Source of the DNA: Pseudomonadota bacterium | GTDB taxonomy: Bacteria; Pseudomonadota; Gammaproteobacteria; Burkholderiales; Burkholderiaceae_C | Direction: 5' to 3' | DNA: 64,000 nucleotides | Assembly (NCBI GenBank): GCA_041168905.1 | Contig: JBEEJZ010000027.1 | Coordinates: 8,005-72,004 of the forward strand | In this document: in pieces, positions 1 to 64,000 of the stretch | Layout: each line of letters starts with the position of its first letter | Position numbering within the stretch: position 1 is the first letter of the stretch | Program-made: the position numbers and the translations under genes | The notes under the pieces: generated by a model | Told to the model about the DNA's origin: nothing | What the model saw: the letters and a program-made list of their open reading frames with translations, nothing else | Databases searched by the model: none

Positions 1-324
1 TTGCAAAATATGCCGAAAACCGCGCAGCAGGGGCTCATCCTGCCAGCGCTCCAGGCGCTTTGCCAGGTCAGGTGCCGCCAGATCCACCCAGCCAACCACA
101 CCCGCCACATGGGCGTGGCTACTGGCTTGCTGCAGCAGGAAATCGGTTTCCGCCGCGTCCGTGCGCGCCTGCACCAAGACGGAAGTCGTGACACCGCAGG
201 TCTGCATGGCAGGCAGAACGTCGGCGGGCAGTCGATCCTGGGCCAAGGTTGTCATGGCCGGACTGATCCACGGAAAGGCCGCTGGCTCGTAACGCCAGTG
301 ATGCTGATGCGTGTCGATCTTCAC
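1..324 (-). CDS. Amidohydrolase-2 family (TIM-barrel metal-dependent hydrolase), N-terminal 108 aa; gene continues beyond left edge
   Basis: Absent from the ORF track (no stop in window). My own minus-strand translation from GTG at 324 reads VKIDTHQHHWRYEPAAFPWISPAMTTLAQDRLPADVLPAMQTCGVTTSVLVQARTDAAETDFLLQQA...LLRGFRHILQ. The IDTHQH-W start is the HxH metal-binding signature of this family. Confidence 0.6.
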   Translation of the reverse strand, partial: MKIDTHQHHWRYEPAAFPWISPAMTTLAQDRLPADVLPAMQTCGVTTSVLVQARTDAAETDFLLQQASSHAHVAGVVGWVDLAAPDLAKRLERWQDEPLLRGFRHILQ

Positions 325-347
325 GGGCAGCCCTCTTTGCACTTGCC

Positions 348-1022
348 TCAGCGGCCTGCTCGCACCTCGTTGACCAGGAACTCCACCACCTGCAGCGCCC
401 GGGGCATGCTCTTGGCCAGGGAGCCGTCGGTGTAATAACGACCTGCGACACCCAGCGCCGGCACACCTTCAACACGGTAGCTGTCCTGCAGTTGCTTGGA
501 TCGGGTGGACTTGTTGACCACAGAGAAGGAGTTGTACTGTTCCATGAACTTGGCCTTGTCCACGCCCTGCTTGGCTACCCAGTCGGCAATGGCATCGCCC
601 CGGTTCAGCGCCAGTTTTTCGACATGAATGGCGGCAAACACCTTGGCATGCAACTTGTCGACCAGGTCCATCGCTTCGAGCGCAAAGTAAAGGCGCTGCT
701 GAGGCACGAAGTCATCGCGGAACGCCACGGGCACGCGACGCAAGACCACATCCTTGGGCAACTTCCTGGACCAGGCTTCCAAGGCCGGCTCAAACTGGTT
801 GCAATGGGGACAGCTGTACCAGAAGAACTCGACGACTTCGATCTTGCCGGCAGGTGCCTCCACCGGCACGCGCTTGTCCAGCGCCAGGTAGTCCGTGCCT
901 GCTTCGGCCTTGATCGGCTGCGCGCCGGTGTTGGCCGTCCAGCCCCAACCGGCAGCCGTCAGGGCGACCGAGGCCGCCACATTGAAATCACGACGCTTCA
1001 TCATCGACTTGCTCCTCAACAA
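348..1022 (-). CDS. dsbA: Thiol:disulfide interchange protein DsbA
   Basis: 224-aa ORF with a signal-like N-terminus. Thioredoxin-fold active site FFWYSCPHCNQFEP (CPHC). The true start may be the internal MMKRRDF. Confidence 0.9.
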   Translation of the reverse strand: MLRSKSMMKRRDFNVAASVALTAAGWGWTANTGAQPIKAEAGTDYLALDKRVPVEAPAGKIEVVEFFWYSCPHCNQFEPALEAWSRKLPKDVVLRRVPVAFRDDFVPQQRLYFALEAMDLVDKLHAKVFAAIHVEKLALNRGDAIADWVAKQGVDKAKFMEQYNSFSVVNKSTRSKQLQDSYRVEGVPALGVAGRYYTDGSLAKSMPRALQVVEFLVNEVRAGR

Positions 1023-1060
1023 TAAAAATGGAAATGGACGGAACCTGGCACTTGAGTGCT

Positions 1061-1741
1061 TCAGCGCTGCACCCGCACCAGGGCCGTTTCCAGGCCGGTG
1101 CCATCCAGGCGCAATTTGGCTTTATCGGCATCGTCCTTGCGCTCGAACGGCCCGACGCGGACGCGGTAAACAGTGCGGCCCGATTGTTCGCGTTCGGACA
1201 CTTTGGCCTCGATGCCACTGAGCGACAGCTTGGCACGCTGACTTTCGGCGTCTTCGGGGGTGCGGTAGGCGCCAATCTGCACAAAGTAGATGAAGGGGTC
1301 GGCGGGCTCGCTCGCTGCAGAAGGGTTGGCCGCAGGCGCGGTCGTGGCCGTCTTGGCCTTGGCTTTGGCCAGGTCGCCCAAGGGGTCTGCCGTCACGGCG
1401 GGTTTGACCTCGGGCTTGGCGTCCGCCTTGGTGTCGGTCTTGGCGGGGGTGGTCGGGGTTGCAGGGCTAGTCGCAGGTGCCGGCGCAGCGCCCGCCTCGG
1501 CCCCATCGGCGGCAGGTGCCACAGGCTTGGCGGGGTTCTTGCCATAAAGCGGCGCGTTCGGGTCCCAGTCCTTGTTTTTCTTGGTCTCGGCCTCGTCCTG
1601 GTCGGTGGTGCGCATCTGGCCCTTGTTCACAAAGGGCACCGGCACCTTGGTGACGTACACCGCCACCGCCAGCGCCACCCCCAAACCTACGACCAAGCCC
1701 AGGACAAAGCCCAGAAAAGTTCCGCCACGCTGCTGCTTCAT
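1061..1741 (-). CDS. SPOR domain-containing membrane protein
   Basis: The ORF track extends to 2275, but that part overlaps argS. I start at ATG 1741 (MKQQRGGTFLGFVLGLVVGLGVALAV, single TM). An Ala/Pro/Thr-rich linker follows, then a C-terminal SPOR-like FVQIGAYRTPEDAESQRAKL...YRVRVGPFERKDDADKAKLRL. Confidence 0.8.
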   Translation of the reverse strand: MKQQRGGTFLGFVLGLVVGLGVALAVAVYVTKVPVPFVNKGQMRTTDQDEAETKKNKDWDPNAPLYGKNPAKPVAPAADGAEAGAAPAPATSPATPTTPAKTDTKADAKPEVKPAVTADPLGDLAKAKAKTATTAPAANPSAASEPADPFIYFVQIGAYRTPEDAESQRAKLSLSGIEAKVSEREQSGRTVYRVRVGPFERKDDADKAKLRLDGTGLETALVRVQR

Positions 1742-1791
1742 GCGCTGCCTTTGTTGCTCAACTGATAAAAAATGCCACGGGGAGCGGCGGT

Positions 1792-3477
1792 TTACATCTT
1801 TTGCGGTGCACTCACACCCAGCACGGCCAGACCATTGTGCAGTACCTGCGCGACTGCCGCGACCAGCGCCAGCCGGGCCTTCTTGACCACCTCGTCGTCG
1901 ACCAGAATGCGCTCGGCATCGTAATAGCTGTGGTAGCTGGAGGCCAGCTCGCGCAGATAAAACGTCACATCGTGTGGGGCGAATCCTTCTGCCGCCGAGC
2001 TCAGCATGGGGCCGTACTTGGCCAGCAGCAGCATCAAGGCCAGCGCCTGCGGGCTTTGCAGCGGCGACAAATCCACCTGGGCCAGGTCGGCAAGCTGACC
2101 GCCATCTTTTTCTTGCCACGCCGCCAGCACCGAGCAAATGCGGGCGTGCGCATATTGCACGTAATACACCGGGTTGTCGTTGTTTTTGGCCAAGGCCAGG
2201 TCCACATCGAAGATGTATTCGGTGTCCGGCTTGCGGCTGAGCAGGAAAAAGCGCACCGCGTCCTTGCTGGTCCACTCGATCAGGTCACGCAGCGTCACGT
2301 AGCTGCCCGCGCGCTTGCTGATCTTGACCTCTTCACCACCGCGCATCACACGCACCATGGTGTGCAGCACGTAGTCGGGGTAGCCTTCTGGGATACCCAC
2401 ATCAGCCGCCTGCAAACCGGCACGCACCCGGGCAATGGTGCCGTGGTGGTCGGTGCCCTGAATATTCACCACCTTGCCAAAGCCCCGTTCCCACTTGGTG
2501 ATGTGATAGGCCACATCAGGCACAAAGTAGGTGTAGCTGCCATCGCCCTTGCGCATGACGCGGTCCTTGTCGTCACCGTAGTCGGTGGACTTGAGCCACA
2601 AGGCGCCATCTTGCTCGTAGGTTTTGCCAGCGGCCTGCAGGCGCGCCACGGCCGCCTCGACCCGACCACTGGTGTAGAGACTGCTTTCCAGGTAGTAGTT
2701 GTCAAACTTGACGGCAAAGGCCTGCAGGTCCAGGTCTTGTTCGTGACGCAGGTAGGCCACCGCAAACTGGCGCATGCCATCGATGTCGTTGATGTCGCCC
2801 GACGCCGTGTACGCACGGTCGTCCGAGGTCACCGTCTTGCCGGCCAGAAAGTCTGCCGCGATGTCGGCAATGTAATCGCCGTTGTAGGCCTGCTCGGGCC
2901 ACTGCTCGTCGCCGGGTTTGTAGCCCTGCGCGCGCAGATGGGTGCTGTTGGCCAAGGTGCCTATCTGCACGCCGGCGTCGTTGTAATAAAACTCGCGGTA
3001 AACGTCCCAGCCCTGGGTCTGGTACAGGTTGCAGATGGCATCACCCAGCGCCGCCTGGCGGCCATGCCCCACATGCAAAGGCCCGGTGGGATTGGCAGAC
3101 ACAAACTCCACCAGCATGCGCTGCTGGCGCGGTGCCTGACTGCCATAGGCCGTGGTCTGGGTCAGCACTTCGCGCACCACCTGCTGCTTGGCTTCAGGCT
3201 TGAGGCGTATGTTGATGAAGCCGGGGCCAGCAATATCGACCGATTCCACCCAACGCTCGTAGGCGGGTGCAGCCAGCAAGGCGGCGCGCAGGGTCTCGGC
3301 CAGCTGACGGGGATTGGCCTTGAGCGGCTTGGCCAATTGCATGGCCGCTGTGGTGGCGAAGTCGCCATGGGCCGCGACTTTGGGGGATTCGAAAATAGCC
3401 TTGGCACCCGCACCGGGGGCCAGGCTGTCCAGCGCGAGGCCCAGGGCCTCCAGCAATTCGTTTTTGACAGTCAGCAT
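1792..3477 (-). CDS. argS: Arginine--tRNA ligase
   Basis: 561 aa with class I synthetase motifs: [14 protein letters not shown] (HIGH region) and KISKRAGS (KMSK-like). Overall ArgS-like sequence. Confidence 0.97.
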
Positions 3478-3616
3478 GCGCGGGATTCTACGGGCGCGAC
3501 TTTGGGCGGCTACAGATGCGGAGGCCGACCCGCTTGCAGGCTAGCTTGCAGACTAAATTGCATGCGTTTGAAGCACCTCAGGCGGCTGACGCCCTTTCTT
3601 TTGGCATGATTCGGGC

Positions 3617-4630
3617 ATGTCGATGTCCCCCACCCCTGTCATCCGGCCTGCTGCTGTGGTACCACGCAACGAGTGCCGCCCATCCCTGTCCTGCGTCATG
3701 CCGGCTTACAACGAGGCACGCAATCTGGTGCGCGTCGTGCCCGAGGTTCTGGCCGCCATGGCCCAGCTGTCTGACAACATCGAGCTGATCGTGGTGGACG
3801 ATGGCAGTCGCGATGACACGGTGCAGGTCATGCAAACGCTGTGCGCCGCACACCCGCAGGTGGTTTTTTTGAAGCTCTCGCGCAACTTCGGTAAGGAGCC
3901 AGCGCTGCAGGCCGGCATTGACGCCACCCGGGGCGACATCGTGGTGCTGATGGATGCCGACGGCCAGCACCCCACCGCCCTGCTGGCCGACATGGTGAGC
4001 AAATGGCGCCAGGGCTCGGACGTGGTGTATGCCGTGCGCAAGACACGCTCTGACCAGTCCGGCCTGCAAATCGGCCTGACCGGGTTGTTTTACAAGCTCA
4101 TCAACTGGGGCAACCGGGTGCAGATTCCGGCCCATGCCGGCGATTTCAGGCTGATGGACCGCCAGGTGGTGGAGGCCCTGAAACGCCTGCCCGAGCGCAA
4201 CCGCTTCATGAAGGGACTCTACGCCTGGGTGGGCTTCAATGCCACTGCCATCGATTACGAACCGCTGGAACGTACCGATGGCGTCTCGCGCTTTGGCTTG
4301 CGTGGCTCGCTCTCGCTGGCCATCACCGGCATTCTGGCGTTCTCGACCGCGCCGCTGCGCGCCATGACGTTTTTGGGCCTGGCCCTGTCAGCTCTCGCTT
4401 TGAGCTACGGTGTTTGGGTGGTGGGCGAGTATTTTGTGACCGGCATCAGCGTGCCGGGCTACGCCACCATCGTGGTGGGCATGATGTTTTTCAGTGGCAT
4501 CCAGTTGCTGTGCATCGGCATCCTGGCCGAGTACGTGGGCCGCATCTACGAAGAAGTCAAACAGCGCCCGGCCTATTTGATCAGTCAGCGCAGCGGTGGT
4601 GGCTTGATCAAAGCGCCCCCACAGGCCTGA
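3617..4630 (+). CDS. Family 2 glycosyltransferase, polyprenyl-phosphate sugar synthase type (ArnC/GtrB/DPM1-like)
   Basis: 337 aa. N-terminal GT-A region SCVMPAYNEARNL...IVVDDGSRDDT...VLMDADGQHP. Two C-terminal TM helices, as in GtrB/ArnC. Confidence 0.9.
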   Translation: MSMSPTPVIRPAAVVPRNECRPSLSCVMPAYNEARNLVRVVPEVLAAMAQLSDNIELIVVDDGSRDDTVQVMQTLCAAHPQVVFLKLSRNFGKEPALQAGIDATRGDIVVLMDADGQHPTALLADMVSKWRQGSDVVYAVRKTRSDQSGLQIGLTGLFYKLINWGNRVQIPAHAGDFRLMDRQVVEALKRLPERNRFMKGLYAWVGFNATAIDYEPLERTDGVSRFGLRGSLSLAITGILAFSTAPLRAMTFLGLALSALALSYGVWVVGEYFVTGISVPGYATIVVGMMFFSGIQLLCIGILAEYVGRIYEEVKQRPAYLISQRSGGGLIKAPPQA

Positions 4631-4634
4631 ACCC

Positions 4635-5018
4635 ATGGCATTGCCCTTGCCCAGCAAGTCCAGCTTGTGGTTTCTGGCTGTGGGCGCCAGCGCCGCGGCC
4701 ACCCACATGGGCGTGTTTGCCCTGACGCGTGAGGCCATGTGGCCCGAGCTGGCCAACGCCCTGGGCTTTGTCGTGGCTTTTGTGGTGAGCTTTGCTGGCC
4801 ACCGCTGGCTGAGTTTTCAGGACGCCGGCACCTCGCTGCTCACCAGCCTGGGCCGCTTTGCCGTCACGGCGCTGGCGGGTTTTGCCGGCAACGAAGTCGT
4901 GTTTGTGATCTTGCTGCGCGGCCTGGGCTGGCCGTCGCTGCTGGCGCTGTTCGTGGCTTTAGTGCTGGCAGCCGGGCAGACCTTTTTGCTGAGCCGCTTC
5001 TGGGCTTTCCGGCGCTAA
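4635..5018 (+). CDS. GtrA family membrane protein (putative lipid-linked sugar flippase component)
   Basis: 127 aa with four hydrophobic segments, ending LLSRFWAFRR as is typical of GtrA-like proteins. Lies 4 bp after the GT2 gene. Confidence 0.8.
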   Translation: MALPLPSKSSLWFLAVGASAAATHMGVFALTREAMWPELANALGFVVAFVVSFAGHRWLSFQDAGTSLLTSLGRFAVTALAGFAGNEVVFVILLRGLGWPSLLALFVALVLAAGQTFLLSRFWAFRR

Positions 5019-6521
5019 CGCACCCGCCGACTGGAACAGGTCCCAACCCACACCCTGGGCAAAGGGTTTCCAGCCCGCAGCCACCGCACTGGCCGACTCG
5101 GCCTTGCGTGCAATCAGCCAGTTACCCGGAGCTTGCGCGGCGCTGGCCAGCACCTCTGGGCCTCGCAAAACCTTGGCGGCCTCGGCATCGAAGTCAGCGC
5201 CCTCAAACAGCTCGCGCTCCCAGCCATCACGCGCGTTCGCACGGCGCTCGGCCCAGTCGTGAATCACGATCATGGGCTTGGCCGCCTGCGTGTAGAACGG
5301 CAGGTCGTAGGGAAATCCACGCAAGGCGTAGACGGTGTCACTGGGCCGGGCCTCGCAGGCCAGAACGCGAGCCATGTCTTGCGAGCGACCAGGAGCGGTG
5401 ACCCCGCCCACCATCAACACCAGGGTGGTGGCGATGCCGATGTTGAGCAGCACCAGCGCCCCAAACAGCTTACCCGCCCAGGCACGGTGTGCCAGCGTGC
5501 GCTCCCAGCCCAGTGCGGCCAGCCAGGCCACCGGCGGCATCACCGGCAAGATGTAGCCCACCAGCTTGGAGCTGGGCAGCGAGAAGAACACTGTGATGCA
5601 CAGCACCCAGATCCAGCACAGGCTGAGCCAGGGGCGGGTCGCCAGAGATGCTGCAGCTTGAGTCCCGCGCTTGCGCCAGGCAGCCAGGGTCCAGAAAACC
5701 CAGGGGAACATCAGCAGGCCGATCGACAACACGTAAAACCACATCGGCTGGGGGTTGTTGAAGGTCTTGGCGGTGTAGCGTGCAAAGTGGTGATGCACAA
5801 ACATGTAGTTCAGCAGGTCGGGGTATTTTTGCTGGGCCAGCGCAAACCAGGGCACCACGACCGCCGCAAACAAGGCCAGGCCACTGAGCCACGGCAGGTA
5901 CAGCATCTTGCGCAGCTGGCGTGTCCAGACCAGCCACACCAGCAGCACCAGACCGGGCAAGGCAATGCCGATCAGGCCCTTGCTCATCATGCCCAGGCCA
6001 CAGGCCACAAAACCCAGGCGCGCCAGGTTGGCATGGGGTTTGTCGCCCGCCTGAAACGCAAAGGCAAAACACCAGATGGCCACGCTGATCCAGGTCGCCA
6101 CCTGCATGTCGTGATTGACATACTGGCCACCCACCATGAAGGCCAGACCACTTGCCAGCATGATGGCGGCACGTCGGGCCAGGGCCTCGGTGGCCACAAC
6201 GCGTGCGGCCAGGTACAGCGCCACGGTCATCAACCCCACATGCAGGGCGGGCACAAAGCGCAAGGCAAACTCGTTGACGCCAAACACCGTGAGGGACAGC
6301 GACTGCAGCCAGTGCAGCAAGGGCGGTTTGTGAAAAAAGGGCAGGCCATTCAGGCGCGGCGTGAGCCAGTCGCCATGGAGCAGCATGGCACGGCCAATGT
6401 CGCCGTAACGCCCCTCGTCGGGCACCGCCAGCGGCCGCAACAGCGACAGCACCAGCAGAAAAGCCCACAACAGGCCCATCGCGAGCCAGGATATTTGTCG
6501 TTCAGTCAGGTATTTTTTCAC
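4959..6521 (-). CDS. GT-C fold glycosyltransferase, family 39 (ArnT/PMT-like, polyprenyl-phosphate-sugar dependent)
   Basis: 520 aa, polytopic. First periplasmic loop carries the PDEGRYGDIGRAM acidic motif typical of ArnT/PMT enzymes. Soluble C-terminal domain. The 3' end overlaps the gtrA-like 3' end by 60 bp. Confidence 0.85.
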   Translation of the reverse strand: MKKYLTERQISWLAMGLLWAFLLVLSLLRPLAVPDEGRYGDIGRAMLLHGDWLTPRLNGLPFFHKPPLLHWLQSLSLTVFGVNEFALRFVPALHVGLMTVALYLAARVVATEALARRAAIMLASGLAFMVGGQYVNHDMQVATWISVAIWCFAFAFQAGDKPHANLARLGFVACGLGMMSKGLIGIALPGLVLLVWLVWTRQLRKMLYLPWLSGLALFAAVVVPWFALAQQKYPDLLNYMFVHHHFARYTAKTFNNPQPMWFYVLSIGLLMFPWVFWTLAAWRKRGTQAAASLATRPWLSLCWIWVLCITVFFSLPSSKLVGYILPVMPPVAWLAALGWERTLAHRAWAGKLFGALVLLNIGIATTLVLMVGGVTAPGRSQDMARVLACEARPSDTVYALRGFPYDLPFYTQAAKPMIVIHDWAERRANARDGWERELFEGADFDAEAAKVLRGPEVLASAAQAPGNWLIARKAESASAVAAGWKPFAQGVGWDLFQSAGALAPESPEAAQQKGLPGCQH

Positions 6522-6567
6522 CCGCGAATTTTAGGGGCGGGGCAAGTCCCCCCTTTCAGCACAAGCC

Positions 6568-7665
6568 TCAGAAAACCCCTAACCAGGCCAGGGTCGCCAT
6601 GCCGTAACGCTTGCCAAACTTGCTTGCGGTCATGGGGTTGTAGGCAAACGGTATCTCGCCCACAAACTGATTGCTCATCAACTGTCCGCGCAAGACGACG
6701 GCTGAATGTGGGGCTATTCGACGTGAAATTTCTGCAACCCAGGTGTTGTTCGCCGTGTATGCAACACCACCCAAATTTCTGATCGTGTCGTCCACCTCGC
6801 TACGCTTCAACTGTTGGCGGAAAAACCCGCCACGTAGCATCCAATCCTGGTTAAACCATTGCAAACTGCCACCTACCAACCAGTAGTTTGCGCGGTAAGA
6901 AACATGAAGGTCTGCGTCGGTTGCGGCACTGAAAGTATCAAGTACCGGCCCCGACGCGCTACAGGTATCGACCAGGGACCCGTTCAAGGCACTGCCGGCA
7001 AAAGTTAACCTGTAGGTGCAGCCGCTTCCAGTTTTATACAGGGCAGTTACCCCGCCGGCGCCCACGCGGCTTTGCCCAAAACCGCCCAATGCGTTCACAC
7101 TCACCGAGTCTGACAAACGCCACGTGCCGACCACATCCAGTTGCTTTTGGAGGTCATGGGCGGAATCCACGCGCACGTCATATACCGTTTTCCCCGCCAC
7201 GGTGGTGGGTGACGACTTCACGAGCTCGGCTGAGGCATTGCCCCACACACTCATGCGGACAGCCAAGTGCCCCGGGCTCGCCGCATTACCCAGTAAGCGG
7301 TATTGACCTGCCACTTGCCAACTGTCAATGTATGCGCTGTCAGTGCGGTAATCGATGCGCCGCCGCCAGAGCTGCCCAGACGCTGACCAGTCGTCCGTGA
7401 GCCGATAGCTGACAAGCACATGTTGTCCCTGATAGTCGCCGACATTTGTGCCAGCGTACGCGGGGTCACTCGACCGAAGATGCAAAAAATCGAGCGTGTC
7501 GTTAACGGCATCAACGCCCAGCTCCAGACGAAGTTGACCCGGACCTCCAGGCAAGTCGGCCGACAGCAAGGCATCCAGCGGCGCAGCGCACAAAGTCAGC
7601 GGCAATATGAATTGCACCGCGACAAGAGGTTGCAAATATTTCGTTTGCATCGTGGTTTGCAGCAA
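6568..7665 (-). CDS. Predicted outer-membrane beta-barrel protein, family unknown
   Basis: 365 aa with a signal-like N-terminus (LQPLVAVQFILPLTLCAAP). Alternating amphipathic pattern and Tyr/Gly/Trp-rich segments. C-terminus is ...ATLAWLGVF (terminal aromatic). Lies 35 bp downstream of the giant lipoprotein gene on the same strand. Confidence 0.55.
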   Translation of the reverse strand: MLQTTMQTKYLQPLVAVQFILPLTLCAAPLDALLSADLPGGPGQLRLELGVDAVNDTLDFLHLRSSDPAYAGTNVGDYQGQHVLVSYRLTDDWSASGQLWRRRIDYRTDSAYIDSWQVAGQYRLLGNAASPGHLAVRMSVWGNASAELVKSSPTTVAGKTVYDVRVDSAHDLQKQLDVVGTWRLSDSVSVNALGGFGQSRVGAGGVTALYKTGSGCTYRLTFAGSALNGSLVDTCSASGPVLDTFSAATDADLHVSYRANYWLVGGSLQWFNQDWMLRGGFFRQQLKRSEVDDTIRNLGGVAYTANNTWVAEISRRIAPHSAVVLRGQLMSNQFVGEIPFAYNPMTASKFGKRYGMATLAWLGVF

Positions 7666-7700
7666 CCGGGGCGACAGGCCTGGCCCCGGTTACCCAACAT

Positions 7701-10700
7701 TTATTTCACGATGACGCCAGCACTGCCGTAATTGCTGACCGATGCCCCTCGGGCGTCAGTGATAGCCAAAGGTACGCCCGTCATGCCAAAGCTTATGGAA
7801 TAAGTGCCGACGGGGTCGGTCAACGCACTTGCAGCAGGAAACAGCGAGCTCAATAGGGTATTGAGACCACCCATATTGAGGTTGACCACACCATTGGCGG
7901 ATGTCGTCAACAAGCTACTGACGTTGCTCAAGGTCGCGCTTCCCACATGGGTGGTGACATACAACTTGGCGGCAAGTGGAATGCTCAAAACCGGCTTGCC
8001 GCTGACCGTGGCGACTTGAATCTGATCAAACCACAGATTCATATATCCGTACCTTGGCGAGCCGCGATAGATGGTCACAGTGCCTTGCGCTATCGCGCTG
8101 ACCGGCGAGCCCGTCGCCTGAAAACTGATGGCGGTCAGTGGGTTGCCCTGCAGATTGACTTCACCGTAGTAGGTGTAGGGGTTGGGTGCCGTCACAGCAT
8201 TGTTATTGAAGGCCAAGGAGGCCAGATCAAGTTGCAGAGTGGTGGCGGGCAGGGTGGCCGGCGTAATGGTCGCCACAGACTCCACAAAGAAGTCTGCCCC
8301 CAGCGCCAGGTGTGGCCCATAGTCGGTGTAGCTGCTGTTTTCGATGACCGGCAAAGTCGCCCCCAACTCGGTGCTGATCGCCACGGGTACGCCCTGGATA
8401 CCAAAGCCCACTTTGAAGTTGCCTGTTGTGGCGATATCGCCTCGATTGGGCTGAATGGACTTGACCAGATCCAGCAAAGCCGTCATGTCGATAGTCGCCA
8501 CACCATTGGCATCCGTCGACAACAGACTACTGACGTTGCTGAAGGTCGCTTTCAGATCAGGCTGATAGCTGTAACCTTGACCAAAGTACACCAACATCCT
8601 GGCTGTTGGTGGGACCGTGACACTTGGCTTACCCGCAATCGTCGCGACATCGACCTGGTCTATCACCAGTTGTAGCTGCCTACTGTCGCTGCGAGTGATG
8701 CTCACATTGGCTGAGCCCCGCGCCGCTGCGGGCGTACCACCTAACTGCATGGACACTTTGGTCAGTGCACCTGCAATAGTGATGCTACGCAACGCGGTGT
8801 TGGCAGTGGGTGCCCTCAAGGCTTGGTCGTTCACCAGGATGGTGGTCAACTTGATTTCGAGTGCATTGACATTCGGCACAGCGTTATTCAGTAGCGTGGC
8901 GGCAGATGCCCCGACAGCTTGCAAACCAGCCAGATTCAGACAGGTTTGGGTACAGGCAAAAGAACTGATGGGCAGCAGCAGGTGCCTCCTATTGGCCTGG
9001 ACAACATTGACCAGGGAGTTGGTGTACTGGCGTACGGCCTGACTCATTTCCACAGCTCCGCCGGTGGTGGTCAGGGCATTGGCTGAGGCATTGGCCACCG
9101 CTCGTACGGTCACGGAGATCAGGTCGCCGGACAATGCCGCAACAGCTGAGCCCTTCAGTGAGCGACCTGAATTTGTCACTGTTTTTTCAACCGCTGCATC
9201 CACCAGCTGCCTGACCGATGTTGGATCAGAAAAATTGACGGTCAGGGTAGCTAGCGTATCAGCCGTGGCACGCAATGCAGACAAGTACAAGGCCCCCTCG
9301 TAACCATTGCCGCCGGAGGCAACCGATACCGCCGCGGAGAGTTGCTCCAAGAGTGTCTCTATGGCAGAAGTGGTTCGGGCGAGTTGCGGCAGAGTTGCCA
9401 CGCTAGCGACCGGATCAGCCGTCAGCAAATTCACGCCAGGCAGCCCCAGCGAATTTGCCAAAAGAGTGTTCGCCGCGTCTACATTGCTTGTCAAGGCAGG
9501 CGACGGTATGCCACTGACCGGGGTGGGCATGGCCTGGTTCACACGGGTCATGACCAAGGTACTCAAAGGTGTGATTTGGGTAGCTCCGGCGGGCGCACGG
9601 AGTTCGCCACGGAATGGCAAGAGCGTCGCCATATCCACACCGCCACTCGCGCACAGCATGTGTTGGCCCAGGGTGGCGTCAAACACATAGCCCCCACTGC
9701 CGTTGGTGGTGGTGTTGGGCTCTGCAGCATCGCAAATACGGTCGTCATTCAGGTCAAGCGTGACCCTGGCGCCAATGATGTAGCCATCTGCCACACGACC
9801 ACTCACCGTGGCAGCACCTGCAGCAGCGCCGTTGCACACGTAACCTTGAGAGCTGACTTCAGCCGCATCCAAGACATTGTTGGCATTGGCATCCGACCCC
9901 GATGCCAGACGACTTCCACCGTAAGCACAATTGCCGCCCGCCGCTTCCGGCATCACTGTGAATAGCGCATTGCTGCCAGCTGCGCCTGTGGCACCGGTCG
10001 CGCCCGTCGCACCGGTTGTCCCAGCCGCACCAGTAGCGCCGGTTGTACCGCCACAAACATAGCTGGTCGAGGTCACCTCGGAGATATCGAGAACACTGTT
10101 GGTATTGGCATCCAAGCCCGCAGCCACCTTGGAGCCGCCTGCGGCGCAATTCAAGCCCACTGACTCTTGGGACACCACAACCAGTGTGCTCAAACCGTTA
10201 CTGCCGTTTGAACCGTTGGAGCCATTTGTTCCGTTGCTCCCGTTCGCGCCATCCAGGCCGTAGCAGACCTGTTGCGAGTTCGTACCTTCAGCATCATCCA
10301 GCCGTCCGTTGCCGTTGGTATCGATACCAGACATCACCGTGATCCCCCCGTTAGGGCAGGCATCAAAAGCCACTGCGGCAAGCAGACTCACAGCCACTGA
10401 TTTATTCCCAGGTGGCGTAGATACAGACCCAAAACTGTTGACCGGTAGGTTGATGTCAGAGAAATCTGTGTGGGCTGCCGCAAAGCTCTGGCCGGCTGCG
10501 GCAAGCAAGGTCCCCACGTCGGAACTACCCACGACACAGCCGCTGGCAGGATTTGCCAAACAAGACTTCATCTCCAATAGTGCGGCCGATAAGGTGCTGC
10601 CAGCGGGCTTGTTGGCCAAGTACTGAGATACGAGGGCTAGCGCCAACGCGTAGGTCCGCTGAGAAACCGTTGACCCGGCGGGTACGTTCAGCGCATCAAC

Positions 10701-11207
10701 CGGTAGCGTGTACATGATGTCAAACACGCCAAAGTTGTTTTGTACGGTGTTAACTGCTGCGTCGATGTTTGCGGTGTTCAAGCCATCCGGGGACGCGAGA
10801 GCCAGACCATGAGCCAGTTCAGTGAGCGCTGTAATTGCCACTGTTTTGGAACCTGTCACGCTTCCCAGCACGGAACGAAGTGGTGTGGACAACGCCGTGG
10901 CACCCCGTGTCGCCTCGTCTACATAAGTGCCGCCACTACTTTCAAGCAGGACCGGACCGGTGTAAGTGCCGATGTCAACAGAAAAAGCGCCACTGGCATT
11001 GGTTGATGCGCATTTGCCCAAGGACGCGCCCTTGGCTGCGCCCGTGACGGCGTAGGCACACACGGCTGAGTTATTGACGGGCCCTTTGCTGACAACGCCG
11101 TTAAGAACGTACGTCGAAGGTGTAGAACCACCACCACTGCTGCCACCGCCACAAGCGGCAAGCGCCGCGACCAAGCCGGCCGCAACCAATAGACGGACTA
11201 ATGTCAT
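7701..11207 (-). CDS. Very large (1168 aa) repeat-rich lipoprotein of unknown function
   Basis: Signal peptide plus lipobox LAAC (Cys19), then a Gly/Ser linker. Two carboxypeptidase-regulatory-like beta-sandwich-looking segments (YVLNGVVSKGPV..., VSGRVADGYIIGARVTLD). Three 32-aa Cys-to-Cys modules, two collagen-like G-X-Y runs, and a tandem duplicated C-terminal module of about 205 aa. No catalytic motif recognised. Confidence 0.8.
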   Translation of the reverse strand: MTLVRLLVAAGLVAALAACGGGSSGGGSTPSTYVLNGVVSKGPVNNSAVCAYAVTGAAKGASLGKCASTNASGAFSVDIGTYTGPVLLESSGGTYVDEATRGATALSTPLRSVLGSVTGSKTVAITALTELAHGLALASPDGLNTANIDAAVNTVQNNFGVFDIMYTLPVDALNVPAGSTVSQRTYALALALVSQYLANKPAGSTLSAALLEMKSCLANPASGCVVGSSDVGTLLAAAGQSFAAAHTDFSDINLPVNSFGSVSTPPGNKSVAVSLLAAVAFDACPNGGITVMSGIDTNGNGRLDDAEGTNSQQVCYGLDGANGSNGTNGSNGSNGSNGLSTLVVVSQESVGLNCAAGGSKVAAGLDANTNSVLDISEVTSTSYVCGGTTGATGAAGTTGATGATGATGAAGSNALFTVMPEAAGGNCAYGGSRLASGSDANANNVLDAAEVSSQGYVCNGAAAGAATVSGRVADGYIIGARVTLDLNDDRICDAAEPNTTTNGSGGYVFDATLGQHMLCASGGVDMATLLPFRGELRAPAGATQITPLSTLVMTRVNQAMPTPVSGIPSPALTSNVDAANTLLANSLGLPGVNLLTADPVASVATLPQLARTTSAIETLLEQLSAAVSVASGGNGYEGALYLSALRATADTLATLTVNFSDPTSVRQLVDAAVEKTVTNSGRSLKGSAVAALSGDLISVTVRAVANASANALTTTGGAVEMSQAVRQYTNSLVNVVQANRRHLLLPISSFACTQTCLNLAGLQAVGASAATLLNNAVPNVNALEIKLTTILVNDQALRAPTANTALRSITIAGALTKVSMQLGGTPAAARGSANVSITRSDSRQLQLVIDQVDVATIAGKPSVTVPPTARMLVYFGQGYSYQPDLKATFSNVSSLLSTDANGVATIDMTALLDLVKSIQPNRGDIATTGNFKVGFGIQGVPVAISTELGATLPVIENSSYTDYGPHLALGADFFVESVATITPATLPATTLQLDLASLAFNNNAVTAPNPYTYYGEVNLQGNPLTAISFQATGSPVSAIAQGTVTIYRGSPRYGYMNLWFDQIQVATVSGKPVLSIPLAAKLYVTTHVGSATLSNVSSLLTTSANGVVNLNMGGLNTLLSSLFPAASALTDPVGTYSISFGMTGVPLAITDARGASVSNYGSAGVIVK
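9975..10052 (-). repeat. Coding triplet-repeat tract (collagen-like GGTTGATGAAGTTGATGATGATGAAG)
   Basis: aa 386-411 of the lipoprotein. An imperfect 9-nt periodicity is visible in the DNA. Confidence 0.8.
10194..10250 (-). repeat. Coding triplet-repeat tract (GANGSNGTNGSNGSNGSNG)
   Basis: aa 320-338 of the lipoprotein. My translation of the reverse complement of 10194-10250 confirms it. Confidence 0.8.
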
Positions 11208-11337
11208 GAATCCTCCCTGAACTTACAAAAGTGGCTTGTTTGTTTTAAGTTTGCGCCAACCAGCCACTATCGGTTGAGCGTCAACAGCTGAGTTGCCGGC
11301 CTCATATCTCACAGGCAATTGATGCTGATTCGTAAAT

Positions 11338-11356
11338 TATACGAATTAGTGTGTAT
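11338..11356. promoter_or_regulatory. Candidate operator: inverted repeat ATTCGTA-N5-TACGAAT
   Basis: 7-bp perfect arms with a 5-bp AT spacer. Sits 34 bp upstream of the XRE regulator GTG start, in the AT-rich divergent intergenic region shared with the lipoprotein gene. Confidence 0.4.
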
Positions 11357-11389
11357 GTGAAATAGTGGTACTTTGGGACATTCACCGGC

Positions 11390-11626
11390 GTGAATCAGCC
11401 CCTCAGTAGAACCTTTGGCACATGCGTGCGCACCTTGAGGCAGGAGCGGGGGTGGACGCAAGTGGAGTTCAGCGAGCGGTGTGGCTTCTACCAAACCTAC
11501 CTAAGCCGCATTGAAGGCGGCCAAGCCAATCCGACACTGAACGTGATAGAAGTTATTGCGATTGGCCTTGGCATGACAGTTTTTGAGTTGTTCGAAGCTG
11601 TCAGGCAGCGGGCTGAGCAGGGGTGA
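11390..11626 (+). CDS. XRE family helix-turn-helix transcriptional regulator
   Basis: 78 aa. The sequence LRQERGWTQVEFSERCGFYQTYLSRIEGGQANPTLNVIEVIAIGLG is a classic Cro/C1 HTH_3 pattern. Confidence 0.85.
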   Translation: MNQPLSRTFGTCVRTLRQERGWTQVEFSERCGFYQTYLSRIEGGQANPTLNVIEVIAIGLGMTVFELFEAVRQRAEQG

Positions 11627-11667
11627 TGCAAGGGATCACCCAACCCACACGTAGCTGTGGCACTGAT

Positions 11668-12852
11668 TCACCCCAGGCCGAGCAAGCCTTTCAGGGCGGG
11701 GCTGGGACGGTGGGCCATCACCTGGTCTTGAATGGCCTTGGGCGACAAGCCAAACACACGCTCCATCACCCGGGCATACACCGCAGCCAGGTCGATGCTG
11801 GCAGGTAAGTCACGCCCCTCAAAGAGTTGCTCTTTTTTCAGGCCGCGCCAGTCGGCATACACCCGGGAGCCGGTCAACAAGCCGCCAGCCAGAAAGCAGC
11901 AACTGCCCACACCGTGGTCGGTGCCGGTGGTGCCGTTTTCAGCTGCAGTGCGACCAAACTCGGTCACCGTCACCACCAAGGTGTTGACCCAGGCGTCACC
12001 CATGCCCTCTTTGTAGGCGCCGACCAGAGCGTCCAGTTCGCCCAGCCGGTCGGCATGGGTGCCGCTGTCTGCGCCCTGGCTGGCATGGGTGTCAAAACCA
12101 TGTTGCATATCGATCAGCCCAACGCGGGGGCCGTTGGGTTCACGCATCTCCTTGGCTGCCAGGCGGGCCAGTTGGGGCACCGCACGCGCGTTCTGGAACG
12201 AGGCGTTGTTCATGGCGCCCTGGCGCAGCGCCAGGTTCTCGGCCCGGATCACCGGCGCATAGGCAGCCAGCATGGGGTCATCGGCCCACAAGGCAGGCAA
12301 AGCATCTGCCACGCTCGCGCTCAGAGGCGGCATCCAGTTCGGAAACTGGGTGGTGGCTGCCGGGTTGCCGCGCAGGATCAGCGGCATGGGGATGGAAATG
12401 GACACACCTCCGCTCTGGCCGGAGGCCTGCATGGCGCGCCCGATCCAGCCCGAGGCGGACGTGTAGGGCTTGGCCATGCCGGTTTGCATGATGTCCTGCC
12501 CCTCAAAATGCGAGCGCCCCGTGTACCCAAAGCCAGTGCTGTGCACCACCGCCAGATGACCCGCCGCCCACAGGCTGTGCATGACCTTGAGCTGGGGGTG
12601 CAGCGCAAACGAGCCATCCAGCGGCAAGGCATTTTTAACAGCGATGTTGGCGCGCATGCTCTCGTACAGGGGGTCGGCCACCGGCGGCGCGGCGGTCAAG
12701 CCATCCATGCCACCCCGCAGCAGCACGACCAGCAGCCGGGGCTCATCTGCCTTGGGAGACGCCAGCGGCTCACGCAGGCCAGCAAAACTGAGGGCAGCCC
12801 AGGCGGCACTGCGCTGAATGAATGTTCTTCTTTGCATGGGCATTAACTCCAC
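11668..12852 (-). CDS. DUF1501 domain protein (Tat-exported, sulfatase/alkaline-phosphatase-like fold)
   Basis: 394 aa. Twin-arginine leader MQRRTFIQRSAAWAALSF. C-terminal signature VTVTEFGRTAAENGTTGTDHG. Confidence 0.85.
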   Translation of the reverse strand: MELMPMQRRTFIQRSAAWAALSFAGLREPLASPKADEPRLLVVLLRGGMDGLTAAPPVADPLYESMRANIAVKNALPLDGSFALHPQLKVMHSLWAAGHLAVVHSTGFGYTGRSHFEGQDIMQTGMAKPYTSASGWIGRAMQASGQSGGVSISIPMPLILRGNPAATTQFPNWMPPLSASVADALPALWADDPMLAAYAPVIRAENLALRQGAMNNASFQNARAVPQLARLAAKEMREPNGPRVGLIDMQHGFDTHASQGADSGTHADRLGELDALVGAYKEGMGDAWVNTLVVTVTEFGRTAAENGTTGTDHGVGSCCFLAGGLLTGSRVYADWRGLKKEQLFEGRDLPASIDLAAVYARVMERVFGLSPKAIQDQVMAHRPSPALKGLLGLG

Positions 12853-14321
12853 AACAGGGCAGGACTGACATGCAGCAGACCATAGGCCTGGCGATGGTCA
12901 CCTTTGGCGAGCGCGGCGCGGATGGGCTCACTGCCCAGCCCAGCAGCGGGCAGGTATTGATCAATTTGGGTGCGCAAACCCTCCACGGCGCGGTCGGGGT
13001 TGCTTATCAATTCGCGCAGCAGCACCGGCATCACCCGCACCCGCCGGTCGAGCATCTCCTTGGAAACCCAGTCACTCGAGCGGATCGGCCAGCCATTGGG
13101 CTGCGGGCACCGTGGCAAAGGCTGGCCCAGGTCGCCCAGCAAATAAAAGGTCTTGGTTCCACCTCGGTCGTCCAGCGGCACCACACGCGGCACCTCCACC
13201 CCGGTCAGGGTGAGGGTTTGCCACAGCCAGGTCTCGGGCGAGGTGAATTTGCGTGTGTTGTCGATGTGCGCCCAGCAGGCCTCCACCACCGCCTGGTGCA
13301 CCTTGGGCAAATCGCCCTGACTGCTGACAAAGGCTCGCTGCACATGGGCAACTGCAGCAGGCGGCGGCTCGTCGTCCAGAAAATACACACACAGCTTGTG
13401 CGCCAGATGCCGGGCCGTGGCGGGATGGTTGGCCAGGTCTGTGACCAGATCTTCCAGCTTGGCCGAGGGCCGAAACAGCGCGGAATAGGTCTTGCCCATG
13501 ACCTCTTGTGCCCCCGGCTCGTGATGGTTGAAGTCGAAGTAAGTACCCAGGGGCACACCTGCCTTGCGCCATTTGTCGGGCTTCATGTCGCGCCAGCCCG
13601 TCAGGATCAGGGTGGTGGCTTCCACATCTTTTTGGGTGTAGCCACTGGCCGGGCTCAGGGTAAACAACTCGAGCAGTTCGCGGCCCAGGTTCTCGTTGAT
13701 GCTGTCCTTCGTCCATTTTTCCCGGGCGGCTTTGGAACGCGGGCCGGTGTTGCGGTTGTTGTCCAGGTACACCAGCATGGCTGGGTGGGTGACCGCATGC
13801 CAGAGCATCTCGCGAAAACTGCCAGTCATCTTGTCGCGCAGCGAACGCTGGTAGGGGCCGATGAGCACATCGTTGTTTTGATTGCCCGGTGCCACCATGA
13901 AGTGGTTGGTCCAGAAGTGCCAGAAACGCTCAAACACCGGAGCGCGCCCGTAAACCGCCGTGGTGGCCCGCGCTTGCACTTCTTTCCAGTGCTCCATACG
14001 GCTGTAGGGAATCTCCACATCGCGCTTGCGCTCAGCCTCGAACTGGGCGCGCGGCAGCGTCTTGCCTTTGTCAAAGGAGGCTCTTTCTGCCTCCTGATGA
14101 CCTTGAAACGCCGTCATCACATCGTCCATGGACCAGAGCAGTTTGACCCAATCAGGCAGGTCGGAGCGTCGGGACCCGTCGCGCTCGATGATGTCAATGG
14201 GCGGCGCTTTGAGCAGTTGCGCCTGCGCCCACGCCACCGGATCGGCAGGCAGGGCCTGGTCGGCGGGCAGACCGAAAGCCACGCGCCGTGTGAATTTGCC
14301 GATGAGATGTTGCTGAGTCAT
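12843..14321 (-). CDS. DUF1800 domain protein
   Basis: The track ORF runs to 15074, antisense to lemA. I start at ATG 14321 (MTQQHLIGKFTRRVAFGL). The signature INENLGRELLELFTLSPASGYTQKDVEATTLILTGW is typical of DUF1800. Overlaps the DUF1501 gene by 10 bp. Confidence 0.8.
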   Translation of the reverse strand: MTQQHLIGKFTRRVAFGLPADQALPADPVAWAQAQLLKAPPIDIIERDGSRRSDLPDWVKLLWSMDDVMTAFQGHQEAERASFDKGKTLPRAQFEAERKRDVEIPYSRMEHWKEVQARATTAVYGRAPVFERFWHFWTNHFMVAPGNQNNDVLIGPYQRSLRDKMTGSFREMLWHAVTHPAMLVYLDNNRNTGPRSKAAREKWTKDSINENLGRELLELFTLSPASGYTQKDVEATTLILTGWRDMKPDKWRKAGVPLGTYFDFNHHEPGAQEVMGKTYSALFRPSAKLEDLVTDLANHPATARHLAHKLCVYFLDDEPPPAAVAHVQRAFVSSQGDLPKVHQAVVEACWAHIDNTRKFTSPETWLWQTLTLTGVEVPRVVPLDDRGGTKTFYLLGDLGQPLPRCPQPNGWPIRSSDWVSKEMLDRRVRVMPVLLRELISNPDRAVEGLRTQIDQYLPAAGLGSEPIRAALAKGDHRQAYGLLHVSPALLWS

Positions 14322-14456
14322 CAGGTGGCTCCCGGTGGGTACCTGCCCGAATGACGACCATCGGGGCTGGCGCTTTGCAGGCGGTGATTCTAGGAGCGGG
14401 CAACTGTGTGCGCCGTGCGGCCACAATAGCCTCATCAAGGACATTCGGAGCAGATC

Positions 14457-15029
14457 ATGAACATGGCAACTGGGGTTTTGTTGGGTGTGGCGGTGCTGGT
14501 GGTGGTGTATGTCATCAGTGCCTACAACCGGCTGGTGGCTGTCAAGCACGCCGTGGACAAGGCCTGGGCCAATATCGATGTGCTGCTCAAGCAGCGGCAT
14601 GACGAGCTGCCCAAGCTGGTCACGGTCTGCAAGGAGTACCAGCAATTTGAGCAAAGCACCTTGCAACAGGTGATTGCAGCCCGTGCTCAGGTCCAGACGT
14701 CTCGGGAGCAGCAGGACATAGCAGCCCTGGGCCGTGCCGAGGGCAGCCTGCGCAGCGGCCTGGGGCAGATTTTTGCGGTGGCCGAGGCCTACCCGGAGCT
14801 GCGCGCCAACGAGAGCTTTCAGCAATTGCAAAGCCGCATCAGCCAGCTGGAAAACGCCCTTGCCGACCGGCGCGAGTTTTACAACGAGGCCGTCAACATC
14901 AACAACGTTCGCATCGAACTCTTCCCCGACCGACTGATTGCACAGCGCTTTAACTTTGGCCCACGCGCCCTGCTGACCTTTGCTGCCGAAGAAAAGACCG
15001 ATGTGGACCTGAAGGCCCTGTTCCGCTAA
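14457..15029 (+). CDS. LemA family protein
   Basis: 190 aa with an N-terminal TM helix, then YNRLVAVKHAVDKAWANIDVLLKQRHDELPKLV...RREFYNEAVNINNVRIELFP. Confidence 0.9.
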   Translation: MNMATGVLLGVAVLVVVYVISAYNRLVAVKHAVDKAWANIDVLLKQRHDELPKLVTVCKEYQQFEQSTLQQVIAARAQVQTSREQQDIAALGRAEGSLRSGLGQIFAVAEAYPELRANESFQQLQSRISQLENALADRREFYNEAVNINNVRIELFPDRLIAQRFNFGPRALLTFAAEEKTDVDLKALFR

Positions 15030-15033
15030 GACC

Positions 15034-15930
15034 ATGATGCAGCGTTGGGGCCGCGCCTTGCGGCTGTGGCTCACATCTGGCGGCTATGTGATGTTGCTGA
15101 TCCTGGGGGCACACCTGGGCACGCCACAGGGCTGGCGCCTCAGTGTGGGCCTGACGGCTTTGATGGCACTGCTGGCGTGGCAACTGGTGCTCAAGCGCGC
15201 TCGCGCCATGGCAGACACCCCCACCTCCCACATCGCCTCGGCGGCCCAGGGCTACGTCGAATTGCAGGGCCAGGGTGCCCAGTTTGAGGGCTACCCGGTG
15301 TATGCACCCCACCACGGCCTGCCCTGCCTTTGGTACCGCTACAAAGTAGAAAAGCGGCAAGGCGACGATTGGAAAACCGAGTCGCAAGACGAATCCACCA
15401 CCTCTTTTTTCATTGACGACAACAGCGGCCGATGCACCGTCGACCCCGAGGGCGCCGAGGTGTTGCCCCAGCACAGCGAAACCTGGACCCAGGGCGACCG
15501 CCGCTACACGCAGGCGCTGATCCTGCCGGGTGAGCCGCTCTACATCCTGGGCGACTTCAAAACCCAGGGGGGCGACAGTGCCGATCTGAGCCTGAGGCGC
15601 GACGTCAGCGAATTGCTGGAGGACTGGAAGCGCGACATGCCAGCCTTGGCCCAGCGTTATGACAAAAACGGCGACGGCCAACTCGATCTGCAGGAATGGG
15701 AACAGGCCCGCAGCGACGCCCGACGCGAGGTGGAGCAGCTGCACCGCGACATCCGCGCCCAGCCGCACACCCACACCATCGGCCTGCCCACCGACGGCCG
15801 GCCCTACCTGATTTCATCGCACGCCCCAGAAAAACTGGGCCGCCGTTTTCGCCTGTGGGCCTACGCCCATGCCGGGGTGTTTTTGCTGGCTTTGGGGGGA
15901 TTGGGGTATGCGTGGCAGGCACATGCCTGA
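15034..15930 (+). CDS. GIDE (bacterial E3-ligase-like) domain membrane protein with an embedded EF-hand
   Basis: 298 aa with two N-terminal TMs. GIDE-like core GYVELQGQGAQFEGYPVYAPHHGLPCLWYRYKVEKR...FFIDDNSGRCTVDPEGAEV. Canonical EF-hand loop DKNGDGQLDLQE (15661-15696). C-terminal TM helix. Confidence 0.7.
   Translation: MMQRWGRALRLWLTSGGYVMLLILGAHLGTPQGWRLSVGLTALMALLAWQLVLKRARAMADTPTSHIASAAQGYVELQGQGAQFEGYPVYAPHHGLPCLWYRYKVEKRQGDDWKTESQDESTTSFFIDDNSGRCTVDPEGAEVLPQHSETWTQGDRRYTQALILPGEPLYILGDFKTQGGDSADLSLRRDVSELLEDWKRDMPALAQRYDKNGDGQLDLQEWEQARSDARREVEQLHRDIRAQPHTHTIGLPTDGRPYLISSHAPEKLGRRFRLWAYAHAGVFLLALGGLGYAWQAHA
15848..15915 (+). repeat. Direct repeat, copy 1 (3' end of the GIDE gene)
   Basis: 68 bp matching 16928-16995 with 3 mismatches, aligned by eye. 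The copies are spaced exactly 1080 bp apart. Confidence 0.9.
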
Positions 15931-16020
15931 CGCCTCGGCCCACACCTTCATTTCAAAATCACAAATAATCATCCATATATAACGCCATATACAATTTAAG
16001 CATTCATAAAAGTGTTTTAA

Positions 16021-16356
16021 ATGAAGACCCTCTCGCCTCCACCACTGCCGGTTGCGCGCAGCTTGGACCGCCTGGGCAAGGCGATTTCGCTCGCGCGCCG
16101 GCGCAGACACCTGACGCAGCAAGACCTGGCGGAACGCATCGCCACGTCCGCGAACACCGTGCGTCGTATGGAGGCGGGTTATCCGGGCACGGCGCTGGTT
16201 CACTTTGCAAGGGCCTTGCAGGTGTTCGGGGAGCTGGACAAGCTTGATCAGTTGCTTGACACCCCTCACGACACCATTGGCCTGACCCTGATGGATGAAA
16301 AATTGCCTCAGCGCGTGCGCAAATCCCGCAAATCACCAGAATCCGGGGCGTTCTGA
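16021..16356 (+). CDS. hipB: HipB-like XRE-family antitoxin/regulator
   Basis: 111 aa with HTH LGKAISLARRRRHLTQQDLAERIATSANTVRRMEAG. The stop overlaps the start of the hipA remnant (ATGA-type junction). Confidence 0.8.
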   Translation: MKTLSPPPLPVARSLDRLGKAISLARRRRHLTQQDLAERIATSANTVRRMEAGYPGTALVHFARALQVFGELDKLDQLLDTPHDTIGLTLMDEKLPQRVRKSRKSPESGAF

Positions 16357-16918
16357 TGGCCACCAAACCTGCTGTCAAACCCGCCGCCAGGTTAGCCCCC
16401 AGTCGCACCCAGATGAATGTCTTTCTGGGCAAGGCAGAAAAGCCGCTGGGACGGCTTATCTTCGTCAAAGACGGTCAACGGGAGTTTTCTCAATTCGCCT
16501 ACAGCGACGAATGGTTGGCAGATGCCCAGTTCTTTGATGTCTCACCTGACCTGAATCGCCAAAGCGGCTACCAACTTCGCAAGCCCCCCACCAAGAACGA
16601 CACATGCTTCTTCTTGGCCCTAGCCGATACCGAGCCAGATGCGTGGGGACGACGGGTGATCTGAACCCTTTCCCCGACAAGGATCCGGAATCCAAAACCT
16701 GGCTCAGTGAAGACAGCGGCCCGATCACCTCCATTCAACAACTGCTCGATCAAGCCGCACGCTTTGAGTTATCACAGCCACAAGCACAATCCATCCTTGA
16801 AGAGGTCACCACAGCGGTCAAGCGCTGGAAAGATGTGGCTATCTCAACAGAGGTTGGGCTGCAGCCGCATGAGCTCAATGACTTCAAGCCTGCGTTTGAC
16901 AGTAAAACCACAAATTAA
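16356..16918 (+). pseudogene. hipA: HipA-family toxin kinase, internally deleted and frameshifted remnant
   Basis: ORF 16356-16664 has an N-terminal HipA-coupling region (...FFLALADTEPDAWGRRVI*). From about 16655, in another frame: DLNPFPDKDPESKTWLSEDSGPITSIQQLLDQAARFEL...WKDV, the HipA C-terminus. The whole kinase core between them is missing: about 187 aa remain, versus about 440 aa for typical HipA. Confidence 0.8.
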
Positions 16919-16927
16919 GCAATCGCA

Positions 16928-16995
16928 TTCGCCTCTGGGCCTACGCCCATGCCGGGGTGTTTTTGCTGACTTTGGGGGGATTGGGGTATGTGTGG
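16928..16995 (+). repeat. Direct repeat, copy 2 (orphan duplicate of the GIDE gene 3' end)
   Basis: In the same relative frame it reads IRLWAYAHAGVFLLTLGGLGYVWGM*, with its own stop at 17002-17004. Confidence 0.9.
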
Positions 16996-17012
16996 GGGAT
17001 GTGAGCCCTGCC

Positions 17013-17432
17013 CTATTTGTAAGTCGACAACAGCAGGCTGGTTTCGGTCGTGGCTATGCCTTCGATCTGACGGATAGCGCCAAGCACGGCATCAAAGGCC
17101 TCCAGCGAATCGGCCCGTAACTCAGCCACGATATCCCAGCGGCCATTGGTACTGTGCAGGGCTTGCACGTTGGGGTGACCACGCAGACTGGCCATTACTT
17201 TGGAAGTCTGGTTGCCGTCTACCGCGACGCTCATCAGCGCGCGAATACGGGCCACCTCAACGGCCGGCTTCAGGCGCACGGTATAGCCCACGATGGTGCC
17301 GTCTTTCTCCAGTTTCGCGATGCGGTTTTGCACCGTCGCCCTTGCCACCCGCAGCTTCGCGGCCAATGCCACTGTGGACATGCGGGCGTTGTCGCGCAAC
17401 AAGCCTATCAGTTCTCGGTCCGTGTCATCCAT
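17013..17432 (-). CDS. Lrp/AsnC family transcriptional regulator
   Basis: 139 aa. The sequence DRELIGLLRDNARMSTVALAAKLRVARATVQNRIAKLEKDG is followed by a RAM-like C-terminal domain. Confidence 0.92.
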   Translation of the reverse strand: MDDTDRELIGLLRDNARMSTVALAAKLRVARATVQNRIAKLEKDGTIVGYTVRLKPAVEVARIRALMSVAVDGNQTSKVMASLRGHPNVQALHSTNGRWDIVAELRADSLEAFDAVLGAIRQIEGIATTETSLLLSTYK

Positions 17433-17597
17433 CGCAAAACTTTCATATCGTCACAACAACCTGTCAGTTTGCTTAATTAGCAGATCTTTTTGTTCATATT
17501 GTGCTCTTCTGACTGGCTCCATGCGCCGGAACAATGGAATCTGAATACAGAGACTCACCACTGCGTGGGCCCCAAACCCTACCTCCCAGAGCTTTAT

Positions 17598-18647
17598 ATG
17601 ACCCGCTTTATCGACGTCCCCGCCATGACCGAACTGATCCACACCATTGGCGTCAAAGACTTCATCGGTCAATTGGCAAACTACATTCACGATGACTTTT
17701 TACGCTGGCCCGAGTTTGAAAAATCTGCCCGTGTCGCCAACCATTCCGACATCGGTGTGATTGAACTGATGCCGGTTTCCGACGCCACGCGCTACGCCTT
17801 TAAATACGTAAACGGCCACCCCAAAAACACCGCCAAAGGGCTGTACACCGTGATGGCCTTTGGCTTGTTGGCTGAGGTTGATACGGGCTACCCCGTTTTG
17901 TTGTCCGAGTTGACATTAGCCACAGCCCTGCGCACCTGCGCCACCTCGCTCATGGCCGCCCGTGCTTTGGCGCGCACAAATGCCAAGCGCATGGCGCTGA
18001 TCGGTAACGGCGCACAAAGCGAATTTCAGGCGCTGGCCTTCCACGTTGGGATGGGGATTGAGGAAGTTGCCGTGTTTGACGTGGACAGTGCCGCCACCGA
18101 CAAGCTGATCGCCAACCTGAGCGCCTTCCCCACCCTGCGCGTGGTGCGTGCGGGCAGTACCGCAGAAGCCGTGGCAGGCGCCGACATCGTCACCACGGTG
18201 ACCGCCGACAAAACCTACGCCACCATCATCACCCCTGACATGCTGGAGCCCGGCATGCACCTCAACGCCGTGGGTGGCGACTGCCCCGGCAAGACCGAGC
18301 TGCATGCCGATGTGCTGCGCACAGCGCGGGTGTTTGTCGAGTTCGAGCCGCAAACCCGCATAGAAGGCGATATCCAGCAGCTGCCAGGCGATTTTCCTGT
18401 GGTGGACCTGTGGAAGGTGCTGGCTGGAGCCCAGGCTGGACGACAAAGTGCAGAGCAAATCACGGTGTTTGACTCGGTCGGTTTTGCGCTGGAGGACTAC
18501 TCCACGCTGCGTTTTGTGCACGAGCAGGCGCTGCGCCACAACATCGGTAGCGACATCGAACTGGTCCCCGAGGCGAGCAACCCCAAGGACCTGTTCAGCC
18601 ACACCCGCCGCCAGGCTGGTCGCCCGTGGCTGCGCCGTGCCGCATAA
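17598..18647 (+). CDS. Ornithine cyclodeaminase family protein
   Basis: The track ORF starts at 17490. I prefer ATG 17598 (MTRFIDVPAMTELIHTIGVKDF), which gives 349 aa. The ALIGNGAQSEFQ Rossmann motif is present. Divergent from an AsnC regulator, which is the classic arrangement. Confidence 0.85.
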   Translation: MTRFIDVPAMTELIHTIGVKDFIGQLANYIHDDFLRWPEFEKSARVANHSDIGVIELMPVSDATRYAFKYVNGHPKNTAKGLYTVMAFGLLAEVDTGYPVLLSELTLATALRTCATSLMAARALARTNAKRMALIGNGAQSEFQALAFHVGMGIEEVAVFDVDSAATDKLIANLSAFPTLRVVRAGSTAEAVAGADIVTTVTADKTYATIITPDMLEPGMHLNAVGGDCPGKTELHADVLRTARVFVEFEPQTRIEGDIQQLPGDFPVVDLWKVLAGAQAGRQSAEQITVFDSVGFALEDYSTLRFVHEQALRHNIGSDIELVPEASNPKDLFSHTRRQAGRPWLRRAA

Positions 18648-18749
18648 GTCCGTCGACGTGCCCCCAGCCATGCGCAACACCGTGTTTGCGCAAGCTCCCA
18701 GCGCCGTGTAACCGGCGGCTCAGCGCAATGTGCGCTGGCGGGTATTCAC

Positions 18750-20216
18750 CTATCGCCCAGGTAGCGCCGTGGGTACAGCCAACCTGGTTACCGTCTCTGC
18801 CAGGCCTGCTACCGATTGCGTGTTTTGCCACGCCAAGTATTCAGACCGGCGCAGTCGGTAACGCGCGATACTGCCCTCGTGCAACTGCTGCAAGGCAGTC
18901 ATCAGCACTGACGCAAACGCAGCTCGATCGGCCTCCTCAGCATATGCAACAGACAGCTGAGCAATGAGTTCTCGACCCGGTTGCTTTGCACCTTTGACAA
19001 CCGCCTGTACCGCTTGAATCAAGGCCTCACGGTACTTGATCTTCAAGGGGTCTGGCTCCACCATGGTTTGCGTGATGGCCAAGTAACGCTGACAAGAACG
19101 CTCGTAGGCCCAAACAAACACATCCCGCAACAACTCAACCTGGTTGAGCTCGTAAACACCCAACGTACCCTCAATGTAAGCACGCTCCGGAACATCGATA
19201 AACGACAAGGGGCACAGGTTGTGTTTGATCAGCGGGATATTTGCACCAATGCGAGAAACCCGCTTGTTCACATCTTCAAAGGGCTGCAGGTAGGGCAGCT
19301 GCACCATCAGGAAGAATGCCTGTTCGAAGGGGTCCGGGATGGCAGCGGCTTTGTCCAACAGAAGCAGAAAACTATCCTCAATTACTTGGGGCAAAGCCAG
19401 AGGGTGAAACACGGTGCCCGATACCTCGACTGGTCTGCGGCGCAACCTGCCGCTGGCTTGCGGGTCGCGCATCAGGTCCTGGGACAACACAGCGTGCAGG
19501 TTTTTGAACGTAAAGGCATCAAAGCCCACCTCATTCACGTCCTCAACCAGCATCTCGATAGCCGCCTTGTGGTTCAGAATCATCTGAGTCTCGATAGCAT
19601 CCTTGCCGCGAGCAATCTGGCCGAACTCGATCAAGTTCTGGGTATCGAGTCGGCTGTAGGTGTTGCCTTCCAACTTGGATGAGGCCCACGACAGATCCAC
19701 CAACAGCCGTCCCAGGATTTCGCGGGCGTAGGTGCCCGCCGGGCGCTCGCTCTCAGGGGTACGCCCCATATCGTGCAATTGACGGCGCAATGAGTCCGGC
19801 AAATAGAAACTGGTGCCAGGCTGGTAAGCCTGAAGAAACTCCCGCTGATAGCCCACTGGGCGACGGTGCATCAAGGCGCGGCGGACCTGATCACGAACGG
19901 CCGCGCCCTCCGCAGACACTGGTACGTACAACTCCGGTTCAGCAGTAGCCGTGGCCGTTGGGGTCTCTACACCTGCGAGCTGAATTACATCCTCTGATAC
20001 CGCCTTGTAGACCAAGGCGACGCTTTCACCCTCAGTGCGCAGTCGTTTTTCCGCAACGAGCTGGCCCAACCGTCGCTGCAGCGTGCGACGGTTGGGCTTG
20101 TGTGCGTTGAGCCGATCCAATTCAGCTTCAATGGCGGCAATACCAGCCCCATTGGGAAGTCCTGCCACGATGGCCTCAATCTGCAGGAGTTCTTCGGTTG
20201 ACTTGGCGCGTGGCAT
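18750..20216 (-). CDS. Fic/DOC family protein with N-terminal wHTH-like region and a degenerate active-site motif
   Basis: 488 aa. Inhibitory-helix-type motif SSKLEGN (S-x3-E-G). Fic loop reads QPFEDVNKRVSR (19251-19286), versus the canonical HPFx[DE]GNGRxxR. Confidence 0.8.
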   Translation of the reverse strand: MPRAKSTEELLQIEAIVAGLPNGAGIAAIEAELDRLNAHKPNRRTLQRRLGQLVAEKRLRTEGESVALVYKAVSEDVIQLAGVETPTATATAEPELYVPVSAEGAAVRDQVRRALMHRRPVGYQREFLQAYQPGTSFYLPDSLRRQLHDMGRTPESERPAGTYAREILGRLLVDLSWASSKLEGNTYSRLDTQNLIEFGQIARGKDAIETQMILNHKAAIEMLVEDVNEVGFDAFTFKNLHAVLSQDLMRDPQASGRLRRRPVEVSGTVFHPLALPQVIEDSFLLLLDKAAAIPDPFEQAFFLMVQLPYLQPFEDVNKRVSRIGANIPLIKHNLCPLSFIDVPERAYIEGTLGVYELNQVELLRDVFVWAYERSCQRYLAITQTMVEPDPLKIKYREALIQAVQAVVKGAKQPGRELIAQLSVAYAEEADRAAFASVLMTALQQLHEGSIARYRLRRSEYLAWQNTQSVAGLAETVTRLAVPTALPGR

Positions 20217-20236
20217 GTGCTGTCCTTGAAGTGGTA

Positions 20237-20301
20237 ATTTTGTCGTGCTTTGTCACCGAGGAGCGACAATTCACAACACCATTTTGTCGCACAAACTGTC
20301 G
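20237..20301. promoter_or_regulatory. Cluster of TTGTCG-type repeats upstream of the fic gene
   Basis: ATTTTGTCG occurs at 20237-20245 and 20281-20289. CGACAA (the inverted form) is at 20264-20269. Related TTGTCA is at 20250-20255 and CTGTCG at 20296-20301. All lie within about 85 bp of the fic start, in a lower-GC spacer. Confidence 0.35.
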
Positions 20302-20491
20302 CGCTTCAAGGAAATACTGTGGCGAATTGCTCAGAATGCTCAACCAACGTCAGTACGTCTAACTTTCCGCTTCCCTGCAGTTGAAACTCTTGCAAGCGAC
20401 GAAATGAATAATTGAAAACGTCTGGGCTCAGCCCGCCAACACCCTGTTCAGAAATAATGTCTCGTGGCCTGTACGCACGCCTCGTTCAATA

Positions 20492-21316
20492 ATGGTCGAC
20501 AGCGTCAACATGCGAGACCCCATGACACAAACTGCTTTAAGTGACTCGTCTTTCTGGTCAAGTTGTGACCTTGCCACGTTGTCATTGGCATCCAAGAGTT
20601 TGCTGGTCTACGGTGCCTTGATGTGGCTGGCGTGTGGGGTCACCTACTTCTTGTCGCTCAACGACGCACGGACCCTGCGCGAGGTGGGTATCTGGGTCAA
20701 ACCCATGAAATTCATGGCGGCCACAGCCTTGTTTGCATGGACCACGGTATGGCTGGCCGAATGGGCCAACGGCCCCCACACCCACGGTGAGGCTTACAAG
20801 GGGATCTGCGCGCTGCTCGTGGTCACGTCATTGTTTGAAGTGGCGTACATCACCTACCAGGCCTCCCAAGTGGCCGCATCCCACTACAACACCAGCGATG
20901 CCTTGCACACCCTGCTATTTGGCGTGATGGCCATTGCGGCGGTGGGACTCACCGCATCGCAGGGCTGGTTGGCCTGGGAAATCTGGACCGCACGAGAAGC
21001 CCGAGGGCTGTCTGTCACGGCGTGGGGCGTTGTCATTGGGCTGACGCTCACCTTCCTGCTTTCCACCATCAGCGGATTTCTGTTGGGGGGTCACCAGCCT
21101 CCTGCAGGGCAAGGACTTCCGGTGGTTGGTTGGCACCTGTACAAGGACATACGCCCGTCCCATTTCCTGGGCGTCCATGCCCAACAACTCGTCCCCTTGT
21201 GGGGCCTCGTTGCTGATCGCTACTTTGGAACCTATTCGCCCCAGGCCTTGGGTGCGGGATCCGCGCTCTATGTACTGGTGTGGGGCTATCTGACCTGGAC
21301 GAGTCTGGGCACTTGA
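20492..21316 (+). CDS. Polytopic membrane protein, unknown function
   Basis: 274 aa with about 6-7 hydrophobic segments and no recognised motif. Start uncertain (several in-frame Met within the first 11 codons). Confidence 0.55.
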   Translation: MVDSVNMRDPMTQTALSDSSFWSSCDLATLSLASKSLLVYGALMWLACGVTYFLSLNDARTLREVGIWVKPMKFMAATALFAWTTVWLAEWANGPHTHGEAYKGICALLVVTSLFEVAYITYQASQVAASHYNTSDALHTLLFGVMAIAAVGLTASQGWLAWEIWTAREARGLSVTAWGVVIGLTLTFLLSTISGFLLGGHQPPAGQGLPVVGWHLYKDIRPSHFLGVHAQQLVPLWGLVADRYFGTYSPQALGAGSALYVLVWGYLTWTSLGT

Positions 21317-21319
21317 GCC

Positions 21320-22183
21320 TCAATGCCTGTGCATCCCCCTGCCCAGCACCACCCCGGCCTCCACCAGGGCGTGGGCAAAGTCGGGGCTGGCCAGATAGTG
21401 GTATTCGCGGTCGCGGGCGGGGCCGATGGGGTCGTTGGATGCCACGCCCAGCGCGGGGTGGCACATGATGATGCCGTGGTGGGGTGTGGTGCGCAGCCAA
21501 TGCTGCATGTGCCTGGCGTAGCCGGGCCCATCGCCGTCAAAGTTGTAGATGCCGCTCAGGGCGGGGGCCACCGGCACGCCGGCGGCCGTTGCACGCACTT
21601 GCAAGGCCTGGGCGCCCATGGCAGCGATGATGCGGGCCTTGATGTCGGCCTGCCCGGCTGGTGCGCGTGAGATGCGCAAATAGGGCACGGCGCCAGCCCA
21701 GCGGTTTTGCATGGCCTCGCGCAGCACGTCGAGCAAGGCGTCGCGGAGGCCGGCAAATTGCTGCACATGCTGATGACCGTCGATGTGGTCGGGCGGCGCA
21801 CCCCAATGTTGGTCAAACAGCTGCAGCTGCCGCTCGATTTCCCGCCTGGCAGTGACCCGATCAAAGCCGCCCAGCACAGACTTCGCCATGGCCCGGCCCA
21901 GGCTCATGCCGTGACCTGCGGCGATGGCGAATTCGCTGGTCCAGTCCAGGTGCAGACCCACATCGATGTGGCCTCGCAGCTCACGCAACAGGGCTACGTC
22001 GGTAGGCCAGCGCGGCGACAGCACCATGGCACTGGTGGCACTCAGGCGCCCCAAGGTCGCCAGCTTGGCAATGCCGATCGAGGCGTTGTCGTGGACCGCA
22101 AAGTCGTCTGCGCACAGCACCAGCCGCCGCTCGGCCCGGTGCAGGGCAGTGGGCTCGTCCACCAATATTTGGCGCGACTCCAT
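21320..22183 (-). CDS. ChbG/YdjC/HpnK family carbohydrate deacetylase
   Basis: The track ORF extends to 22402 into the LysR gene. I start at ATG 22183 (MESRQILVDE...), giving 287 aa. The sequence LVLCADDFAVHDNASIGIAKLATLGRLSATSAMV is YdjC-like. Confidence 0.75.
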   Translation of the reverse strand: MESRQILVDEPTALHRAERRLVLCADDFAVHDNASIGIAKLATLGRLSATSAMVLSPRWPTDVALLRELRGHIDVGLHLDWTSEFAIAAGHGMSLGRAMAKSVLGGFDRVTARREIERQLQLFDQHWGAPPDHIDGHQHVQQFAGLRDALLDVLREAMQNRWAGAVPYLRISRAPAGQADIKARIIAAMGAQALQVRATAAGVPVAPALSGIYNFDGDGPGYARHMQHWLRTTPHHGIIMCHPALGVASNDPIGPARDREYHYLASPDFAHALVEAGVVLGRGMHRH

Positions 22184-23103
22184 CAAGCGGCCCGCCAAAA
22201 GCCAGGCTGGCTGTAGTGGTGCTTCAGGAAGTCGATCCACAGGCGTACCCGCAAGGGCAAGTGCTTGCGCTGAGGAAACACCGCGTAAATGCCGCTGGGC
22301 GGAGCGGCAAACTCTTCCAGCACGGCCACCAGTTTGCCTGCAGCCACTTCGGCCTCGACCTCCCAGGTGCTGCGCCAGGCGATGCCGTAACCAGACATGC
22401 ACCAGTCATGCAACACCTGACCATCGGAGCAGCTCAGGGGCCCACCGGGCTTGAGGTGTATCAGCTCGGGGCCAGCTGCGCCTGGCACCGAAAACGCCCA
22501 GCCCCGGGTTTGCGATGCATCGCTGGACAAGGTCAGGCAGTCAAAACGCACCAGGTCGTTGGGATGTGCAGGCTTGCCATGACGCGCCAGATACGCAGGC
22601 GTGGCCACGCACAGGCGGCGGTTGTCGGCCAGGCGCACGCTGATCAGGGCCGAGTCGGGCATGTCACCCACACGCACCGCACAGTCAAAGGATTCGGCCG
22701 CCAGATCGACCACACGGTCGCTGAGGTTCAGCGAGATGGTGACGTCGGCGTGCTGTTCGCGAAAACGGGGCACCAGGGGCGCCACGTGGCGACGCCCAAA
22801 GCCCGCCGGTGCGGTGATGCGCAAATGACCGCTGGCCTTGACACCACCAGCACTGACGCTGGCCTCGGCATTGGCCAGGTCGGACAGCAGGCGCTGGCAG
22901 TCTTCCAGAAAAGCGCTGCCTTCAAAGGTGAGCGTGATGCGCCGTGTGGTGCGCACCAGCAGCTTGACGCCCAGGGACTCTTCCAGCGCATCGAGCCTGC
23001 GCCCCATGATGGCGGGCGCCACGCCCTCGGCAACGGCTGCGGCTGTCAGGCTGCCCCGCGCGGCGACGGAGACAAATGATTCAATGGCTTTGAGCTTGTC
23101 CAT
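22183..23103 (-). CDS. LysR family transcriptional regulator
   Basis: 306 aa with N-terminal HTH MDKLKAIESFVSVAARGSLTAAAVAEGVAPAIMGRRLDALEESLGVKLL. Confidence 0.92.
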   Translation of the reverse strand: MDKLKAIESFVSVAARGSLTAAAVAEGVAPAIMGRRLDALEESLGVKLLVRTTRRITLTFEGSAFLEDCQRLLSDLANAEASVSAGGVKASGHLRITAPAGFGRRHVAPLVPRFREQHADVTISLNLSDRVVDLAAESFDCAVRVGDMPDSALISVRLADNRRLCVATPAYLARHGKPAHPNDLVRFDCLTLSSDASQTRGWAFSVPGAAGPELIHLKPGGPLSCSDGQVLHDWCMSGYGIAWRSTWEVEAEVAAGKLVAVLEEFAAPPSGIYAVFPQRKHLPLRVRLWIDFLKHHYSQPGFWRAA

Positions 23104-23146
23104 GGAGGGTGATGATAGGCCTCACCTCCGCGGCAACTGACCGTGG

Positions 23147-23980
23147 TCAGTATTGCAGCCGGGCCACGGCGCGCAGCTCGTCTGCCGTGGTGCTGGGGAA
23201 GCCAAAAAACTCCAGGTAAGCCGGGATTTGCTCAAACAGCATGTCGGTGCCGATCTGCACCTGGCAGCCACGGGCCTGGGCTGCAGCCAGAAAAGCAGTC
23301 ATTTCCGACTTCATGACCACCTCGCCCACAAAGGTGCCGGGGGCAATGCGATCCATGTCCATGGGCAGCGGGTCGCCCACATTCATGCCCAGCGGCGTGG
23401 CATTGACCACAATGTCAAAACCCGCCGGGTCGTTGGAACCTACGCCCACTTGCAGGGCGGGGTAATGCTGACTCAGGCGCTCGCCCAGGCCGGTGGCGGC
23501 TTCTGCATTCACATCAAACACGCCCAGCATGGCCACCCCAGCCTTGGCCAGTGAGGCAGCAATGGCACAGCCCACGCCGCCGCTGCCCACCACCAGGGCG
23601 CGCTTGCCGCGCAGCTCAAAACCCTTGCGCAGCACGCCACGCACGAAGCCTTCGCCGTCGAACATATCACCGACCAGACGGCCAGTCTCATCACGCTTGA
23701 CGGCATTGCAGGCACCGGCGATGCGCACGGTGGGCGTGGCAACGTCTAGCAAATCGACGGTCGTGACCTTGTGTGGCATGGTGATCAAGGCACCCCGGAT
23801 GTTTTGCAGCTTGAAGATATTGCGCAAAAAATCCGGGTAATCGGGGGCCTGGCACCCCATGGGCACCACCACGGCATCAATGCCTGCCTTGTCGAAGTAG
23901 GGGTTGTAGATCATCGGCGCCTTGAAAGAGTGCGTGGGAAAGCCGATGTGGGCGATGAGTTCGGTGTGGCCGGTGATCAT
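23147..23980 (-). CDS. Shikimate/quinate 5-dehydrogenase family protein
   Basis: Begins MITGHTELIAHIGFPTHSFKAPMIYNPYF..., with the VVGSGGVGCAIA Rossmann motif. The track start at 24031 is a GTG inside the upstream gene, so I prefer ATG 23980. Confidence 0.85.
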   Translation of the reverse strand: MITGHTELIAHIGFPTHSFKAPMIYNPYFDKAGIDAVVVPMGCQAPDYPDFLRNIFKLQNIRGALITMPHKVTTVDLLDVATPTVRIAGACNAVKRDETGRLVGDMFDGEGFVRGVLRKGFELRGKRALVVGSGGVGCAIAASLAKAGVAMLGVFDVNAEAATGLGERLSQHYPALQVGVGSNDPAGFDIVVNATPLGMNVGDPLPMDMDRIAPGTFVGEVVMKSEMTAFLAAAQARGCQVQIGTDMLFEQIPAYLEFFGFPSTTADELRAVARLQY

Positions 23981-24006
23981 GAAAGTACTGGTCTGAGAGA
24001 AAAGAG

Positions 24007-25908
24007 TTAATTCGGCTGGCCCAGACGCCACTGCGCCATGGCCGCAAGCCGGAACGGGGCATTGGCCGCGCCATAGCCGTCGTAGCCACCGCGCCGCTCC
24101 ACCAACTCGAAGTGAAAGCGGTCGTCGAAGGGCGTGAGGTAAAGCTGAAGGAATTCGCCACCTTGGGCGTCACGGTCGTAAAAAATGCCCAGCTCACGCA
24201 TGGCGGCCAACAAAGCGGCGTCCAGATCAAAGCGGGCGGCGAGGTCATCGTAGTAGTTGTCGGGCACAGGCAGCAGCGGAGCGCCGGCGGCTTGCAAGGC
24301 TCGGGCAGTGGCCACCAGATTGCCCATGGCCAGGGCGATTTGCTGAACACCGCCACCGCGAAAGTGCGACACGGCACGCGAAGCCGAGGTGTTCTCGCGT
24401 TCAGACACGGTGATGGACACACGCACCGCATGGTCGGCAGACTCGATCTCGCGGCTACGGATGACGCCGTAGGGGTCGTGCATCACCACGCTGCGTTCGG
24501 GCTGCAGGCCCAGCACGGCCCGGTGGAACAAGACCCAGGGCTCGACCTGCCCCCCGGGCACCACTTGCACCAGGTGGTCAAAGCGGGCCCCTGCGCCGTG
24601 CCCTGTGGCGCTCAGAGCTGCTTCGTCCATCACGAAGTCGGCCTCAAAGGGATGACGACCGTTCACAGGCGCCTCGCAGAAGTACAGCAGGCTGCCGTCG
24701 GGCGTGCGCACCGCCGGAATTGCCAGCTCGTGCAGCCCCAGACGACCGGCCACGCGTGGGCATTGCAAGGCTTCCGCGCGGGCCAGAGCCCCGGCGGTAT
24801 CGGCGGTGGACAGCGCCAGCGCACAAGCCGAGGTGCCGTGCAGCTCGAAATGCGCACGCGCCGCCGAGTCTTCCTCCAGGTTGATGACGATGCGGACCTC
24901 GCCCAGGCCAAACAACTCGACTTGCTTGGAACGATGGCGGCCGATACGGGCAAAACCCGCGCTTTGCAGCCACTCCACCAGGCGTGCGCCGCTAGCCGGG
25001 TCTACCGCAAATTCCACAAAGGCCCAGCCGGTGTAGACCGGCGCTGCGGGTGGGGCGAACAGGGGCACTTTGTAAGGGGGTACGGCGGGCGCGTGGCTGA
25101 GGCGCACCTGCTCTTCCAGCCACAGGAGCGAACGCATGGCGTCGACCGCGTTGGCCCGCGCCGGCGCGGAGCGGAATTCGTCGTTGAAGATTTCGAGCGA
25201 CAGCGGGCCGGTGTAACCCGCATCGATGACGGCGCGGGTGAAGCGAGCCATCTCAAATTCGCCCTGCCCCGGAAAGCAGCGGTAGTGGCGACTGTGGGTG
25301 AGCACATCGGTGTTCACCCAGGGCGCATCGGCCAGCTGCAAAAAGAAGATCTTGTCGCCCGGCAACTGGGCGATCGGGTCAGGGTTGTCGCGCAGCGACA
25401 GCGTGTGAAAGCTGTCCAGTGCCAGACCCAGGTGCGGATGATTGACCCGGCGCACCACTTCCCACACCTGTGAAAACAGCTTGATCTTGCTGCCCCAGGC
25501 CAGCGCCTCGTAGGCCACAAACATGCCGCGTCGACCCGCGCGCTCGGCCAGCTGTGCAAACTGCTCGGCCAGCTGGTCGTAGTCTGACAAGGCATCGGGC
25601 TGGACGTTGGAGCACACCAGAATCATCTGGGTGCCCAGCTCCTGCATCACATCGAACTTGCGCTCTGCCCGTTCCAGGTTGCGGGCCACCTGCGCAGCAG
25701 TGGTGCCGTCAAAGTCCCGAAAAGGCTGAAACAGGTCGATGGTCAGGCCCAGGTCCTCGCAAATGCGGCGCACCTCCCGTGGCGAGCCCGGAAACTGCAG
25801 CAGATCGTTTTCAAAAATCTCGACGCCGTCAAAGCGCGCTGCGGCTGCCGCCTGCAGCTTTTCGCGCAACATGCCGGAGAGAGAGACGGTGGCAATGGAA
25901 CGGCGCAT
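24007..25908 (-). CDS. quiC: 3-dehydroshikimate dehydratase, fused xylose-isomerase-like TIM barrel + HPPD/VOC-like domain (QuiC1/QsuB type)
   Basis: 633 aa. N-terminal sugar-phosphate-isomerase-like half (RRSIATVSLSG...) and a C-terminal 4-HPPD-like half ending GNFRALF-type residues (NAPFRLAAM). The flanking genes are aroQ and aroE-like. Confidence 0.8.
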   Translation of the reverse strand: MRRSIATVSLSGMLREKLQAAAAARFDGVEIFENDLLQFPGSPREVRRICEDLGLTIDLFQPFRDFDGTTAAQVARNLERAERKFDVMQELGTQMILVCSNVQPDALSDYDQLAEQFAQLAERAGRRGMFVAYEALAWGSKIKLFSQVWEVVRRVNHPHLGLALDSFHTLSLRDNPDPIAQLPGDKIFFLQLADAPWVNTDVLTHSRHYRCFPGQGEFEMARFTRAVIDAGYTGPLSLEIFNDEFRSAPARANAVDAMRSLLWLEEQVRLSHAPAVPPYKVPLFAPPAAPVYTGWAFVEFAVDPASGARLVEWLQSAGFARIGRHRSKQVELFGLGEVRIVINLEEDSAARAHFELHGTSACALALSTADTAGALARAEALQCPRVAGRLGLHELAIPAVRTPDGSLLYFCEAPVNGRHPFEADFVMDEAALSATGHGAGARFDHLVQVVPGGQVEPWVLFHRAVLGLQPERSVVMHDPYGVIRSREIESADHAVRVSITVSERENTSASRAVSHFRGGGVQQIALAMGNLVATARALQAAGAPLLPVPDNYYDDLAARFDLDAALLAAMRELGIFYDRDAQGGEFLQLYLTPFDDRFHFELVERRGGYDGYGAANAPFRLAAMAQWRLGQPN

Positions 25909-25932
25909 GATGGCTGGGTCTCGGATTCGGAT

Positions 25933-26379
25933 TTAGGCCTTGGCGGCCTGAGCGGCGGACACACCGGCGCGCAAGGCCAGCAAATAGCTGTCGGCACCAA
26001 AGCCGCAAATCTGGCCCTTGACGATTTCAGCAAACACCGACTTGTGGCGAAATTCCTCGCGGGCATGGATGTTGGACATGTGCAGCTCGACGATGGGGCA
26101 GGTGAGCACGGCCAGCGCGTCGCGAATGCCATAGCTGTAGTGCGTCCAGGCGCCGGCATTGATCAGCACGGCATCGACGTTGTCGAAGTAGCCCTGGTGA
26201 ATACGGTCGCACATGGCGCCTTCGTCATTGGTCTGGAAGCACTCGATCTCGGCGCCCAGCTCCTGGCCCAGGGCCACCAGATTGGCGTTGATTTCATCGA
26301 GGGTGATGGTGCCGTACTGCTTGGGGTCGCGCTTGCCAAACATGTTGTGGTTGATGCCGTGCAGCATAAGAACTTTCAT
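25933..26379 (-). CDS. aroQ: Type II 3-dehydroquinate dehydratase
   Basis: 148 aa. The sequence MKVLMLHGINHNMFGKRDPKQYGTITLDEIN...INAGAWTHYSYGIRDAL is characteristic. Confidence 0.95.
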   Translation of the reverse strand: MKVLMLHGINHNMFGKRDPKQYGTITLDEINANLVALGQELGAEIECFQTNDEGAMCDRIHQGYFDNVDAVLINAGAWTHYSYGIRDALAVLTCPIVELHMSNIHAREEFRHKSVFAEIVKGQICGFGADSYLLALRAGVSAAQAAKA

Positions 26380-26402
26380 GGGTCGCTCCAGGTATTAAAG
26401 AA

Positions 26403-27473
26403 TTAAAGACGAACGGTCTGGCCGGTCTTGGCGGCTTCAACAATGGCTTCGGTCACGCGCAGGTTCAGCAGCCCATCGGAGGCGCTGACCAACGGGTCCA
26501 CCTTGCCCTTGATCACTTGCACAAAGTGCTCGATCTGGTGTTTGAGCGGATCGTCGCGCACCATGCCCACGGTGCCGACTTCAAATTCTTTCCACCACGA
26601 ACGGTCTTCGGGGCGGGGGTAGGTCTTCAGGCGCATGGTGGGCACCGACAGGCTGCCGTTGGTGCCAGAAATCACGTAGCAATCTTCGTCGGTGTAGGTG
26701 GTGTAGGCCTTGTTTTCCTGGCTGGTCTGCTCCCAGCTGCGGGGGCTGGCGGCGGTGTCGCTCAGCAAAAAAGTGCCCAGCACGCCATTGGCAAAACGCA
26801 GATTGATGGCCACCGTGTCTTCCACCGCATAGCCACGCGTGGCATTCGAGGCAAAGGCTTGCACCGCCGAGATATCGCCACACAGCATGCGCAGGTTGTG
26901 CACCTCGTGAATCATGTTCAACAGGATCGGGCCACCGCCTGGTTCAGTGCGCCAGGGGCCCTGCGCAAAGTACGCATCGGGCTTCAAAAAAGTGGCGCTG
27001 CCCTGGATGGCCACCAGCCGACCCAGCTGCCCGGACTCGATCACCTGCCTTGCCTTGGCCATGATGGGGCTGTGCGCACGGTGATGACCGATCAGCACCC
27101 GGGCCCCGGTCTGGGCCACCGCATCGACCAGCGTCTGGCCTTCTGCCACTGTGGTGGCGATGGGTTTTTCCAGCAGGATGGGCAAGCCTGCCGCGATGCA
27201 TTGCATGGCCTGCGGCACATGCAGGAAATTGGGAGTGGCCAGGATCAGGCCGTCAGGCCGCTCCTGCGCCAGCAAGTCGTCCATCGACGCAAACAGGGGC
27301 ACCCCTGCCTGCGCCGCCACCGCCTGAGCATGCGTCGAGGGATCCACCACCGCACACAACTGCGCGCTGGGGCTGGCCTGCAGGACGGCCATATGGGCCT
27401 GCCCAATGACACCAGCGCCAGCAATCGCGATGCGGACCTTTGACATGAGTGGGGTAGATAAAAGAGATGACAA
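26403..27473 (-). CDS. Gfo/Idh/MocA family oxidoreductase
   Basis: 356 aa with VRIAIAGAGVIGQAHMAVL Rossmann and EKP motifs (ILLEKPIA). The start may be the internal MSKVRIA at 27446. Confidence 0.85.
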   Translation of the reverse strand: MSSLLSTPLMSKVRIAIAGAGVIGQAHMAVLQASPSAQLCAVVDPSTHAQAVAAQAGVPLFASMDDLLAQERPDGLILATPNFLHVPQAMQCIAAGLPILLEKPIATTVAEGQTLVDAVAQTGARVLIGHHRAHSPIMAKARQVIESGQLGRLVAIQGSATFLKPDAYFAQGPWRTEPGGGPILLNMIHEVHNLRMLCGDISAVQAFASNATRGYAVEDTVAINLRFANGVLGTFLLSDTAASPRSWEQTSQENKAYTTYTDEDCYVISGTNGSLSVPTMRLKTYPRPEDRSWWKEFEVGTVGMVRDDPLKHQIEHFVQVIKGKVDPLVSASDGLLNLRVTEAIVEAAKTGQTVRL

Positions 27474-27480
27474 ATTTGCA

Positions 27481-27518
27481 GAGAAAAAGCGACCGCGCGC
27501 ATCCTGTGCTGCGGTCGC
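27481..27518 (-). terminator. Rho-independent terminator candidate after dctP
   Basis: On the minus strand: GCGACCGC-N14-GCGGTCGC (8-bp perfect stem) followed by TTTTTCTC. Lies 21 bp after the dctP stop. Confidence 0.5.
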
Positions 27519-27538
27519 CTCAGGCGCCCGGGGGCGAT

Positions 27539-28543
27539 TTACTTGCGCAGCTTGGCCAGTTCGGCTTGCACGTCAGCCACGGTGGCTGCGATGGGGCCGC
27601 TGTGCTTCTCGATGACGGGCTTCATCTTTTCACGCAGTTTGGCCACTTCAGCGGCAGGGAAGGATGTCACGGTCATGCCGTTCTTCTTCAGCAGCTCCAG
27701 ATTGGCGGCCACAGCGGCACGGGCGCCTTCACGCTGAGCCTTGACAGCTTCGTCTGCAGAGTCATCAATGATCTTGCGTTCTGCGGCGCTCAGCGTGTCC
27801 CAGACCTTCTTGCTGAAAATCACCGACTGCGGGTTGTATTGGTGGTTGGTCAGCGCCAGGTATTTTTGAACTTCATAGAACTTGCTGGAAGCAATCACGG
27901 AGATGGGGTTTTCCTGTCCGTCGATGGCCTTTTGCTCCAGCGCGGCGTACACCTCGGGGAACGGCAGCGGCGTCGGGTTGGCGCCCAGAGCCTTGACCCA
28001 GTCGACATTGATGGCGTTCGGGATGACGCGCAGCTTCAGGCCCTCGACATCCTCAACCTTCAGCAAGGGGCGCTTGCTGTTGGTGATGTTGCGAAAACCC
28101 AGTTCCCAATACGACAGGCCCACGATGCCCTTGTCTTCCAGTGCCGCGTGCATCTTCTTGCCGACAGGCCCATCAACGATGGCATCAGCCTCTTTCTCGT
28201 TGGCGAACAGGAAGGGGAAGTCGAACACTTCCAGCGCCTTGACCTCGCTGGCCAGGATGCCAGAGTTCATGACACCCATTTCCACCGTGCCGCCCTTGAT
28301 GGCAGACAAGGTGGCCTGGTCACTACCCAGGGTACCGCCAATGAACAACTGCACCTTGATCTTGCCACCCGAACGGGCTTCCACGGCTTCCTTGAACTTC
28401 TTCATGCCGACCACGGAAGGGTGACCGTCGTTACCGTTGGTACCGAACTTGAGCGTGCGCTCCTTGATGTCCTGGGCCGAGGCTACGCCCATGGCGGCAA
28501 CAGCAACAGTGGCGAGTACAGATTTGATGAACAGACGTTTCAT
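27539..28543 (-). CDS. dctP: TRAP transporter substrate-binding protein (DctP family)
   Basis: Start chosen at MKRLFIKSVLATVAVAAMGVASAQD (signal peptide), giving 334 aa. Typical DctP sequence, including NPISVIASSKFYEVQKYL. Confidence 0.9.
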   Translation of the reverse strand: MKRLFIKSVLATVAVAAMGVASAQDIKERTLKFGTNGNDGHPSVVGMKKFKEAVEARSGGKIKVQLFIGGTLGSDQATLSAIKGGTVEMGVMNSGILASEVKALEVFDFPFLFANEKEADAIVDGPVGKKMHAALEDKGIVGLSYWELGFRNITNSKRPLLKVEDVEGLKLRVIPNAINVDWVKALGANPTPLPFPEVYAALEQKAIDGQENPISVIASSKFYEVQKYLALTNHQYNPQSVIFSKKVWDTLSAAERKIIDDSADEAVKAQREGARAAVAANLELLKKNGMTVTSFPAAEVAKLREKMKPVIEKHSGPIAATVADVQAELAKLRK

Positions 28544-28635
28544 GGTTTTGTCTCCTGGACAGAGGGTTGAAAAAGGATGTACGCAAAACATGTCACCCGG
28601 CATGGCGCACCCATACACGCCGGGCTAAAAAAAGC

Positions 28636-29913
28636 TCAATAGAACCAGCGGGCCGGCACCATCACCAACTGAGGAAAGGCCACCATCAGGAACATGATGA
28701 TGAACTGGGCAATCATGAAGGGCACCACGCCTTTGGTCACCTCATCCATGGTGATCTTGCCGGCGCCCGCGACCGCGTTGAGCACGGTGCCCACCGGCGG
28801 CGTGATCAGGCCTATGGCGTTGTTGATGATGAACAGGACCCCAAAGTAAACAGGGTCGATGCCTGCGGCCTTCACCACTGGCATCAGCACCGGGGTCAGC
28901 AGCAGGATCGTGGGCGTCATGTCCAGGGCCGTGCCCACCACCATGGTCAACAGCATGATGCACAGCATCAGCAGGCGCGGGCTGTCCAGCAGGGGTTGCA
29001 GCAATTCCACAATCTGGCCTGGCAGGTTGGCCACCGTGATCAGCCAGGCAGACACCATGGCAGCCGCCACCAGGAACATCACCACCGCGCTGGTCTTGGA
29101 CGCGGAAATGAAAATGGGCAGCAGTTTCTTGAAGCTGAGCTCGCGGTAAATCACCGTGGAGACAAACAGCGAGTACACCGCAGCCACCACAGCCGCCTCG
29201 GTGGGGGTGAAGATGCCGAACTTCAAACCGAACACGATGATGAAGGGCAGCACCAGAGCCCAGGTCGCCAGGCGCAGCGCCTGCAGGATCTCGGCCATGC
29301 TTTTGCGGGGTGGTGGAGTCACTTGTTCACTGCGAACCAGCCACCACCAGGTCGCCACCAGCGACAAGGCCAGCATGACACCCGGAAAGATGCCGGCCAT
29401 GAACAGCTTGGAAATGGACACACCACCGGCCACACCGAATACCACGAAACCGATGCTGGGCGGGATGATGGGCGCAATGATGCCGCCCGAGGCAATCAAG
29501 CCGGCAGAGCGAGCCTTGTCATGGCCGGCGGCCACCATCATGGGCAGCAAGAGGGCCGTCAGGGCCGCAGCATCGGCCACTGCGGAACCCGACAAGGAGG
29601 CCATGATCACGGCGGCCACGATGGTGACATAGCCTAGCCCGCCTTTGATGTGACCCACCAGCGCCATCGCAAAGTTGACAATGCGCTTGGACAAACCACC
29701 GGCGTTCATGATTTCACCGGCCAGCATGAAGAATGGAACAGCCAGCAGGGGGAAGCTGTTGGCACCTTCGAGCAGGTTTTGCGCCAGGATCTGGGCATCG
29801 AAATTGCCCATGTGCACCATCAACGCCACACCGCACAACAGCAGCGCGAAGGCAATGGGCACGCCCAGGGCCATGGCGGCGATCAGGGAACCCAGAAAAA
29901 CAATGACAGTCAT
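28636..29913 (-). CDS. dctM: TRAP transporter large permease (DctM)
   Basis: 425 aa, about 12 TM segments, typical DctM sequence. Confidence 0.92.
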   Translation of the reverse strand: MTVIVFLGSLIAAMALGVPIAFALLLCGVALMVHMGNFDAQILAQNLLEGANSFPLLAVPFFMLAGEIMNAGGLSKRIVNFAMALVGHIKGGLGYVTIVAAVIMASLSGSAVADAAALTALLLPMMVAAGHDKARSAGLIASGGIIAPIIPPSIGFVVFGVAGGVSISKLFMAGIFPGVMLALSLVATWWWLVRSEQVTPPPRKSMAEILQALRLATWALVLPFIIVFGLKFGIFTPTEAAVVAAVYSLFVSTVIYRELSFKKLLPIFISASKTSAVVMFLVAAAMVSAWLITVANLPGQIVELLQPLLDSPRLLMLCIMLLTMVVGTALDMTPTILLLTPVLMPVVKAAGIDPVYFGVLFIINNAIGLITPPVGTVLNAVAGAGKITMDEVTKGVVPFMIAQFIIMFLMVAFPQLVMVPARWFY

Positions 29914-29927
29914 GATGGTTCTCTCAA

Positions 29928-30485
29928 TTAACGGGTGGAAGTGGCCTCGGATTCACCGTGCGGCGCTTCTTCGGATTCCTGGATGAGCATGAGGTGGTCA
30001 TCGTCGATTTGTCCGGTGATCAGGCGATACAGGTCCAGCAGCAAAATCGGCGCACCCAGCACGGCGAATACCATGCCGCTGGCGTAGAACCAGCCCATGG
30101 AGGCCTCCATCACCGGGCTCTCGGAGTCGCGGTTGATGCGGAACTGCTCCAGGCTGCCCTTGAAGAGCAGCCACAGGCAGTACAGCATCAAGGCCAGGGA
30201 CAGGCCCATGCAGATGCGCTTGCCCAGAGGGCCCAGCTTGCCCACCAGCATGTCGGTGCCCAAATGAGCGTTGTCGCGCAGGGCGACCACAGCACCCAGG
30301 AAGGTGAGCCACACAAACAGCCAGCGTGAGAGTTCTTCAGACAGGGTAAAGCCGGAATTGAAGCCGTAGCGCATCACCACGTTGCCGAACACCAGCACCA
30401 CCATCACCGCCATCGCGGCAGCGATCAGGTAGCCGATCACGTGGCAGTACCCGTCTATCAGTTTTCTCACCATTCGAATCTCCAA
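29928..30485 (-). CDS. dctQ: TRAP transporter small permease (DctQ)
   Basis: 185 aa with 4 TM segments, immediately upstream of dctM. The start may be at 30473. Confidence 0.85.
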   Translation of the reverse strand: MEIRMVRKLIDGYCHVIGYLIAAAMAVMVVLVFGNVVMRYGFNSGFTLSEELSRWLFVWLTFLGAVVALRDNAHLGTDMLVGKLGPLGKRICMGLSLALMLYCLWLLFKGSLEQFRINRDSESPVMEASMGWFYASGMVFAVLGAPILLLDLYRLITGQIDDDHLMLIQESEEAPHGESEATSTR

Positions 30486-30602
30486 TTGCTTGTTGCCAGG
30501 AAATTATGTACGAACTGGTTAGTTTTTTTATTGGTAGAAACCCTAATGCCATCTCCAGCGGCTTGAGGTAGCCGACTGGAGGTCTGCCCGTCGCTGCAGG
30601 TG

Positions 30603-31298
30603 TCAGTCGGCGCGCACAAAGCGCACCAGCATGTCGACGATGTTGCTGCGCCGGGCCACCAGGGCGGCCGTGGCGGCGGTGTCTGTCTTGAAGATCAGGC
30701 CGAAGGAATGGCGGTTGGAGACATTGAAAAACGTCAGCGCCGAGATCGAGGCGTGGATGTCCAGCGGGTCCAGCCCGGGCCGGAAAACGCCTTGCGCCAC
30801 CCCGCGGTCATACAGTTTGCGGATGGCCGCAATGGCGGGCACATTGAGTTCCTGAATGATCTTGCTTTGCGCCAGAAACTGCCCGCGCTGCATGTTCTCG
30901 GACATCACCAGGCGGATGTACTGCTCGTTGCTCAGGTGGTGATCGAAGGTGAACTCCACCAGGCGGCGCAAGGCCTGCTCGGGCGCCAGGTCCTCCAGAT
31001 GCAGATCGGACTCGATGGAACGCATCAGCCGGTACTGCTCTTCCAGCACGGCAAGGTACAGACCTTCCTTGCTACCGAAGTAGTAGTAGATCATGCGCTT
31101 GCTGGTCTGGGTGGCGGCGGCGATTTCGTCGATGCGCGCGCCTGTCAGGCCCTTCTCGGCGAACTCGGCCGTGGCCACCGCCAGGATGCCGGCCATGGTG
31201 CGGGCCGGGTCGTTGGTGCGCGTGGTTTCACGCCCAGCCGTCTTGCGGCCCGCTGGCACTGGCGTCGTTGCGACTGCAAGATGTACTGGTTCGTTCAT
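30603..31298 (-). CDS. TetR/AcrR family transcriptional regulator
   Basis: HTH region ILAVATAEFAEKGLTGARIDEIAAATQTSKRMIYYYFGSKEGLY. I start at MNEPVHL (31298) rather than at 31340. Confidence 0.88.
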   Translation of the reverse strand: MNEPVHLAVATTPVPAGRKTAGRETTRTNDPARTMAGILAVATAEFAEKGLTGARIDEIAAATQTSKRMIYYYFGSKEGLYLAVLEEQYRLMRSIESDLHLEDLAPEQALRRLVEFTFDHHLSNEQYIRLVMSENMQRGQFLAQSKIIQELNVPAIAAIRKLYDRGVAQGVFRPGLDPLDIHASISALTFFNVSNRHSFGLIFKTDTAATAALVARRSNIVDMLVRFVRAD

Positions 31299-31367
31299 TT
31301 TGGGGAGTATAGGCTTGATGCGGAGTGCGCGGGCATACACCGCACTTGCACAGGCCTGCGCGCAGGC

Positions 31368-32657
31368 TCAGACCGATTCGATCAGGATGGCCCGGAAATC
31401 GTTCACATTGGTCAGCGTGGGCCCGGTCCGCACCGAGTCCCCGAGCCGCTCAAAAAAGCCGTGCCCATTGTTGTTGGCCAGTTCATCACGCGGGCGCAGG
31501 CCCTGGGCCCAGGCGCGGGCCAGGGTGTCGGGCCGCACACAGGCGCCGGCAATTTCTTCCTGGCCATCCACCCCATCGGTATCGCCGGCCAGGGCGTGCA
31601 CGCCAGCGCGACCGTCCAGGGCAATCGCCAGTGCCAGCAGGCATTCGACATTGCGGCCTCCGCGGCCAGTGCCGCGCAAGGTAACAGTGGTTTCGCCACC
31701 CGACAGAAGCACGCAGGGCGCCGCAAAGGGCTGACCACGCTCGGCCACCTGCAGGCTGATCGCCGCCAGCACCTTGCCCACGTCTCGCGCCTCACCCTCG
31801 ATGGCATCACCCAGGATGTGCGCGGCATACCCGGCCTCACGCGCCACCGCAGCAGCGGCTTCCAGCGCCATTTGCGGCGTGGCGATCATGCGGGTCTCGG
31901 CACCGGCCAGACGTGCATCGCCGGGCTTGAGCGACTCGCCCCGGCCGCTTTCAAGCACCTGGCGCACTGGCTCTGGCAGCTCGATGCCGTAGCGGCGCAC
32001 GATGGCCAGCGCGTCTTCGCAAGTCGTGGGGTCGGCCACCGTGGGCCCGGAGGCAATGTCGATGGGCCGATCTCCGGGCACATCGGAGATCAGGAGCGTC
32101 AAGACCCGGGCCGGATGGCAGGCCGCCGCCAGACGCCCGCCTTTGATGCCCGAGAGGTGGCGACGCACGCAGTTCATCTCGGAAATGGTGGCGCCCGAGG
32201 CCAGCAAGGCGCGGTTGACGGCCTGCTTGTGCGCCAGCGTGAGGCCCGGCAGTGGCAGGGGCAGTAGCGAAGAGCCGCCGCCTGAAATCAGGCACAGCAC
32301 CAGATCCTGGGGCGTCAGGCCCTGCACCAGGTCCAGCATGCGCTGGGCCGCCAGCAAACCCGCCTCATCGGGCACCGGGTGGGCAGCTTCCACGATCTCG
32401 ATATGTTCACAGGGCACGGCATAGCCGTAGCGCGTGACCACCAGGCCACTCAAGGCCGACTTCGGCCCGGTCCAGCTGTCTTCCACAGCACGGGCCATGG
32501 CGGCAGACGCCTTGCCAGCACCGATCACCACCAGCCGGCCACCGCCCAGGTCCTGGGGCCGGGGCAGATGGGGCGGAATGCAACGCGCAGGTTGGGCCGA
32601 TGCGATGGCCGCATCAAACAGTTGCCGCAACAGCGTTTGCTGTGGAGTCAGGCTCAT
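31368..32657 (-). CDS. ttuD: Glycerate 2-kinase / hydroxypyruvate reductase-like (MOFRL family)
   Basis: 429 aa containing GRLVVIGAGKASAAMA and a C-terminal MOFRL-like region. Overlaps the glxR stop by 4 bp. Confidence 0.8.
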   Translation of the reverse strand: MSLTPQQTLLRQLFDAAIASAQPARCIPPHLPRPQDLGGGRLVVIGAGKASAAMARAVEDSWTGPKSALSGLVVTRYGYAVPCEHIEIVEAAHPVPDEAGLLAAQRMLDLVQGLTPQDLVLCLISGGGSSLLPLPLPGLTLAHKQAVNRALLASGATISEMNCVRRHLSGIKGGRLAAACHPARVLTLLISDVPGDRPIDIASGPTVADPTTCEDALAIVRRYGIELPEPVRQVLESGRGESLKPGDARLAGAETRMIATPQMALEAAAAVAREAGYAAHILGDAIEGEARDVGKVLAAISLQVAERGQPFAAPCVLLSGGETTVTLRGTGRGGRNVECLLALAIALDGRAGVHALAGDTDGVDGQEEIAGACVRPDTLARAWAQGLRPRDELANNNGHGFFERLGDSVRTGPTLTNVNDFRAILIESV

Positions 32658-33556
32658 GGTGTTTGTCCAATTTCGAAATTGGCCATATTTTCCAACGCCC
32701 GCACCATGGCGCTGTGGTCCCAGGCCTTGCCGCCGTGCGCCACGCAGCTGTTGAACAACTCCTGCGCCGTGGCCGTATTGGGCAAGGACACGCCCAGCAA
32801 GCGGGCACTGTTGAGTGCCAGGTTCAGGTCTTTCTGATGCAGCTCGATGCGAAAGCCGGGGTCGAAGGTGCGCTTCACCATGCGCTCGCCATGCACCTCC
32901 AGGATCTTGCTCGAAGCAAACCCACCCATCAGTGCCTGACGCACACGCGCCGGATCTGCGCCTGCCTTGGCCGCAAACAGCAGCGCCTCACCCACGGCCT
33001 CGATATTGAGCGCCACGATGATCTGATTGGCGACCTTGGCTGTTTGGCCGTCGCCCACGCCCCCGACCAGGGTGATGTTCTTGCCCATCAGCTCGAACAG
33101 GGGCCGGATGCGGGCAAACACCTGCTCGTCGCCCCCCACCATGATGGACAGGGTCGCGTTCCTGGCCCCGACTTGCCCACCCGACACCGGAGCGTCCATG
33201 TAGTCGCAGCCCAGGGCCTTGATTTTTTGTGCAAAGGTCTTGGTGGCGATGGGGGAGATCGAGCTCATGTCCACCACGGTTTTGCCCGGGGTCAGACCGG
33301 CAGCAACGCCGGCATCGCCAAAGAGCACGGTCTCTACGTCGGGCGTGTCGGGCAGCATGGTGAAGATGATGTCGGCGCGCTCGGCCACACCACGGGCACT
33401 GGTGCACTGGGTGGCCGTGCTGCTGGCGATCGCCTCGGGCACCTTGCTGCGGGTGTACACAAACAGCTGGTGCCCGGCCGCGATGAGGTGCCCCACCATG
33501 GGAGTGCCCATGATGCCCAGGCCGATGAATCCAATGCGAAGTGAGGTGGAAGTCAT
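32654..33556 (-). CDS. glxR: 2-hydroxy-3-oxopropionate (tartronate semialdehyde) reductase
   Basis: 300 aa. IGFIGLGIMGTPMVGHL NAD-binding motif, 3-hydroxyisobutyrate-dehydrogenase fold. Operon context with gcl and hyi. Confidence 0.88.
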   Translation of the reverse strand: MTSTSLRIGFIGLGIMGTPMVGHLIAAGHQLFVYTRSKVPEAIASSTATQCTSARGVAERADIIFTMLPDTPDVETVLFGDAGVAAGLTPGKTVVDMSSISPIATKTFAQKIKALGCDYMDAPVSGGQVGARNATLSIMVGGDEQVFARIRPLFELMGKNITLVGGVGDGQTAKVANQIIVALNIEAVGEALLFAAKAGADPARVRQALMGGFASSKILEVHGERMVKRTFDPGFRIELHQKDLNLALNSARLLGVSLPNTATAQELFNSCVAHGGKAWDHSAMVRALENMANFEIGQTP

Positions 33557-33603
33557 GTTTGTCTGCTTTCAGTTTGGATCAGAAAAATCAGGGGATCAGG
33601 GGC

Positions 33604-34389
33604 TCAAAGGGTTGTAGCGGGGGTCGGGCGCCAGCCCAGGCCCGCCTCGGTGGTGGTGGCCGGCTTGTATTCACAGCCCACCCAGCCGTCGTAGCCGATG
33701 CGATCGAGATGGGCAAACACAAAGGGGTAATTGATTTCGCCGGTGCCGGGCTCATGCCGGCCGGGGTTGTCGGCAATCTGCACATGGCCGATGCGGCCCA
33801 GGTGGCGCTGCAGGGTGCCGGCCAGCTCGCCTTCCATGCGCTGCATGTGGTACAGGTCGTATTGCACATAGAGGTTGTCTGAACCCACTTCGTCCATCAG
33901 CGCCAGCGCCTGGGCCGTGGTGCTGATAAAGAAGCCGGGGATGTCGTAGGTGTTGATGGGCTCGATCAGCAGGGCAATACCCACCGCCTGCAATTGGGCT
34001 GCGGCAAAACGCAGGTTGTCCACCAGGGTCTGCCGGGCCAGCCCCAACGGCACGCCGGCAGGTGCGATGCCGGCCAGGCAGTTGATGTTGGGCACGCCCA
34101 GCGCCCGGGCGTAGGTGATGGCGCGCCCTACCCCGGCCCGAAACTCGTCCACGCGGTCCGGGTGGCAGGCAATGCCGCGCTCACCTGCTGCCCAGTCGCC
34201 GGCGGGCAGGTTGTGCAACACCATGCTCAAGTGATGGGCATCCAGCTCGGCGCGGATCTGCTCGGGCGTGGCCTCATAGGGAAACTGGCACTCCACAGCC
34301 TGAAAACCGGCGCGGGCGGCACGTCCAAAGCGCTCAAGAAAGGGCACTTCAGTGAACAGCATGGACACATTAGCAGCAAAACGGGGCAT
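33604..34389 (-). CDS. hyi: Hydroxypyruvate isomerase
   Basis: Start chosen at MPRFAANVSMLFTEVPFLERF, giving 261 aa. The track ORF's upstream 49 codons look non-coding. Confidence 0.9.
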   Translation of the reverse strand: MPRFAANVSMLFTEVPFLERFGRAARAGFQAVECQFPYEATPEQIRAELDAHHLSMVLHNLPAGDWAAGERGIACHPDRVDEFRAGVGRAITYARALGVPNINCLAGIAPAGVPLGLARQTLVDNLRFAAAQLQAVGIALLIEPINTYDIPGFFISTTAQALALMDEVGSDNLYVQYDLYHMQRMEGELAGTLQRHLGRIGHVQIADNPGRHEPGTGEINYPFVFAHLDRIGYDGWVGCEYKPATTTEAGLGWRPTPATTL

Positions 34390-34441
34390 CAATATCTCCT
34401 GATTTTTGGGGGAAATTCGGTGGGCATTGCAGTCACTCTGC

Positions 34442-36238
34442 TCAATCCAGCAAACCGGCCAGCGCCAGGCCCTGGGTGCCTTCGGGGTGGCGGCAATCGA
34501 TGTCTTCAAATTCGTTGATTTTGTCGATTTCCACACCCATGGCGATGTTGGTGACCCGTTCCAGAATCACTTCCACCACCACCGGCACACTGTAGCGGCG
34601 CGCCATGGCCTGAGCCTCGATCAGGGCTGATCCGATTTTTTCTGGATCGGTCACACGCAGGGACTTGCAACCCAGGCCCTGCACCACGGCCTGATGGTCC
34701 ACACCGTAGCTGCGCAGATCGCCCTCGCTTTCGGGGATGTTCTGGTTGTCAAAAGCCAGTTGCACGCAGTAATCCATGTCAAAGCCGCGCTGGCTCTGGC
34801 GGATCAGGCCCAGATAACTGTTGTTGACCAGCACCTGAACATAGGGCAACCTAAATTGCGCGCCCACCGCCAACTCCTCGATCATGAACTGAAAGTCGTA
34901 ATCGCCTGACAGGCCGACCACGGTGCGGGTCGGGTCGGCCGCCACCACGCCCAGCGCGGCAGGGATCGTCCAGCCCAGTGGACCCGCCTGCCCGCAGTTG
35001 ATCCACTGGCGCGGGCCGTACACATGCAGAAACTGGGCCCCGGCAATCTGTGACAAGCCGATGGTGGTCACGTAGATGGTGTCGCGACCAAAGGCCTGGT
35101 TCATCTCCTCGTACACACGCATGGGCTTGATGGGCGTCTGCTCGTAATGCGATTTGCGGTGCATCAGCTTTTTGCGTTCTGCGCAACGCCGGGCCCAGTC
35201 GCCGTAGTCCCTGAGCTTGCCGGCTGCCCGACGCTCCCGCGCGACTTGCACAAACAAAGCCAAGGCCGCACCGGCATCACTCACGATACCCAGATCAGGC
35301 ATGAAGACGCGTCCGATCTGGGTGGGCTCGATGTCCACGTGCACAAAGGTGCGGCCCTTGCAATAGACCTCGGGGCTGCCAGTATGGCGGTTGGCCCAGC
35401 GGTTGCCGATGCCCAGCACAAAGTCACTGGCCAGCACGGTGGCGTTGCCATAGCGGTGGCTGGTCTGCAAGCCACACATGCCCGCCATCAGGGGGTGGTC
35501 GTCGGCCATGCTGCCCCAGCCCATCAAGGTCGGTATCACGGGCACCCCCATCAGCTCTGCCAGCTCCACCAGCAAGTCGCTGGCATCCGCATTGATGATG
35601 CCGCCGCCAGCCACGATCAGCGGCCTGTCGGCGGCCTGCAGCATGTCCAGCGCCTTCTCGACCTGCTTGCGGCTGGCAGCGGGCTTGTAAATGGGCAGCG
35701 GCTCATAGGTGTCGATGTCGAATTCGATCTCGGCCATCTGCACATCAAAGGGCAGATCGATCAGCACCGGGCCGGGCCGACCGGAGCGCATGAGGTGAAA
35801 CGCCTGCTGAAAAGCCCGCGGCACCTGGGCCGGCTCGCGCACCGTCACGCTCCACTTGGTAACAGGCTTGCTGATGGATTCGATGTCCACCGCCTGAAAG
35901 TCCTCCTTGTAAAGGCGGGCGCGCGGTGCCTGACCGGTGATGCACAAGATCGGAATGCTGTCGGCAATGGCCGAATACAAGCCGGTGATCATGTCGGTGC
36001 CAGCCGGGCCGCTGGTGCCTATGCACACGCCGATGTTGCCCGCCTGCGCCCGGGTGTAACCCTCGGCCATGTGCGAGGCACCCTCCACATGGCGGGCCAG
36101 GATGTGGCTGATGGACTGGCGCTCGCGCAGCGCGTTGTACAGGGGGTTGATCGCCGCGCCCGGCACCCCGAAGGCTTGCGTGATGCCTTCTTTTTCCATC
36201 ACCAGCACGGCCGCCATCGCGGCTTTCATCTTTGCCAT
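34442..36238 (-). CDS. gcl: Glyoxylate carboligase (tartronate-semialdehyde synthase)
   Basis: Begins [34 protein letters not shown]... ThDP enzyme with GDYDFQF and [10 protein letters not shown] motifs. Confidence 0.95.
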
Positions 36239-36320
36239 CATCATCTCCAGTCAAGTTAAAAATGAACTGGTGGCTATGGTCGTGAATTGCCGCTGCAGGC
36301 GGAAGCCGTCGGCGCAGCAT

Positions 36321-36334
36321 TTGGCATATGCCAA
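36321..36334. promoter_or_regulatory. Perfect 14-bp palindrome TTGGCATATGCCAA, candidate LysR-type binding site
   Basis: Lies in the divergent gcl/LysR intergenic region, 45 bp upstream of the LysR ATG. A related half-site, TTGGGAATGGCAA, follows immediately. Confidence 0.45.
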
Positions 36335-36378
36335 TTGGGAATGGCAATTTGTCGCCGAACGTGGCCTACTGTCGCACC

Positions 36379-37287
36379 ATGGATCGCATACAAGCTCTAC
36401 GTCTCTTTATTCGTGTGGTGGACCTCGGCTCCTTCAGCAAGGCGGCTGCGGACCTGGGCATCGGACAGCCCAGCGCCACCAAGATGGTCGCGCAGCTCGA
36501 AAGACAGCTCGGCGCGCGACTGCTGCATCGCTCGACCCACGGCGTCACGCCCACCGAGATCGGGGCACTCTATTACGAGAAGTGCCGCCTGATCACCCAC
36601 CACGTCGAAGAGGCCCAAAGCCTGGCCACCTTGCTGCAGTCTGAAGTGCAAGGCGCTCTGCGGGTGAGCACGTCGGTGGCTTTCGGGCGGCGGGTACTGG
36701 CACCGCTGGTGATGCGCTTCATGCGACTGAACCCCAAACTGCAGGTCGAGCTGACCTTCGATGACCGCTACGTGAATCTGGTGGAGCAAGGCATCGACGT
36801 GGCCATACGCATGGGATCGCTGGCGGATTCGACCTTGGGTGCGCGCTTTCTGGGCGTCAACCCCTGGGTGGTGGTGGCCTCACCCGACTACCTTCAGGCA
36901 CGCGGCACCCCCGCGCAACCGGGTGACCTGGCCGGACACGACGCGCTGATCTACAGCACCGTGCAAGGCGACGCACGCTGGCACTTCACCGGAGCGGACG
37001 GGCGGCTGCAGTCGGTGCCGGTGCGCGGACGACTGCGCTCCAACAACCTGTCGACGCTGCTGGCCGCCGCACGCGATGGCATGGGTGTGGCGGCACTGCC
37101 CTGGTATGTGGCCCATGCCTCGGTGCAAAGCGAGAAGGTGCACACCCTGCTCACGGAGTGGTCGCTGCCCTCTCAGGAGATTCACGCTGTCTACTCCTCC
37201 CCAAGGCTGGTCACCGCCAAGGTCAGCGGCTTTGTCAGCTGGCTGCAGGGGCAGCTGGGTGAGCGTTGGTGGGCGGCAAATAACTGA
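36379..37287 (+). CDS. LysR family transcriptional regulator (divergent from the gcl operon)
   Basis: Start at MDRIQALRLFIRVVDLGSFSKAAADLGIGQPSATKMVAQLERQLGARLL. Confidence 0.9.
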   Translation: MDRIQALRLFIRVVDLGSFSKAAADLGIGQPSATKMVAQLERQLGARLLHRSTHGVTPTEIGALYYEKCRLITHHVEEAQSLATLLQSEVQGALRVSTSVAFGRRVLAPLVMRFMRLNPKLQVELTFDDRYVNLVEQGIDVAIRMGSLADSTLGARFLGVNPWVVVASPDYLQARGTPAQPGDLAGHDALIYSTVQGDARWHFTGADGRLQSVPVRGRLRSNNLSTLLAAARDGMGVAALPWYVAHASVQSEKVHTLLTEWSLPSQEIHAVYSSPRLVTAKVSGFVSWLQGQLGERWWAANN

Positions 37288-37398
37288 CGACAAACCCACG
37301 GGCTGATGGCCTTTGATCCTGCCGGTATATTCAAGCCCAGCCGCCTCTACAACGACCTTTGATCATCGCGCCTGCGCCAGGCGCTGAAAGAGCCCCAC

Positions 37399-38637
37399 AT
37401 GCAAACCCATCTCAGCCCGGAGTTCAGCGGCACCCGCGAAGGCCAGGCGGCCGAGGCCATCCTGCGCAAGTGCGTGCACTGCGGTTTTTGCACCGCCACC
37501 TGCCCCACCTACCAGCTGCTGGGCGATGAGCTGGACGGACCGCGTGGCCGCATTTACCTGATGAAGCAGGTGCTTGAAGGCGGCGAGGTCACGCGCAGCA
37601 CCCAGCAGCACCTGGACCGCTGCCTGACCTGCCGCAATTGCGAATCGACCTGCCCCTCCGGCGTGGACTACGGCCATCTGGTGGAAATCGGCCGCAACAT
37701 CGTCGAAGCCCGTGTCGAGCGCCCCCTGGCTGAAAAAGTGATGCGCACCGCGCTGAAGGAAGGCCTGACCTCGCCGCTGTTCGGCCCCGCCATGAAGCTG
37801 GGCCAGCTGGTGCGGCCTCTGCTGCCGGCCGCCCTCAAAAACAAGGTGCCCGCACCCGCGCCGGCCAGCGCGCATGTCTGGCCACAAGACGCACACGCCC
37901 GCAAGGTGCTGATGCTGGCGGGCTGCGTGCAACCTGCCATGATGCCCAACATCAACAGCGCCACCGCCCGGGTACTGGACGCGGCAGGCATCCAGACCCT
38001 GGTGGCACCCAAGGCCGGCTGCTGCGGTGCCATCCGCTCCCACCTGAACGATGCCGAAGGCGGCCTCAACGACATGCGGCGCAACATCGACGCCTGGTGG
38101 CCTTTTGTGGAAGACGGCAGCGTGGAGGCCATCGTGATGAATGCCTCGGGCTGTGGTGCCACGGTCAAGGACTACGGCCACGCCCTCGCGCACGACGAGG
38201 CCTATGCTGCCAAGGCAGCCCGCATCAGCGCCCTGACCCGAGACCTGTCAGAACTGCTGCCGCTGCTGGCACCGGCCCTGGCGGGCAAGGTCAAGGCGGA
38301 CGCAGCCCAGGCGTTGGTCTTTCACCCGCCCTGCACCTTGCAGCACGGCCAAAAGTTGCGCGGCGGCGTGGAGACCCACCTGCAAGCCCTGGGCTTTGAC
38401 GTGCAGACCAGCCGGGTGGAAAGCCACTTGTGCTGCGGCTCGGCGGGCACCTACTCGGTGCTGCAGCCCGAACTGGCCTACCAGCTGCGCGACCGCAAGC
38501 TGAACAACCTGGCCGAGAGCCAGCCCACCTGCATCGTCTCCGCCAATATCGGCTGCATCCAGCACCTGCAAAGCGGCACTGCGACGCCGGTGAAGCACTG
38601 GGTGGAAGTCCTGGACGCGGCGCTAATCAGGTCCTGA
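37399..38637 (+). CDS. glcF: Glycolate oxidase iron-sulfur subunit GlcF-like
   Basis: 412 aa. Two 4Fe-4S motifs (CVHCGFCTATCP, CLTCRNCESTCP) and two C-terminal CCG-type Cys-rich repeats. Confidence 0.88.
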   Translation: MQTHLSPEFSGTREGQAAEAILRKCVHCGFCTATCPTYQLLGDELDGPRGRIYLMKQVLEGGEVTRSTQQHLDRCLTCRNCESTCPSGVDYGHLVEIGRNIVEARVERPLAEKVMRTALKEGLTSPLFGPAMKLGQLVRPLLPAALKNKVPAPAPASAHVWPQDAHARKVLMLAGCVQPAMMPNINSATARVLDAAGIQTLVAPKAGCCGAIRSHLNDAEGGLNDMRRNIDAWWPFVEDGSVEAIVMNASGCGATVKDYGHALAHDEAYAAKAARISALTRDLSELLPLLAPALAGKVKADAAQALVFHPPCTLQHGQKLRGGVETHLQALGFDVQTSRVESHLCCGSAGTYSVLQPELAYQLRDRKLNNLAESQPTCIVSANIGCIQHLQSGTATPVKHWVEVLDAALIRS

Positions 38638-38640
38638 GCC

Positions 38641-39633
38641 TCAGTTCTTGATGGGCTGAGCACCCGGCACGCCCAAAAGCAGCCGCTGCTCTATCCCCTT
38701 GATACAAGCCACCAGCGTGGCATTGACCGGCGTGGGCACGCCCAGGCGGGCGCCTTGGGCCACCACGGCGCCGTTGATGAAATCGATCTCGGTGATGGAG
38801 CCCTTGTCCAGGCTTTGCAACATGGACGGCCGGAATTCGGGCGGCAAACCCGCGCCAGCCCTGTGCCAGGCGTCCAGAGGGTCGGTGATGCTCAGGGTCA
38901 CGCCGCTGGCGCGGGCAACGGCCATGGCCTCGGTCACGGCGGCAACGGCTGTGGCTTGCAGTTCTGCACACTGGTACAGCGGCCCGTAAGGCAAGCCGGA
39001 AATGCCGCTGACCGCGCCGGTGGCCACATTGACCAGCAGCTTGTCCCAGATATTGCCCATGATGTTGGCACTGGCGGTGGTGTCCAGCCCCGCCTGGTTA
39101 AAGACCTCGGCTACGCGCTGCGCCCGCTCAGACAAGCCCCCGTCAGGCTCGCCGATCAGGGTCAGCTTGCGGCGCGTGCCGGCAATCACGTGGCCTGGGC
39201 CCAGCGCGGTGCCGCCTACGTAGGTTTTCCCGGCCAGCAGGCGATGCCGGCCCACGATGGGCGCCAGCACCTCCTCGTGGCCCAGGCCGTTTTGCAAAGA
39301 CAGCACCAGCGTGTCCGGCCCCAGCAGGCCGGTGGCGGCCTGCATGGCCTCAGCCGTATGAAAAGACTTGACCAGCACGATCAGCAAATCAACCGGCGCA
39401 TCTGCCAGGCCCACGGGCACGCCCTGTGCCGAGGTGGCTGCGCGCACGGGCACGGTGCGATCCACGCCATCGGTGCGCAGCACGAGCCCGCGCTGGTTCA
39501 TGGCGTTCACCTGGTCGGCGTGGCGGTTGATCAGCCAGACCTCATGGCCGGCCTCGGTCAGCACGCCGCCCATGGCGCAACCCAGGGCCCCGGCGCCCAA
39601 GATGCAAATTTTCATGGTCTGTCTCCTTGTCAT
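38641..39633 (-). CDS. 2-dehydropantoate 2-reductase family (PanE/ApbA-like) oxidoreductase
   Basis: MKICILGAGALGCAMGG Rossmann motif. 330 aa (324 aa if started at 39615). Confidence 0.8.
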   Translation of the reverse strand: MTRRQTMKICILGAGALGCAMGGVLTEAGHEVWLINRHADQVNAMNQRGLVLRTDGVDRTVPVRAATSAQGVPVGLADAPVDLLIVLVKSFHTAEAMQAATGLLGPDTLVLSLQNGLGHEEVLAPIVGRHRLLAGKTYVGGTALGPGHVIAGTRRKLTLIGEPDGGLSERAQRVAEVFNQAGLDTTASANIMGNIWDKLLVNVATGAVSGISGLPYGPLYQCAELQATAVAAVTEAMAVARASGVTLSITDPLDAWHRAGAGLPPEFRPSMLQSLDKGSITEIDFINGAVVAQGARLGVPTPVNATLVACIKGIEQRLLLGVPGAQPIKN

Positions 39634-39782
39634 GGGTGTGGGTGCATGGCTTGCATGCGTGTGCGGGATTTTGCAGCGGGCTGGGCCGTGCGTGCCACCT
39701 CAAACATTACCCACCAAAATGTCACAGATTTTGATATTTTCAACACAACAATAAACGACTAGGTATGCAATAAAGTTGAGGC

Positions 39783-40505
39783 ATGAGTATTTCCCGTTCC
39801 AACCTGCCCCAGGCCGTCTTGTTTGACGCCTACGGCACCTTGTTTGATGTGTACAGCGTGGCTTTGCTGGCCGAGCAGATGTTTCCCGGCAAAGGCCAGG
39901 CATTGAGCGTGCTGTGGCGCGACAAGCAAATCGAATACACCCGCCTGGTGACCACCAGCAATCACGGTCGCCATTACCAGCCCTTCTGGCAGCTGACCCG
40001 CGCCGCGCTGGTCTACGCCATCAAGAAGACTGCAGGCTACGACCACACCCAATGGGCCACCAGCGATTTCGACAGCAAGGTCGAACAGTTGCTCAATCAG
40101 TACCACCACCTCAGCGCCTTCCCGGAAAACCGCGACGTGCTGAGCACCCTGAAAGCGCGTGGCATACAGACTGGCATCCTGAGCAATGGCGACCCGGCCA
40201 TGCTGAACATGGCGGTCAAATCTGCCGGGCTGGACGGTCTGCTGGACCACGTCATCAGCGTGGATGGCATCCGCAAGTACAAGACCCACCCCGACGCCTA
40301 CGCCCTGGGCGAGCAAGCCTGCAAGCTCAGCGCCAGCCAGATCGTGTTTGTCAGCAGCAACGGCTGGGACGCGCTGGCCGCCACCTGGTACGGCTACCAG
40401 ACACTGTGGGTGAACCGTGCCAACGCCCCCTTTGAAGAGCTGGGCACTCAGCCGGTGCGGACAGGCAGCACCTTGCGCGACGTGATGGGCTTTTTTGACG
40501 CCTAG
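39783..40505 (+). CDS. Haloacid dehalogenase type II (HAD superfamily)
   Basis: 240 aa. Contains the nucleophile motif FDAYGTLFDV, WRDKQIEYTRL, LSNG and SSNGWD. Confidence 0.85.
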   Translation: MSISRSNLPQAVLFDAYGTLFDVYSVALLAEQMFPGKGQALSVLWRDKQIEYTRLVTTSNHGRHYQPFWQLTRAALVYAIKKTAGYDHTQWATSDFDSKVEQLLNQYHHLSAFPENRDVLSTLKARGIQTGILSNGDPAMLNMAVKSAGLDGLLDHVISVDGIRKYKTHPDAYALGEQACKLSASQIVFVSSNGWDALAATWYGYQTLWVNRANAPFEELGTQPVRTGSTLRDVMGFFDA

Positions 40506-40574
40506 GCACGTTTCTGGCCGGCCTTAACTGATCCTCGTTTTTTACTGTTTCAACACTTCCTGGAGCACTCCACC

Positions 40575-42779
40575 ATGACGCAAAGAACCCAAGCTCACCG
40601 CCTGCAAGTGGCCAGCAATCTGCACGCCTTCATCAACGAGCAAGTGCTGCCCGGCACCGGCATCAAGCCCGCCGCCTTCTGGAAAGGTTTTGATGCCATC
40701 GTGGCTGACCTGGCCCCCAAGAACATCGCCCTGCTGGCCGAGCGTGACCGCCTGCAAACCGAGCTGGACAGCTGGCACAAGGCCCACCCTGGCCCTATTA
40801 GCGATATGACCGGCTACCGCGGGTTTCTTGAAAAGATCGGCTACCTGGTGCCCCAGCCCGACAAGGTGAAAGCGACCACCACCAAGGTGGACGCCGAGCT
40901 GGCCAAGCAGGCCGGCCCACAGCTGGTGGTGCCGATCCTGAACGCGCGCTATGCCCTGAATGCCGCCAACGCCCGCTGGGGCAGCCTGTACGACGCCCTG
41001 TACGGCACCGACGCCATTCCCGAAACTGGCGGTGCAGAAAAAGGCAAGGCCTACAACCCGGTGCGCGGCGCCAAGGTGATCGAGTACGCGCGCCATGTGC
41101 TGGATCGCACCGCACCGCTCAAGAAGGGCTCGCATGTCGATGCTGCGGGCTATGTCATCAAAGGTGGCAAGCTTTCGGTCAAGCTCAAGGACGGCGGCAG
41201 CACCTCGCTGCAAGACCCCGAACAACTGGTCGGCTACCAGGGCAAGGCCTCTGCACCCTCGTCGGTGCTGCTGCAGCACAACGGCCTGCACCTCGACATC
41301 CAGATCGACCGCAGCACCACCATTGGTGCCAGTGACGCCGCTGGCGTGAGCGACCTGGTGCTGGAAGCTGCCTTGTCCACCATTCTCGACCTCGAAGACT
41401 CCGTGGCCGTGGTTGACGCCGATGACAAGGTGCTGGCCTACGGCAACTGGCTGGGCATCCTGAAGGGCACCCTGACCGAAGAAGTCGCCAAGGGCGGCAA
41501 GTCGTTTACCCGGGGCCTGAACCCTGACCGCCTCTACACCGCACCCGACGGCAAGGGCGAGGTGCGCCTGCATGGCCGCTCGCTGATGTTTGTGCGCAAT
41601 GTGGGCCACTTGATGACCAACCCTGCCATCCTGTACACCGCCAAGGACGGCAGCACACTCGAAATCCCCGAGGGCATCATGGACGCGGTGGTGACCACCA
41701 CCATCGCCCTGCACGACCTGGCCAAGAGCAAGAAAGACGCCATCCGTAACTCCCGCAAGGGCAGCGTGTACATCGTCAAGCCCAAGATGCATGGCCCGGC
41801 CGAAGTTGCTTTTGCGGCCGAACTGTTCAGCCGCGTTGAAAAAATGCTGGGCCTGCCCGAGAACACAGTCAAGCTGGGCATCATGGACGAAGAGCGCCGC
41901 ACCAGCGTCAACCTGAAGGCCTGTATTGCGGCGGCCAGCAGCCGTATCGCCTTCATCAACACCGGCTTCCTGGACCGCACCGGCGACGAGATGCACACCG
42001 CCATGCACGCCGGCCCCATGCTGCGCAAGGGCGACATGAAGTCCAGCGCGTGGATTCAGTCTTATGAGCGCAACAACGTGCTGGTGGGCCTCTCCTGCGG
42101 CCTGCGCGGCAAGGCGCAAATCGGCAAGGGCATGTGGGCCATGCCCGACCTGATGGCCGCCATGCTGGAGCAAAAGATTGCCCACCCCAAGGCCGGCGCC
42201 AACACCGCCTGGGTGCCCAGCCCCACCGGTGCCACCTTGCACGCCCTGCACTACCACCAGGTGCTGGTCAGCGATGTGCAAAAAGAGCTGGAAAAGATCA
42301 AGCTCAAGACCGAGCGCGACACCCTGCTAACCGGCCTGCTGACCATCCCCGTGACGGCCACCCCCAACTGGACAGCCGCCGAAAAGCAGCAGGAGCTGGA
42401 CAACAACGCCCAGGGCATTCTGGGCTACGTGGTGCGCTGGGTGGACCAGGGCGTGGGCTGCTCCAAGGTGCCCGACATCCACAACGTGGGCCTGATGGAA
42501 GACCGCGCCACGCTGCGCATCTCCAGTCAGCACATGGCCAACTGGCTGCTGCATGGCGTCGTGACGAAAGCCCAGATCACCGAAACCTTCGAGCGTATGG
42601 CTGCTGTGGTCGACAAGCAAAACGCCGGCGACCCGCTGTACCAGCCCATGGCCGGCAACTTCAAGACCTCCATGGCCTACCAGGCCGCCTGCGACCTCGT
42701 CTTCAAGGGCCTGGAGCAACCCAGCGGCTACACCGAGCCCCTGCTGCACGCCTGGCGCCTGAAGGTGAAAGCGGCCTGA
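40575..42779 (+). CDS. glcB: Malate synthase G
   Basis: 734 aa with typical MSG sequence throughout (e.g. [22 protein letters not shown]). Confidence 0.96.
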
Positions 42780-42823
42780 GGCCTATGCTAATGGAGCTGG
42801 GCTCGCCCAACTCTTGCTGACTG

Positions 42824-42848
42824 AACGGCACCCAAGGGTGCCGTTTTC
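42824..42848 (+). terminator. Rho-independent terminator after glcB
   Basis: AACGGCACCC-AA-GGGTGCCGTT hairpin followed by a T-run (TTTTCATT). Located between the convergent glcB and dioxygenase genes. Confidence 0.7.
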
Positions 42849-42901
42849 ATTGCGGGAGAGGCCCTTCGCCCGGACGTGACGGGCGTTGGGCAAAAAGCGA
42901 A

Positions 42902-44182
42902 TCAGGACTTGTCCATCGCCCGAACCTTGTCGCCACCCGCCACCGAGTAGGTGATCGGCAGCTTGCGCGTGGCCAGGAACTGTTCGAGCGTCTCGCCTCG
43001 GAAAGCGGCATAGACGGCCGGGTTGGGCACGCCCAGCACGGCGGCCATTTTTTCAAGCACAAAAAAGATCACGCCGCGGCGGATCATCTCGATCCACTTG
43101 CGACCACGGATCAGGTCTTTTTCTTCTTCGCTCAGGCTGTGTTCGGTGGCCAGGGCCTCGAAGTCGTTGACGAAGCGCGCGCGGTGCTCGGGCCGGATCA
43201 AGGCGTGCAAAAAGCGGTTGATGCGCAGGTTGGCGTGGCTGCGTGCGTGGGTAAAGGGGTAGGTGCCCTGTAGCGCACCCGCACCCTCGAGCTCGTGGCC
43301 GATGTGCTGGCGGTGGGCATCCACCGCCGCCACATCGGGCTCGCCGCCCAGGTCTTCGAACACCAGCGTGGCGATGTTGGTGACCGAAGGCGCGTAGGTC
43401 TGTTTGTGCACCAGCTTGACCTGCTGCGACAGCGCGCCGCGCATGATGAGCCACATGATGACTTCGGCGCCTTCCATGCCGCCCTTGGCCGCGTACTCGG
43501 CGATGCGCATGTTCACGAGTTGCTCTGGGGCTTTTTCGAGTAACTCGAGGAATTCGGCGTCCCAGGCTTCGTTGAGGAAGCCCGCGCGCTCGCCATGCAC
43601 TTGGTGCGACAGGCCACCCGTGGCCATGATGGCCACGTTGATGTCTTCAGGATAGCTCTCGATGGCGCGGCGCAGCGCCTGACCGAGCTTCCACATGCGC
43701 TTGGCACTGGGCACAGGCAGTTGCAGCACACCCACCTGCAGCGGCACCACCTGACCCGGCCACGGGCCGCGCTCGTCGCCCAGCATGGACAGCGGCGACA
43801 GAAAGCCGTGGTCCACCGGCTTGCCCTGAAAGAAGGACATGTCGAACTCGTCGGCCACCAGCGACATGCCGATGTGCTGCGACAGGCCCAAATGGCCGAT
43901 GGCCGGGGCCACTTCGCGCGGGCCGCCACCCTCGTCGGCCGCCTCGTAACGGTCGTCGATGCCCAGCACAAAGGCAGAGTAGTGGTCGAGGAAGAAAGAC
44001 GTGATGTGATCGTTGTAGATCATGAAGATCACGTCGACCTTCCTGTTGTGCACCCAGCCACGGATGGCATCGAAGCCGTCAAAGATCGGCTTCCACGCCG
44101 GGTCCTTGTGCTTGCCAGTGTCTTTGGCAAAACCAATGGTGGGAGAGTGCGAGGCGCCGATTCCCCCGACGATGCGTGCCAT
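42902..44182 (-). CDS. Class III extradiol dioxygenase, fused LigB+LigA-like (gallate dioxygenase GalA / protocatechuate 4,5-dioxygenase type)
   Basis: 426 aa. The N-terminal half MARIVGGIGASHSPTIGF...MIYNDHITSFF...VDHGFLSPL is LigB-like. The C-terminal quarter (INRFLHALIRPEHRARF...) is LigA-like. Confidence 0.8.
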   Translation of the reverse strand: MARIVGGIGASHSPTIGFAKDTGKHKDPAWKPIFDGFDAIRGWVHNRKVDVIFMIYNDHITSFFLDHYSAFVLGIDDRYEAADEGGGPREVAPAIGHLGLSQHIGMSLVADEFDMSFFQGKPVDHGFLSPLSMLGDERGPWPGQVVPLQVGVLQLPVPSAKRMWKLGQALRRAIESYPEDINVAIMATGGLSHQVHGERAGFLNEAWDAEFLELLEKAPEQLVNMRIAEYAAKGGMEGAEVIMWLIMRGALSQQVKLVHKQTYAPSVTNIATLVFEDLGGEPDVAAVDAHRQHIGHELEGAGALQGTYPFTHARSHANLRINRFLHALIRPEHRARFVNDFEALATEHSLSEEEKDLIRGRKWIEMIRRGVIFFVLEKMAAVLGVPNPAVYAAFRGETLEQFLATRKLPITYSVAGGDKVRAMDKS

Positions 44183-44203
44183 GGTGGTTGTCCTGTTTGA
44201 AGA

Positions 44204-45166
44204 TCAGTCGAGTGCGGCCTTGGCCTTGACGATCACGCCTGCCAGCTTGGTGGATTCAGCCTGGATGTAGGCGTTGAACTGCTCGCGTGTGGGCGTAAAG
44301 GGCTCGTAGCCAAACGAAACAAACTTCTCGCGCACATCGGGTTCGGCCAGGGCCTTGGCGATGTCGGCGTTGATCTTGTCGGCCACGGCTTTGGGCAGGC
44401 CTTTGGGCGCAGCGATCGCGGTCCAGCCGCTGACTTCAAAGTCTTTGGGGCCACCAGCTTCAGCCACAGTGGGCACGTCCTTGTAAGCTGGCAAGCGCTT
44501 GGGCGCGGCAATCGCCAGGAACTTGAGTTTGCCGGCGCGGTACAACGGGCCCGCAGTGGCGCTGGTGCCCATGGCAAAAGCCAGCTCGCCTGTGGCCACG
44601 CCGGTATAGAGCTGGCTGGTTTCCTTGTAAATCACGTGCTGCATCTCGGTGCCAGTCACGGTCTCGAACAGGGCCGAACCCAGGTGCACGGGGTTACCCA
44701 CCGACCAGGAGCCGTAATTGAGCTTGCCCGGGTTGGCCTTGGCGTCAGCCACGATGTCTGCCACGTTCTTGTACTTGCTGTCGTTGGCGGCGGTGAAGAA
44801 GAAGTAGGTCTTGAACAGCGGCAGCAGCACATCAAAGTCGGCGGCGGCGTTGTAGGGCAGCTTCTTGAACAGGTGCGGGTAGGCCGTCAGGTGCACGTTG
44901 TCCAGCTGGATCAGGTCGGTGCCGTCGGTGGCGCCGCGCTTGAAGGCGTCGATCGCGATGAACCCATTGCCGCCCGGGCGGTTTTCCACGATGACGGACT
45001 GACCCCAGGCTTTGGAGAGTTTGTCAGCCACCAGACGGGCGACGCCTTCGGGGCCACTGCCCACCGGGAAAGGGGTGATGATGCGCACGGGCTTGGTCGG
45101 AAAGGTTTGAGCCTGGGCGGCCAACGCCAGTCCGAGGGTCAGGGCGGTGAGGGTGCGTTTGAACAT
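44204..45166 (-). CDS. Bug family (TctC-like) tripartite tricarboxylate transporter substrate-binding protein
   Basis: Start at MFKRTLTALTLGLALAAQAQT (signal peptide). Contains FPTKPVRIITPFPVGSGPEGVARL...ENRPGGNG. Confidence 0.88.
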   Translation of the reverse strand: MFKRTLTALTLGLALAAQAQTFPTKPVRIITPFPVGSGPEGVARLVADKLSKAWGQSVIVENRPGGNGFIAIDAFKRGATDGTDLIQLDNVHLTAYPHLFKKLPYNAAADFDVLLPLFKTYFFFTAANDSKYKNVADIVADAKANPGKLNYGSWSVGNPVHLGSALFETVTGTEMQHVIYKETSQLYTGVATGELAFAMGTSATAGPLYRAGKLKFLAIAAPKRLPAYKDVPTVAEAGGPKDFEVSGWTAIAAPKGLPKAVADKINADIAKALAEPDVREKFVSFGYEPFTPTREQFNAYIQAESTKLAGVIVKAKAALD

Positions 45167-45198
45167 GGGGGGTCTCCAAAAAATCTTGAGCGGGGTCA

Positions 45199-45215
45199 AT
45201 TCGCAGAAGGCGAAT
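45199..45215. promoter_or_regulatory. Dyad ATTCGC-N5-GCGAAT (T-N11-A type), candidate LysR site
   Basis: Lies in the divergent Bug/LysR intergenic region. Confidence 0.4.
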
Positions 45216-45272
45216 GGGCTGCGATTTTGGGAAATCCAACCCGCCCTGAAAAGATGCCAGGATGGTTAGCGC

Positions 45273-45289
45273 GATAACATGGAGTTATC
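45273..45289. promoter_or_regulatory. Dyad GATAAC-N5-GTTATC, second candidate LysR site
   Basis: Same 6-5-6 geometry as the 45199 dyad. Ends 18 bp upstream of the LysR ATG. Confidence 0.35.
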
Positions 45290-45306
45290 ACCGAAGCCCG
45301 TACGCC

Positions 45307-46212
45307 ATGAAACTCAACGCCCTGCAAGCCCTGGTAGCTGCCATCGAGGAAGGCAGCCTGCGCGGTTCCGCACGCCGCATGGGTGTGTCGCAACCGGCCG
45401 TGACCAAGCTGGTGCGTGAGCTGGAAATTGAGCTGGCGGCGCCTCTGCTGGCGCGGCATTCACAAGGCGTTCGCCCCACACCTCAGGGCCAGGTGCTGTT
45501 TGAGCACGCGCTGAAAGTGGCGCGGGAGCTGGCCACGGCCACCGACCAGATTCAGCAGCTGGGCGGCCAGATGAAAGGCGAGATCCAGGTAGCGGCCGTG
45601 CCGGTGGCCATGATGCTGCTGATTCCGGAAACCTTGCGCACCTTTAGCCGGGCCTTCCCCGACATTCGACTGCGGGTGAGCGAAGAGCTGTTTGTGGAAC
45701 AGCTGCAAAAACTGCGCAACGGCCAAGTGGATCTGGTGGTGGGCGGCATCCCGGAAGGCCTGCCCAGCGGGGAGTTCATCGCCGAAAGGCTGATGGACAC
45801 GCGCATGGTGGTCGTGGCGCGGCGCGGTAGCCGTCACGCCCGCGCCAAGCGACTGTCCGAGCTATCCCAAGCGACCTGGGTCTACACCGGCACCTCAGCG
45901 CAGACGGGATATGCCAGCCGTCTTTTTGAAGCTCACGGCCTGCCTGCACCTCCCGTAGGTGCGATGGTGAACTCCACGCTATCGCTGCTTGCTCTCATCG
46001 GCTCGGGTGACCTGCTGGGGCTTATGCCCAAACAGATCATCAGCCACCCCTTGGCCGGGCAGGACATCGTGGAAGTGCCACTGGAAGAGCCCGGCCTGCC
46101 GCTGACGGTGGGCGCCATCATTCGTAGCGACTCCGTGGTGTCTCCCGCCATTCGTCAGTTCATCACGCACCTGCACCGAGCGGCGCATCAACTGAGCACC
46201 AGCTCGGCGTAG
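45307..46212 (+). CDS. LysR family transcriptional regulator
   Basis: Start at MKLNALQALVAAIEEGSLRGSARRMGVSQPAVTKLVRELE. Confidence 0.9.
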   Translation: MKLNALQALVAAIEEGSLRGSARRMGVSQPAVTKLVRELEIELAAPLLARHSQGVRPTPQGQVLFEHALKVARELATATDQIQQLGGQMKGEIQVAAVPVAMMLLIPETLRTFSRAFPDIRLRVSEELFVEQLQKLRNGQVDLVVGGIPEGLPSGEFIAERLMDTRMVVVARRGSRHARAKRLSELSQATWVYTGTSAQTGYASRLFEAHGLPAPPVGAMVNSTLSLLALIGSGDLLGLMPKQIISHPLAGQDIVEVPLEEPGLPLTVGAIIRSDSVVSPAIRQFITHLHRAAHQLSTSSA

Positions 46213-46316
46213 AAGTCGCTCCCCCGCGGCCAGGTCTGCACTTTGGGGTCGCGCCGCTCACGCACAACGACATCAAACCCAGGAATCAGGTGTACGCCGA
46301 GACATCTTGCTCCCAC

Positions 46317-48677
46317 TCAAAGCGCCAACATGATGGTCTGACCCGCCGCCCTTGAGCAGCAGCTCAGCATGCGCTTGTTGGTAGCGCGCTCGGTCTTGGT
46401 CAACACCTTGTCGCGGTGATCAACCTCGCCTTCGACCACGGTAACTTCGCAGGTCCCGCACAGGCCCTCGCCACAGTCGCAAGGGACGTCGATACCCGCC
46501 GATTGCAGCGCCTGCAGCAGTGTGCGGTCGGCGGGCACCAGCACGTCCAGGCCAGAGTCCTTGAGCCGCGCAACGAAAGCATGCTCCTTGCCCGGGTCCA
46601 GTGCGCCTGCTTCCGCATGAAAGTGCTCAAAGTGCAGCACTCCTTGGGGCCACTGTTCGCTCAAGGCTTCCAGCTCGTCGATCAGCCGGCCCGGGCCACA
46701 GGCGTAGACGCTGGTGCTGGCAGTCACAGAGGCCAGCATGTGCGGCAGGGACATGCGCTGGCCTGCGGCCTTGATGTACAGACTCAAGTGTTCACCATGG
46801 TCTTGCTGCAGCCTGGCAAGCAGGGCCATGTGCTGACGTGAGCGCCCGGCGTAGTGCAGCTCGTAGGGTTTGCCCAATTGCCTGAGCCGGTCTGCCATGG
46901 CCATCATGGGAGTGATGCCTATGCCCCCGGCAATGAGCACGAAGTGCTCGGCTGACTCGTCGAGCCGGAACAGGTTCCTGGGGCCGGCAAGTTTCAGCAC
47001 ATCACCCACAGCCAGTTCGTCACAGAAGTGCCGCGAGCCACCACGGCCCTCGTTTTCGCGCTGCACCACCACCTGCAGCGTCTTGCGGTCGGCAGCCTTC
47101 CCACACAGGGAGTATTTGCGCCGGTACCCGCCAGCGATGAGATCCACATGCGCACCTGCCGTCCAGGCGGGCATGTCGCCACCCTCCGGGTCAGCCAGCA
47201 CCAAGCGGCACAGCCCAAGGCCCTCAGAGTGCCTTTCGCGGACAACGACCGTGCGGGCGATATTGCCCTTGGCTGGTGGCCCGATGTAAAAGTCCATGCT
47301 GTGGCGGGAGACCACGGCTGGATCGGCGCGCTCGGGGTTTTGCGCCGGGTCCCATTCAACCCACAGTTCTTCGGGCCCACGAAACGAGGTGTTGGGCAGG
47401 AAATCAAACTTTTGGCCCGGTACCAGGCGCATATGCGGCAGGCGGCGGGCAAACTCTTCCAGGAACACCCTCATTTGCATGCGCCCGATGTTCTTGCCCA
47501 TGCACTGGTGCGCACCGTAGCCGAAGGTGAGGTGTTCCACGGCGTTTTCGCGGTACAGGTCCACGTTGTCGGGGTTCTCGAAATGCAAGGGGTCGAAGTT
47601 GGCTGACGCCTGAACCAGCAGCAGCTTGGCACCTTTGGGAATGAGCACACCACCCACGTAGGCATCGGCGGTGGCCACACGACGCCAGGCAATGATGGAG
47701 CCAGCCACGCGCAGGCACTCCTCCACCGCGTTGGGTATCAGCGCCGGGTTCTTGCAGATGGCGTCCCAGGCCTCGCGATGCGTCAACAGCGTCATGAAGG
47801 CGTTGGCTGTGGCGTTGGAGGTAGTCTCGTGCGCAGCCGCCAGGATGGCCATCATCATGGAGCGCAAATAGGACATCGTGACGATGTCCGGGTGCTTGTG
47901 GTGCTGTCGGATGCTCTCGAACATCCAGCCTTCGCCATCCGGTTGGGCCATCATGCCGTCCAGGATTTTTTGCGCGGTTTGCCAGAACCGGCCCACGCTC
48001 TCGGCGATCTGCAGCTGTTCCTGTGCGGTGGGGCGACCCCAGGTGTTGAGCGTGTGCGCCACGGCGAACTGGCGCAGCTGCTCGGCACCGTCGTCGGGTA
48101 CACCCAGGAATTTCAGAGCGATGTTCAGCGGAATCTCGTAGAACATCTCACGCACGAGGTCGGCGCGGCCTTGGTCAACAAAACGGTCCAGGTACTGCCG
48201 CGCCAATGCTCGCACCGTGGGCTCGTACGTCACCAGACGCTCGGGCAGGAATGCATCCATCAGCAGGCGCCGGCGCGCCATGTGGTCGGGCTCGTCCTCG
48301 TTCACCATGGTGCGATTCATTGCAAAGCCATAGCCCTGCAGGATCTGCATCACCTCGGGCGTGGCGGGGGTGATTTTTTCCAGCGCTATCGACGGAGAGA
48401 ACAGGATGTTGTCGCGGAACACCGCCTTGACGTCTTCATACCGTGTGACGACCCAGTAGCCCAGCTGAGGGCTCCAGAAGATGGGCTGCTGCTCGCGTGC
48501 CCAGCGCAGGTATTGCGCCGGTGCCTGCATGTAAGCGGACTCAAACGGGTTGAATGCGGCAGCGTTGTCACTCACCGGGCACCCGTTGGGAGCCACGGCC
48601 CGCCCCATGAGAGCCTGGTGGTCTACAGGACAACGGCCTGTTACAGGGGGCACGACAGATTTCATGACTTGCTCCAA
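46317..48677 (-). CDS. Self-sufficient cytochrome P450 fused to a phthalate-dioxygenase-reductase-like FMN/NADH domain and a 2Fe-2S ferredoxin (CYP116B/P450RhF-like architecture)
   Basis: 786 aa. P450 I-helix AAHETT and heme loop FGYGAHQCMGKNIG. Reductase RKYSLCG (FMN) and GGIGITP (NAD). C-terminal CDCGEGLCGTCEV...SCCS 2Fe-2S cluster. Confidence 0.88.
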   Translation of the reverse strand: MEQVMKSVVPPVTGRCPVDHQALMGRAVAPNGCPVSDNAAAFNPFESAYMQAPAQYLRWAREQQPIFWSPQLGYWVVTRYEDVKAVFRDNILFSPSIALEKITPATPEVMQILQGYGFAMNRTMVNEDEPDHMARRRLLMDAFLPERLVTYEPTVRALARQYLDRFVDQGRADLVREMFYEIPLNIALKFLGVPDDGAEQLRQFAVAHTLNTWGRPTAQEQLQIAESVGRFWQTAQKILDGMMAQPDGEGWMFESIRQHHKHPDIVTMSYLRSMMMAILAAAHETTSNATANAFMTLLTHREAWDAICKNPALIPNAVEECLRVAGSIIAWRRVATADAYVGGVLIPKGAKLLLVQASANFDPLHFENPDNVDLYRENAVEHLTFGYGAHQCMGKNIGRMQMRVFLEEFARRLPHMRLVPGQKFDFLPNTSFRGPEELWVEWDPAQNPERADPAVVSRHSMDFYIGPPAKGNIARTVVVRERHSEGLGLCRLVLADPEGGDMPAWTAGAHVDLIAGGYRRKYSLCGKAADRKTLQVVVQRENEGRGGSRHFCDELAVGDVLKLAGPRNLFRLDESAEHFVLIAGGIGITPMMAMADRLRQLGKPYELHYAGRSRQHMALLARLQQDHGEHLSLYIKAAGQRMSLPHMLASVTASTSVYACGPGRLIDELEALSEQWPQGVLHFEHFHAEAGALDPGKEHAFVARLKDSGLDVLVPADRTLLQALQSAGIDVPCDCGEGLCGTCEVTVVEGEVDHRDKVLTKTERATNKRMLSCCSRAAGQTIMLAL

Positions 48678-48804
48678 AGCGCCATATTTTGCACGGACGA
48701 ATGGGGCGTGAGACCACCCGGGCTGGGTAGGCCGAAACGAACGGTACAGGTCAACGTCTGACCAAAAAATAGCGCCATAATTAGCTCTAAATTAGGAGTC
48801 GAAG

Positions 48805-49056
48805 ATGGAAGCCATTTATGCCGATGTCATGGTCAGCATGTCCGAGTTCAAAAAAAACCCGGCGGCTGTTTTGCGTGCAGCCCATAGCCGGCCAGTAGCG
48901 GTTTTGAACCACAACAAGGCCGCGTTTTACATGCTGGAGCCCGCCTTGTTTGAGGCCATGCTGGAAGAGCTGGCAAATCAGGAACTTGGCCGCACGGTGC
49001 TGGCTCGTATGGGGGAGCGAGCACAAGCAATCGAGGTAGATATCGATGCCATCTGA
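48805..49056 (+). CDS. Phd/YefM (StbD-like) type II antitoxin
   Basis: 83 aa. The sequence VSMSEFKKNPAAVLRAAHSRPVAVLNHNKAAFYMLEPALFEAMLE is typical. Overlaps the toxin gene by 11 bp. Confidence 0.85.
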   Translation: MEAIYADVMVSMSEFKKNPAAVLRAAHSRPVAVLNHNKAAFYMLEPALFEAMLEELANQELGRTVLARMGERAQAIEVDIDAI

Positions 49057-49459
49057 GGGCACGCCAGCACCCAGCAAACACAAGTACCGGCTGCAGTTTG
49101 TGCCCAGCGCTTGGGACGAATGGCAAAAGCTGGATGGATCGGTCAGAGAGCCCTTGCGAAAGTTACTCAAAAAACGCTTGGACCAGCCCCATGTTCCGGG
49201 CTCTGCACTCCGTGGGCCACTGCTCGGACACTACAAGATCAAACTCAGGAAACAGGGCTACCGTCTGATTTATGGGGTCGAGGATGATGTGCTCATCGTC
49301 ATGGTGATGGCGGTAGACAAACGCGAGGACAGCGTGGTGTACCAATCCGCTGTTTCGCGAGTGTCTGAGAAGGTGGCTCAATATGTCAAAACAGGCCCCA
49401 AGCGAGCCAAGCCCAGAGCAGGTGCATCAGCGTTGATCACCATCAACCACCAACCCTAG
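49046..49459 (+). CDS. RelE/StbE family type II toxin with a C-terminal extension
   Basis: 137 aa. The sequence YRLQFVPSAWDEWQKLDGSVREPLRKLLKKRL...GHYKIKLRKQGYRLIYGVEDDVLIVMVMAVDKRE is the RelE/StbE core. About 30 extra Lys/Ala-rich residues follow. Confidence 0.8.
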   Translation: MPSEGTPAPSKHKYRLQFVPSAWDEWQKLDGSVREPLRKLLKKRLDQPHVPGSALRGPLLGHYKIKLRKQGYRLIYGVEDDVLIVMVMAVDKREDSVVYQSAVSRVSEKVAQYVKTGPKRAKPRAGASALITINHQP

Positions 49460-49468
49460 GCCCACTCT

Positions 49469-50077
49469 TCACACCCAATTCCCCAACACCGACAGCGCCA
49501 GCAAGCCACCCATGGCCCGGTTGAACCAGCGGCGCCGGGTGGGCGGTGCCAGCCAGCGGCGCAGGTGTTGGCCCAGCAGGGCCCAGCTGCCGACGCAGGG
49601 TAGGTTGACCAGGCAAAACAACAAAGACAAGGCCATGGCCTGACCCAAAGAGGCCTGTGGCGGCACATAGGTGCTGAAAAAGCCCAGCACCATCACCCAC
49701 ACCTTGGGATTGACCCACTGAAATGCTGCCGCAGCCCAAAAACCCATGGGCCGTGCCGCTGCGCCCGAGGTCTGGATGGACGAGGCTTGCGTATGGGCGA
49801 GGCCCCAGGCCAGCCACAGCAGGTAAGCAGAACCCAGCCAGCGCAGCACCTCATGCACTGCCGGGTGTAAAGCCACCAGGGTTTGCAGGCCCGCGCTGGC
49901 CGGCAACAGAATCAGCCCCAGCCCGCCACTGACGCCCAAAAGATGGGGCACGGTGCGGCGAAAGCCGAAATTGACACCCGAGGCCAGCAGCATGGTGTTG
50001 TTGGGCCCCGGGGTGATGGAGGTGGCCAGCGCAAACAGGGCACAGGCAATCAGGGTGGAAGAAGTCAGGTTACTCAT
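49469..50077 (-). CDS. LysE/RhtB family amino-acid exporter
   Basis: Start at MSNLTSSTLIACALFALATSITPGPNNTMLLASG, giving 202 aa. Confidence 0.85.
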   Translation of the reverse strand: MSNLTSSTLIACALFALATSITPGPNNTMLLASGVNFGFRRTVPHLLGVSGGLGLILLPASAGLQTLVALHPAVHEVLRWLGSAYLLWLAWGLAHTQASSIQTSGAAARPMGFWAAAAFQWVNPKVWVMVLGFFSTYVPPQASLGQAMALSLLFCLVNLPCVGSWALLGQHLRRWLAPPTRRRWFNRAMGGLLALSVLGNWV

Positions 50078-50132
50078 GGTGGGCAGCATAGATGGCACCA
50101 CCAATACAATCAAACAATTGTCCTAGTTACAC

Positions 50133-51473
50133 ATGAGCACCACCCGACACCAGGCCCTGGTCGATGAAATGAGTACCGGCATTCGGGCTGGGCGTTGGCC
50201 TGCCGGGAGCCGTCTGCCCACGCACCGCGCCTTTGCCCGCGAAAACGGCATTGCACTGGCCACCGCCAGCAAGGTCTACGCCACTTTGCAAGAGATGGCA
50301 CTGGTCGCTGGCGAAACCGGGCGTGGCACCTATGTGCGTGAATGGCCCAGCGGCTCGGACCACAGCCTGCAGTCGGCCATGCCTCAGCCAGCGCCGGTGG
50401 ACCTGGCCTTTACCTACCCGCACACGCCCAACGCCGAGGCATTGCTGACATCCGCCTGGCAGGCCCTGCGTGACGCGGGCGAGCTCCCGCGCCTGATGGA
50501 GGTGCAGCCGCTGGCGGGTGCCTGGCCACACCGGGAAGCGGTGGCACATCACCTATACAGCCGCGGCCTGAATGCCGACGCCAACGACGTGATGCTGGTG
50601 GGTGGTGCTCAGCAGGGCCTGGCCTGCACGGTCATGGCCTTGCTGCAGCCCGGCGATGTGGTGGTCGTGGACGAAATGACCTATCCCGGCATGCTGGCAC
50701 TGGGCCAGACCCACATGCTGGACATGCAGGCCCTGCGCTGGCACGCCCATGGCGGCCCCGATCTGCAAGCCCTGGCAGACCTGCTGCAACGCCGCCCAGT
50801 GAAAGCCATCTACACCATGCCTACCCTGCACAACCCCACAGGCTGGGTCATGAACGAGACGGAGCGTGAGGCGCTGGTGGCCCTGGCGCGCCAGCACAAA
50901 GTGTGGTTGATTGAAGATGCCACCTATGCGTTTTTGGTGTCTGACGCCCCGCTGCCCCTGGCCGCCCTTGCCCCCGAGCGAACAGTCTATGTTTCAAGTC
51001 TGAGCAAAAGCGTGGGCGGCGGCGGGCGGCTGGGCTTCATGGTGGTTCCCCCTGCGCTAGCGCCCCGTTTTGAGCGCACACTGCGGGCCCTGACCTGGAG
51101 CCAGCCTGGGCTGATGGCGGCATTGGCCGCGCACTGGATCCACAGCGGCGAGGTGCTGCGCTTGGAGGGAGACAAACGCCGGGCCGCCCAGCAACGTCAG
51201 GCCATGGCGCAAGTTCACTTGAACGGGCTGCGTCTGCAGGCTAACCTGGAATCGTTTTTTGTCTGGGTGCACTTGCCTGAAGCGGTGCGCCCCGAACCGC
51301 TGACACTGCGATTAGCCGAGCTGGGCATCGCAGTGGCGCCAGCCACCGCGTTCGCTGCGGGTGCACACGCACCCCGCGCCATCCGCCTGAGTCTGGGCGG
51401 TGCCAGCATCGAAACGTTGCAGGTCGCCCTGCCGCTGGTGCGCAAAGCCATCGACGACCTGGCCTGGGGCTAA
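50133..51473 (+). CDS. MocR-type regulator (GntR wHTH fused to a PLP aminotransferase-like domain)
   Basis: 446 aa. N-terminal LPTHRAFARENGIALATASKVYATLQEMALV, then a fold-type I aminotransferase-like domain (YVSSLSKSVGGG lysine region). Confidence 0.85.
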   Translation: MSTTRHQALVDEMSTGIRAGRWPAGSRLPTHRAFARENGIALATASKVYATLQEMALVAGETGRGTYVREWPSGSDHSLQSAMPQPAPVDLAFTYPHTPNAEALLTSAWQALRDAGELPRLMEVQPLAGAWPHREAVAHHLYSRGLNADANDVMLVGGAQQGLACTVMALLQPGDVVVVDEMTYPGMLALGQTHMLDMQALRWHAHGGPDLQALADLLQRRPVKAIYTMPTLHNPTGWVMNETEREALVALARQHKVWLIEDATYAFLVSDAPLPLAALAPERTVYVSSLSKSVGGGGRLGFMVVPPALAPRFERTLRALTWSQPGLMAALAAHWIHSGEVLRLEGDKRRAAQQRQAMAQVHLNGLRLQANLESFFVWVHLPEAVRPEPLTLRLAELGIAVAPATAFAAGAHAPRAIRLSLGGASIETLQVALPLVRKAIDDLAWG

Positions 51474-52753
51474 TCAGAGTCGACCGCCTGCGGCTCCGAT
51501 TTACGGGCGTTAAGGTGCCGATACAGCAGGCCCCGCGACACGCCCAGACTGCGGGCGGCCTTGGAGATATTGCCGCCGCAGGCCGCCAGCGTGCTGTCGA
51601 TCATCTGGTTGTGGTGTTCACTCAAACGCGCGCCGGCGGGCAATTTGCTGGTCGGCAACAGTGTCGTGTGCTCGGTCTCAGAGCCGGCGTCTTCACCCGC
51701 CAGCGGCGCGAGGGAAGTTGGCAACCCGCTCGAAGATACAGGCGGCTTGTTCGCCGACAAGGCGATGGCGTGCCCAAAATCGAGGCCATCCGACGCCAGC
51801 AGACTGGCCCGAGCCCACACTCCCAGCCCATTGGGCAAGCGCAAAGCGGTCAGTCCGGTGTGGCGAGTCAGGGCCAGCAAAGACGAGGGTTCAAGGCCAA
51901 ACAGGGAGGTCACATCGCGTGCGGCGCCATGGGCGGTAGCCCCTAACAAGCGTGCGGCTGCGCCATTGAGCCAGGCAACCTGACCGGTGGCGCTGATACC
52001 TGCCAACGCCTCCATCGGGGTCGCCAGCAGGGATGGGCTGGCCTGAAAACGCAAGAGCAGATGCTCACGGGACTGCGCCAGCAAAAGCCGGTTTTCGATG
52101 GACGTTGCGTAGACCCCGACCATGGAGGCCGCGTCGAAATCGAAATGCCGCCCTTCCAGCGTGATGTCCAGCACCGCAGCTACCTGGCCATGCACGTCAT
52201 GAATGGGCGCTGCCGCGCATTCAAAACTGCTCAGACAGTCAAAGTAATGCTCGGCTCCAGTCACCGTACAGGCCTGACCGGTGAGTGTGACGATACCCGG
52301 CGCGGTGGTACCGACATGGGCTTCGGACAAATTAACGCCCACCCGGCAGGCCTTGCCCAGCAGGGGCTCCTGCGCGGCCATGGGGTTGTGGGTGGCATGC
52401 ACGATGACCCCCTGCGCGTCGGTCAGCAGCACGCGGCAATCAATGCCCGCCAGGGCCGCCTCCATGGTCAACAGTTCTTGTTGCGCGGCCTCCAGCAATT
52501 CTCGATTTCGGTTCAGTGTCGCGTGCTTGCGGCTGGCCGTGACGGGATTGAACTCCAGGGACTGCCGGGCTACTTGCCGGCCCGAGGTACAACGCATCCA
52601 GGACTGGATTACCCCCTCGCCCACCAAACCTGTGGGTCTCAACCCTTGCTCGAAAAACTGATCTCTGGCTTGCGCGATGCGTTGCATGCGGGTGCTAGGA
52701 AACAACTGTGTGGGCAGGGAAGCTGACAGGTGATGGGTCGCACGCAGGGCCAT
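51470..52753 (-). CDS. AcoR-like GAF/PAS + Fis-type HTH regulator lacking a sigma-54 AAA+ module
   Basis: 427 aa. N-terminal VIQSWMRCTS... and a GAF-like region. C-terminal GNISKAARSLGVSRGLLYRHL (HTH_8). No Walker A or GAFTGA seen between them. The start may be at 52687. Confidence 0.7.
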   Translation of the reverse strand: MALRATHHLSASLPTQLFPSTRMQRIAQARDQFFEQGLRPTGLVGEGVIQSWMRCTSGRQVARQSLEFNPVTASRKHATLNRNRELLEAAQQELLTMEAALAGIDCRVLLTDAQGVIVHATHNPMAAQEPLLGKACRVGVNLSEAHVGTTAPGIVTLTGQACTVTGAEHYFDCLSSFECAAAPIHDVHGQVAAVLDITLEGRHFDFDAASMVGVYATSIENRLLLAQSREHLLLRFQASPSLLATPMEALAGISATGQVAWLNGAAARLLGATAHGAARDVTSLFGLEPSSLLALTRHTGLTALRLPNGLGVWARASLLASDGLDFGHAIALSANKPPVSSSGLPTSLAPLAGEDAGSETEHTTLLPTSKLPAGARLSEHHNQMIDSTLAACGGNISKAARSLGVSRGLLYRHLNARKSEPQAVDSD

Positions 52754-53008
52754 GGGTATTTTTCGTCAAAGACTCAAAGCAGATGACCGGAGTTTGGCAG
52801 GCCAGATGCCCGCCGTACACAGGGTAAATACGGGTTTTCCTCCATTTACCCGCCATTTTTTTGTGGAATTGTTCCACCGTAGAACAGTTCCTACCTAGGG
52901 TATTCCCGCAGGTGCAAATCTATCGTTCCGTTGCAATCATCAAACACCTTGCACACGTTTGTGCGGGGGCGCTTACGACGCAACAAACATCAGGACAGGA
53001 GACAGTTC

Positions 53009-54676
53009 ATGGCCAAGAATTACAGCTTTGTGGGCGGCTTGATTGCCGCAGCCCTTTTCTCTGGTGCACAGGCCCAGGGCATCGATGCACTCAAGCAGGA
53101 TGCTGCAACGCCCGGCGATGTGCTCACTTACGGTATGGGCTACAACAACCAACGCTACAGCCCGCTCAAGCAAATCAATGCAGGCAACGTGAGCAAGCTG
53201 CAGCCAGCCTGGGCCTATAGCCTGAACAACCCGCAAGGCCAGGAGGCACAGCCCATCGTGCATGAAGGCGTGATGTACGTCACCACCCACAACACCACGA
53301 TTGCGCTGGACCCCATCTCAGGCAAACAGATCTGGAAAAATGAAATCGAGTTGCCGCAGGATGTGTTCAAGATGGCCTGCTGCGGCATTCTGAACCGCGG
53401 CGCTGCCATCATGGACGGCAAGATCTACCGCACCACGCTGGACGCCCACGTGATGGCCATCGACGCCAAAACTGGCAAGCAACTCTGGAAGAGCAAGGCG
53501 GCCAACTATCAGGACGGTCAGGCCATGACCGCAGCCCCCCTGATCGCTAACGGCGTGGTGATGACTGGCATTGCCGGTGGCGAATACGGAACCCGTGGCT
53601 TCATTGACGGCTGGGACCCAGCCACAGGCAAGCAACTCTGGCGCATTTACACCACCGCCGCCCCTGGTGAAAAAGGCGGCGACACCTGGCCCGGCGACAC
53701 GGCCATGAAGGGCGGCGCGCCCACCTGGCTGACCGGGGCCTACGACCCGGACCTGGACCTGGTGTACTGGGGCACCGGCAACGGTGGTCCCTGGAATGCG
53801 GAAGCACGCAAAGGCGACAACCTGTACATCGCCTCGGTGCTGGCTTTCCGCCCCAAGACGGGTGAGATGGTCTGGCACTACCAGTTCAGCCCCAACGATC
53901 TCTATGACTATGACGCCACCGAAGTCGGCATGCTGGTGGACATGAAGATCGACGGCAAGGACCGCAAGGTGCTGGCACAGGCCAACCGCAACGGTTTCTT
54001 CTATGTGCTGGACCGCGCCAACGGCAAGCTGTTGGCCGCCAACCCCTACGTCAAGGTCAACTGGGCCGACAAGATCGACATGGCCACAGGCAGGCCGGTG
54101 GAGTCTGACGTGTCCAAGCGCATTCGCGCTGGCGCGGACCTGGAGGTCTTCCCGTCGGTGCTGGGCGGCAAAAACTGGAGCCCCATGTCCTGGAACCCGG
54201 CCACCGGCCTGGCTTATGCCAACACGCTCAACATCAGCTGGCCCTACCAGCTGGTCAAGCCCGAGTACAAAAAAGGCGAGTGGTATCTGGGCGTGAACTT
54301 CCGCGGCGTCACCATGCCGAAGGACCAGCCCCACGGCTACCTGAGCGCCATCGACCCCATGACGGGCAAGAGCAAGTGGCAGCTGGCCTGGCCAGGTCAG
54401 CCCAGCATGGCGGGCACCTTGTCCACGGCCGGTGATCTGGTCTTCACAGGCGCCGCCACGGGCGAGTTCATTGCGGTGGATGCCAACACCGGCAAGAAGC
54501 TCTGGCAGTTCCAGACCAGCTCCGGCATCATTGGTCTGCCCATCACTTGGGAGCACAAAGGCAAACAGTACGTAACGGTGCTGTCGGGTGCCGGCGGCGT
54601 GTGGGCACTGTTGGGTGACGAGCGCATGGGCAACGTGCCCGCAGGCGGCTCAGTCTGGACCTTCGCACTCAACTGA
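53009..54676 (+). CDS. PQQ-dependent dehydrogenase, methanol/ethanol family
   Basis: Start at MAKNYSFVGGLIAAALFSGAQAQG (AGGAGA RBS upstream). Vicinal Cys124-Cys125 (MACCG). GGEYG Glu, WGTGN Asn, and D300-Y-D302. Eight-bladed propeller W-motifs. Confidence 0.9.
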   Translation: MAKNYSFVGGLIAAALFSGAQAQGIDALKQDAATPGDVLTYGMGYNNQRYSPLKQINAGNVSKLQPAWAYSLNNPQGQEAQPIVHEGVMYVTTHNTTIALDPISGKQIWKNEIELPQDVFKMACCGILNRGAAIMDGKIYRTTLDAHVMAIDAKTGKQLWKSKAANYQDGQAMTAAPLIANGVVMTGIAGGEYGTRGFIDGWDPATGKQLWRIYTTAAPGEKGGDTWPGDTAMKGGAPTWLTGAYDPDLDLVYWGTGNGGPWNAEARKGDNLYIASVLAFRPKTGEMVWHYQFSPNDLYDYDATEVGMLVDMKIDGKDRKVLAQANRNGFFYVLDRANGKLLAANPYVKVNWADKIDMATGRPVESDVSKRIRAGADLEVFPSVLGGKNWSPMSWNPATGLAYANTLNISWPYQLVKPEYKKGEWYLGVNFRGVTMPKDQPHGYLSAIDPMTGKSKWQLAWPGQPSMAGTLSTAGDLVFTGAATGEFIAVDANTGKKLWQFQTSSGIIGLPITWEHKGKQYVTVLSGAGGVWALLGDERMGNVPAGGSVWTFALN

Positions 54677-55005
54677 TGATGCGGGCCAGCTTGCTACTGG
54701 CGTGCTGTGCAGCCCTGGCCGGGGCTGCACACGCGCAAGACGCGCCGCGCTTTGTGGTGGACGAGATCAACCAGGGAAACACGCTGTTTCACCGCACCTG
54801 TGCGCAGTGCCACGGGCGCAACATGGTCAACTCGGGCACCACCACCTACGACCTGCGGCGCTTTCCAGTCGATCAACCTGAGCGCTTCATTCAATCGGTG
54901 ACCCAAGGCAAAGGCAATATGCCTTCGTTCAAGGACGCTTTGACTTCTGAAGAAATTCGCAAATTGTGGGCCTACGTCGGCTCGCGTGGCGGCAAGGAGC
55001 CCTGA
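54676..55005 (+). CDS. Monoheme c-type cytochrome (likely electron acceptor of the dehydrogenase)
   Basis: 109 aa with a signal peptide, CAQCHG heme motif and a distal Met (GNMPSF). The start overlaps the dehydrogenase stop (TGATG). Confidence 0.85.
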   Translation: MMRASLLLACCAALAGAAHAQDAPRFVVDEINQGNTLFHRTCAQCHGRNMVNSGTTTYDLRRFPVDQPERFIQSVTQGKGNMPSFKDALTSEEIRKLWAYVGSRGGKEP

Positions 55006-55009
55006 ACCC

Positions 55010-55945
55010 ATGCAACGTTCTGCATTCCAAACCCGTTGGCGCCGACGCCTGAGCGCATGGGCCTTGCTCATGGCGGGGTGCGGCCTGGTGGCTGCCGAGC
55101 CGCTGAAGGTGTGCGTCAGCGAGGACAGCCCACCCCAGTCGCGCGTGAGCAAAGGCAAAGCCAGCGGCCTGGATGTTCGACTGGCGGAAGCGGTCGCGGC
55201 TACGCTGGGCAGACCACTCACCATCGTGCCATTCGAGACGGAATTCGAGAAAGAATCCACCCTCACGCAAGAGGTCAACGCGCTGCTGTCCGCAGGGGTG
55301 TGTGACCTGGTCAGCGGTTTTCCGCTGCTGCAGTCTGACCTGGGACCGGCCAGCCGGCCTTCAGCCCGCACGCCGGACTACCCGGGCGCCAAACGCAAAC
55401 GGGAACGTCCATTCGTGCCCCTGGGTGAATTGGTGGCCAGCAAGGCCTATCAGGCGGCCACGCTCGGTGTCGTGCTGCGTGCAGGCCAGCCCCCCGTGTC
55501 TGGCCTCATGGATCTGCAGGGCCGCAAGGTAGGAGCGGTGACTGGCACCTTGGCGGGCACCCTGGTCAGTTTGTATCGCAACGGCGCCTTACGTGGCGGC
55601 ATGGTGAGCTTGTCGCAACGCGAGAGCGCCTGGTCTGCGCTGGAAAGCGGGCGCATCGACGCCCTGATTTTGCCGACCGAGGCCTTTGACGCCCATCGCT
55701 TGCAAGCCCCCGCCAGCGACCTGACCTTGGCCACCTACCAGCGCCCCATCGGCGTTAACCTGGGCTTTGTCACGCTGGCATCGGCACCGGCTGATCTTCT
55801 CCAGGGCACGAACAGGGTGTTGTCCCAAGTGATGGCAGACGGGCGACTGAAGCAATGGGCGCGTGAAGAAGGTTTGAGCTGGCACCCGCCCAGTCTGCCG
55901 GAAGTCTCGCCCGGCCCGACCCTGGTCAGCCTGGTCAGCGACTGA
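55010..55945 (+). CDS. MxaJ/XoxJ-like periplasmic binding protein (family 3 SBP associated with PQQ dehydrogenases)
   Basis: Start at MQRSAFQTRWRRRLSAWALLMAGCGLVAAEPLKVCV, then an SBP_bac_3-like sequence. Positioned third after the dehydrogenase and cytochrome genes. Confidence 0.7.
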   Translation: MQRSAFQTRWRRRLSAWALLMAGCGLVAAEPLKVCVSEDSPPQSRVSKGKASGLDVRLAEAVAATLGRPLTIVPFETEFEKESTLTQEVNALLSAGVCDLVSGFPLLQSDLGPASRPSARTPDYPGAKRKRERPFVPLGELVASKAYQAATLGVVLRAGQPPVSGLMDLQGRKVGAVTGTLAGTLVSLYRNGALRGGMVSLSQRESAWSALESGRIDALILPTEAFDAHRLQAPASDLTLATYQRPIGVNLGFVTLASAPADLLQGTNRVLSQVMADGRLKQWAREEGLSWHPPSLPEVSPGPTLVSLVSD

Positions 55946-55959
55946 TGACAGTCGGGGCG

Positions 55960-56460
55960 TCAGACCCCCGACGCCCCCAGAAAACAGCACAGGCTGGCCA
56001 CGATCGTCAGGCGAAACCGCAGCGTGAGCCAACCGTTCATGTGGAACAGCCGGTACTGCTTGCGGTCGACCAGGTAGCAGGCCATCAGCAAGAAGCCCAG
56101 CACGACCAGCCCGGCCCACGGGGGCATGATCACGGCCACCGCCGCCACCAGACTGGGGACCACGCCCCAGACAAAAGGGAAGAGTGGCGAGGTCTGACCG
56201 TCGCGCATGGCCAGCCCCCAGTAAATGCCCCCTAAAAAGCTGGCGATGACAGCGGCATAGGCCGCCAGACCGAGCATGGCAAAAGGCGTGAGGTCGTGGC
56301 TGACCAACCAGACCGTCAAAGCCCCGATCACAAAAGGTGCCAGACCGGCATAACCCAGGCGCAAGGCCCACAGGGGTGGCTCCGAACGGGTGTGCATCGA
56401 CGGCGGATCATGGCGGGTTTGGGACGTAGCGGCGGGGGTGGGAGCAGAGGCAGATTTCAA
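55960..56460 (-). CDS. DUF3429 family membrane protein
   Basis: 166 aa with about 4-5 TM segments. Contains PPLWALRLGYAGLAPFV...FLGGIYWGLAM. Last gene of the photolyase-like operon. Confidence 0.7.
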   Translation of the reverse strand: MKSASAPTPAATSQTRHDPPSMHTRSEPPLWALRLGYAGLAPFVIGALTVWLVSHDLTPFAMLGLAAYAAVIASFLGGIYWGLAMRDGQTSPLFPFVWGVVPSLVAAVAVIMPPWAGLVVLGFLLMACYLVDRKQYRLFHMNGWLTLRFRLTIVASLCCFLGASGV

Positions 56461-57785
56461 AACAGGGTCTCCTGGCAGGGCAAGGCGCAGAGGGTATCAA
56501 AAGAGCCCGCACGCTTGCGCACGGCCGAGTAGTAGCGGCTGAACGAGCTGCAGAACATGTCTGGTTCGGCAAACAAAGGTGCGTCTACCAGCGGCAGGCA
56601 CCCCGCAGGCGGTAAAGCCATGGTCTGAGCAATATCGCTGTAACCTGGCTGCAACACCGGCGCCAGGTGCACGGACCTGGCGGCACGCAGATCCAGCTGT
56701 TGAACGTCTCCCGCCCAAAGCAGGTCGCAAGTCTGCGCCATGGCCTGCAGCACAAAGGACCAGCGGCGGTTCGACCAAGGCCAGGCTGTGTGGGCCGGGC
56801 CGTGAATGAAGCCCAGGTGTAGGGGGCGTTGGGGGCCCGGAATTTCCCGAGTGGCCTGGTCATCTGGCGGCGTCAACCCCATTCCGATGGACCAGGGATG
56901 AACCAGCACCACGTCACGACCCGCGATCTGCGCCAGCACAGGCAGGTGTTCTGCACCGCAAGCACTCAGCACATCCGCCGGCGGCTGCGCCAGCAGGATG
57001 GGTTCCTGCACACCCGGATGCGACCCCGGCTGAGGACCGACATCGCCTTGATGGCGGGCGATTTCTTCGAGGGCCTGGTAACTTTGATCGATCACCGTGC
57101 CGGGGCTGTGCCAGGCTGAGCTTGCCGCCGGCGCATAGCGGGCCACGTTCTCGGCATTGAAAAGATAAGGCTTGATGGAAAACGTACCAGCCACCCACTG
57201 CCAGCTCAGGTGGTTGGACGCGAGATCGCCATCGAGCAAATGGCCGTAAAGCCAGTCAGCCCCGGCCCGCCAATGAACCTTGCGCATATGCACCACATAG
57301 CTGGCCAGCCACATGCGTGCGTGGTTGTGCAGGTAGCCCGTGGCATACAAGGTGCGCACGGCCGCATCGATGGCTGCTACCCCGGTACGTCCTTCGCGGA
57401 TGTCGGCGGGCACAACCTCGGCGTAATGCCCAAGCCAGACAGGTGGGCTGCGCAAGTCGCTGAAGATGGCGCGCCCACCGTCAGCGGCATGTCGCCAGAC
57501 ATGGTGATAAAAGGATCGCCATGCCCATTCGGCGACCAGCTTGTCATCGAAGCTCAGCGCGTGGTGGTGTGCGACTTGCGTGGCCGCTTCCCGCAAGCTG
57601 AGCAGGCCGTGGGTGAAATAGGGCGACAAGCCCGACGCCGCCCCATCGAGTGCGTTGCGGGTGCGCGCGTACTGACCTGGGTGCACGCTGGCCAAGCGAG
57701 CCCGGGCCGCCGCCCGCGTGGGCACAAAGTCCCTCAAGTGCAAGGGCACAGCCAAGGAGTCGAGCAGCGCTGTGACGGTTGTCAT
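56457..57785 (-). CDS. Photolyase FAD-binding-domain protein lacking the N-terminal antenna domain, with a C-terminal domain of about 200 aa and unknown function
   Basis: 442 aa. aa ~35-230 read YARTRNALDGAASGLSPYFTHGLLS...TGYLHNHARMWLASYVV...LLDGDLASNHLSWQWVAG (FAD_binding_7-like). The remainder is not recognisable. Confidence 0.75.
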   Translation of the reverse strand: MTTVTALLDSLAVPLHLRDFVPTRAAARARLASVHPGQYARTRNALDGAASGLSPYFTHGLLSLREAATQVAHHHALSFDDKLVAEWAWRSFYHHVWRHAADGGRAIFSDLRSPPVWLGHYAEVVPADIREGRTGVAAIDAAVRTLYATGYLHNHARMWLASYVVHMRKVHWRAGADWLYGHLLDGDLASNHLSWQWVAGTFSIKPYLFNAENVARYAPAASSAWHSPGTVIDQSYQALEEIARHQGDVGPQPGSHPGVQEPILLAQPPADVLSACGAEHLPVLAQIAGRDVVLVHPWSIGMGLTPPDDQATREIPGPQRPLHLGFIHGPAHTAWPWSNRRWSFVLQAMAQTCDLLWAGDVQQLDLRAARSVHLAPVLQPGYSDIAQTMALPPAGCLPLVDAPLFAEPDMFCSSFSRYYSAVRKRAGSFDTLCALPCQETLF

Positions 57786-58009
57786 CTGGGTCCTGTGGAT
57801 TTTTTGAGTTCGTGAGAGACGGTGCGTGGGTCACCCAGACGGCGGCAGGCTTCACTGCAGTATTTGACCGACTCCCAGTTTTTGGCCCAGCTTTTGCGCC
57901 ACACCATGTCACGACCGCAGGCCACGCAGGGTTTCACCGGCAGGTACTGCTTATTGCCCCTGAAGCCGGCAGATGCCCCATGGGTTGCGTTGCCTGTTTT
58001 GCGGCTCAT
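57782..58009 (-). CDS. DUF2256 zinc-ribbon protein
   Basis: 75 aa. Contains KPCVACGRDMVWRKSWAKNWESVKYCSEACRR (CxxC...CxxxC). 4-bp overlaps with both neighbours. Confidence 0.75.
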   Translation of the reverse strand: MSRKTGNATHGASAGFRGNKQYLPVKPCVACGRDMVWRKSWAKNWESVKYCSEACRRLGDPRTVSHELKKSTGPR

Positions 58010-59580
58010 GCGTCCGCCCCAAAACCAAACAAATCAGCCTGCCCGGGGTGCTGGGGCTCTGGCTTGGCACCCCGGGCCTTGGCGCGTGTGCCACTGGGCG
58101 GCAAGCCGGATTTGCGCGACCCATGGCGCTGCTGGATAGCGTCGGCCTCCTCGCGGGCCTGCGGTGTTTTGCGCAGCGGGTAAAGCTGATCCTTGGCCCA
58201 CTTCACGGCGGTTCGATCGTCCACAATGGGCAGCGGGTAGTCGGGGTGGCGGCCATCGTTCAGCAGCCAGGGCTGCGCCAGCAGCGGCAGCGGCACATGG
58301 CACAACTCGGGCACCCAACGGCGTATGAACCGGCCCTCGGGGTCATGCTCCTGAGCCTGCCGCGTGGGCGAGTAAATGCGCAAGGTGTTGATGCCGGTGG
58401 TGCCGCTTTGCATCTGCATCTGCGACCAATGGATGCCGGCTTCGAAATCGAGAAACTGGCGCGCCAGAAACAAGCCGGTGGGCCGCCAATGCAGCCACAG
58501 GTGGTACGACGCAAAACTCACGAGCATCGCACGCATGCGAAAGTTGAGCCAGCCGGTGGCGATCAGCGATCGCATGCAGGCATCCACCATGGGGTAACCC
58601 GTTTGGCCGGTGCACCAGGCGTCGAAGCGGCGCTGGGACTCGGCCGTCCAGGGCGCTGGCTCATCGCCGGGGCGAAGGCCGTCGTAGGCATGGGCGAAGT
58701 TCTGGTACTCGATGCGGGGCTCGTCTTCGAGCTTTTGCATGAAATGGCAGTGCCAGCGCAAGCGGCCAGCAAAGCCGCGCAGGCCATAGGCACGTTGGCG
58801 GTCTGCCGGATCGGCACTGGCAGCCGCCAGGGCAATGGCACGCTCGGTGGCCTGGTGCACGGCGCGCATGGACACCGTGCCAAACGCCAGGTGCGGGCTC
58901 AGGCGGCTGCAGCCCTCCTCAGCGGTCAGCGGGCTGGAAAGGGCACGACGGTAGTCTCGCCCCCGAAAGTTCAAGAAATCATGCAGGGTATTTAGGGCTG
59001 CGCTCTCGCCCCCGGACTGCACAGTGCAGCTAGGCACGGCCATGCCCAGGTCCTGTAGCGTGGGCAGCTCCCGCTGCTGCACCGGCACCTCGGGCACAGC
59101 CAAAAACGAGGTGGATGCCGGCAGCACCGGCATATCCATGCGCGCCTGCCAGGTGCGCGCCCAGGCATTGCGCGAGCGCAGGCGCCGCACCACACCGGTC
59201 TGGGGGAACTCTTGCCAGGGCACGCCGTGGGCCATACACCAGGCCCCCACGGCGCGGTCACGTTCATAACTCCAGCCCGGGCCAGTTTCTTCATGGCTCA
59301 GGATCTGGGTCAGTCCCAGGCGCTGATGCAAGCGTGCCAGCAAAGGCAGCACCGATCCCACACGCACCACCAGCGGCAGGCCGCGCTCGGCCAGATTACG
59401 GCGCAACTCACGCAGGCAATCCAGTACAAAGGCCAGGTGGCGGGCATCACACTCGGGGCTGGCCAGCCACTCGGTCTCGATGACATACAGGCCCAGCGCA
59501 TGCCCAGAGCGGGCGGCGGCATCCAGCGGCGCGTGGTCGCTCACCCTCAAATCCCGCTTGAACCAGACCAGTGATGTCAT
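58006..59580 (-). CDS. Cryptochrome/photolyase family protein (full length)
   Basis: Start at MTSLVWFKRDLRVSDHAPL (the classic photolyase N-terminus), giving 524 aa. FAD domain TGYPMVDACMRSLIATGWLNFRMRAMLVSF. Basic C-terminal tail. No CxxC Fe-S motif seen. Confidence 0.85.
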   Translation of the reverse strand: MTSLVWFKRDLRVSDHAPLDAAARSGHALGLYVIETEWLASPECDARHLAFVLDCLRELRRNLAERGLPLVVRVGSVLPLLARLHQRLGLTQILSHEETGPGWSYERDRAVGAWCMAHGVPWQEFPQTGVVRRLRSRNAWARTWQARMDMPVLPASTSFLAVPEVPVQQRELPTLQDLGMAVPSCTVQSGGESAALNTLHDFLNFRGRDYRRALSSPLTAEEGCSRLSPHLAFGTVSMRAVHQATERAIALAAASADPADRQRAYGLRGFAGRLRWHCHFMQKLEDEPRIEYQNFAHAYDGLRPGDEPAPWTAESQRRFDAWCTGQTGYPMVDACMRSLIATGWLNFRMRAMLVSFASYHLWLHWRPTGLFLARQFLDFEAGIHWSQMQMQSGTTGINTLRIYSPTRQAQEHDPEGRFIRRWVPELCHVPLPLLAQPWLLNDGRHPDYPLPIVDDRTAVKWAKDQLYPLRKTPQAREEADAIQQRHGSRKSGLPPSGTRAKARGAKPEPQHPGQADLFGFGADA

Positions 59581-59836
59581 GGCGGCGCAGTGTAGGGGCG
59601 AGGTTATTGCGGCGCTGGTGGCCCTGCTCAAAACCCTTTGGACCAACATCTGCCACGCGCGAGTTCAAGTCCTGCACCAAGCTGTCATAAGATTCCGGCC
59701 TTACCAGCCGCTTTGTCCATGGCGCAACTTTCCCCGGAACTGCGCCCCCACGACCTTTATGCCACCTGCCCGTCCTTCTGCAACGCCCACTGGCAGCGCA
59801 CCCGCCTCACCGGCTTCGAGCCCGCGAGACCGGCGC

Positions 59837-60832
59837 ATGCTAATGGCCGACATTGCGCGGCTGGCGGGCGTGTCCACCTCGACGGTGTCACGCGCACTCA
59901 GTGGCAACCCTCTGATCAAAGCCGAGACCCGCGAGCGCATTGCCGAACTGGCGCGTTCCATGAACTACCAGATCAACGTCGGCGCGGCCAATCTGCGCAA
60001 GCGTGATGTGCAAACCGTGGCAGTCGCAGTCATGGGCGACAGCCTGCAAATGATTTCAGACCCCTTTATCCTCAGTCTGGTGGGCCACATCGCTGACGAA
60101 CTGGATCAGCGCGGCATGAGTCTGCTGTTGAGCCGGGTCACGGTGGAACGTCAGCACATGCTTGCAACGCTGGTGGAAAGCGGACAGGTCGCCGGGCTGT
60201 TGGTGGTGGGGCAAATGACCTGTCATGACTACCTCAATGAGCTGGCCAGCCGGGGCATCCCGATGGTGGTGTGGGGTGCTGGCCTGCCCGACACGCGCTA
60301 CGCCATTGTGGGCGGCGACAACGAGCAAGGCGGCTACCTTGCCACGCGCCACTTGCTGGAGCAGGGTTGCCAGGAAATTGCATTTTTGGGAGATGTGACC
60401 CACCCCGAAGTCATGCTGCGCCACGACGGCTACGCCCGTGCATTGGCTGAGCGGGGTCTGCGGCCCGACCCGTTGATTTACAAGCCGATCCTCTTTCAGG
60501 ACAGTGAGCTACGACAGGCCATTGGCGACTGGGTCGCGCAAGGCATCCGCTTCGATGGCGTTTTTGCGACCAGTGACGTGGCGGCCATGTCGGTGATTGC
60601 AGCAGTGAGCGAGCGTGGCATGCAGGTACCGCGCGATGTCAAGGTGGTGGGTTACGACGATGTGGCGATGTCCGCCCACCTGCATCCGTCCATCACCTCT
60701 GTGCGACAACCCACCGAGCTCGCAGCAAGCACCATGGTGCGCATGTTGTTCGACTTGCTGGCAGAGGAACACCCCGGCGCCGTGGTGCTACCGGCCCAGC
60801 TCATCCAGCGTGACAGCAGCATGCGGCTGTGA
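59837..60832 (+). CDS. LacI family transcriptional regulator
   Basis: Start at MLMADIARLAGVSTSTVSRALSG. The track ORF's upstream 119 codons are antisense to the photolyase gene. Periplasmic-binding-protein-like effector domain. Confidence 0.88.
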   Translation: MLMADIARLAGVSTSTVSRALSGNPLIKAETRERIAELARSMNYQINVGAANLRKRDVQTVAVAVMGDSLQMISDPFILSLVGHIADELDQRGMSLLLSRVTVERQHMLATLVESGQVAGLLVVGQMTCHDYLNELASRGIPMVVWGAGLPDTRYAIVGGDNEQGGYLATRHLLEQGCQEIAFLGDVTHPEVMLRHDGYARALAERGLRPDPLIYKPILFQDSELRQAIGDWVAQGIRFDGVFATSDVAAMSVIAAVSERGMQVPRDVKVVGYDDVAMSAHLHPSITSVRQPTELAASTMVRMLFDLLAEEHPGAVVLPAQLIQRDSSMRL

Positions 60833-60925
60833 GGCCGCGGCGTCGCAAGGCCGACAACACTCTCGGTAACAAAATTACATTTTTGAGCGCAAAATATTTT
60901 CATGAGTTACGGGTTTTCCCTAGTA

Positions 60926-60939
60926 TGCAATCGTTTGCA
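60926..60939. promoter_or_regulatory. LacI-family operator candidate TGCAATCGTTTGCA
   Basis: Matches the TGNAANCGNTTNCA family pattern. Lies between lacI and the sugar ABC operon, 128 bp upstream of the SBP start. Confidence 0.6.
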
Positions 60940-61066
60940 ATTTTGGTGAAATTCAGTTCGCAGTCAGCTTGAAGCGAGCGCCTGAAGGGGAATTCCTCCC
61001 CCGAGACGTTCAGGCGCCAAGCACAGACCGCGTATTTCAAACTGAACCTAGCTGGAGAACTCCTTC

Positions 61067-62332
61067 ATGAAAATTACCTTTAAGGCTGCCCTGTTGGCCA
61101 TGGCTGTGCCCTTCGCGATGACGGCCGTGCAAGCCGCCACCGTGACCATCTCCTGCGGCACCAGCGGCCAGGACTACGAAACCTGCAAAAAACACGCTGA
61201 TGCCTGGGCTGCCAAAACCGGCAACACCGTGAAGATGTTCTCCCCACCCAACAACACGACCGACAGCCTGGCTCTGTACCGTCAGTTGTTCGCCGCCAAG
61301 TCCACCGACGTGGACGTCATGATGATTGACGTGGTGTGGCCTGGTGTGATCAAGGATCACCTGGTTGACCTGAAGAAATACTCCAAGGGCGCCGAGAAAA
61401 ACCATTTCCCCGCCATCGTGGCCAACAACACCGTCGGTGGCAAGCTGCTGGGCATGCCCTGGTTCACCGATGCAGGCTTGCTGTTCTACCGTAAAGACCT
61501 GGTGGCCAAGTACAACCTGAAGGCCCCCGGTTCATGGGAAGACCTGGCTGCCGCAGCCGCCAAGATTCAAGACGGCGAGCGCGCCGCCGGCAACAAGGAC
61601 TTCCAGGGCTTCGTGTTCCAGGCCAAGGCCTACGAAGGCCTGACCTGCGACGCCCTGGAGTGGGTGTACAGCTACGGCGGTGGCTCCATCATTGAAAGCG
61701 ACGGCAAGATCTCCATCAACAACGCCAACGCTGCCAAGGCTTTGGACACCGCTGCTTCCTGGATTGGCAAGATCGCTCCCCAGGGCGTGTTGAACTATGG
61801 TGAAGAAGACGCCCGTGGCGTGTGGCAAGCCGGCAATGCCGCTTTCATGCGCAACTGGCCTTACGCCTGGTCCTTGGGCAACAAGGACGACAGCCCCATC
61901 AAGGGCAAGATTGGCGTTGCCGCACTGCCCAAGGGTGGCGCAAATGGCAAGAACGCAGCCACTCTGGGTGGCTGGCAACTGGCCGTGAGCAAGTACTCCA
62001 AGGTAGAAAAAGAAGCTGCCGACCTGGCCATGTACATGACCAGCCCGGAAGTGCAGAAAGACCGCGCCATCAACGGTTCTTACAACCCCACCATCCCGTC
62101 CCTGTACAAGGACAAGGATGTGTTGGCCGCCAACCCCTTCATGGGCGACTTGTATGACGTGTTCACCAGCGCTGTGGCTCGCCCAGCAACCGTGACCGGC
62201 CTGAAGTACCCTGAAGTTTCCAACGCCTTCTGGGATGCAACCCATGAAGTGCTGTCTGGCAAGACCAAGGGCGACGCCGCTGTCAAGAAACTGGAAGGCA
62301 AGCTCAAGCAAATCACCCGCACCAAGGGTTGA
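61067..62332 (+). CDS. Sugar ABC transporter substrate-binding protein (CUT1 family)
   Basis: 421 aa with a signal peptide ([23 protein letters not shown]) and an SBP_bac_1-like sequence. Confidence 0.88.
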
Positions 62333-62343
62333 TTCTTGAGTGG

Positions 62344-62365
62344 GCCAGCTTTTCAAGAAGCTGGC
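62344..62365 (+). terminator. Intercistronic hairpin (possible attenuator between the SBP and permease genes)
   Basis: GCCAGCTT-TTCAAG-AAGCTGGC (8-bp stem) followed by TTCAAAC, only a weak T-run. Begins 12 bp after the SBP stop. Confidence 0.35.
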
Positions 62366-62432
62366 TTCAAACACAGGGCGGCTGAGAACCTTCGGACTCA
62401 TCCGCCCTTTTCATTCCTTGAGAGATGACGTT

Positions 62433-63350
62433 ATGAACACCCGCACCCGAACAGCCTGGCTGTTTTTGACCCCGATGATTGTGCTGATGGCTGCTGTCGC
62501 CTTGTGGCCACTGGCGCGATCCATCTGGTTCAGCCTGACTGACGCCAACATCAACGATCTGGCGGCGGCCCAGTTCGTGGGGCTGGAAAACTACTTTGGT
62601 GAGTTTGGCCTGTTCTTCAATGAGAATAACACCGAGGGTTTTTGGCTGAGTGACTGGGGCAATTCCATCCTCAACACCTTCAAGTTTTCGGTCGTATCGG
62701 TCATTTTTGAGACGCTCATCGGTTTGGCCGTAGCCATGCTGCTGAACCAGGAATTCAAGGGACGAGCGTTGGTGCGTACCGCCGTTTTGGTGCCCTGGGC
62801 CATCCCCACCATCGTGTCTGCCAAGATGTTTGGATGGATGCTCCACGACCAGTTTGGCGTGCTGAACCACTACATGCTCAACCTGGGCATCATTTCCGAA
62901 AAAATGGCCTGGACAGCCGACCCCTCCTATGCACTGTGGACCGTGGTCGCTGTAGACGTCTGGAAAACCACCCCGTTCATGGCGCTGCTCATATTGGCCG
63001 CCATGCAGACCCTGCCCAAAGACTGTTACGAGGCCGCCAAGGTCGACGGCGTGCACCCCCTGCGCGTATTTCTGAAAGTCACGGTCCCTCTGATCTGGCC
63101 CGCGATGATGGTTGCCGTGGTGTTCCGTCTGTTGGACGCGCTGCGCGTGTTCGACCTGATCTACGTCCTGACCAGCAGCAACAACAGCACGATCAGCATG
63201 TCTGGCTTTGTGCGCCGTGAAATGGTGGACAACGGCAACATGGGTTTTGGCTCTGCCGCGTCAACCTCCTTGTTTCTGATCATTTTGCTGACTGCCGTGC
63301 TTTTTTTACGTGCAGCACGTGTGCGCTTTACTGAGGAGTCCCATTCATGA
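62433..63350 (+). CDS. Sugar ABC transporter permease (MalF-like)
   Basis: Start at MNTRTRTAWLFLTPMIVLMAAVALWP. EAA-type loop YEAAKVDGVHPLRVF. Confidence 0.88.
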   Translation: MNTRTRTAWLFLTPMIVLMAAVALWPLARSIWFSLTDANINDLAAAQFVGLENYFGEFGLFFNENNTEGFWLSDWGNSILNTFKFSVVSVIFETLIGLAVAMLLNQEFKGRALVRTAVLVPWAIPTIVSAKMFGWMLHDQFGVLNHYMLNLGIISEKMAWTADPSYALWTVVAVDVWKTTPFMALLILAAMQTLPKDCYEAAKVDGVHPLRVFLKVTVPLIWPAMMVAVVFRLLDALRVFDLIYVLTSSNNSTISMSGFVRREMVDNGNMGFGSAASTSLFLIILLTAVLFLRAARVRFTEESHS

Positions 63351-64000
63351 ACTACCGTCCACTTTGGGGCAATATCGTTATTTACAGCTTGGCCGCCTTG
63401 CTGGTGGTCATCTGCACCTACCCCCTGTTCTACGCGATCTCTACCTCCCTCAAATCCGGCACCGCGCTGTTTGATGCCGAGTTCATCCCTTCAGCCGCCA
63501 GCATTTCCAACTATGTGGCCTTGTTTGAGGGGCACCAGCCTTTTGGGCGGCACATCCTGAATTCGGTCATGGTGTCAACCCTGGTGGTGGTGCTGTCCCT
63601 GGCGATCAGCATTACGGCCTCCTATGCGCTCGGCCGCATCCAGTTCAAGGGCAAGGGCCTGTTGCTCATGACCATTTTGGGTGTCTCCATGTTTCCGCAG
63701 GTGGCGGTGTTGTCGGGTATGTTCGAGTTGATCCGGGCGCTGGGCCTGTACAACAAGGCCATCGGCCTGCTCGTGCCCTACACCGTGTTTACCCTGCCAT
63801 TCACGGTGTGGGTGCTGACCACCTTCATGCGCCAGCTGCCCAAAGAACTGGAAGAGGCCGCCATCATGGATGGTTGCTCGCCACTGCGCATCGTGACCAG
63901 CGTGTTCTTGCCACTGCTGTGGCCAGCTTTGGTCTCTACGGGTTTGCTGGCGTTCATCGGCGCCTGGAACGAGTTTCTGTTTGCACTCACCTTTTCCATC
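63347..64000 (+). CDS. Sugar ABC transporter permease (MalG-like), truncated by the right edge
   Basis: Not in the ORF track (no stop in window). My translation from ATG 63347 (ATGA overlap with the previous gene) reads MNYRPLWGNIVIYSLAALLVV...ELEEAAIMDGCSPLRIVTSVFLPLLWPAL... Confidence 0.85.
   Translation, partial: MNYRPLWGNIVIYSLAALLVVICTYPLFYAISTSLKSGTALFDAEFIPSAASISNYVALFEGHQPFGRHILNSVMVSTLVVVLSLAISITASYALGRIQFKGKGLLLMTILGVSMFPQVAVLSGMFELIRALGLYNKAIGLLVPYTVFTLPFTVWVLTTFMRQLPKELEEAAIMDGCSPLRIVTSVFLPLLWPALVSTGLLAFIGAWNEFLFALTFSI

Follow-up and report, generated by a model that had tools for sequence, protein, structure and literature searches.

An undescribed two-gene module of a large lipoprotein and an outer-membrane beta-barrel, and its possible role in surface display

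The two genes and their products

The window analysed here, meaning the whole stretch of 64,000 nt, carries on its minus strand a gene for a large outer-membrane lipoprotein followed by the gene for its partner beta-barrel (Table 1). An earlier reading made from the sequence without database searches (the sequence-only reading) had described a 1168-aa ORF with the lipobox LAAC (Cys19) and, 35 bp downstream, a 365-aa signal-peptide protein ending in AWLGVF, and both descriptions hold. An identical 1168-aa lipoprotein gene is called in the public contig Ga0451756_0000099. The 365 aa of the barrel protein are counted from a TTG codon; the ATG at 7650, which is the public gene call, is the likelier start and gives 360 aa and a spacer of 50 nt, not 35 nt. 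A terminator scan of the intercistronic spacer reported nothing.

The surroundings of the cassette were also correctly anticipated, with GT-C, DUF1501 and argS genes in the flanks and an AT-rich spacer next to a divergent XRE gene; the flanking genes confirmed are argS, GT2, GtrA, GT-C/PMT_2, DUF1501 and DUF1800. In the AT-rich region a perfect palindrome, ATTCGTAAATTATACGAAT, at 11328-11346 overlaps a minus-strand TATAAT and is a putative operator. No full match was obtained in the consensus promoter scan of 11208-11392, and consensus scanning for promoters and terminators yielded no excess of matches over shuffled sequence. The AT-richer third codon positions, previously judged by eye, were confirmed by calculation: GC3 is 0.63 and 0.64 in the lipoprotein and barrel genes, compared with a mean of 0.779 (sd 0.045) in the 46 other genes of the window (z-scores -3.35 and -3.13), and total GC is 0.575 in the cassette and 0.622 in the rest of the window.

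Table 1. Coordinates of the cassette, its domains and the adjoining upstream region, in window positions
Feature	Position	Strand	Basis
Partner outer-membrane beta-barrel gene	6568..7665 (TTG, 365 aa) or 6568..7650 (ATG, 360 aa)	-	Translation, gene call, alignment A1, AF2, Foldseek
Intercistronic spacer with 9-bp GC-rich hairpin AACCGGGGC-N10-GCCCCGGTT, no T-run	7666..7700	-	Read from sequence
1168-aa outer-membrane lipoprotein gene	7701..11207	-	ORF and translation
Tandem duplicate of C-terminal beta-domain, residues 991-1168	7704..8237	-	Local alignment of the copies
Core C-terminal beta-domain, residues 783-978	8274..8861	-	Alignment A2, AF2 model
Core helical bundle, residues 547-776, Ala/Thr/Ser-rich	8880..9569	-	AF2, alignment A2
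Core beta-sandwich module, residues 467-545, and following LRAPAGATQITPLSTLV	9573..9809	-	tblastn, alignment A2, AF2
Three DUF7151 domains, residues ~270-458	9834..10400	-	Pfam PF23657, E=4.8e-39, three stretches
First helical region, residues 127-258	10434..10829	-	AF2 model, low confidence
First beta-sandwich module, residues 33-125	10833..11111	-	AF2 secondary structure
Gly/Ser/Thr/Pro-rich tether GGGSSGGGSTPST, residues 20-32	11112..11150	-	pLDDT <50 for residues 1-31
Signal peptide and lipobox L-A-A-C, residues 1-19	11151..11207	-	Read from sequence
AT-rich divergent promoter region of the lipoprotein and XRE genes	11208..11392	.	Sequence, GC 0.449
Divergent XRE-type HTH gene	11393..11620	+	Pfam HTH_31 and HTH_3

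The lipoprotein begins with MTLVRLLVAAGLVAALAAC, and the residue at position +2 after the lipidated Cys is Gly. The lipobox followed by CGGGG... was seen again in the partner lipoproteins at other loci, whose tethers are similarly rich in G, S, T, P and A and comprise 12-30 residues. When the window lipoprotein was compared with these loci by tblastn, the alignment ran from residue ~465 on, where the part common to every partner lipoprotein starts; the window lipoprotein, the putative cargo or partner of the barrel, is a long variant of a core family of ~500-620 aa. Within this common part, invariant positions of the beta-sandwich module are visible in alignment A2, the helical bundle is conserved in the same alignment and is the best-modelled region of the protein (pLDDT ~75-89, long helices), and the C-terminal beta-domain is shared by the whole partner family. 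Partner lipoproteins range from ~470 to ~1170 residues by addition or duplication of modules, with the C-terminal domain always kept. In the window the two C-terminal copies align locally with a score of 246 versus 36±6 for shuffled sequence (z=34); the duplicate is present in long variants, and one more distant relative (L028) gives a second match across this region. Residues 33-125 and 467-545 are weakly similar (z=2.3), and from a shared motif and the modelled fold the former may be a weak extra copy of the N-terminal module of the family. Orthologues are 82-94% (P0094, P0093) or 46-49% (P0095, P0096, L028) identical.

The variable N-terminal part of the window lipoprotein contains the three DUF7151 domains, which score 132.5 bits (Pfam gathering cutoff 27.2). 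Every domain has one Cys pair and an EF-hand-like loop DxNxNxxLDxxE, and the domains are linked by two collagen-like Gly-x-x runs of 8-9 triplets each (residues 317-340 and 387-413); the Pfam Collagen model reaches 22.3 bits on the protein, below its cutoff of 27.2. The sequence-only reading had recognised no enzymatic, adhesin-family or autotransporter motif in either protein; the lipoprotein is not free of motifs, given these domains and runs. DUF7151 is restricted to the long variants (P0094-P0100) and was found in none of the ~500-700-aa partner lipoproteins scanned, and therefore appears to be a decoration of the module and not its definition. The AF2 model of the whole lipoprotein is of moderate quality (pLDDT 63); the homologue collections comprised at least 10 and at least 13 proteins, so that the structure alignment is shallow. 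In a Foldseek search of the full-length model against the PDB, the matches were to tandem Ig-like folds of a generic kind, one of them at E≤0.001 (4e-4). At this model quality no fold assignment is claimed. The one notable match in BFVD is a local one between the DUF7151 region and a phage tail-fibre model. Charged residues make up 10% of the protein (18.3±3.9% in window proteins) and A/T/S/G/N/V together 61% (42.8±3.9%), and its 14 Cys residues form seven within-domain pairs. Because of the low charge, this composition, the Cys pairs, the EF-hand-like loops, the collagen-like spacers, the tail-fibre match and the size range of the partner family, the window lipoprotein looks extracellular and length-tolerant.

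The barrel protein has a signal peptide and ends in ...LAWLGVF with a terminal Phe. Its mature N-terminus, APLDALLSA, is conserved with invariant columns in alignment A1, and it carries a Cys-containing extracellular insertion and a conserved loop motif QFVGEIPFAYN. The AF2 model is confident (pLDDT 86.2, pTM 0.79) and shows ~12 transmembrane strands, as counted from DSSP secondary structure and not from coordinates, in a mature protein of ~335 aa; strands begin at residue 45, right after the short APLDALLSA segment, and the model contains no periplasmic domain. The best Foldseek fits in the PDB are the 12-stranded translocators EstA, AaaA, NalP and EspP together with FapF, at rmsd 7-9 Å (EstA: E=2.5e-12, rmsd 7.7; NalP: TM 0.46/0.57, rmsd 7.3; FapF: rmsd 8-10 Å), while OmpG, FadL and porin structures fit at 16-23 Å. 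TM-scores against the translocator barrels are modest, at ~0.45. Invariant polar residues lie inside the barrel strands, and the mature N-terminus and the last loop are strongly conserved; because of this pattern, alignment A1 points to a specific lumen and not to a general pore.

Conservation of the pair and family tests

Among related loci whose sequence extends 1.5 kb or more upstream of the barrel gene, 27 of 27 have a core-family lipoprotein gene in that upstream DNA, in the same orientation as the barrel gene. These loci come from four orders and belong to Burkholderiales, Gallionellaceae, Moraxellaceae and Magnetococcales (Betaproteobacteria, Gammaproteobacteria and Magnetococcales), and the carriers are free-living freshwater and soil bacteria. 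Collimonas, Glaciimonas immobilis DSM 23240, Noviherbaspirillum soli and Roseateles rivi are among the carriers that can be cultured. The spacer between the two genes mostly measures 6-260 nt, the exceptions being a locus with 868 nt (L033) and one with a gene in between (L021). Further metagenome contigs show an identical layout of lipoprotein and barrel genes amid unrelated housekeeping neighbours. All-vs-all clustering of the neighbourhoods left the lipoprotein and the barrel as the sole recurring gene families, and when the 122 flanking proteins at 33 loci (L001-L033) were assigned to Pfam families, none of these families appeared in more than two; a conserved third component was rejected by these two analyses. 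The XRE gene was likewise rejected as a component, as no homologue adjoins the pair at any other locus; it is a local neighbour and possible local regulator and lies, like the AT-rich spacer, outside the conserved module. Pairwise divergences of the lipoprotein correlate with those of the barrel (r=0.73, Mantel p≤0.0005). The constant pairing, the absence of anything else conserved nearby and the correlated divergences together support the proposal of the sequence-only reading that the barrel is a dedicated partner of the lipoprotein, and the pair is a real, self-contained and undescribed module.

Two apparent fusions were rejected as Rosetta stone evidence, as both have the look of fragments or chimeras: in P0194 cadherin repeats are joined to no more of the barrel than its last 100 residues, and P0189 consists of a patatin fragment, a helical stretch like that of the lipoprotein and the N-terminus of the barrel. 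The N-terminal sandwich module was rejected as the barrel-binding element, since an MbnP-like lipoprotein and a further large protein carry it too and neither has such a barrel nearby.

Horizontal acquisition of the cassette, which the sequence-only reading had also proposed, is plausible in view of the deviant GC3, the patchy taxonomy and the differing contexts. Neither mobility genes nor scars of insertion came to light at the cassette. A search of 69 metagenome loci with relatives of DUF1800-DUF1501 yielded no empty site: downstream synteny was kept in none of them, and, one truncated contig aside, the closest was 68% identical.

Searches against curated families (Pfam, NCBIfam, and sequence and profile searches of the PDB) gave nothing consistent for the barrel and its 31 relatives, and for the lipoprotein and 24 relatives nothing consistent other than DUF7151. 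In the window barrel and the 31 family members no match to DUF560 (Slam) was obtained at E≤1 in Pfam and none in NCBIfam, and the models TbpBBD, lipoprotein C and slam_lipo did not match the window lipoprotein or the 24 family members. PF03797 (Autotransporter) matched neither the barrel nor its relatives, the PDB profile search was free of autotransporters, and ShlB, POTRA and haemagglutination-activity domains matched in neither protein family. Porin, MipA, OmpW and OmpA-like models gave no match to the window barrel at E≤1; its 31 relatives yielded sporadic matches to Porin_4 (one) and Porin_7 (two, E=0.02) and none to MipA or OmpW. By these sequence tests the pair belongs neither to Slam/T11SS nor to TPS, porin or MipA families. 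This bears out the earlier remark that the proteins do not obviously belong to Slam or two-partner systems, and the counter-scenario raised with that view, a barrel of the porin, MipA or OmpW type that does not co-occur with the lipoprotein, is contradicted by the absence of any such match in the window barrel and by the complete pairing.

The pair nevertheless shares several traits with the Slam/T11SS systems (a DUF560 outer-membrane protein with TbpB, fHbp or HpuA): one barrel gene adjoins the lipoprotein gene, a Gly-rich tether follows the lipidated Cys, and the cargo combines a variable N-terminus with a family-wide C-terminal beta-domain. In T11SS, too, the cargo has variable N-termini, a common C-terminal beta-domain and a gene adjoining that of the outer-membrane protein (PMC12282271, PMC7857515); the domain is an eight-stranded TbpBBD or lipoprotein-C barrel (PMC12282271), and Slam carries an N-terminal periplasmic TPR domain before a predicted 14-stranded barrel (PMC7857515). 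In contrast, the barrel described here lacks DUF560 and a periplasmic TPR domain and has ~12 strands, the lipoprotein lacks the three cargo models named above, its gene comes first in the pair, and the hosts are free-living.

Type Va/Ve autotransporters (NalP, EstA, EspP, intimin), which have a 12-stranded translocator, are the structures that the barrel resembles most closely; the NalP passenger is itself a lipoprotein (PMC7857515), and a linker held in a narrow barrel would suit the Gly-rich tether. They differ in that passenger and barrel are here separate ORFs with a stop codon and 35-50 nt between them, that the barrel is similar to autotransporter beta-domains in fold class alone and not in sequence, and that the lipoprotein "passenger" is no beta-helix in the AF2 model. 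FapF, the Pseudomonas channel for secretion of amyloid subunits, is also 12-stranded, has a conserved N-terminal segment and is among the better structural fits; sequence similarity is absent, however, no fap genes lie nearby, and what the barrel is paired with is no amyloid subunit but a lipoprotein that is large and folded. Unlike type Vb systems (TPS), in which a 16-stranded Omp85-type TpsB with POTRA domains serves a TpsA with a TPS domain, the present barrel has ~12 strands in ~335 aa and no POTRA. A lipoprotein is combined with a barrel also in RcsF-OmpA/C/F, where the tether of RcsF passes through the lumen of the barrel (PMC4942254), and in LptE-LptD, but the barrels concerned, general porins in the first case and LptD with its 26 strands in the second, do not come from a dedicated gene pair and have no homology to the proteins described here. 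With DUF7151 (PF23657) and collagen-like fibre proteins the window lipoprotein shares its three genuine DUF7151 domains and the short Gly-x-x stretches that link them; unlike the bacterial collagen-like proteins Scl/Bcl, it stays below the Collagen threshold and has no long Gly-x-y region.

Surface display and rival readings

Our preferred reading, to which we assign a probability of about 0.45, is that the two genes form an operon complete in itself, encoding a lipoprotein of the cell surface together with an outer-membrane barrel of its own. Of the mechanisms considered, display of the lipoprotein by way of the barrel has the best support, as inferred from the modelled fold and the composition. 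The lipoprotein would be exported by Sec, lipidated at Cys19 and, with Gly at +2, delivered to the outer membrane, where the downstream gene would provide a small ~12-stranded barrel of the kind that passes unfolded polypeptide in autotransporters and FapF. This barrel may let the lipoprotein polypeptide cross the outer membrane, may hold the lipoprotein there, or both. The lipidated Gly/Ser tether would remain at or inside the barrel, and the sandwich, the helical stalk and the C-terminal beta-domain would point outward as a Ca2+-stabilised, fibre-like appendage, whose projecting part would in the window variant be extended by a second C-terminal domain and by the DUF7151/collagen-like spacers. 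The conserved C-terminal beta-domain would be the likeliest element for the barrel to recognise, if T11SS cargo is taken as the analogue. A narrower version, which we put forward only tentatively and think rather doubtful, is a 'trans' or split autotransporter, in which a stand-alone 12-stranded barrel, unrelated in sequence to T5SS/T11SS, would export and anchor a separate lipoprotein fibre and the new C-terminal beta-domain would act as export signal.

Strict gene pairing is typical of receptor/accessory-lipoprotein pairs as well, and a 12-stranded barrel could equally carry a small solute or hydrophobic substrate. The barrel might accordingly be a channel like FadL, TodX or OmpG that admits a specific substrate and has its conserved N-terminal segment as gate, with the invariant APLDALLSA as a possible hatch; the lipoprotein would then capture the ligand or hand it over, as in SusD-SusC, TbpB-TbpA or BtuG-BtuB. 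FadL, TodX, CymD and OmpG are indeed among the significant Foldseek matches, but FadL and OmpG fit at rmsd 16-19 Å as against 7-9 Å for the translocator barrels, and none of the TonB-dependent, FadL (Toluene_X) and porin models matches the window barrel or more than two of the 31 family members. The lipoprotein moreover has no recognisable ligand-binding fold and varies in length through spacer-like modules, and the neighbourhoods have no conserved genes for transport or catabolism, so that we regard an uptake pair as unlikely. Proteobacterial lipoproteins mostly face the periplasm, and the two proteins may accordingly form a periplasm-facing envelope complex with a structural or signalling role, for instance in envelope spacing or stress sensing; pairing and co-divergence would suit any stable complex. 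The lipoprotein also shares with RcsF the layout of a flexible tether that leads into a folded domain (PMC4942254). A 2.5-fold size range, the collagen-like/DUF7151 spacers and the duplicated terminal domain are, however, hard to accommodate in a periplasm whose width is fixed. In its very low charge and its richness in Thr/Ser/Asn the lipoprotein is like secreted or surface proteins, and the barrel offers no domain on the periplasmic side; we judge such a complex improbable to a similar degree.

The immediate neighbours could suggest a polysaccharide or glycosylation locus, with PMT_2 starting 46 nt past the barrel gene on the same strand and GtrA and GT2 next on the opposite strand, in which the pair would supply an exopolysaccharide porin and scaffold, or a glycosylated surface protein would lie beside its machinery. 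Similar hints come from Collimonas (L033), where wza-wzb-wzc come after the pair, from a Poly_export/SLBB gene after the pair at L020 and from the Wzy_C-family gene that separates the two genes at L021. This idea has little to recommend it, as no glycan-related family occurs in more than two of the 122 flanking proteins of the 33 loci, most contexts consist of unrelated housekeeping genes, and PMT_2, GtrA and GT2 have a normal GC3 of 0.79-0.81, unlike the pair. That an unrelated hypothetical lipoprotein and a general porin are adjacent by coincidence is contradicted by the neighbourhood data, in which the pair is kept at every informative locus with nothing else conserved, and by the correlated divergences, and can practically be dismissed.

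Implications

The known routes are Slam/T11SS, LptDE, BAM-assembled complexes, T2SS and NalP-type autotransport. What we describe here is a compact two-gene module in which both components, DUF7151 in the lipoprotein aside, fall outside every curated family and the barrel resembles polypeptide translocators. If the module serves surface display, an independent route would be added to those known, and it would offer a minimal one-barrel/one-cargo system in which to study ATP-free crossing of the outer membrane by a polypeptide. It would likewise give a function to several hundred clusters of 'hypothetical' proteins in freshwater, soil, iron-oxidising and magnetotactic bacteria, and could yield a portable surface-display scaffold of naturally adjustable length.

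Gene layout and base composition of the pair

The sequence-only reading had described a same-strand pair with a lipobox at Cys19, a 35-nt spacer and a second protein ending in AWLGVF, all of which was borne out by translation of both ORFs, which are on the minus strand. The lipoprotein begins with MTLVRLLVAAGLVAALAAC, and its lipobox cysteine is followed by GGGSSGGGSTPST, as read from the translation. The intercistronic spacer measures 35 nt counted from the TTG start of the barrel gene and 50 nt from an ATG at 7650, where a public annotation of contig Ga0451756_0000099, identical in sequence, starts the gene. The hairpin in this spacer, which reaches with its 3' arm into the candidate TTG start, could play a role in the relative expression of both genes or in protection of the upstream mRNA. 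The flanks named earlier (argS, GT2, GtrA, GT-C/PMT_2, a divergent XRE HTH gene, DUF1501 and DUF1800) are likewise present. The palindrome listed below may be the operator of the XRE gene, which is not kept beside the pair in other loci.

Features of the gene pair, its flanks and the lipoprotein (nt, window positions; aa, lipoprotein residues)
Feature	Position	Strand	Remarks
GT2	3617-4630 nt	+	part of Gtr-like glycosylation trio (3617-6521), directly downstream of barrel gene
GtrA-family gene	4635-5018 nt	+	part of the same trio
GT-C/PMT_2	4959-6521 nt	-	part of the same trio; starts 46 nt past barrel stop
Barrel gene	6568-7665 nt (TTG start)	-	signal-peptide protein, C-terminus ...LAWLGVF
GC-rich 9-bp hairpin	7666-7700 nt		AACCGGGGC-N10-GCCCCGGTT; between lipoprotein stop codon and barrel start; no T-run
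Lipoprotein gene	7701-11207 nt	-	1168 aa; ORF and translation
Perfect 19-bp palindrome	11328-11346 nt		ATTCGTAAATTATACGAAT; AT-rich divergent spacer between XRE and lipoprotein genes; overlaps minus-strand TATAAT
Tether	20-32 aa		
Beta-sandwich	33-125 aa		
Helical region	127-258 aa		
Three DUF7151 domains	270-458 aa		Pfam
Beta-sandwich	467-545 aa		
Helical bundle	547-776 aa		best-modelled part
C-terminal beta-domain	783-978 aa		
Duplicate C-terminal beta-domain	991-1168 aa		alignment z-score 34 between copies

The lower third-position GC noted by eye proved correct once computed: GC3 is 0.63 in the lipoprotein gene (z=-3.35) and 0.64 in the barrel gene (z=-3.13), against 0.779±0.045 in the remaining 46 window ORFs that are confidently coding. 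Total GC is 0.575 in the cassette and 0.622 in the remaining window, and the spacer upstream of the cassette has a GC of 0.449. PMT_2, GtrA and GT2 beside the pair have a normal GC3 (0.79-0.81) and are therefore probably resident genes, not cassette members. Neither an integrase nor a boundary formed by a tRNA or repeat was seen. For an empty-site comparison the available relatives are too distant; the DUF1800-DUF1501 pair (11668-15074, minus strand) is strongly conserved, the two genes being adjacent in all 69 related loci from metagenomes that are long enough, whereas the downstream synteny is not kept. A second compositionally atypical patch of the window comprises a Fic-domain gene of low GC3 (488 aa, 18750-20216, minus strand; 0.65) and falls in GC to ~0.55 near 16.5-18 kb and 19-20 kb; GC3 is likewise low in a small ORF at 49046-49459 (0.64).

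Pairing across genomes

The barrel family is small, with 92 close homologues in a word-indexed database, every one annotated 'hypothetical', and 371 clusters at E<=1e-3 when 1.84 billion representative proteins were searched exhaustively with a profile. Scanning a barrel motif over 185,579 species, each represented by a single genome, yielded 33 loci in Burkholderiales (including Collimonas, Glaciimonas, Noviherbaspirillum, Paraherbaspirillum, Roseateles and Aquabacterium), Gallionellaceae, Rhodocyclaceae, Hydrogenophilales, Moraxellaceae (Fluviicoccus, Aquirhabdus) and Magnetococcales. Of these loci, 27 extend 1.5 kb or more upstream of the barrel gene, and every one of them has a lipoprotein gene there on the same strand, always of a single family, its product carrying a lipobox followed by CGGGG. 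Spacers are mostly 6-260 nt, the exceptions being locus L033 with 868 nt and locus L021 with one intervening Wzy_C-family gene. All-versus-all clustering of every ORF in the loci returned only lipoprotein and barrel as recurring families, and no conserved third component emerged; among 122 flanking proteins, each Pfam family is represented at most twice. Three more metagenome contexts show the pair intact among unrelated housekeeping genes, and the pairwise divergence of lipoprotein and barrel is correlated (r=0.73, Mantel p<=0.0005, 22 pairs). This establishes the two genes as a self-contained, co-inherited operon. With every informative locus paired and nothing else recurring, the earlier view of the barrel as the lipoprotein's dedicated partner stands, and we regard a coincidental adjacency as close to negligible.

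Elsewhere, too, homologues of the pair often have a lower GC3 than the genes beside them (loci L001, L002, L005, L007, L009, L023, L024 and L028; not so in L010, L019 and L025). Combined with a patchy taxonomic spread and with contexts that are unrelated to one another, this fits repeated horizontal transfer. Two database proteins with odd combinations, P0194 (cadherin and He_PIG repeats joined to just the last ~100 barrel residues) and P0189 (patatin fragment, lipoprotein-like helical stretch and barrel N-terminus), are probably assembly or gene-call chimeras rather than natural fusions.

Partner lipoproteins are mostly ~500-620 aa long and align with the window lipoprotein only from residue ~462 on (sandwich, helical region and one C-terminal beta-domain). 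The long variants, namely the window lipoprotein, that of L028 and the database proteins P0094-P0098, additionally contain a second C-terminal domain and, at the N-terminus, a block of sandwich, helical region and DUF7151. The N-terminal sandwich was rejected as pairing determinant because it is also found on lipoproteins without such an adjacent barrel, e.g. an MbnP-like one; the module-specific portion comprises the helical and C-terminal parts. At L039 (6001-7875) this module (GKVVDGY...GGTD..TG motif) heads an MbnP-like lipoprotein, whose gene adjoins MauG/CCP peroxidase and TonB-dependent receptor genes, and the module thus resembles a spacer used generally at the N-terminus of outer-membrane lipoproteins. 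Its Pfam matches are inconsistent, limited to sporadic sub-threshold SdrD_B or CarboxypepD_reg hits.

Fold and composition of the two proteins

The window barrel has no match to Pfam, NCBIfam or PDB-sequence models; membership in the porin, MipA or OmpW families, named beforehand as speaking against a special pair, was thus not found, and 31 relatives gave merely sporadic sub-threshold matches to assorted barrel families. The AlphaFold2 model, computed from a 31-sequence alignment, is confident (pLDDT 86.2, pTM 0.79). It has about 12 long strands, an ordered insertion on the extracellular side (~203-256) with a conserved Cys, and a short helix (291-297) in the next-to-last extracellular loop. 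Best-ranked in a Foldseek search of the PDB were the 12-stranded polypeptide-translocator barrels EstA, AaaA, NalP, EspP and FapF (rmsd 7-9 A, TM ~0.45-0.57), whereas OmpG, FadL, TodX and porins reached only 16-23 A. Conservation is located at the mature N-terminus (A28, P29, D31, L34; motif APLDALLSA), at in-strand polar residues (D52, H82, R102, Q121, D171, R288, R326) and in the final extracellular loop (QFVGEIPFAYN). Such a pattern may point to a lumen that is specific and occupied, more than to a pore for general diffusion.

Regarding the lipoprotein, the layout was drawn from an AlphaFold2 model of moderate quality (pLDDT 63) and from alignments. Each DUF7151 domain has two paired Cys as well as an EF-hand-like loop of 12 residues (DxNxNxxLDxxE), and the domains are linked by Gly-x-x runs of 8-9 triplets that score under the Pfam Collagen threshold. 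All 14 Cys fall within seven intra-domain pairs. The mature protein contains 10% charged residues (18.3±3.9% in window proteins) and 61% A/T/S/G/N/V (42.8±3.9%). Structure searches gave generic Ig-like matches in the PDB and one local match, a phage tail-fibre model, in BFVD; neither database showed an enzymatic fold.

Proposed role and relation to known systems

Our preferred reading, to which we assign a probability of roughly 0.45, is that the lipoprotein would sit on the cell surface as a Ca2+-stabilised fibre and would need its own 12-stranded barrel for crossing the outer membrane or for anchoring there. The Gly-rich tether may remain at or within the barrel; recognition may depend on the conserved C-terminal beta-domain. 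Beyond pairing and fold all of these steps, surface display included, are ones that we infer from a barrel fold class resembling translocators, a lipoprotein composition resembling secreted proteins, the spacer modules in a family tolerating 2.5-fold length variation, and a logic like that of Slam/T11SS cargo, with variable N-terminus, constant C-terminal beta-domain and adjacent OMP gene (PMC7857515, PMC12282271).

An unlikely alternative to this surface fibre is an uptake channel to which the lipoprotein would be an accessory, and we give similarly little credit to a periplasm-facing or RcsF-like threaded complex (PMC4942254). Even less probable is that the pair works in a pathway of polysaccharides or of glycosylation: the GT-C/GtrA/GT2 genes adjoin the pair in the window, and wza-wzb-wzc, Poly_export or Wzy_C genes occur at three other loci, but such genes are not conserved among the flanking proteins. 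At L033 (9986-15030, Collimonas sp. OK242) the pair is directly followed by wza, then by the gene of a low-molecular-weight phosphatase and by wzc; a 1066-aa Poly_export/SLBB gene follows it at L020 (11156-14356, Magnetococcales MAG), and at L021 (7919-9766, another Magnetococcales MAG) a single Wzy_C plus TPR gene lies between the two genes. The link to polysaccharide export is thus occasional, not conserved. With its high Ser, Thr and Ala content, the lipoprotein would make a plausible target for glycosylation.

The pair resembles Slam/T11SS in logic, and the barrel resembles type V autotransporters and FapF in fold, but the pair lacks the sequence and architecture features that define each of these. 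In contrast to Slam/T11SS, the barrel has no DUF560, no TPR domain and ~12 instead of 14 strands, and the lipoprotein no TbpBBD or lipoprotein-C domain. Unlike in autotransporters, passenger and barrel are separate polypeptides and PF03797 is absent; compared with two-partner secretion, an Omp85/POTRA barrel and a TPS domain are missing. A full-text search gave no mention of DUF7151, and further literature searches returned known routes only. The description of the pair as undescribed holds. Tentatively, and with more doubt than we attach to the surface fibre, the pair may represent a separate system of its own for secretion and display.

What the first reader, a model, noticed from the sequence alone, without database searches (positions are those of the whole stretch)
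15848..16995. 1080-bp hipBA mini-island bracketed by 68-bp direct repeats that duplicate the 3' end of the host gene
Positions 15848-15915 (the last 23 codons of the GIDE gene) and 16928-16995 are 65/68 identical and exactly 1080 bp apart. The distal copy keeps the reading frame and its own stop (IRLWAYAHAGVFLLTLGGLGYVWGM*, stop at 17002-17004).

Between the repeats lie an AT-rich spacer and the hipB/hipA module.

This is the footprint expected when an element integrates into the 3' end of a gene while supplying a replacement 3' end, as site-specific islands do at tRNA genes. However, no integrase is present. It is either a minimal or decayed element, or a toxin-antitoxin cassette moved by another mechanism.
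Basis: seen in the sequence. Interest (0 to 1): 0.6.

Follow-up and report, generated by a model that had tools for sequence, protein, structure and literature searches.

The report
Integrase-less hipBA islet at GIDE gene end
A small toxin-antitoxin cassette (hipB intact, hipA toxin destroyed) was inserted into the last codons of a membrane-protein gene and is flanked by a 68-base duplication of that gene end; it is most likely the last surviving piece of a decayed genomic island, a known kind of relic rather than a new mechanism.

Summary
The two 68-nt copies (15848-15915 and 16928-16995, 65/68 identical) are the only copies in the genome.

Four related assemblies (G001, G002, L139, L141) carry one copy and no hipBA, so they are empty sites. 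Two other independent assemblies (L031, L140) carry the same insertion.

- **Polarity:** the distal copy keeps the native gene tail (…GM*, identical to the tail in empty-site L139). The proximal copy is fused to a new 4-codon tail (QAHA*).
- **Content:** the insert holds only about 42 nt of unknown origin, the conserved hipBA promoter, hipB, hipA and 9 nt.
- **Toxin state:** hipA is dead. The window has a 733-nt internal deletion between TGATC microhomologies that removes the kinase catalytic loop. L031 has an independent nonsense codon. hipB is intact and under purifying selection.
- **Recombinase:** no integrase lies on the 77-kb contig.

The same hipBA family normally rides on islands that carry a serine recombinase. 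Two other metagenome loci show integrase-less hipBA islets flanked by 50-70-nt duplications of other gene ends (mutS, an enolase-family gene), with pseudogene debris inside.

Best reading (about 0.5): a decayed, site-specifically integrated island reduced to its addiction module, like a CIME. The recombination mechanism itself is not proven. Interest is modest.

The parts
15034..15930 (+). Host target gene: GIDE-domain membrane protein with an EF-hand, partner of LemA (14457-15029). It now ends in the new tail ...AWQAHA*.
   Evidence: Pfam GIDE and LemA. Orthologues at 94% and 84% in G001 and G002. The LemA-GIDE pair is conserved in more distant relatives while the downstream gene varies.
15848..15915 (.). 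Proximal 68-nt direct repeat (attL-like). It is the last 23 codons of the GIDE gene and is host-like in sequence.
   Evidence: It has 2/68 differences to G001, against 4/68 for the distal copy. It is identical in L031.
15916..15957 (+). Left end of the insert. It comprises a new 4-codon tail plus stop (CAG GCA CAT GCC TGA, 15916-15930, with dyad CAGGCA-CA-TGCCTG) and about 27 nt of unknown origin.
   Evidence: No counterpart in the empty sites G001, G002, L139 or L141. No match elsewhere in the genome, in 80 hipBA loci or in viral contigs.
15958..16020 (+). hipBA promoter/operator region (AT-rich, with TATAT-N6-ATATA dyads).
   Evidence: Alignment with the upstream regions of 8 other hipBA loci shows conserved columns across the last ~65 nt before the ATG. 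DNA homology to other loci starts 16-75 nt upstream of hipB.
16021..16356 (+). hipB antitoxin/repressor, 111 aa, intact.
   Evidence: Matches HTH_3/HTH_31 and TIGR03070 couple_hipB. It is 100% identical in L031. It differs from L140 at 5 nt, 4 of them synonymous. Its stop overlaps the hipA start (ATGA-type overlap).
16356..16918 (+). hipA toxin pseudogene. The N-terminal 102 codons and the C-terminal ~85 codons are joined out of frame after a 733-nt deletion. Residues ~103-346 are lost, including the NVDDHLQN catalytic loop.
   Evidence: Compared with full-length copies in L031, C63 and L038. Pfam HipA_C maps to residues 191-402 of the intact 430-aa homologue. The window stubs have no Pfam or NCBIfam hit.
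16657..16661 (+). Deletion junction: the single remaining copy of the TGATC microhomology.
   Evidence: L031 has TGATC at both deletion ends (1700-1704 and 2433-2437). The window has one.
16919..16927 (+). Right end of the insert: 9 nt (GCAATCGCA) between the hipA stop and the distal repeat.
16928..16995 (.). Distal 68-nt direct repeat (attR-like), now non-coding. It carries 3 states (C, A, T at repeat positions 8, 42, 64) seen in no native allele of the species group. L031 has a 4th change.
16996..17004 (+). Displaced native tail of the GIDE gene (GGG ATG TGA = GM*).
   Evidence: TGGGGGATGTGA is identical in empty-site L139 and one base different in G001 and L141 (TGGGGGAGGTGA).
17013..17432 (-). 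Right flank: Lrp/AsnC regulator. Its stop lies 8 nt from the displaced GIDE stop, which traps the distal repeat between two genes.
   Evidence: Pfam AsnC_trans_reg and HTH_AsnC-type.

Best explanation
The region 15916-16927 is what remains of a horizontally acquired integrative element. The element recombined with the last 68 nt of the GIDE gene. That event left one copy of the 68 nt on each side (attL-like and attR-like), pushed the native tail (GM*) to the distal side, and fused a new 4-codon tail to the gene.

The element was originally larger, carried its own recombinase or used one supplied in trans, and had hipBA as an addiction module. Deletions then removed everything not protected by selection. 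They could not take hipBA, because losing the antitoxin kills the cell. They could not take the proximal repeat, because it is coding. They were unlikely to take the distal repeat, because it sits in a 94-nt gap between hipA and the Lrp gene.

The minimal product was promoter-hipB-hipA between the two repeats (1745 nt plus the repeat), as still seen in L031. Later the toxin itself decayed, independently in two strains: a nonsense codon in L031 and a 733-nt microhomology deletion here. The likely reason is that a second, island-borne hipBA in the same genome makes the addiction redundant. hipB survives as an orphan repressor/antitoxin.

Shown:
- the insertion, the empty sites and the polarity;
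- the minimal content of the insert;
- two independent inactivations of hipA;
- no recombinase on the contig.

Inferred:
- that a site-specific recombinase made the junctions;
- that the element was once larger;
- the anti-addiction role of orphan HipB.
For: 1. Empty sites with one copy exist in G001, G002, L139 and L141. Occupied sites with identical junctions exist in L031 and L140.
2. The native tail is on the distal copy and the new tail is on the proximal copy.
3. The target is the extreme 3' end of a conserved gene, and the reading frame is preserved. This is the classical layout of islands at tRNA or protein-gene ends and of CIMEs (definition in PMC5704250).
4. Among 45 testable loci of the same hipBA family, two more integrase-less islets are flanked by long duplications of another gene's 3' end.
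   - L050: 70 nt, end of an MR/MLE enolase-family gene next to tRNA-Pro. It keeps a 53-aa stump of the gene that precedes hipB in intact islands.
   - L094: 50 nt, end of mutS. It keeps a frameshifted HigA-like antidote gene.
   - Sources.
   Such debris is what island decay predicts.
5. In L094, hipBA lies in the opposite orientation relative to the target gene, so hipBA is cargo and not the agent of insertion.
6. The usual home of this hipBA is an island with a primase-like gene, DUF6511, an AlpA-like HTH_17 gene, DUF2924 and a large serine recombinase. A copy sits in the same genome on C269 and C63.
7. L071 shows three TA cassettes in tandem separated by a 23-nt repeat, which looks like accretion at an att site.
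8. The insert has lower G+C (54-57%) than its flanks (62-69%).
Against: - No larger occupant of the GIDE site and no cognate integrase were found. No attP-like third copy of the 68-mer exists in the genome, in 400 family genomes or in viral contigs.
- The window islet contains no island debris at all. Only about 42 nt on the left and 9 nt on the right are not hipBA, so 'once larger' rests on analogy with L050 and L094.
- The recombinase seen on intact hipBA islands is a large serine recombinase. To my knowledge (not tested here) such enzymes do not leave 50-70-nt direct repeats, so a different, unseen (probably tyrosine) integrase has to be assumed.
- The proximal copy looks entirely host-like and the distal copy carries the private substitutions. 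A crossover at the far right end, or simple drift of an initially perfect duplication, fits equally well, so the repeats do not by themselves prove an attP mimic.
Confidence: 0.5

Rival explanations
1. The element was never larger. A hipBA-only, att-flanked mini-element is moved in trans by a recombinase encoded elsewhere, as a 'miniature island' comparable to a CIME or to a MITE among transposons. It repeatedly lands in gene 3' ends.
For: - The boundaries are extremely tight in the window: 42 nt before the promoter and 9 nt after the stop.
- In L071 a 23-nt repeat lies 64 nt before hipB and 2 nt after the hipA stop.
- In L050 the right repeat follows directly after the hipA terminator hairpin.
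- The genome holds about 10 tyrosine recombinase genes and 4 serine recombinase/DUF2924 pairs that could act in trans.
- Occupied (window, L031, L140) and empty (L139) alleles coexist among lineages about 95% identical.
- Synonymous divergence of hipB between the window and L140 (0.048) is about a third of that of LemA and GIDE (0.12-0.15).
Against: - L050 and L094 contain pseudogene debris of other island genes.
- hipBA orientation relative to the target differs between islets.
- The flanking repeats differ in sequence and length at each site, so no common recognition sequence is visible.
- The lower dS rests on 4 substitutions and can be explained by allelic recombination. The left 60 nt of the islet are as diverged as the backbone.
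- Tight boundaries are also the expected end point of selection-limited deletion.
Confidence: 0.15
2. Campbell-type homologous (RecA-dependent) insertion. A circularised DNA fragment from a related strain, containing the last 68 nt of a GIDE gene, a QAHA* tail and hipBA, recombined with the resident GIDE 3' end by a single crossover. This duplicated the 68-nt homology without any integrase.
For: - A single crossover with a circle gives exactly this topology.
- 68 nt is, to my knowledge, enough for RecA-mediated recombination.
- The three private substitutions of the distal copy could be the donor allele.
- No integrase and no attP-like copy were found.
Against: - It needs a donor lineage with GIDE(QAHA*)-hipBA and no duplication, and none was seen. 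Both strains whose distal side is visible have the distal copy.
- It also needs an illegitimate circularisation exactly 9 nt after hipA and 68 nt before the GIDE stop.
- It does not explain the analogous 50-70-nt duplications at mutS and at the enolase-family gene.
- The GIDE 3' part next to the repeat shows no raised divergence to G001 that would mark imported DNA.
Confidence: 0.15
3. A long target duplication was created at the moment of insertion by a route that needs no recombinase. Examples are staggered breaks 68 nt apart that are filled in, or replication template switching that captured a hipBA fragment. Both copies were then initially identical host sequence, and the distal one has drifted since.
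For: - The proximal copy matches native alleles.
- The distal copy's 3-4 changes (4-6%) match the neutral drift expected since insertion: the non-coding spacer differs 5.7% between the window and L140.
- The repeat boundaries are sharp on both sides.
Against: - I know of no bacterial mechanism that regularly gives 50-70-nt target duplications (own knowledge, not tested).
- Three independent cases all sit at the very 3' end of a gene with the frame preserved. That pattern is typical of site-specific elements.
- No terminal inverted repeats or transposase are present.
Confidence: 0.1
4. Artefact or chance: a misassembly of a metagenome bin, or a dispersed REP-like repeat unrelated to insertion.
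For: The genome is a 273-contig draft. A second hipBA copy is broken across contig ends (C269, C63), which shows that this repeat family disturbs the assembly.
Against: - The same structure appears in independent assemblies from other samples (L031, L140).
- There are only two copies in the genome, against 0 expected by chance.
- Relatives carry a single copy inside the orthologous gene.
Confidence: 0.01

Closest known systems
[quoted passage not shown] To my knowledge first described next to ICESt1/ICESt3 at the 3' end of fda in Streptococcus thermophilus. Definition in PMC5704250.
   Same: [quoted passage not shown]
- Sits at the 3' end of a protein-coding gene, and the gene stays intact.
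- Encodes no integrase or transfer genes.
- Related loci show tandem accretion (L071) and decay debris (L050, L094).
   Different: - No cognate ICE, IME or integrase is known for this site.
- Mobilisation in cis is untested.
- The content is reduced to a single TA operon.
- The repeat is 68 nt; from memory, the fda repeats are much shorter (about 27 bp).
- The host is a freshwater betaproteobacterium.
ccr-less pseudo-SCC elements at the 3' end of rlmH (orfX) in staphylococci (own knowledge).
   Same: - Recombinase-less element bounded by direct repeats that contain the last codons of a conserved gene.
- The gene's reading frame is maintained by element-supplied codons.
- Can persist as a remnant and be accreted.
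   Different: - SCC repeats are about 15-20 bp and are made by serine recombinases (Ccr).
- The cargo is resistance and other genes, not a lone TA pair.
- There is no sequence relationship.
tRNA- and protein-gene-targeting genomic islands with tyrosine integrases that restore the 3' end of the target (P4-like islands, islands at guaA and similar sites; own knowledge).
   Same: - Direct repeats of tens of bases that duplicate the target's 3' end.
- The displaced native end lies at the far side of the island.
- Lower G+C than the flanks.
- TA modules are common stabilising cargo.
   Different: The defining integrase next to one att site is absent here, and the element is only 1.0 kb (originally 1.7 kb).
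hipBA type II toxin-antitoxin system (HipA kinase plus HipB HTH repressor), including hipBA-like pairs carried by IMEs such as MGIVchUSA1 (PMC5704250).
   Same: - An HTH antitoxin gene lies upstream and overlaps a HipA-family gene.
- Intact relatives have the HipA_C domain.
- A palindrome-rich promoter is conserved.
- The pair is carried by integrative elements.
   Different: In this window the toxin gene lacks residues ~103-346 and is frameshifted, so the locus is an orphan hipB plus hipA stubs and not a working TA pair.

Membership tests
CIME-like decayed integrative element | [quoted passage not shown] | tested here: met
   68-nt repeats at 65/68 identity. The proximal copy is the GIDE 3' end and the distal copy carries the displaced native tail.
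CIME-like decayed integrative element | Lacks integration and transfer genes | tested here: met
   Only hipB and hipA stubs lie between the repeats. No Phage_integrase hit on the 77-kb contig C27. The serine recombinases are on other contigs.
CIME-like decayed integrative element | Derives from a larger ICE/IME/island by deletion | tested here: inconclusive
   No debris in the window islet and no larger occupant of the site was found. The analogous islets L050 and L094 do hold debris of island genes.
CIME-like decayed integrative element | Can be excised or mobilised by a related element's recombinase | not testable with these tools
An empty allele exists in the population (L139), but its origin is unknown.
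Integrase-encoding genomic island at a gene 3' end | Tyrosine (or serine) recombinase gene adjacent to one att site | tested here: not met
hipBA type II toxin-antitoxin | HTH (Xre-type) HipB antitoxin gene upstream of and coupled to hipA | tested here: met
   HTH_3/HTH_31 and couple_hipB hits. The stop and start codons overlap.
hipBA type II toxin-antitoxin | HipA kinase with a complete HipA_C domain and catalytic loop | tested here: not met
   The window copy has a 733-nt frameshifting deletion of residues ~103-346, and its stubs have no Pfam hit. The feature is met in relatives L038 and C63. L031 is full-length but has a nonsense codon at position 32.
Transposon / insertion sequence with target-site duplication | Transposase, terminal inverted repeats and a short (2-14 bp) target duplication | tested here: not met
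   No transposase ORF, no terminal inverted repeats among the inverted repeats listed, and the duplication is 68 nt.
Dispersed REP-like repeat | Many copies scattered over the genome, independent of insertions | tested here: not met
   Two copies in the genome and one in each relative, inside the orthologous gene.
Integron gene cassette | attC recombination site (imperfect inverted repeats) downstream of a promoterless ORF, inside an array next to intI | tested here: not met
   The repeat is host coding sequence, the cassette has its own promoter, and no intI-like integrase lies on the contig.

The most novel reading that the evidence does not exclude
hipBA operons of this freshwater family are themselves minimal mobile units: promoter to stop codon plus a few bases. 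A recombinase supplied in trans inserts them repeatedly into the extreme 3' ends of conserved genes with 50-70-nt duplications. That would make TA cassettes a class of non-autonomous 'miniature islands' rather than passive survivors of island decay.
Probability: 0.12. Interest if true: 0.6.

Novelty: new member of a known kind. Interest (0 to 1): 0.35.

Why it matters
This is a clean, dated natural example of how integrative elements end. Everything is deleted except the addiction module and the att scars. The toxin is then lost as well, in two different ways in two sister strains, and an orphan antitoxin remains.

All the stages are available among closely related lineages: empty, occupied with a full-length toxin gene, and occupied with a deleted toxin gene. 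The locus could therefore serve as a small model for three things:
- TA-limited genome reduction;
- anti-addiction by orphan antitoxins against a resident island-borne paralogue;
- identifying a still unknown recombinase that uses the GIDE gene end as attB.

If the minority reading is right, it would add a non-autonomous mobile form of TA operons.

Tried and rejected
- **Third, attP-like copy of the 68-mer or of the 42-nt left end.** Searched in the own genome, 400 family genomes, 80 hipBA loci and viral contigs. Only chance matches of 16 nt or less turned up.
- **Larger occupant of the GIDE site.** Examined via GIDE homologues. Only empty or hipBA-only states were found. P0126/L142 is a truncated gene call at a contig end and is not informative.
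- **Records behind the metagenome loci.** These could not be searched for integrases.
- **Empty site for the L050 islet.** The nearest genomes are only about 80% identical and lack the tRNA-Pro synteny.
- **Direct repeats around the neighbouring extra block** (Lrp-OCD-Fic, 17005-20250): none.
- **GIDE fragment next to the Lrp copy of G002:** none.
- **Direct repeats around a serine-recombinase island on C79:** none within the contig.
- **Imported-DNA signature in the GIDE 3' part versus G001:** none.
- **Plasmid collection:** only distant HipA genes at about 67% identity.
Full report
**1. Observation**

The sequence at 15848-15915 and 16928-16995 is a 68-nt direct repeat, 65/68 identical and spaced 1080 nt start to start. 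With up to 3 mismatches it occurs twice in the window, against 0 in 100 shuffles. It occurs twice in the whole 3.37-Mb, 273-contig draft genome.

- The proximal copy is the last 23 codons of a 298-aa GIDE-domain membrane protein (15034-15930) that follows a LemA gene.
- The distal copy has no indels relative to it and runs into a stop at 17002-17004.
- Between the copies lie hipB (16021-16356, 111 aa; HTH_3/HTH_31 and couple_hipB hits) and two overlapping out-of-frame ORFs (16356-16664 and 16604-16918). These ORFs have no family hit of their own.

**2. hipA is a deletion remnant**

A second hipBA in the same genome is split over contigs C269 and C63. A near-identical strain, L031, carries full-length copies. 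Both show that the window copy lacks 733 nt.

- The junction lies between two TGATC pentamers, of which the window keeps one (16657-16661).
- Because 733 is not a multiple of 3, the C-terminal stub is out of frame.
- The loss covers residues ~103-346 of a 431-codon gene. It includes the NVDDHLQN catalytic loop. Pfam HipA_C maps to residues 191-402 of the intact 430-aa homologue.

**3. Related genomes: empty and occupied sites**

| Assembly | GIDE identity to window | State | Gene tail |
|---|---|---|---|
| G001 (same genus) | 93.8% | single copy, no hipBA | …AWGR* |
| G002 (same genus) | 83.8% | single copy, no hipBA | …VWRLG* |
| L141 | 93.9% (G001-like) | single copy, no hipBA | …AWGR* |
| L139 | 95.3% | single copy, no hipBA | …AWGM* |
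| L031 (ENA assembly from another sample) | 98.6% | occupied | …AWQAHA* |
| L140 (Logan run) | 95.3% | occupied (left junction and hipB visible) | …AWQAHA* |

- The last 12 nt of L139 (TGGGGGATGTGA) are identical to the tail after the window's distal copy.
- L031 has the whole structure: the GIDE gene with the QAHA* tail, hipB, a full-length 1296-nt hipA, the distal repeat and then Lrp. Its hipA has a nonsense codon at position 32.
- The insertion is therefore real and polymorphic among lineages about 95% identical.
- The toxin gene was inactivated twice independently after the window and L031 lineages separated.
- hipB is identical in the window and L031. It differs from L140 at 5 nt, 4 of them synonymous.

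**4. Polarity and state of the two copies**

The native tail is on the distal copy. The proximal copy is followed by a new tail, CAGGCACATGCCTGA (QAHA*), which has no counterpart in empty sites.

At the three positions where the copies differ, the proximal copy carries states found in native alleles. The distal copy carries C, A and T, which no native allele of the 94-95% group has. L031's distal copy has a fourth change.

Two readings fit:
- the distal copy came with the element and the crossover lay at the far right of the identity block; or
- the copies were identical at insertion and the distal one, now non-coding, has drifted.

Its 4.4% divergence is in line with the 5.7% seen in the islet's non-coding spacer between the window and L140. 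The 3' part of the GIDE gene shows no excess divergence to G001 that would mark imported flanking DNA.

**5. Content of the insert**

DNA homology to 80 other hipBA loci from metagenomes begins 16-75 nt upstream of hipB and stops 10-24 nt before the hipA stop. The AT-rich 'spacer' aligns with their promoter regions.

Only about 42 nt on the left (15916-15957) and 9 nt on the right (16919-16927) are not hipBA. These short ends match nothing else available. G+C is 54-57% in the insert against 62-69% in the flanks.

**6. Where this hipBA normally lives**

In L038, L053, L054, L061 and L100, and on C269/C63 of the same genome, hipBA sits inside a conserved island. The island carries a primase-like gene, DUF6511, an AlpA-like HTH_17 gene, two unknown genes, DUF2924 and a large serine recombinase.

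The genome has four serine-recombinase/DUF2924 pairs. It also has about ten tyrosine recombinase genes, none of them on the 77-kb contig that holds the window.

**7. Analogous islets**

Of 45 loci with enough flank on both sides, most have no flanking repeat. Three do.

- **L050.** A 70-nt repeat (69/70 identical) duplicates the end of an MR/MLE enolase-family gene plus downstream sequence, next to tRNA-Pro. The 2.4-kb interior holds hipBA and a 53-aa stump of the gene that precedes hipB in intact islands.
- **L094.** A 50-nt repeat duplicates the end of mutS. The 2.6-kb interior holds hipBA, in the opposite orientation relative to the target gene, and a frameshifted HigA-like antidote gene.
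- **L071.** Three TA cassettes lie in tandem (a putative antitoxin ORF plus a putative GNAT-type toxin ORF, assigned by eye from the translations and not checked against a family library; a divergent hipBA; and this hipBA). They are separated by a 23-nt repeat.

None of these interiors encodes a recombinase.

**8. Interpretation**

The topology, the choice of a gene's extreme 3' end with the frame preserved, the debris in the analogous islets, the variable orientation of hipBA and the island-borne home of the family all fit one model. An integrative element was site-specifically inserted and then eroded down to its addiction module. That is a CIME-like relic (definition: PMC5704250).

Tight boundaries are the expected end point of this process:
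- deletions cannot enter hipBA while the toxin is active;
- they cannot enter the proximal repeat, which is coding;
- they are unlikely to remove the distal repeat, which is confined to 94 nt between hipA and the convergent Lrp gene.

Once a second hipBA was resident (its HipB is 88% identical), loss of the toxin became tolerable, and it happened twice.

Several things are not shown:
- that an integrase made the junctions;
- which integrase it was;
- that the element was ever larger at this site.

The recombinase seen on intact islands is a serine recombinase, a type that to my knowledge does not leave long repeats. An unseen tyrosine integrase therefore has to be assumed.

Three rivals remain open:
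- a never-larger, trans-mobilised hipBA mini-element;
- a RecA-dependent Campbell insertion of a circular fragment;
- a duplication generated at insertion without a recombinase.

One hint for recent spread is that hipB synonymous divergence between the window and L140 (0.048) is lower than that of LemA and GIDE (0.12-0.15). This rests on four substitutions. The left 60 nt of the islet are as diverged as the backbone, so allelic recombination inside the islet explains it as well.

**9. Verdict**

This is a new member of a known kind of relic. Interest is modest. The mechanism is inferred at about 0.5 confidence.

Noticed in passing
window 17005-20250 and 20251-20332: Relative to G001, G002 and L139, the block Lrp-OCD-Fic replaces 28-69 nt. 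The left breakpoint lies exactly after the displaced GIDE stop codon. The TTGTCG-rich motif upstream of fic (20251-20332) is conserved downstream of the GIDE gene in G001 and G002, although they have no fic there. No direct repeats flank this block.
   Followed up: partly
window 18708-18712 vs L031 4485-5325: The sister strain L031 has a DDAH-family gene (310 aa) between the ornithine cyclodeaminase gene and fic. The window lacks these 841 nt.
   Followed up: partly
own genome contigs C269, C63, C82, C79, C92, C48: A second, apparently intact hipBA is split over two contig ends. It lies in an island with primase-like, DUF6511 and HTH_17 genes. The genome holds four serine recombinase plus DUF2924 pairs, so several related islands are present.
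   Followed up: partly
L107 1-3430: Tandem arrangement of hipA, hipB and a hipA copy with a ~735-nt internal deletion. This is another independent case of hipA gutted while hipB stays whole.
   Followed up: no
L071 400-4850: Three toxin-antitoxin cassettes in a row (a putative antitoxin/GNAT-type pair read by eye, a divergent hipBA on the minus strand, and this hipBA). They are separated by the 23-nt motif AAAGGGGCCAGGCTCGGATTTTC.
   Followed up: partly
window 11706-14420: The DUF1501/DUF1800 gene pair upstream of LemA is absent from the orthologous position in G001 (94% relative) but present in G002 and L142.
   Followed up: no
window 15916-15929: The first bases of the insert form a short dyad, CAGGCA-CA-TGCCTG, right at the proximal junction. 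Its significance is unknown.
   Followed up: no

Follow-up and report, generated by a model that had tools for sequence, protein, structure and literature searches.

Short flavoproteins of the photolyase family have been described as NewPHL (Emmerich et al., 2020; PMC7736829) and as short photolyase-like proteins or SPL (Xu et al., 2021; PMC8476157), two names for the same group. The family members assayed repair cyclobutane pyrimidine dimers (CPDs), with specificity for single-stranded DNA in the two NewPHLs tested (PMC7736829; PMC8476157), and NewPHL enzymes act on their own in vitro (PMC7736829). The earlier note on the locus described here, which considered the partner proteins uncharacterised, therefore holds only in part, as the flavoproteins are not wholly so. 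Operons that combine SPL and FeS-BCP genes have already been noted in the literature. A further subfamily, NewCRY, is represented by VcCry2 (VC1392) of Vibrio cholerae (PMC7736829; PMC5241685). NewCRY proteins are found in bacteria, usually beside class I and (6-4) photolyases, and their discoverers proposed that only a signalling function seems feasible (PMC7736829). However, a V. cholerae triple knockout of cry1, cry2 and phr showed an unchanged blue-light transcriptome (PMC5241685).

Photolyase-related genes can also be clustered, as in proteorhodopsin-bearing Flavobacteriia (Kumagai et al., 2018; PMC5932025) and in Synechococcus PCC 7335, which exhibits a UV-B-inducible two-photolyase operon (PMC9649867). 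Such multi-photolyase operons have proved inducible by blue light or UV-B where tested (PMC5932025; PMC9649867).

Organization of the operon

The window, i.e., the whole analysed stretch of 64,000 nt, contains four genes (A to D) that form one tight, co-translated operon. The following features were identified:

58006-59580, minus strand: gene A, 524 aa
57782-58009, minus strand: gene B, 75 aa
56457-57785, minus strand: gene C, 442 aa
55960-56460, minus strand: gene D, 166 aa, TTG start
56469-56473, minus strand: AGGAG Shine-Dalgarno sequence inside gene C, 8 nt upstream of the TTG of gene D
59581-59836, no strand: intergenic region that separates gene A from a divergent LacI-family regulator gene (family identity from Pfam)
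55954-55977, no strand: inverted repeat with perfect 8-bp arms (GGGGCGTC / GACGCCCC) across the stop codon of gene D, between convergent genes

The sequence bears out the earlier description of four minus-strand genes with three 4-nt overlaps, which are ATGA at 58006-58009 (A/B), ATGA at 57782-57785 (B/C) and TTGA at 56457-56460 (C/D), the last of them depending on the TTG start of D. It likewise bears out their grouping into one tight operon for two photolyase-family flavoproteins, a DUF2256 zinc ribbon and a DUF3429 membrane protein. Overlaps of 4 nt are an ordinary hallmark of tight bacterial operons and are not rare. For gene A, the ATG at 59580 was preferred over the ATG at 59649 because homologues align from residues 1-4. 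The Shine-Dalgarno sequence supports both the TTG start of D and translational coupling with C, and the TTG start gains further support from the closest relative (locus L005), in which the alternative in-frame ATG is missing while the same upstream frame is kept.

Searches of the upstream region revealed no promoter or light-regulator site for the operon: no sigma-70-like site was found in the divergent intergenic region, nor any motif common to this region and the upstream regions of related clusters. A ChrR-type anti-sigma is absent from the genome. As the inverted repeat at the end of gene D lacks a T-run, it can be regarded as a putative terminator only.

Two flavoproteins of different type

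Gene A encodes the two-domain architecture of photolyases (PF00875 DNA_photolyase and PF03441 FAD_binding_7), and none of the NCBIfam photolyase and DASH models reaches its cut-off on the protein. In an alignment with the Anacystis nidulans photolyase 1OWL, repair positions are substituted throughout (E283 to R, N349 to F, M353 to A, N386 to H, W390 to M and W392 to M). The CPD-binding Glu, Asn, Met and Trp are thus replaced by Arg, Phe, Ala and Met, and the substitutions are near-invariant in 150 family representatives, yielding a different pocket of Arg, Phe, Ala, His and Met that is strictly conserved in the family. The protein had been called a complete photolyase homolog, which is correct for its domain architecture but not for its catalytic residues. 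Like VcCry2, it has the full photolyase architecture but has lost two residues on which CPD repair depends, Glu (EcE274) and Asn (EcN341). By these residues, A is classified as a NewCRY (VcCry2-type) protein and not as a working photolyase, an assignment that follows the published residue definition rather than a direct comparison with the VcCry2 sequence.

Gene C encodes the second FAD-domain paralog of the earlier note, with a Pfam match to FAD_binding_7 only (residues 85-204). Residues 38-216 align to 1TEZ 226-412, and the active-site residues Glu, Trp, Asn, Met, Asn, Trp and Trp, required of a CPD photolyase, are all kept. The AlphaFold model is confident (mean pLDDT 91.8) and bilobal, the C-terminal lobe being an alpha/beta domain, and the best fold matches of the model are the catalytic domains of class I photolyases. 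C is a NewPHL/SPL protein with the inverted topology of this family, i.e., an N-terminal FAD catalytic domain, no antenna domain, and an ordered C-terminal Z-domain of about 170 aa. It probably belongs to the betaproteobacterial subgroup Be, in which the four-cysteine Fe-S signature is not expected. The genome also resembles those of other NewPHL/SPL carriers in encoding class I-type and (6-4) photolyases but no DASH cryptochrome. In contrast to described members, gene C does not adjoin FeS-BCP but is located between DUF2256 and DUF3429, the published “GFF” motif of the Z-domain reads G-F-I, and C and its closest relatives end in QETLF. Most likely, C splits CPDs in single-stranded DNA with FAD and blue/UV-A light, and it is likely that this shorter paralogue, rather than the full-length A, is the repair enzyme of the operon.

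Motifs at the C-termini

The Lys/Arg-rich C-terminal tail noticed earlier on A is real. Three motifs were found at or near the termini of the two flavoproteins:

58105-58125, minus strand: HGSRKSG, conserved in A, preceding the basic linker
58027-58041, minus strand: QADLF, five residues close to the C-terminal end of A, candidate motif for binding the beta sliding clamp
56460-56474, minus strand: QETLF, extreme C-terminus of C, clamp-motif-like, low confidence

The first of these, as HGSR[KR], is found in most close and distant NewCRY homologues of A. A Q-x-[DE]-L-F peptide at or near the C-terminus, preceded by a linker of variable sequence, is present in 118 of 120 close homologues. In 130 diverse NewCRY representatives, a clamp-type motif occurs within the last 25 aa of 61, compared with 4.4% in internal windows and about 3.8 of 130 in shuffled tails; among the fetched loci, it was found in 16 of 17 NewCRY tails versus 1 of 58 FeS-BCP tails. 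About half of the distant NewCRY representatives lack it, which counts against clamp binding.

Reportedly, Pol II, Pol IV, UmuC, MutS and Hda bind the clamp through a consensus of QL[SD]LF or QLxLxL, and the corresponding motif of DnaE is said to be QADMF. A resembles such proteins in exhibiting a Q-x-x-L-F-type peptide (alternatively Q-L-x-L-x-L) at the extreme C-terminus after a disordered linker, and its QADLF is close to the DnaE peptide; unlike them, its close homologues mostly have Gly at position 2. Judged by this short linear motif, A may bind the beta sliding clamp via its tail. No report of clamp binding by any photolyase-family protein was found in the literature, and the literature searched yielded no description of the clamp-type motif, of the invariant His at FAD-N5 or of HGSR[KR].

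In C, the terminal residues 438-442 have a pLDDT below 50 in the AlphaFold model. Since QETLF or QETFF endings are common only to its closest relatives, while most homologues in the subgroup end in GQF[AS]DLL or in NGELF, QETLF is not a family-wide canonical motif.

DUF2256 and its association with FeS-BCP

The 75-aa CxxC...CxxxC protein of the earlier note, encoded by gene B, is a DUF2256 zinc ribbon (PF10013, 67.5 bits), whose residues K20, L23, P24, C28, C31, W37, R38, W41, W45, C51, S52 and C55 are invariant in 83 homologues. A photolyase-family gene lies immediately downstream of DUF2256 in 65 of 80 homologous loci, and an NTGA overlap can be read at at least 33 of the junctions with the gene that follows. 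Across 401 genomes, 90 carry both DUF2256 and FeS-BCP, 13 only DUF2256, 20 only FeS-BCP and 278 neither (odds ratio 96, Fisher 8e-55); phylogenetic correction consisted of a collapse by genus, after which the counts are 65, 4, 14 and 151. The pair lies within 3 kb in 43 of the 90 genomes with both. All 31 genomes that carry FeS-BCP together with NewCRY encode DUF2256, as do 59 of the 79 that have FeS-BCP without NewCRY; of the 4 that have NewCRY without FeS-BCP, none does. It had been viewed as a partner of the two flavoproteins of the operon; these counts show that it tracks FeS-BCP instead, so that B most likely has its real partner in the FeS-BCP (6-4) photolyase, whose gene is on another contig in this genome. 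DUF2256 also occurs in the 13 genomes without FeS-BCP and in the control Deinococcus radiodurans, which has no photolyase-family match; both observations count against the link.

YacG blocks DNA binding by gyrase. DUF2256 resembles this small protein that targets a DNA enzyme in having a zinc ribbon (CxxC...CxxxC, about 50-70 aa) in which Trp residues are conserved, and both it and DUF329/YacG belong to the Pfam TRASH clan (PMC4047054). In contrast to YacG, a gyrase inhibitor, DUF2256 would have a photolyase as partner, and it carries its own N-terminal GNKxxLPxKP motif. Neither sequence nor fold likeness is significant: YacG (4tma) is the top fold match of B (E 0.74; model of moderate confidence, pLDDT 68.8), and one homologue shows a sub-threshold YacG Pfam match (E 0.028).

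DUF3429 and the ancestry of the cluster

Gene D, the small polytopic membrane protein of the earlier note, encodes the only DUF3429 copy in the genome (PF11911, 104.7 bits), with about five hydrophobic segments in a hydropathy scan. Among 79 DUF3429 loci, 65 have no photolyase-family gene within about 8 kb and 14 have NewPHL upstream; the recurrent context elsewhere is UbiH-like - DsbC - DUF3429 - M61 peptidase, and in Polaromonas and Limnobacter NewPHL is located between DsbC and DUF3429. DUF3429 is thus a gene of mainly housekeeping context, and D is probably a co-transcribed passenger. NewPHL and DUF3429 have stayed together in Limnobacter, Polaromonas and the present lineage and were moved here as a pair; therefore, DUF3429 may not be a mere passenger.

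The earlier note had asked whether the four families co-occur, which as a unit they do not. Among 48 NewPHL, 80 DUF2256 and 79 DUF3429 loci, the order A-B-C-D was found only in the close relative L005 (NewPHL protein 78% identical), although pairs recur, namely DUF2256 followed by a photolyase-family gene and, in some lineages, NewPHL followed by DUF3429. With F denoting FeS-BCP, the orders at the 80 DUF2256 loci include BF (30), BFC (10), ABFC (6), BA (4) and BFCA (2), and the common order in Burkholderiales is NewCRY-DUF2256-FeS-BCP-NewPHL. The present operon is a reshuffled form of this cluster, which the FeS-BCP gene left and DUF3429 joined. FeS-BCP (contig C232) and a class I-type CPD photolyase (contig C187) are encoded outside the operon, the former divergently from an amine-oxidase/DUF1365/CFA-synthase cluster. 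With the common Burkholderiales cluster and those of Flavobacteriia and Synechococcus PCC 7335, the operon shares several photolyase-family paralogues and small helpers in a tightly packed, overlapping arrangement; unlike them, it lacks the (6-4) photolyase gene, which moved beside the CFA-synthase/DUF1365 cluster, and ends with DUF3429.

Discussion

The operon could be a light-signalling module, in which NewCRY would serve as blue-light photoreceptor, DUF2256 as DNA-binding or output partner and DUF3429 as membrane anchor or effector, so that genes or physiology are regulated without any repair. The missing CPD-repair residues of NewCRY, a C-terminal extension as in plant and animal cryptochromes, the adjacency of NewCRY and DUF2256 in 12 of 31 co-occurring genomes and the view of its discoverers (PMC7736829) would suit this role, which the earlier note had also put forward. 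It is nevertheless made very unlikely by the unaltered transcriptome of the V. cholerae triple knockout (PMC5241685) and by tail motifs of a type used by replication and repair proteins for docking to the DNA clamp; in addition, DUF2256 follows FeS-BCP, not NewCRY, and DUF3429 is seldom linked to photolyase genes. Compared with signalling, light-driven DNA repair by co-expressed proteins is the likelier function.

Within a repair function, the products of the operon might form a stoichiometric complex that includes at least A, B and C, if not all four, with DUF2256 as a shared DNA-binding or bridging subunit for the photolyase-family protein of the adjacent gene. The translational coupling implied by three overlaps would fit, as would the position of DUF2256 directly upstream of, and often overlapping, genes of the FeS-BCP, NewCRY, NewPHL or short photolyase-family class. 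However, in 47 of the 90 genomes with both, more than 3 kb or a contig boundary separates DUF2256 from FeS-BCP, the foursome is not conserved and NewPHL enzymes work alone in vitro (PMC7736829), and we regard such a complex as unlikely. Alternatively, DUF2256 might be a YacG-like inhibitor or gatekeeper: bound to the (6-4) photolyase, or to a different DNA enzyme, it would regulate whether the enzyme can reach DNA, e.g., in the dark. The shared clan (PMC4047054), the top fold match, the weak Pfam match and the strong co-occurrence with FeS-BCP point in this direction, but both likenesses stay below significance, co-translation with an enzyme argues equally for a helper, and experimental work on any DUF2256 protein was not found in the literature; this proposal seems highly doubtful.

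The reading that we consider fairly probable is an operon of accessory parts for light-driven repair of UV damage, not a dedicated four-protein machine, and the “multi-lesion repair module” of the earlier note fits the evidence better than its signalling option. In this model, the operon would be light-induced, against which stands that no promoter or light-regulator site was found and that the genome has no ChrR-type anti-sigma. While C would most likely split CPDs in single-stranded DNA, the disordered basic tail of A, with its docking motif, may direct A to work on DNA where clamps are loaded, e.g., at gaps and stalled forks. The place of the small TRASH-clan zinc ribbon B would be a relic of the ancestral cluster, and D would probably be a passenger, NewPHL having become the upstream neighbour of DUF3429 in some Burkholderiales lineages. 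The putative clamp-docking motif may provide a new lead on the role of the cryptochrome-like A, and the co-occurrence of DUF2256 with FeS-BCP may do so for the zinc protein.

Organization of the Operon

Listing of the open reading frames together with reading of the minus strand yielded four consecutive minus-strand genes joined by three 4-nt overlaps, which bears out the tight operon described in the earlier note. The genes and flanking elements are as follows:

58006-59580, minus strand: gene A, photolyase/cryptochrome family, 524 aa
57782-58009, minus strand: gene B, DUF2256, 75 aa
56457-57785, minus strand: gene C, short photolyase-like gene, 442 aa
55960-56460, minus strand: gene D, DUF3429, 166 aa
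55954-55977: perfect 8-bp inverted repeat, GGGGCGTC...GACGCCCC, spanning the stop codon of gene D
59837-60832: LacI-family regulator gene, divergent neighbor of the operon, with a sugar ABC transporter operon from 61067 onward

The A/B, B/C, and C/D junctions read ATGA, ATGA, and TTGA, respectively. Overlaps of this length are the usual mark of a tight operon, indicating coupling and nothing exceptional. An alternative, longer frame of gene A begins at 59649; alignments of homologues begin at residues 1-4 of the protein initiated at 59580. The C/D junction requires a TTG start for gene D, which was accepted because AGGAG lies 8 nt 5' of the TTG and because L005, the closest related locus, keeps the upstream frame while the alternative in-frame ATG is absent there.

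The inverted repeat is situated 14 bp from the stop codon of a convergent SBP_bac_3 gene and may represent a bidirectional terminator without a T-run. A search upstream of gene A found no sigma-70-like site, and when the regions upstream of 130 related clusters were compared by k-mers and by eye, no shared motif emerged, the enriched k-mers being traced to upstream coding sequence. No ChrR-type Cupin_7 anti-sigma factor was found in the genome. The LacI-family gene most likely controls the adjacent sugar ABC operon and not the photolyase genes.

Gene A Fits the Residue Definition of NewCRY

Gene A exhibits the two-domain photolyase architecture also present in NewCRY, with DNA_photolyase (PF00875) at 26-153 and FAD_binding_7 (PF03441) at 294-488 (numbering of the 547-aa ORF), and scores far under the cut-offs of all NCBIfam photolyase and DASH models. 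In comparison with 1OWL, the catalytic Glu is replaced by Arg, Asn by Phe, and Met by Ala, the N5-proximal Asn by His, and both the FAD-proximal Trp of the triad and the lesion-binding Trp by Met. Gene A consequently has neither the Glu (EcE274) nor the Asn (EcN341) on which CPD repair depends. Across 150 NewCRY representatives (38-55% identical), the replacing residues recur as Arg in 149, Phe in 148, Ala in 142, His in 150, and Met in 144 sequences. The equivalents of the FAD-contacting Arg350 and Asp380 and of the middle Trp (Trp367) are conserved in this set, lending indirect support to FAD binding by gene A.

These substitutions agree with NewCRY as defined in the literature, where VcCry2 (VC1392) of V. 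cholerae is the named member (Emmerich et al., 2020; PMC7736829), and the membership of gene A is based on this residue definition. Assignment to the class I CPD photolyases was ruled out by the replacement of the catalytic Glu, Asn, Met, and Trp and of the FAD-proximal triad Trp. The label “deoxyribodipyrimidine photo-lyase” carried by gene A homologues is probably an annotation error. About 8% of all photolyase-family sequences belong to the NewCRY/VcCry2 family, which, to our knowledge, has no known function, having stood unexplained since 2003.

Directly after the last NewCRY helix, an HGSR[KR] motif (58105-58125; residues 486-492 of protein A) is kept from close to distant homologues, and it may serve as a phosphate- or DNA-contacting element or as a second docking element.

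Gene C Is a NewPHL/SPL and the Probable Repair Enzyme

In gene C, only FAD_binding_7 is matched (residues 85-204) and the antenna domain is absent. Alignment places residues 38-216 on 226-412 of 1TEZ, the catalytic domain of the A. nidulans class I photolyase, with the equivalents of Ec E274, W277, N341, M345, N378, W382, and W384 all identical. Both Trp of the NNGGWQW segment and the N5-proximal Asn are conserved, and the CPD- and FAD-binding residues are nearly invariant in 58 homologues. The catalytic half is followed by about 170 further residues. An AlphaFold model based on the 58 homologues (mean pLDDT 91.8, pTM 0.92) comprises a helical N-terminal and an alpha/beta C-terminal lobe; in Foldseek searches, about 250 residues matched class I photolyase catalytic domains, the matches being confined to the catalytic half. 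The Z-domain of NewPHL/SPL proteins was described as ordered, about 150 aa long, and marked by a GFF motif and a single conserved Trp (Emmerich et al., 2020; Xu et al., 2021; PMC8476157). The C-terminal domain of gene C shows beta-alpha elements in the model (291-434) and nearly invariant W337, W342, and G325, and it carries G-F-I (consensus G-V-I) at the position of the published GFF.

The genome (3.37 Mb, 273 contigs, 93% complete) contains three FAD_binding_7 genes and one DPRP/FeS-BCP gene. The third FAD_binding_7 gene, located on contig C187, gives its highest score (381 bits) with models of class I CPD photolyases and lies under the DASH cut-off (204 versus 317), while the bacterial (6-4) photolyase FeS-BCP is encoded in one copy on contig C232. 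Gene C thus occurs alongside class I and (6-4) photolyases with no DASH cryptochrome, as in the genomic pattern of NewPHL/SPL. Gene C belongs to the NewPHL of Emmerich et al. (2020), equivalent to the SPL of Xu et al. (2021), a class that includes a betaproteobacterial subgroup “Be” (PMC8476157). The two NewPHL members assayed repair CPD solely in single-stranded DNA (PMC7736829); light dependence of this repair and FAD as sole chromophore count among the defining traits of the class.

The earlier note had taken A for a complete photolyase and C for a second paralog. As regards A, this holds for the two-domain architecture and fails for the catalytic residues; since they are replaced in A and kept in C, A is the catalytically divergent member and C, judged from its residues, the probable repair enzyme of the operon.

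A Clamp-Type Motif on NewCRY Tails

The C-terminus of gene A reads ...HGSRKSGLPPSGTRAKARGAKPEPQHPGQADLFGFGADA, with ...PQHPGQADLFGFGADA as its last ~15 residues, and a typical homologue ends in ...PSPQGDLFA. Among 120 close NewCRY homologues, 118 carry Q-x-[DE]-L-F, mostly QGDLF, at the very C-terminus or close to it; the preceding basic linker is variable and HGSRKSGLP is conserved. An accessible Q-x-x-L-F peptide that is conserved while its linker varies is a trait that the gene A tail shares with beta-clamp-binding proteins.

For the wider family, the pattern Q-x-x-[LMFI]-(F or x-[LFIMW]) was scored within the last 25 residues. It was present in 61 of 130 full-length NewCRY representatives, in 32 of these 61 at the extreme C-terminus, against a background of 4.4% of internal windows and a mean of 3.8 (maximum 8) of 130 in shuffled tails (200 shuffles). 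The repertoire (QLSLF, QLDLF, QLNLF, QLSLPL, QLVLGL, QMSLPL, and QLSFDF) is that of bacterial beta-clamp-binding motifs, for which the consensus is reportedly QL[SD]LF or QLxLxL and examples are DnaE QADMF, Hda QLSLPL, and Pol IV QLVLGL. In the fetched loci, the motif was found on 16/17 NewCRY tails, as compared to 1/58 for FeS-BCP, 0/5 for a short photolyase-family class, and 3/76 for NewPHL. From this linear motif, we infer that NewCRY proteins would bind the clamp. A literature search retrieved no work linking photolyase-family proteins to the clamp or to clamp-binding motifs.

Gene C ends in QETLF, which is disordered in the AlphaFold model and limited to gene C and its closest relatives; as a clamp motif, this lineage-specific feature is given low weight. 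A clamp motif as a general feature of NewPHL was rejected, as only the aforementioned three of 76 tails fit and most end in QF[AS]DLL.

Most betaproteobacterial NewPHL (P0003-P0120, L178-L191) share the extreme C-terminus ...SFSKFY-x-R-x-RR-x6-QF[AS]DLL, a terminal peptide only loosely like the delta-subunit-type QAMSLF motif, and a second NewPHL group ends in ...LLNGELF. Four NewCRY-like proteins (P0363, P0374, P0385, and P0355; 606-1372 aa) carry CxxC...CxxC ends resembling RanBP2/NZF-type zinc fingers, which suggests that they are eukaryotic members of a family with a published range of bacteria and haloarchaea only (PMC7736829). A ubiquitin- or PCNA-related tether in these proteins would parallel the bacterial clamp motif.

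The Operon as a Reshuffled Photolyase Cluster

The view of the four families as a conserved unit did not survive comparison, as, of the 48 NewPHL loci taken from species-representative genomes, L005 alone shows the order A-B-C-D (its NewPHL is 78% identical to C). Other NewPHL genes have DUF3429 downstream (Polaromonas, Limnobacter), have FeS-BCP upstream, or stand alone. At 65 of 80 DUF2256 loci, a photolyase-family gene is located directly downstream on the same strand, and in at least 33 cases the junction of DUF2256 with its downstream gene is compatible with an NTGA overlap.

Recurrent gene orders at the 80 DUF2256 loci (A, NewCRY; B, DUF2256; C, NewPHL; D, DUF3429; F, FeS-BCP)
B-F: 30
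B-F-C: 10
A-B-F-C: 6
B-A: 4
B-(short photolyase-family gene): 4
B-F-C-A: 2
B-F-C-D: 2

The common local theme is NewCRY-DUF2256-FeS-BCP-NewPHL, and the operon in the window is the same cluster minus FeS-BCP and plus DUF3429. Operons joining SPL and FeS-BCP genes are known (Xu et al., 2021; PMC8476157), as are photolyase clusters with helper genes in Flavobacteriia (PMC5932025). The operon is accordingly a photolyase cluster of known kind, reshuffled in one lineage, and ordinary by itself.

The FeS-BCP gene on C232 (134-7717, locus L242) is divergent from genes for an amine-oxidase-like FAD protein, DUF1365, a CFA synthase, a chalcone-isomerase-like protein, MFS_2, and DUF3833. Together, these genes form the classical photo-oxidative stress gene set. 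This context suggests that C232 is the place to which the FeS-BCP gene missing from the window cluster moved.

The short photolyase-family class was found directly 3' of DUF2256 in L053 (~8140-9460), L056, L082, L103, and L119. Its members have 420-440 aa and end in ...Y-R-R/L-L-W; next to DNA_photolyase, they match FAD_binding_7 in truncated form (positions 3-150 of 203).

DUF2256 Tracks FeS-BCP

Gene B, a zinc ribbon, matches PF10013 with 67.5 bits (cut-off 25). In 83 DUF2256 sequences, a GNK..LP.KP lead-in, all four Cys of the CxxC...CxxxC zinc ligands, and three Trp at i, i+4, and i+8 are invariant. Among 401 evenly sampled Pseudomonadota genomes (NewCRY at E <= 1e-60, NewPHL at E <= 1e-30), DUF2256 was present in 103, FeS-BCP in 110, NewCRY in 35, and NewPHL in about 6. 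DUF2256 and FeS-BCP occurred together in 90 genomes, FeS-BCP only in 20, and neither in 278, with 13 genomes carrying DUF2256 only as exceptions to the link (odds ratio 96, Fisher 8e-55); collapsed to genera, the counts for both, DUF2256 only, FeS-BCP only, and neither are 65, 4, 14, and 151. The two genes lie within 3 kb of each other in 43 of the 90 co-occurring pairs. All 31 genomes in which FeS-BCP and NewCRY occur together also carried DUF2256; so did 59 of the 79 that have FeS-BCP without NewCRY, and none of the four that have NewCRY without FeS-BCP did. Across Pseudomonadota, the pairing of DUF2256 with FeS-BCP is thus almost one-to-one, frequently with translational coupling between the two. 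Since DUF2256 tracks FeS-BCP, gene B most likely has its cognate partner in the FeS-BCP encoded on C232, and the place of gene B between A and C would be historical.

Where DUF2256 has neighbors other than photolyase genes in distant genomes (among them malate synthase G, NDK, and peptidases), no common theme emerged, and no DUF2256-photolyase fusion was established among the long open frames checked, as these differ in length from the adjacent photolyase frames. The structural model of DUF2256 is of moderate quality (pLDDT 68.8), with the gyrase inhibitor YacG as best, non-significant Foldseek match (E 0.74), and a PDB-sequence profile search returned no significant solved relative (best match ribosomal L24, E 0.11). 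The Pfam TRASH clan includes both DUF2256 and DUF329/YacG (PMC4047054). By analogy, DUF2256 may best be compared to a small binding partner of a DNA enzyme, acting as a helper or as a gate. No publication linking DUF2256 with photolyases was found in the literature search.

Of the control genomes, Caulobacter vibrioides showed both DUF2256 and FeS-BCP. Deinococcus radiodurans showed a DUF2256 match and no FAD_binding_7 or DPRP match, a pattern from which it follows that DUF2256 can exist without a photolyase-family protein.

DUF3429 as a Probable Passenger

Gene D (PF11911, 104.7 bits, cut-off 39.1) is the sole DUF3429 copy in the genome and, with about five hydrophobic segments, encodes a polytopic membrane protein. 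NewPHL lies upstream in 14 of 79 DUF3429 loci, and in the other 65 no photolyase-family gene was found within ~8 kb; a general role as conserved photolyase partner was therefore rejected. The recurrent context of DUF3429 comprises a UbiH-like FAD monooxygenase, DsbC, DUF3429, and an M61 peptidase. As NewPHL is located exactly between DsbC and DUF3429 in Polaromonas and Limnobacter, the C-D adjacency seems to stem from NewPHL having inserted into a housekeeping neighborhood, and the resulting pair would later have joined A-B in the window lineage. From these arrangements, we read gene D as a probable co-transcribed passenger; as the pair has persisted across families, a genuine link is conceivable. 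The publications found to mention DUF3429 had no bearing on its function here.

Repair or Signaling

The earlier note had envisaged either a light-sensing or signaling module or a multi-lesion repair module. Blue light acts through MerR and ChrR in V. cholerae to strongly induce the operons with cry2 (VC1392), cry1, and phr, and the blue-light transcriptome is unaltered in a cry1 cry2 phr triple knockout (PMC5241685). This knockout, together with the clamp-type tail of NewCRY, which points to a DNA-bound role and not to signaling, and the tracking of FeS-BCP by DUF2256, favors co-expressed DNA-directed functions over a photoreceptor cascade. A repair module is therefore more likely than a signaling one, and the earlier proposal is supported in part.

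The value of the operon lies in the two leads it provides, namely the NewCRY clamp motif and the DUF2256/FeS-BCP partnership, the latter being quantitatively supported by the phyletic counts. Taken jointly, that NewCRY proteins are beta-clamp-tethered flavoproteins at replication forks or repair gaps and that DUF2256 is a dedicated small subunit of the FeS (6-4) photolyase is a tentative and, on balance, rather doubtful proposal. Clamp-tethered NewCRY proteins would be either photolyases for an unrecognized lesion or context or light-gated competitors for clamp access, and past enzymatic work on FeS-BCP (PhrB, CryB) may have lacked a natural partner of the enzyme. If the joint proposal is true, bacterial photoreactivation would be physically coupled to the replisome and would involve accessory subunits.
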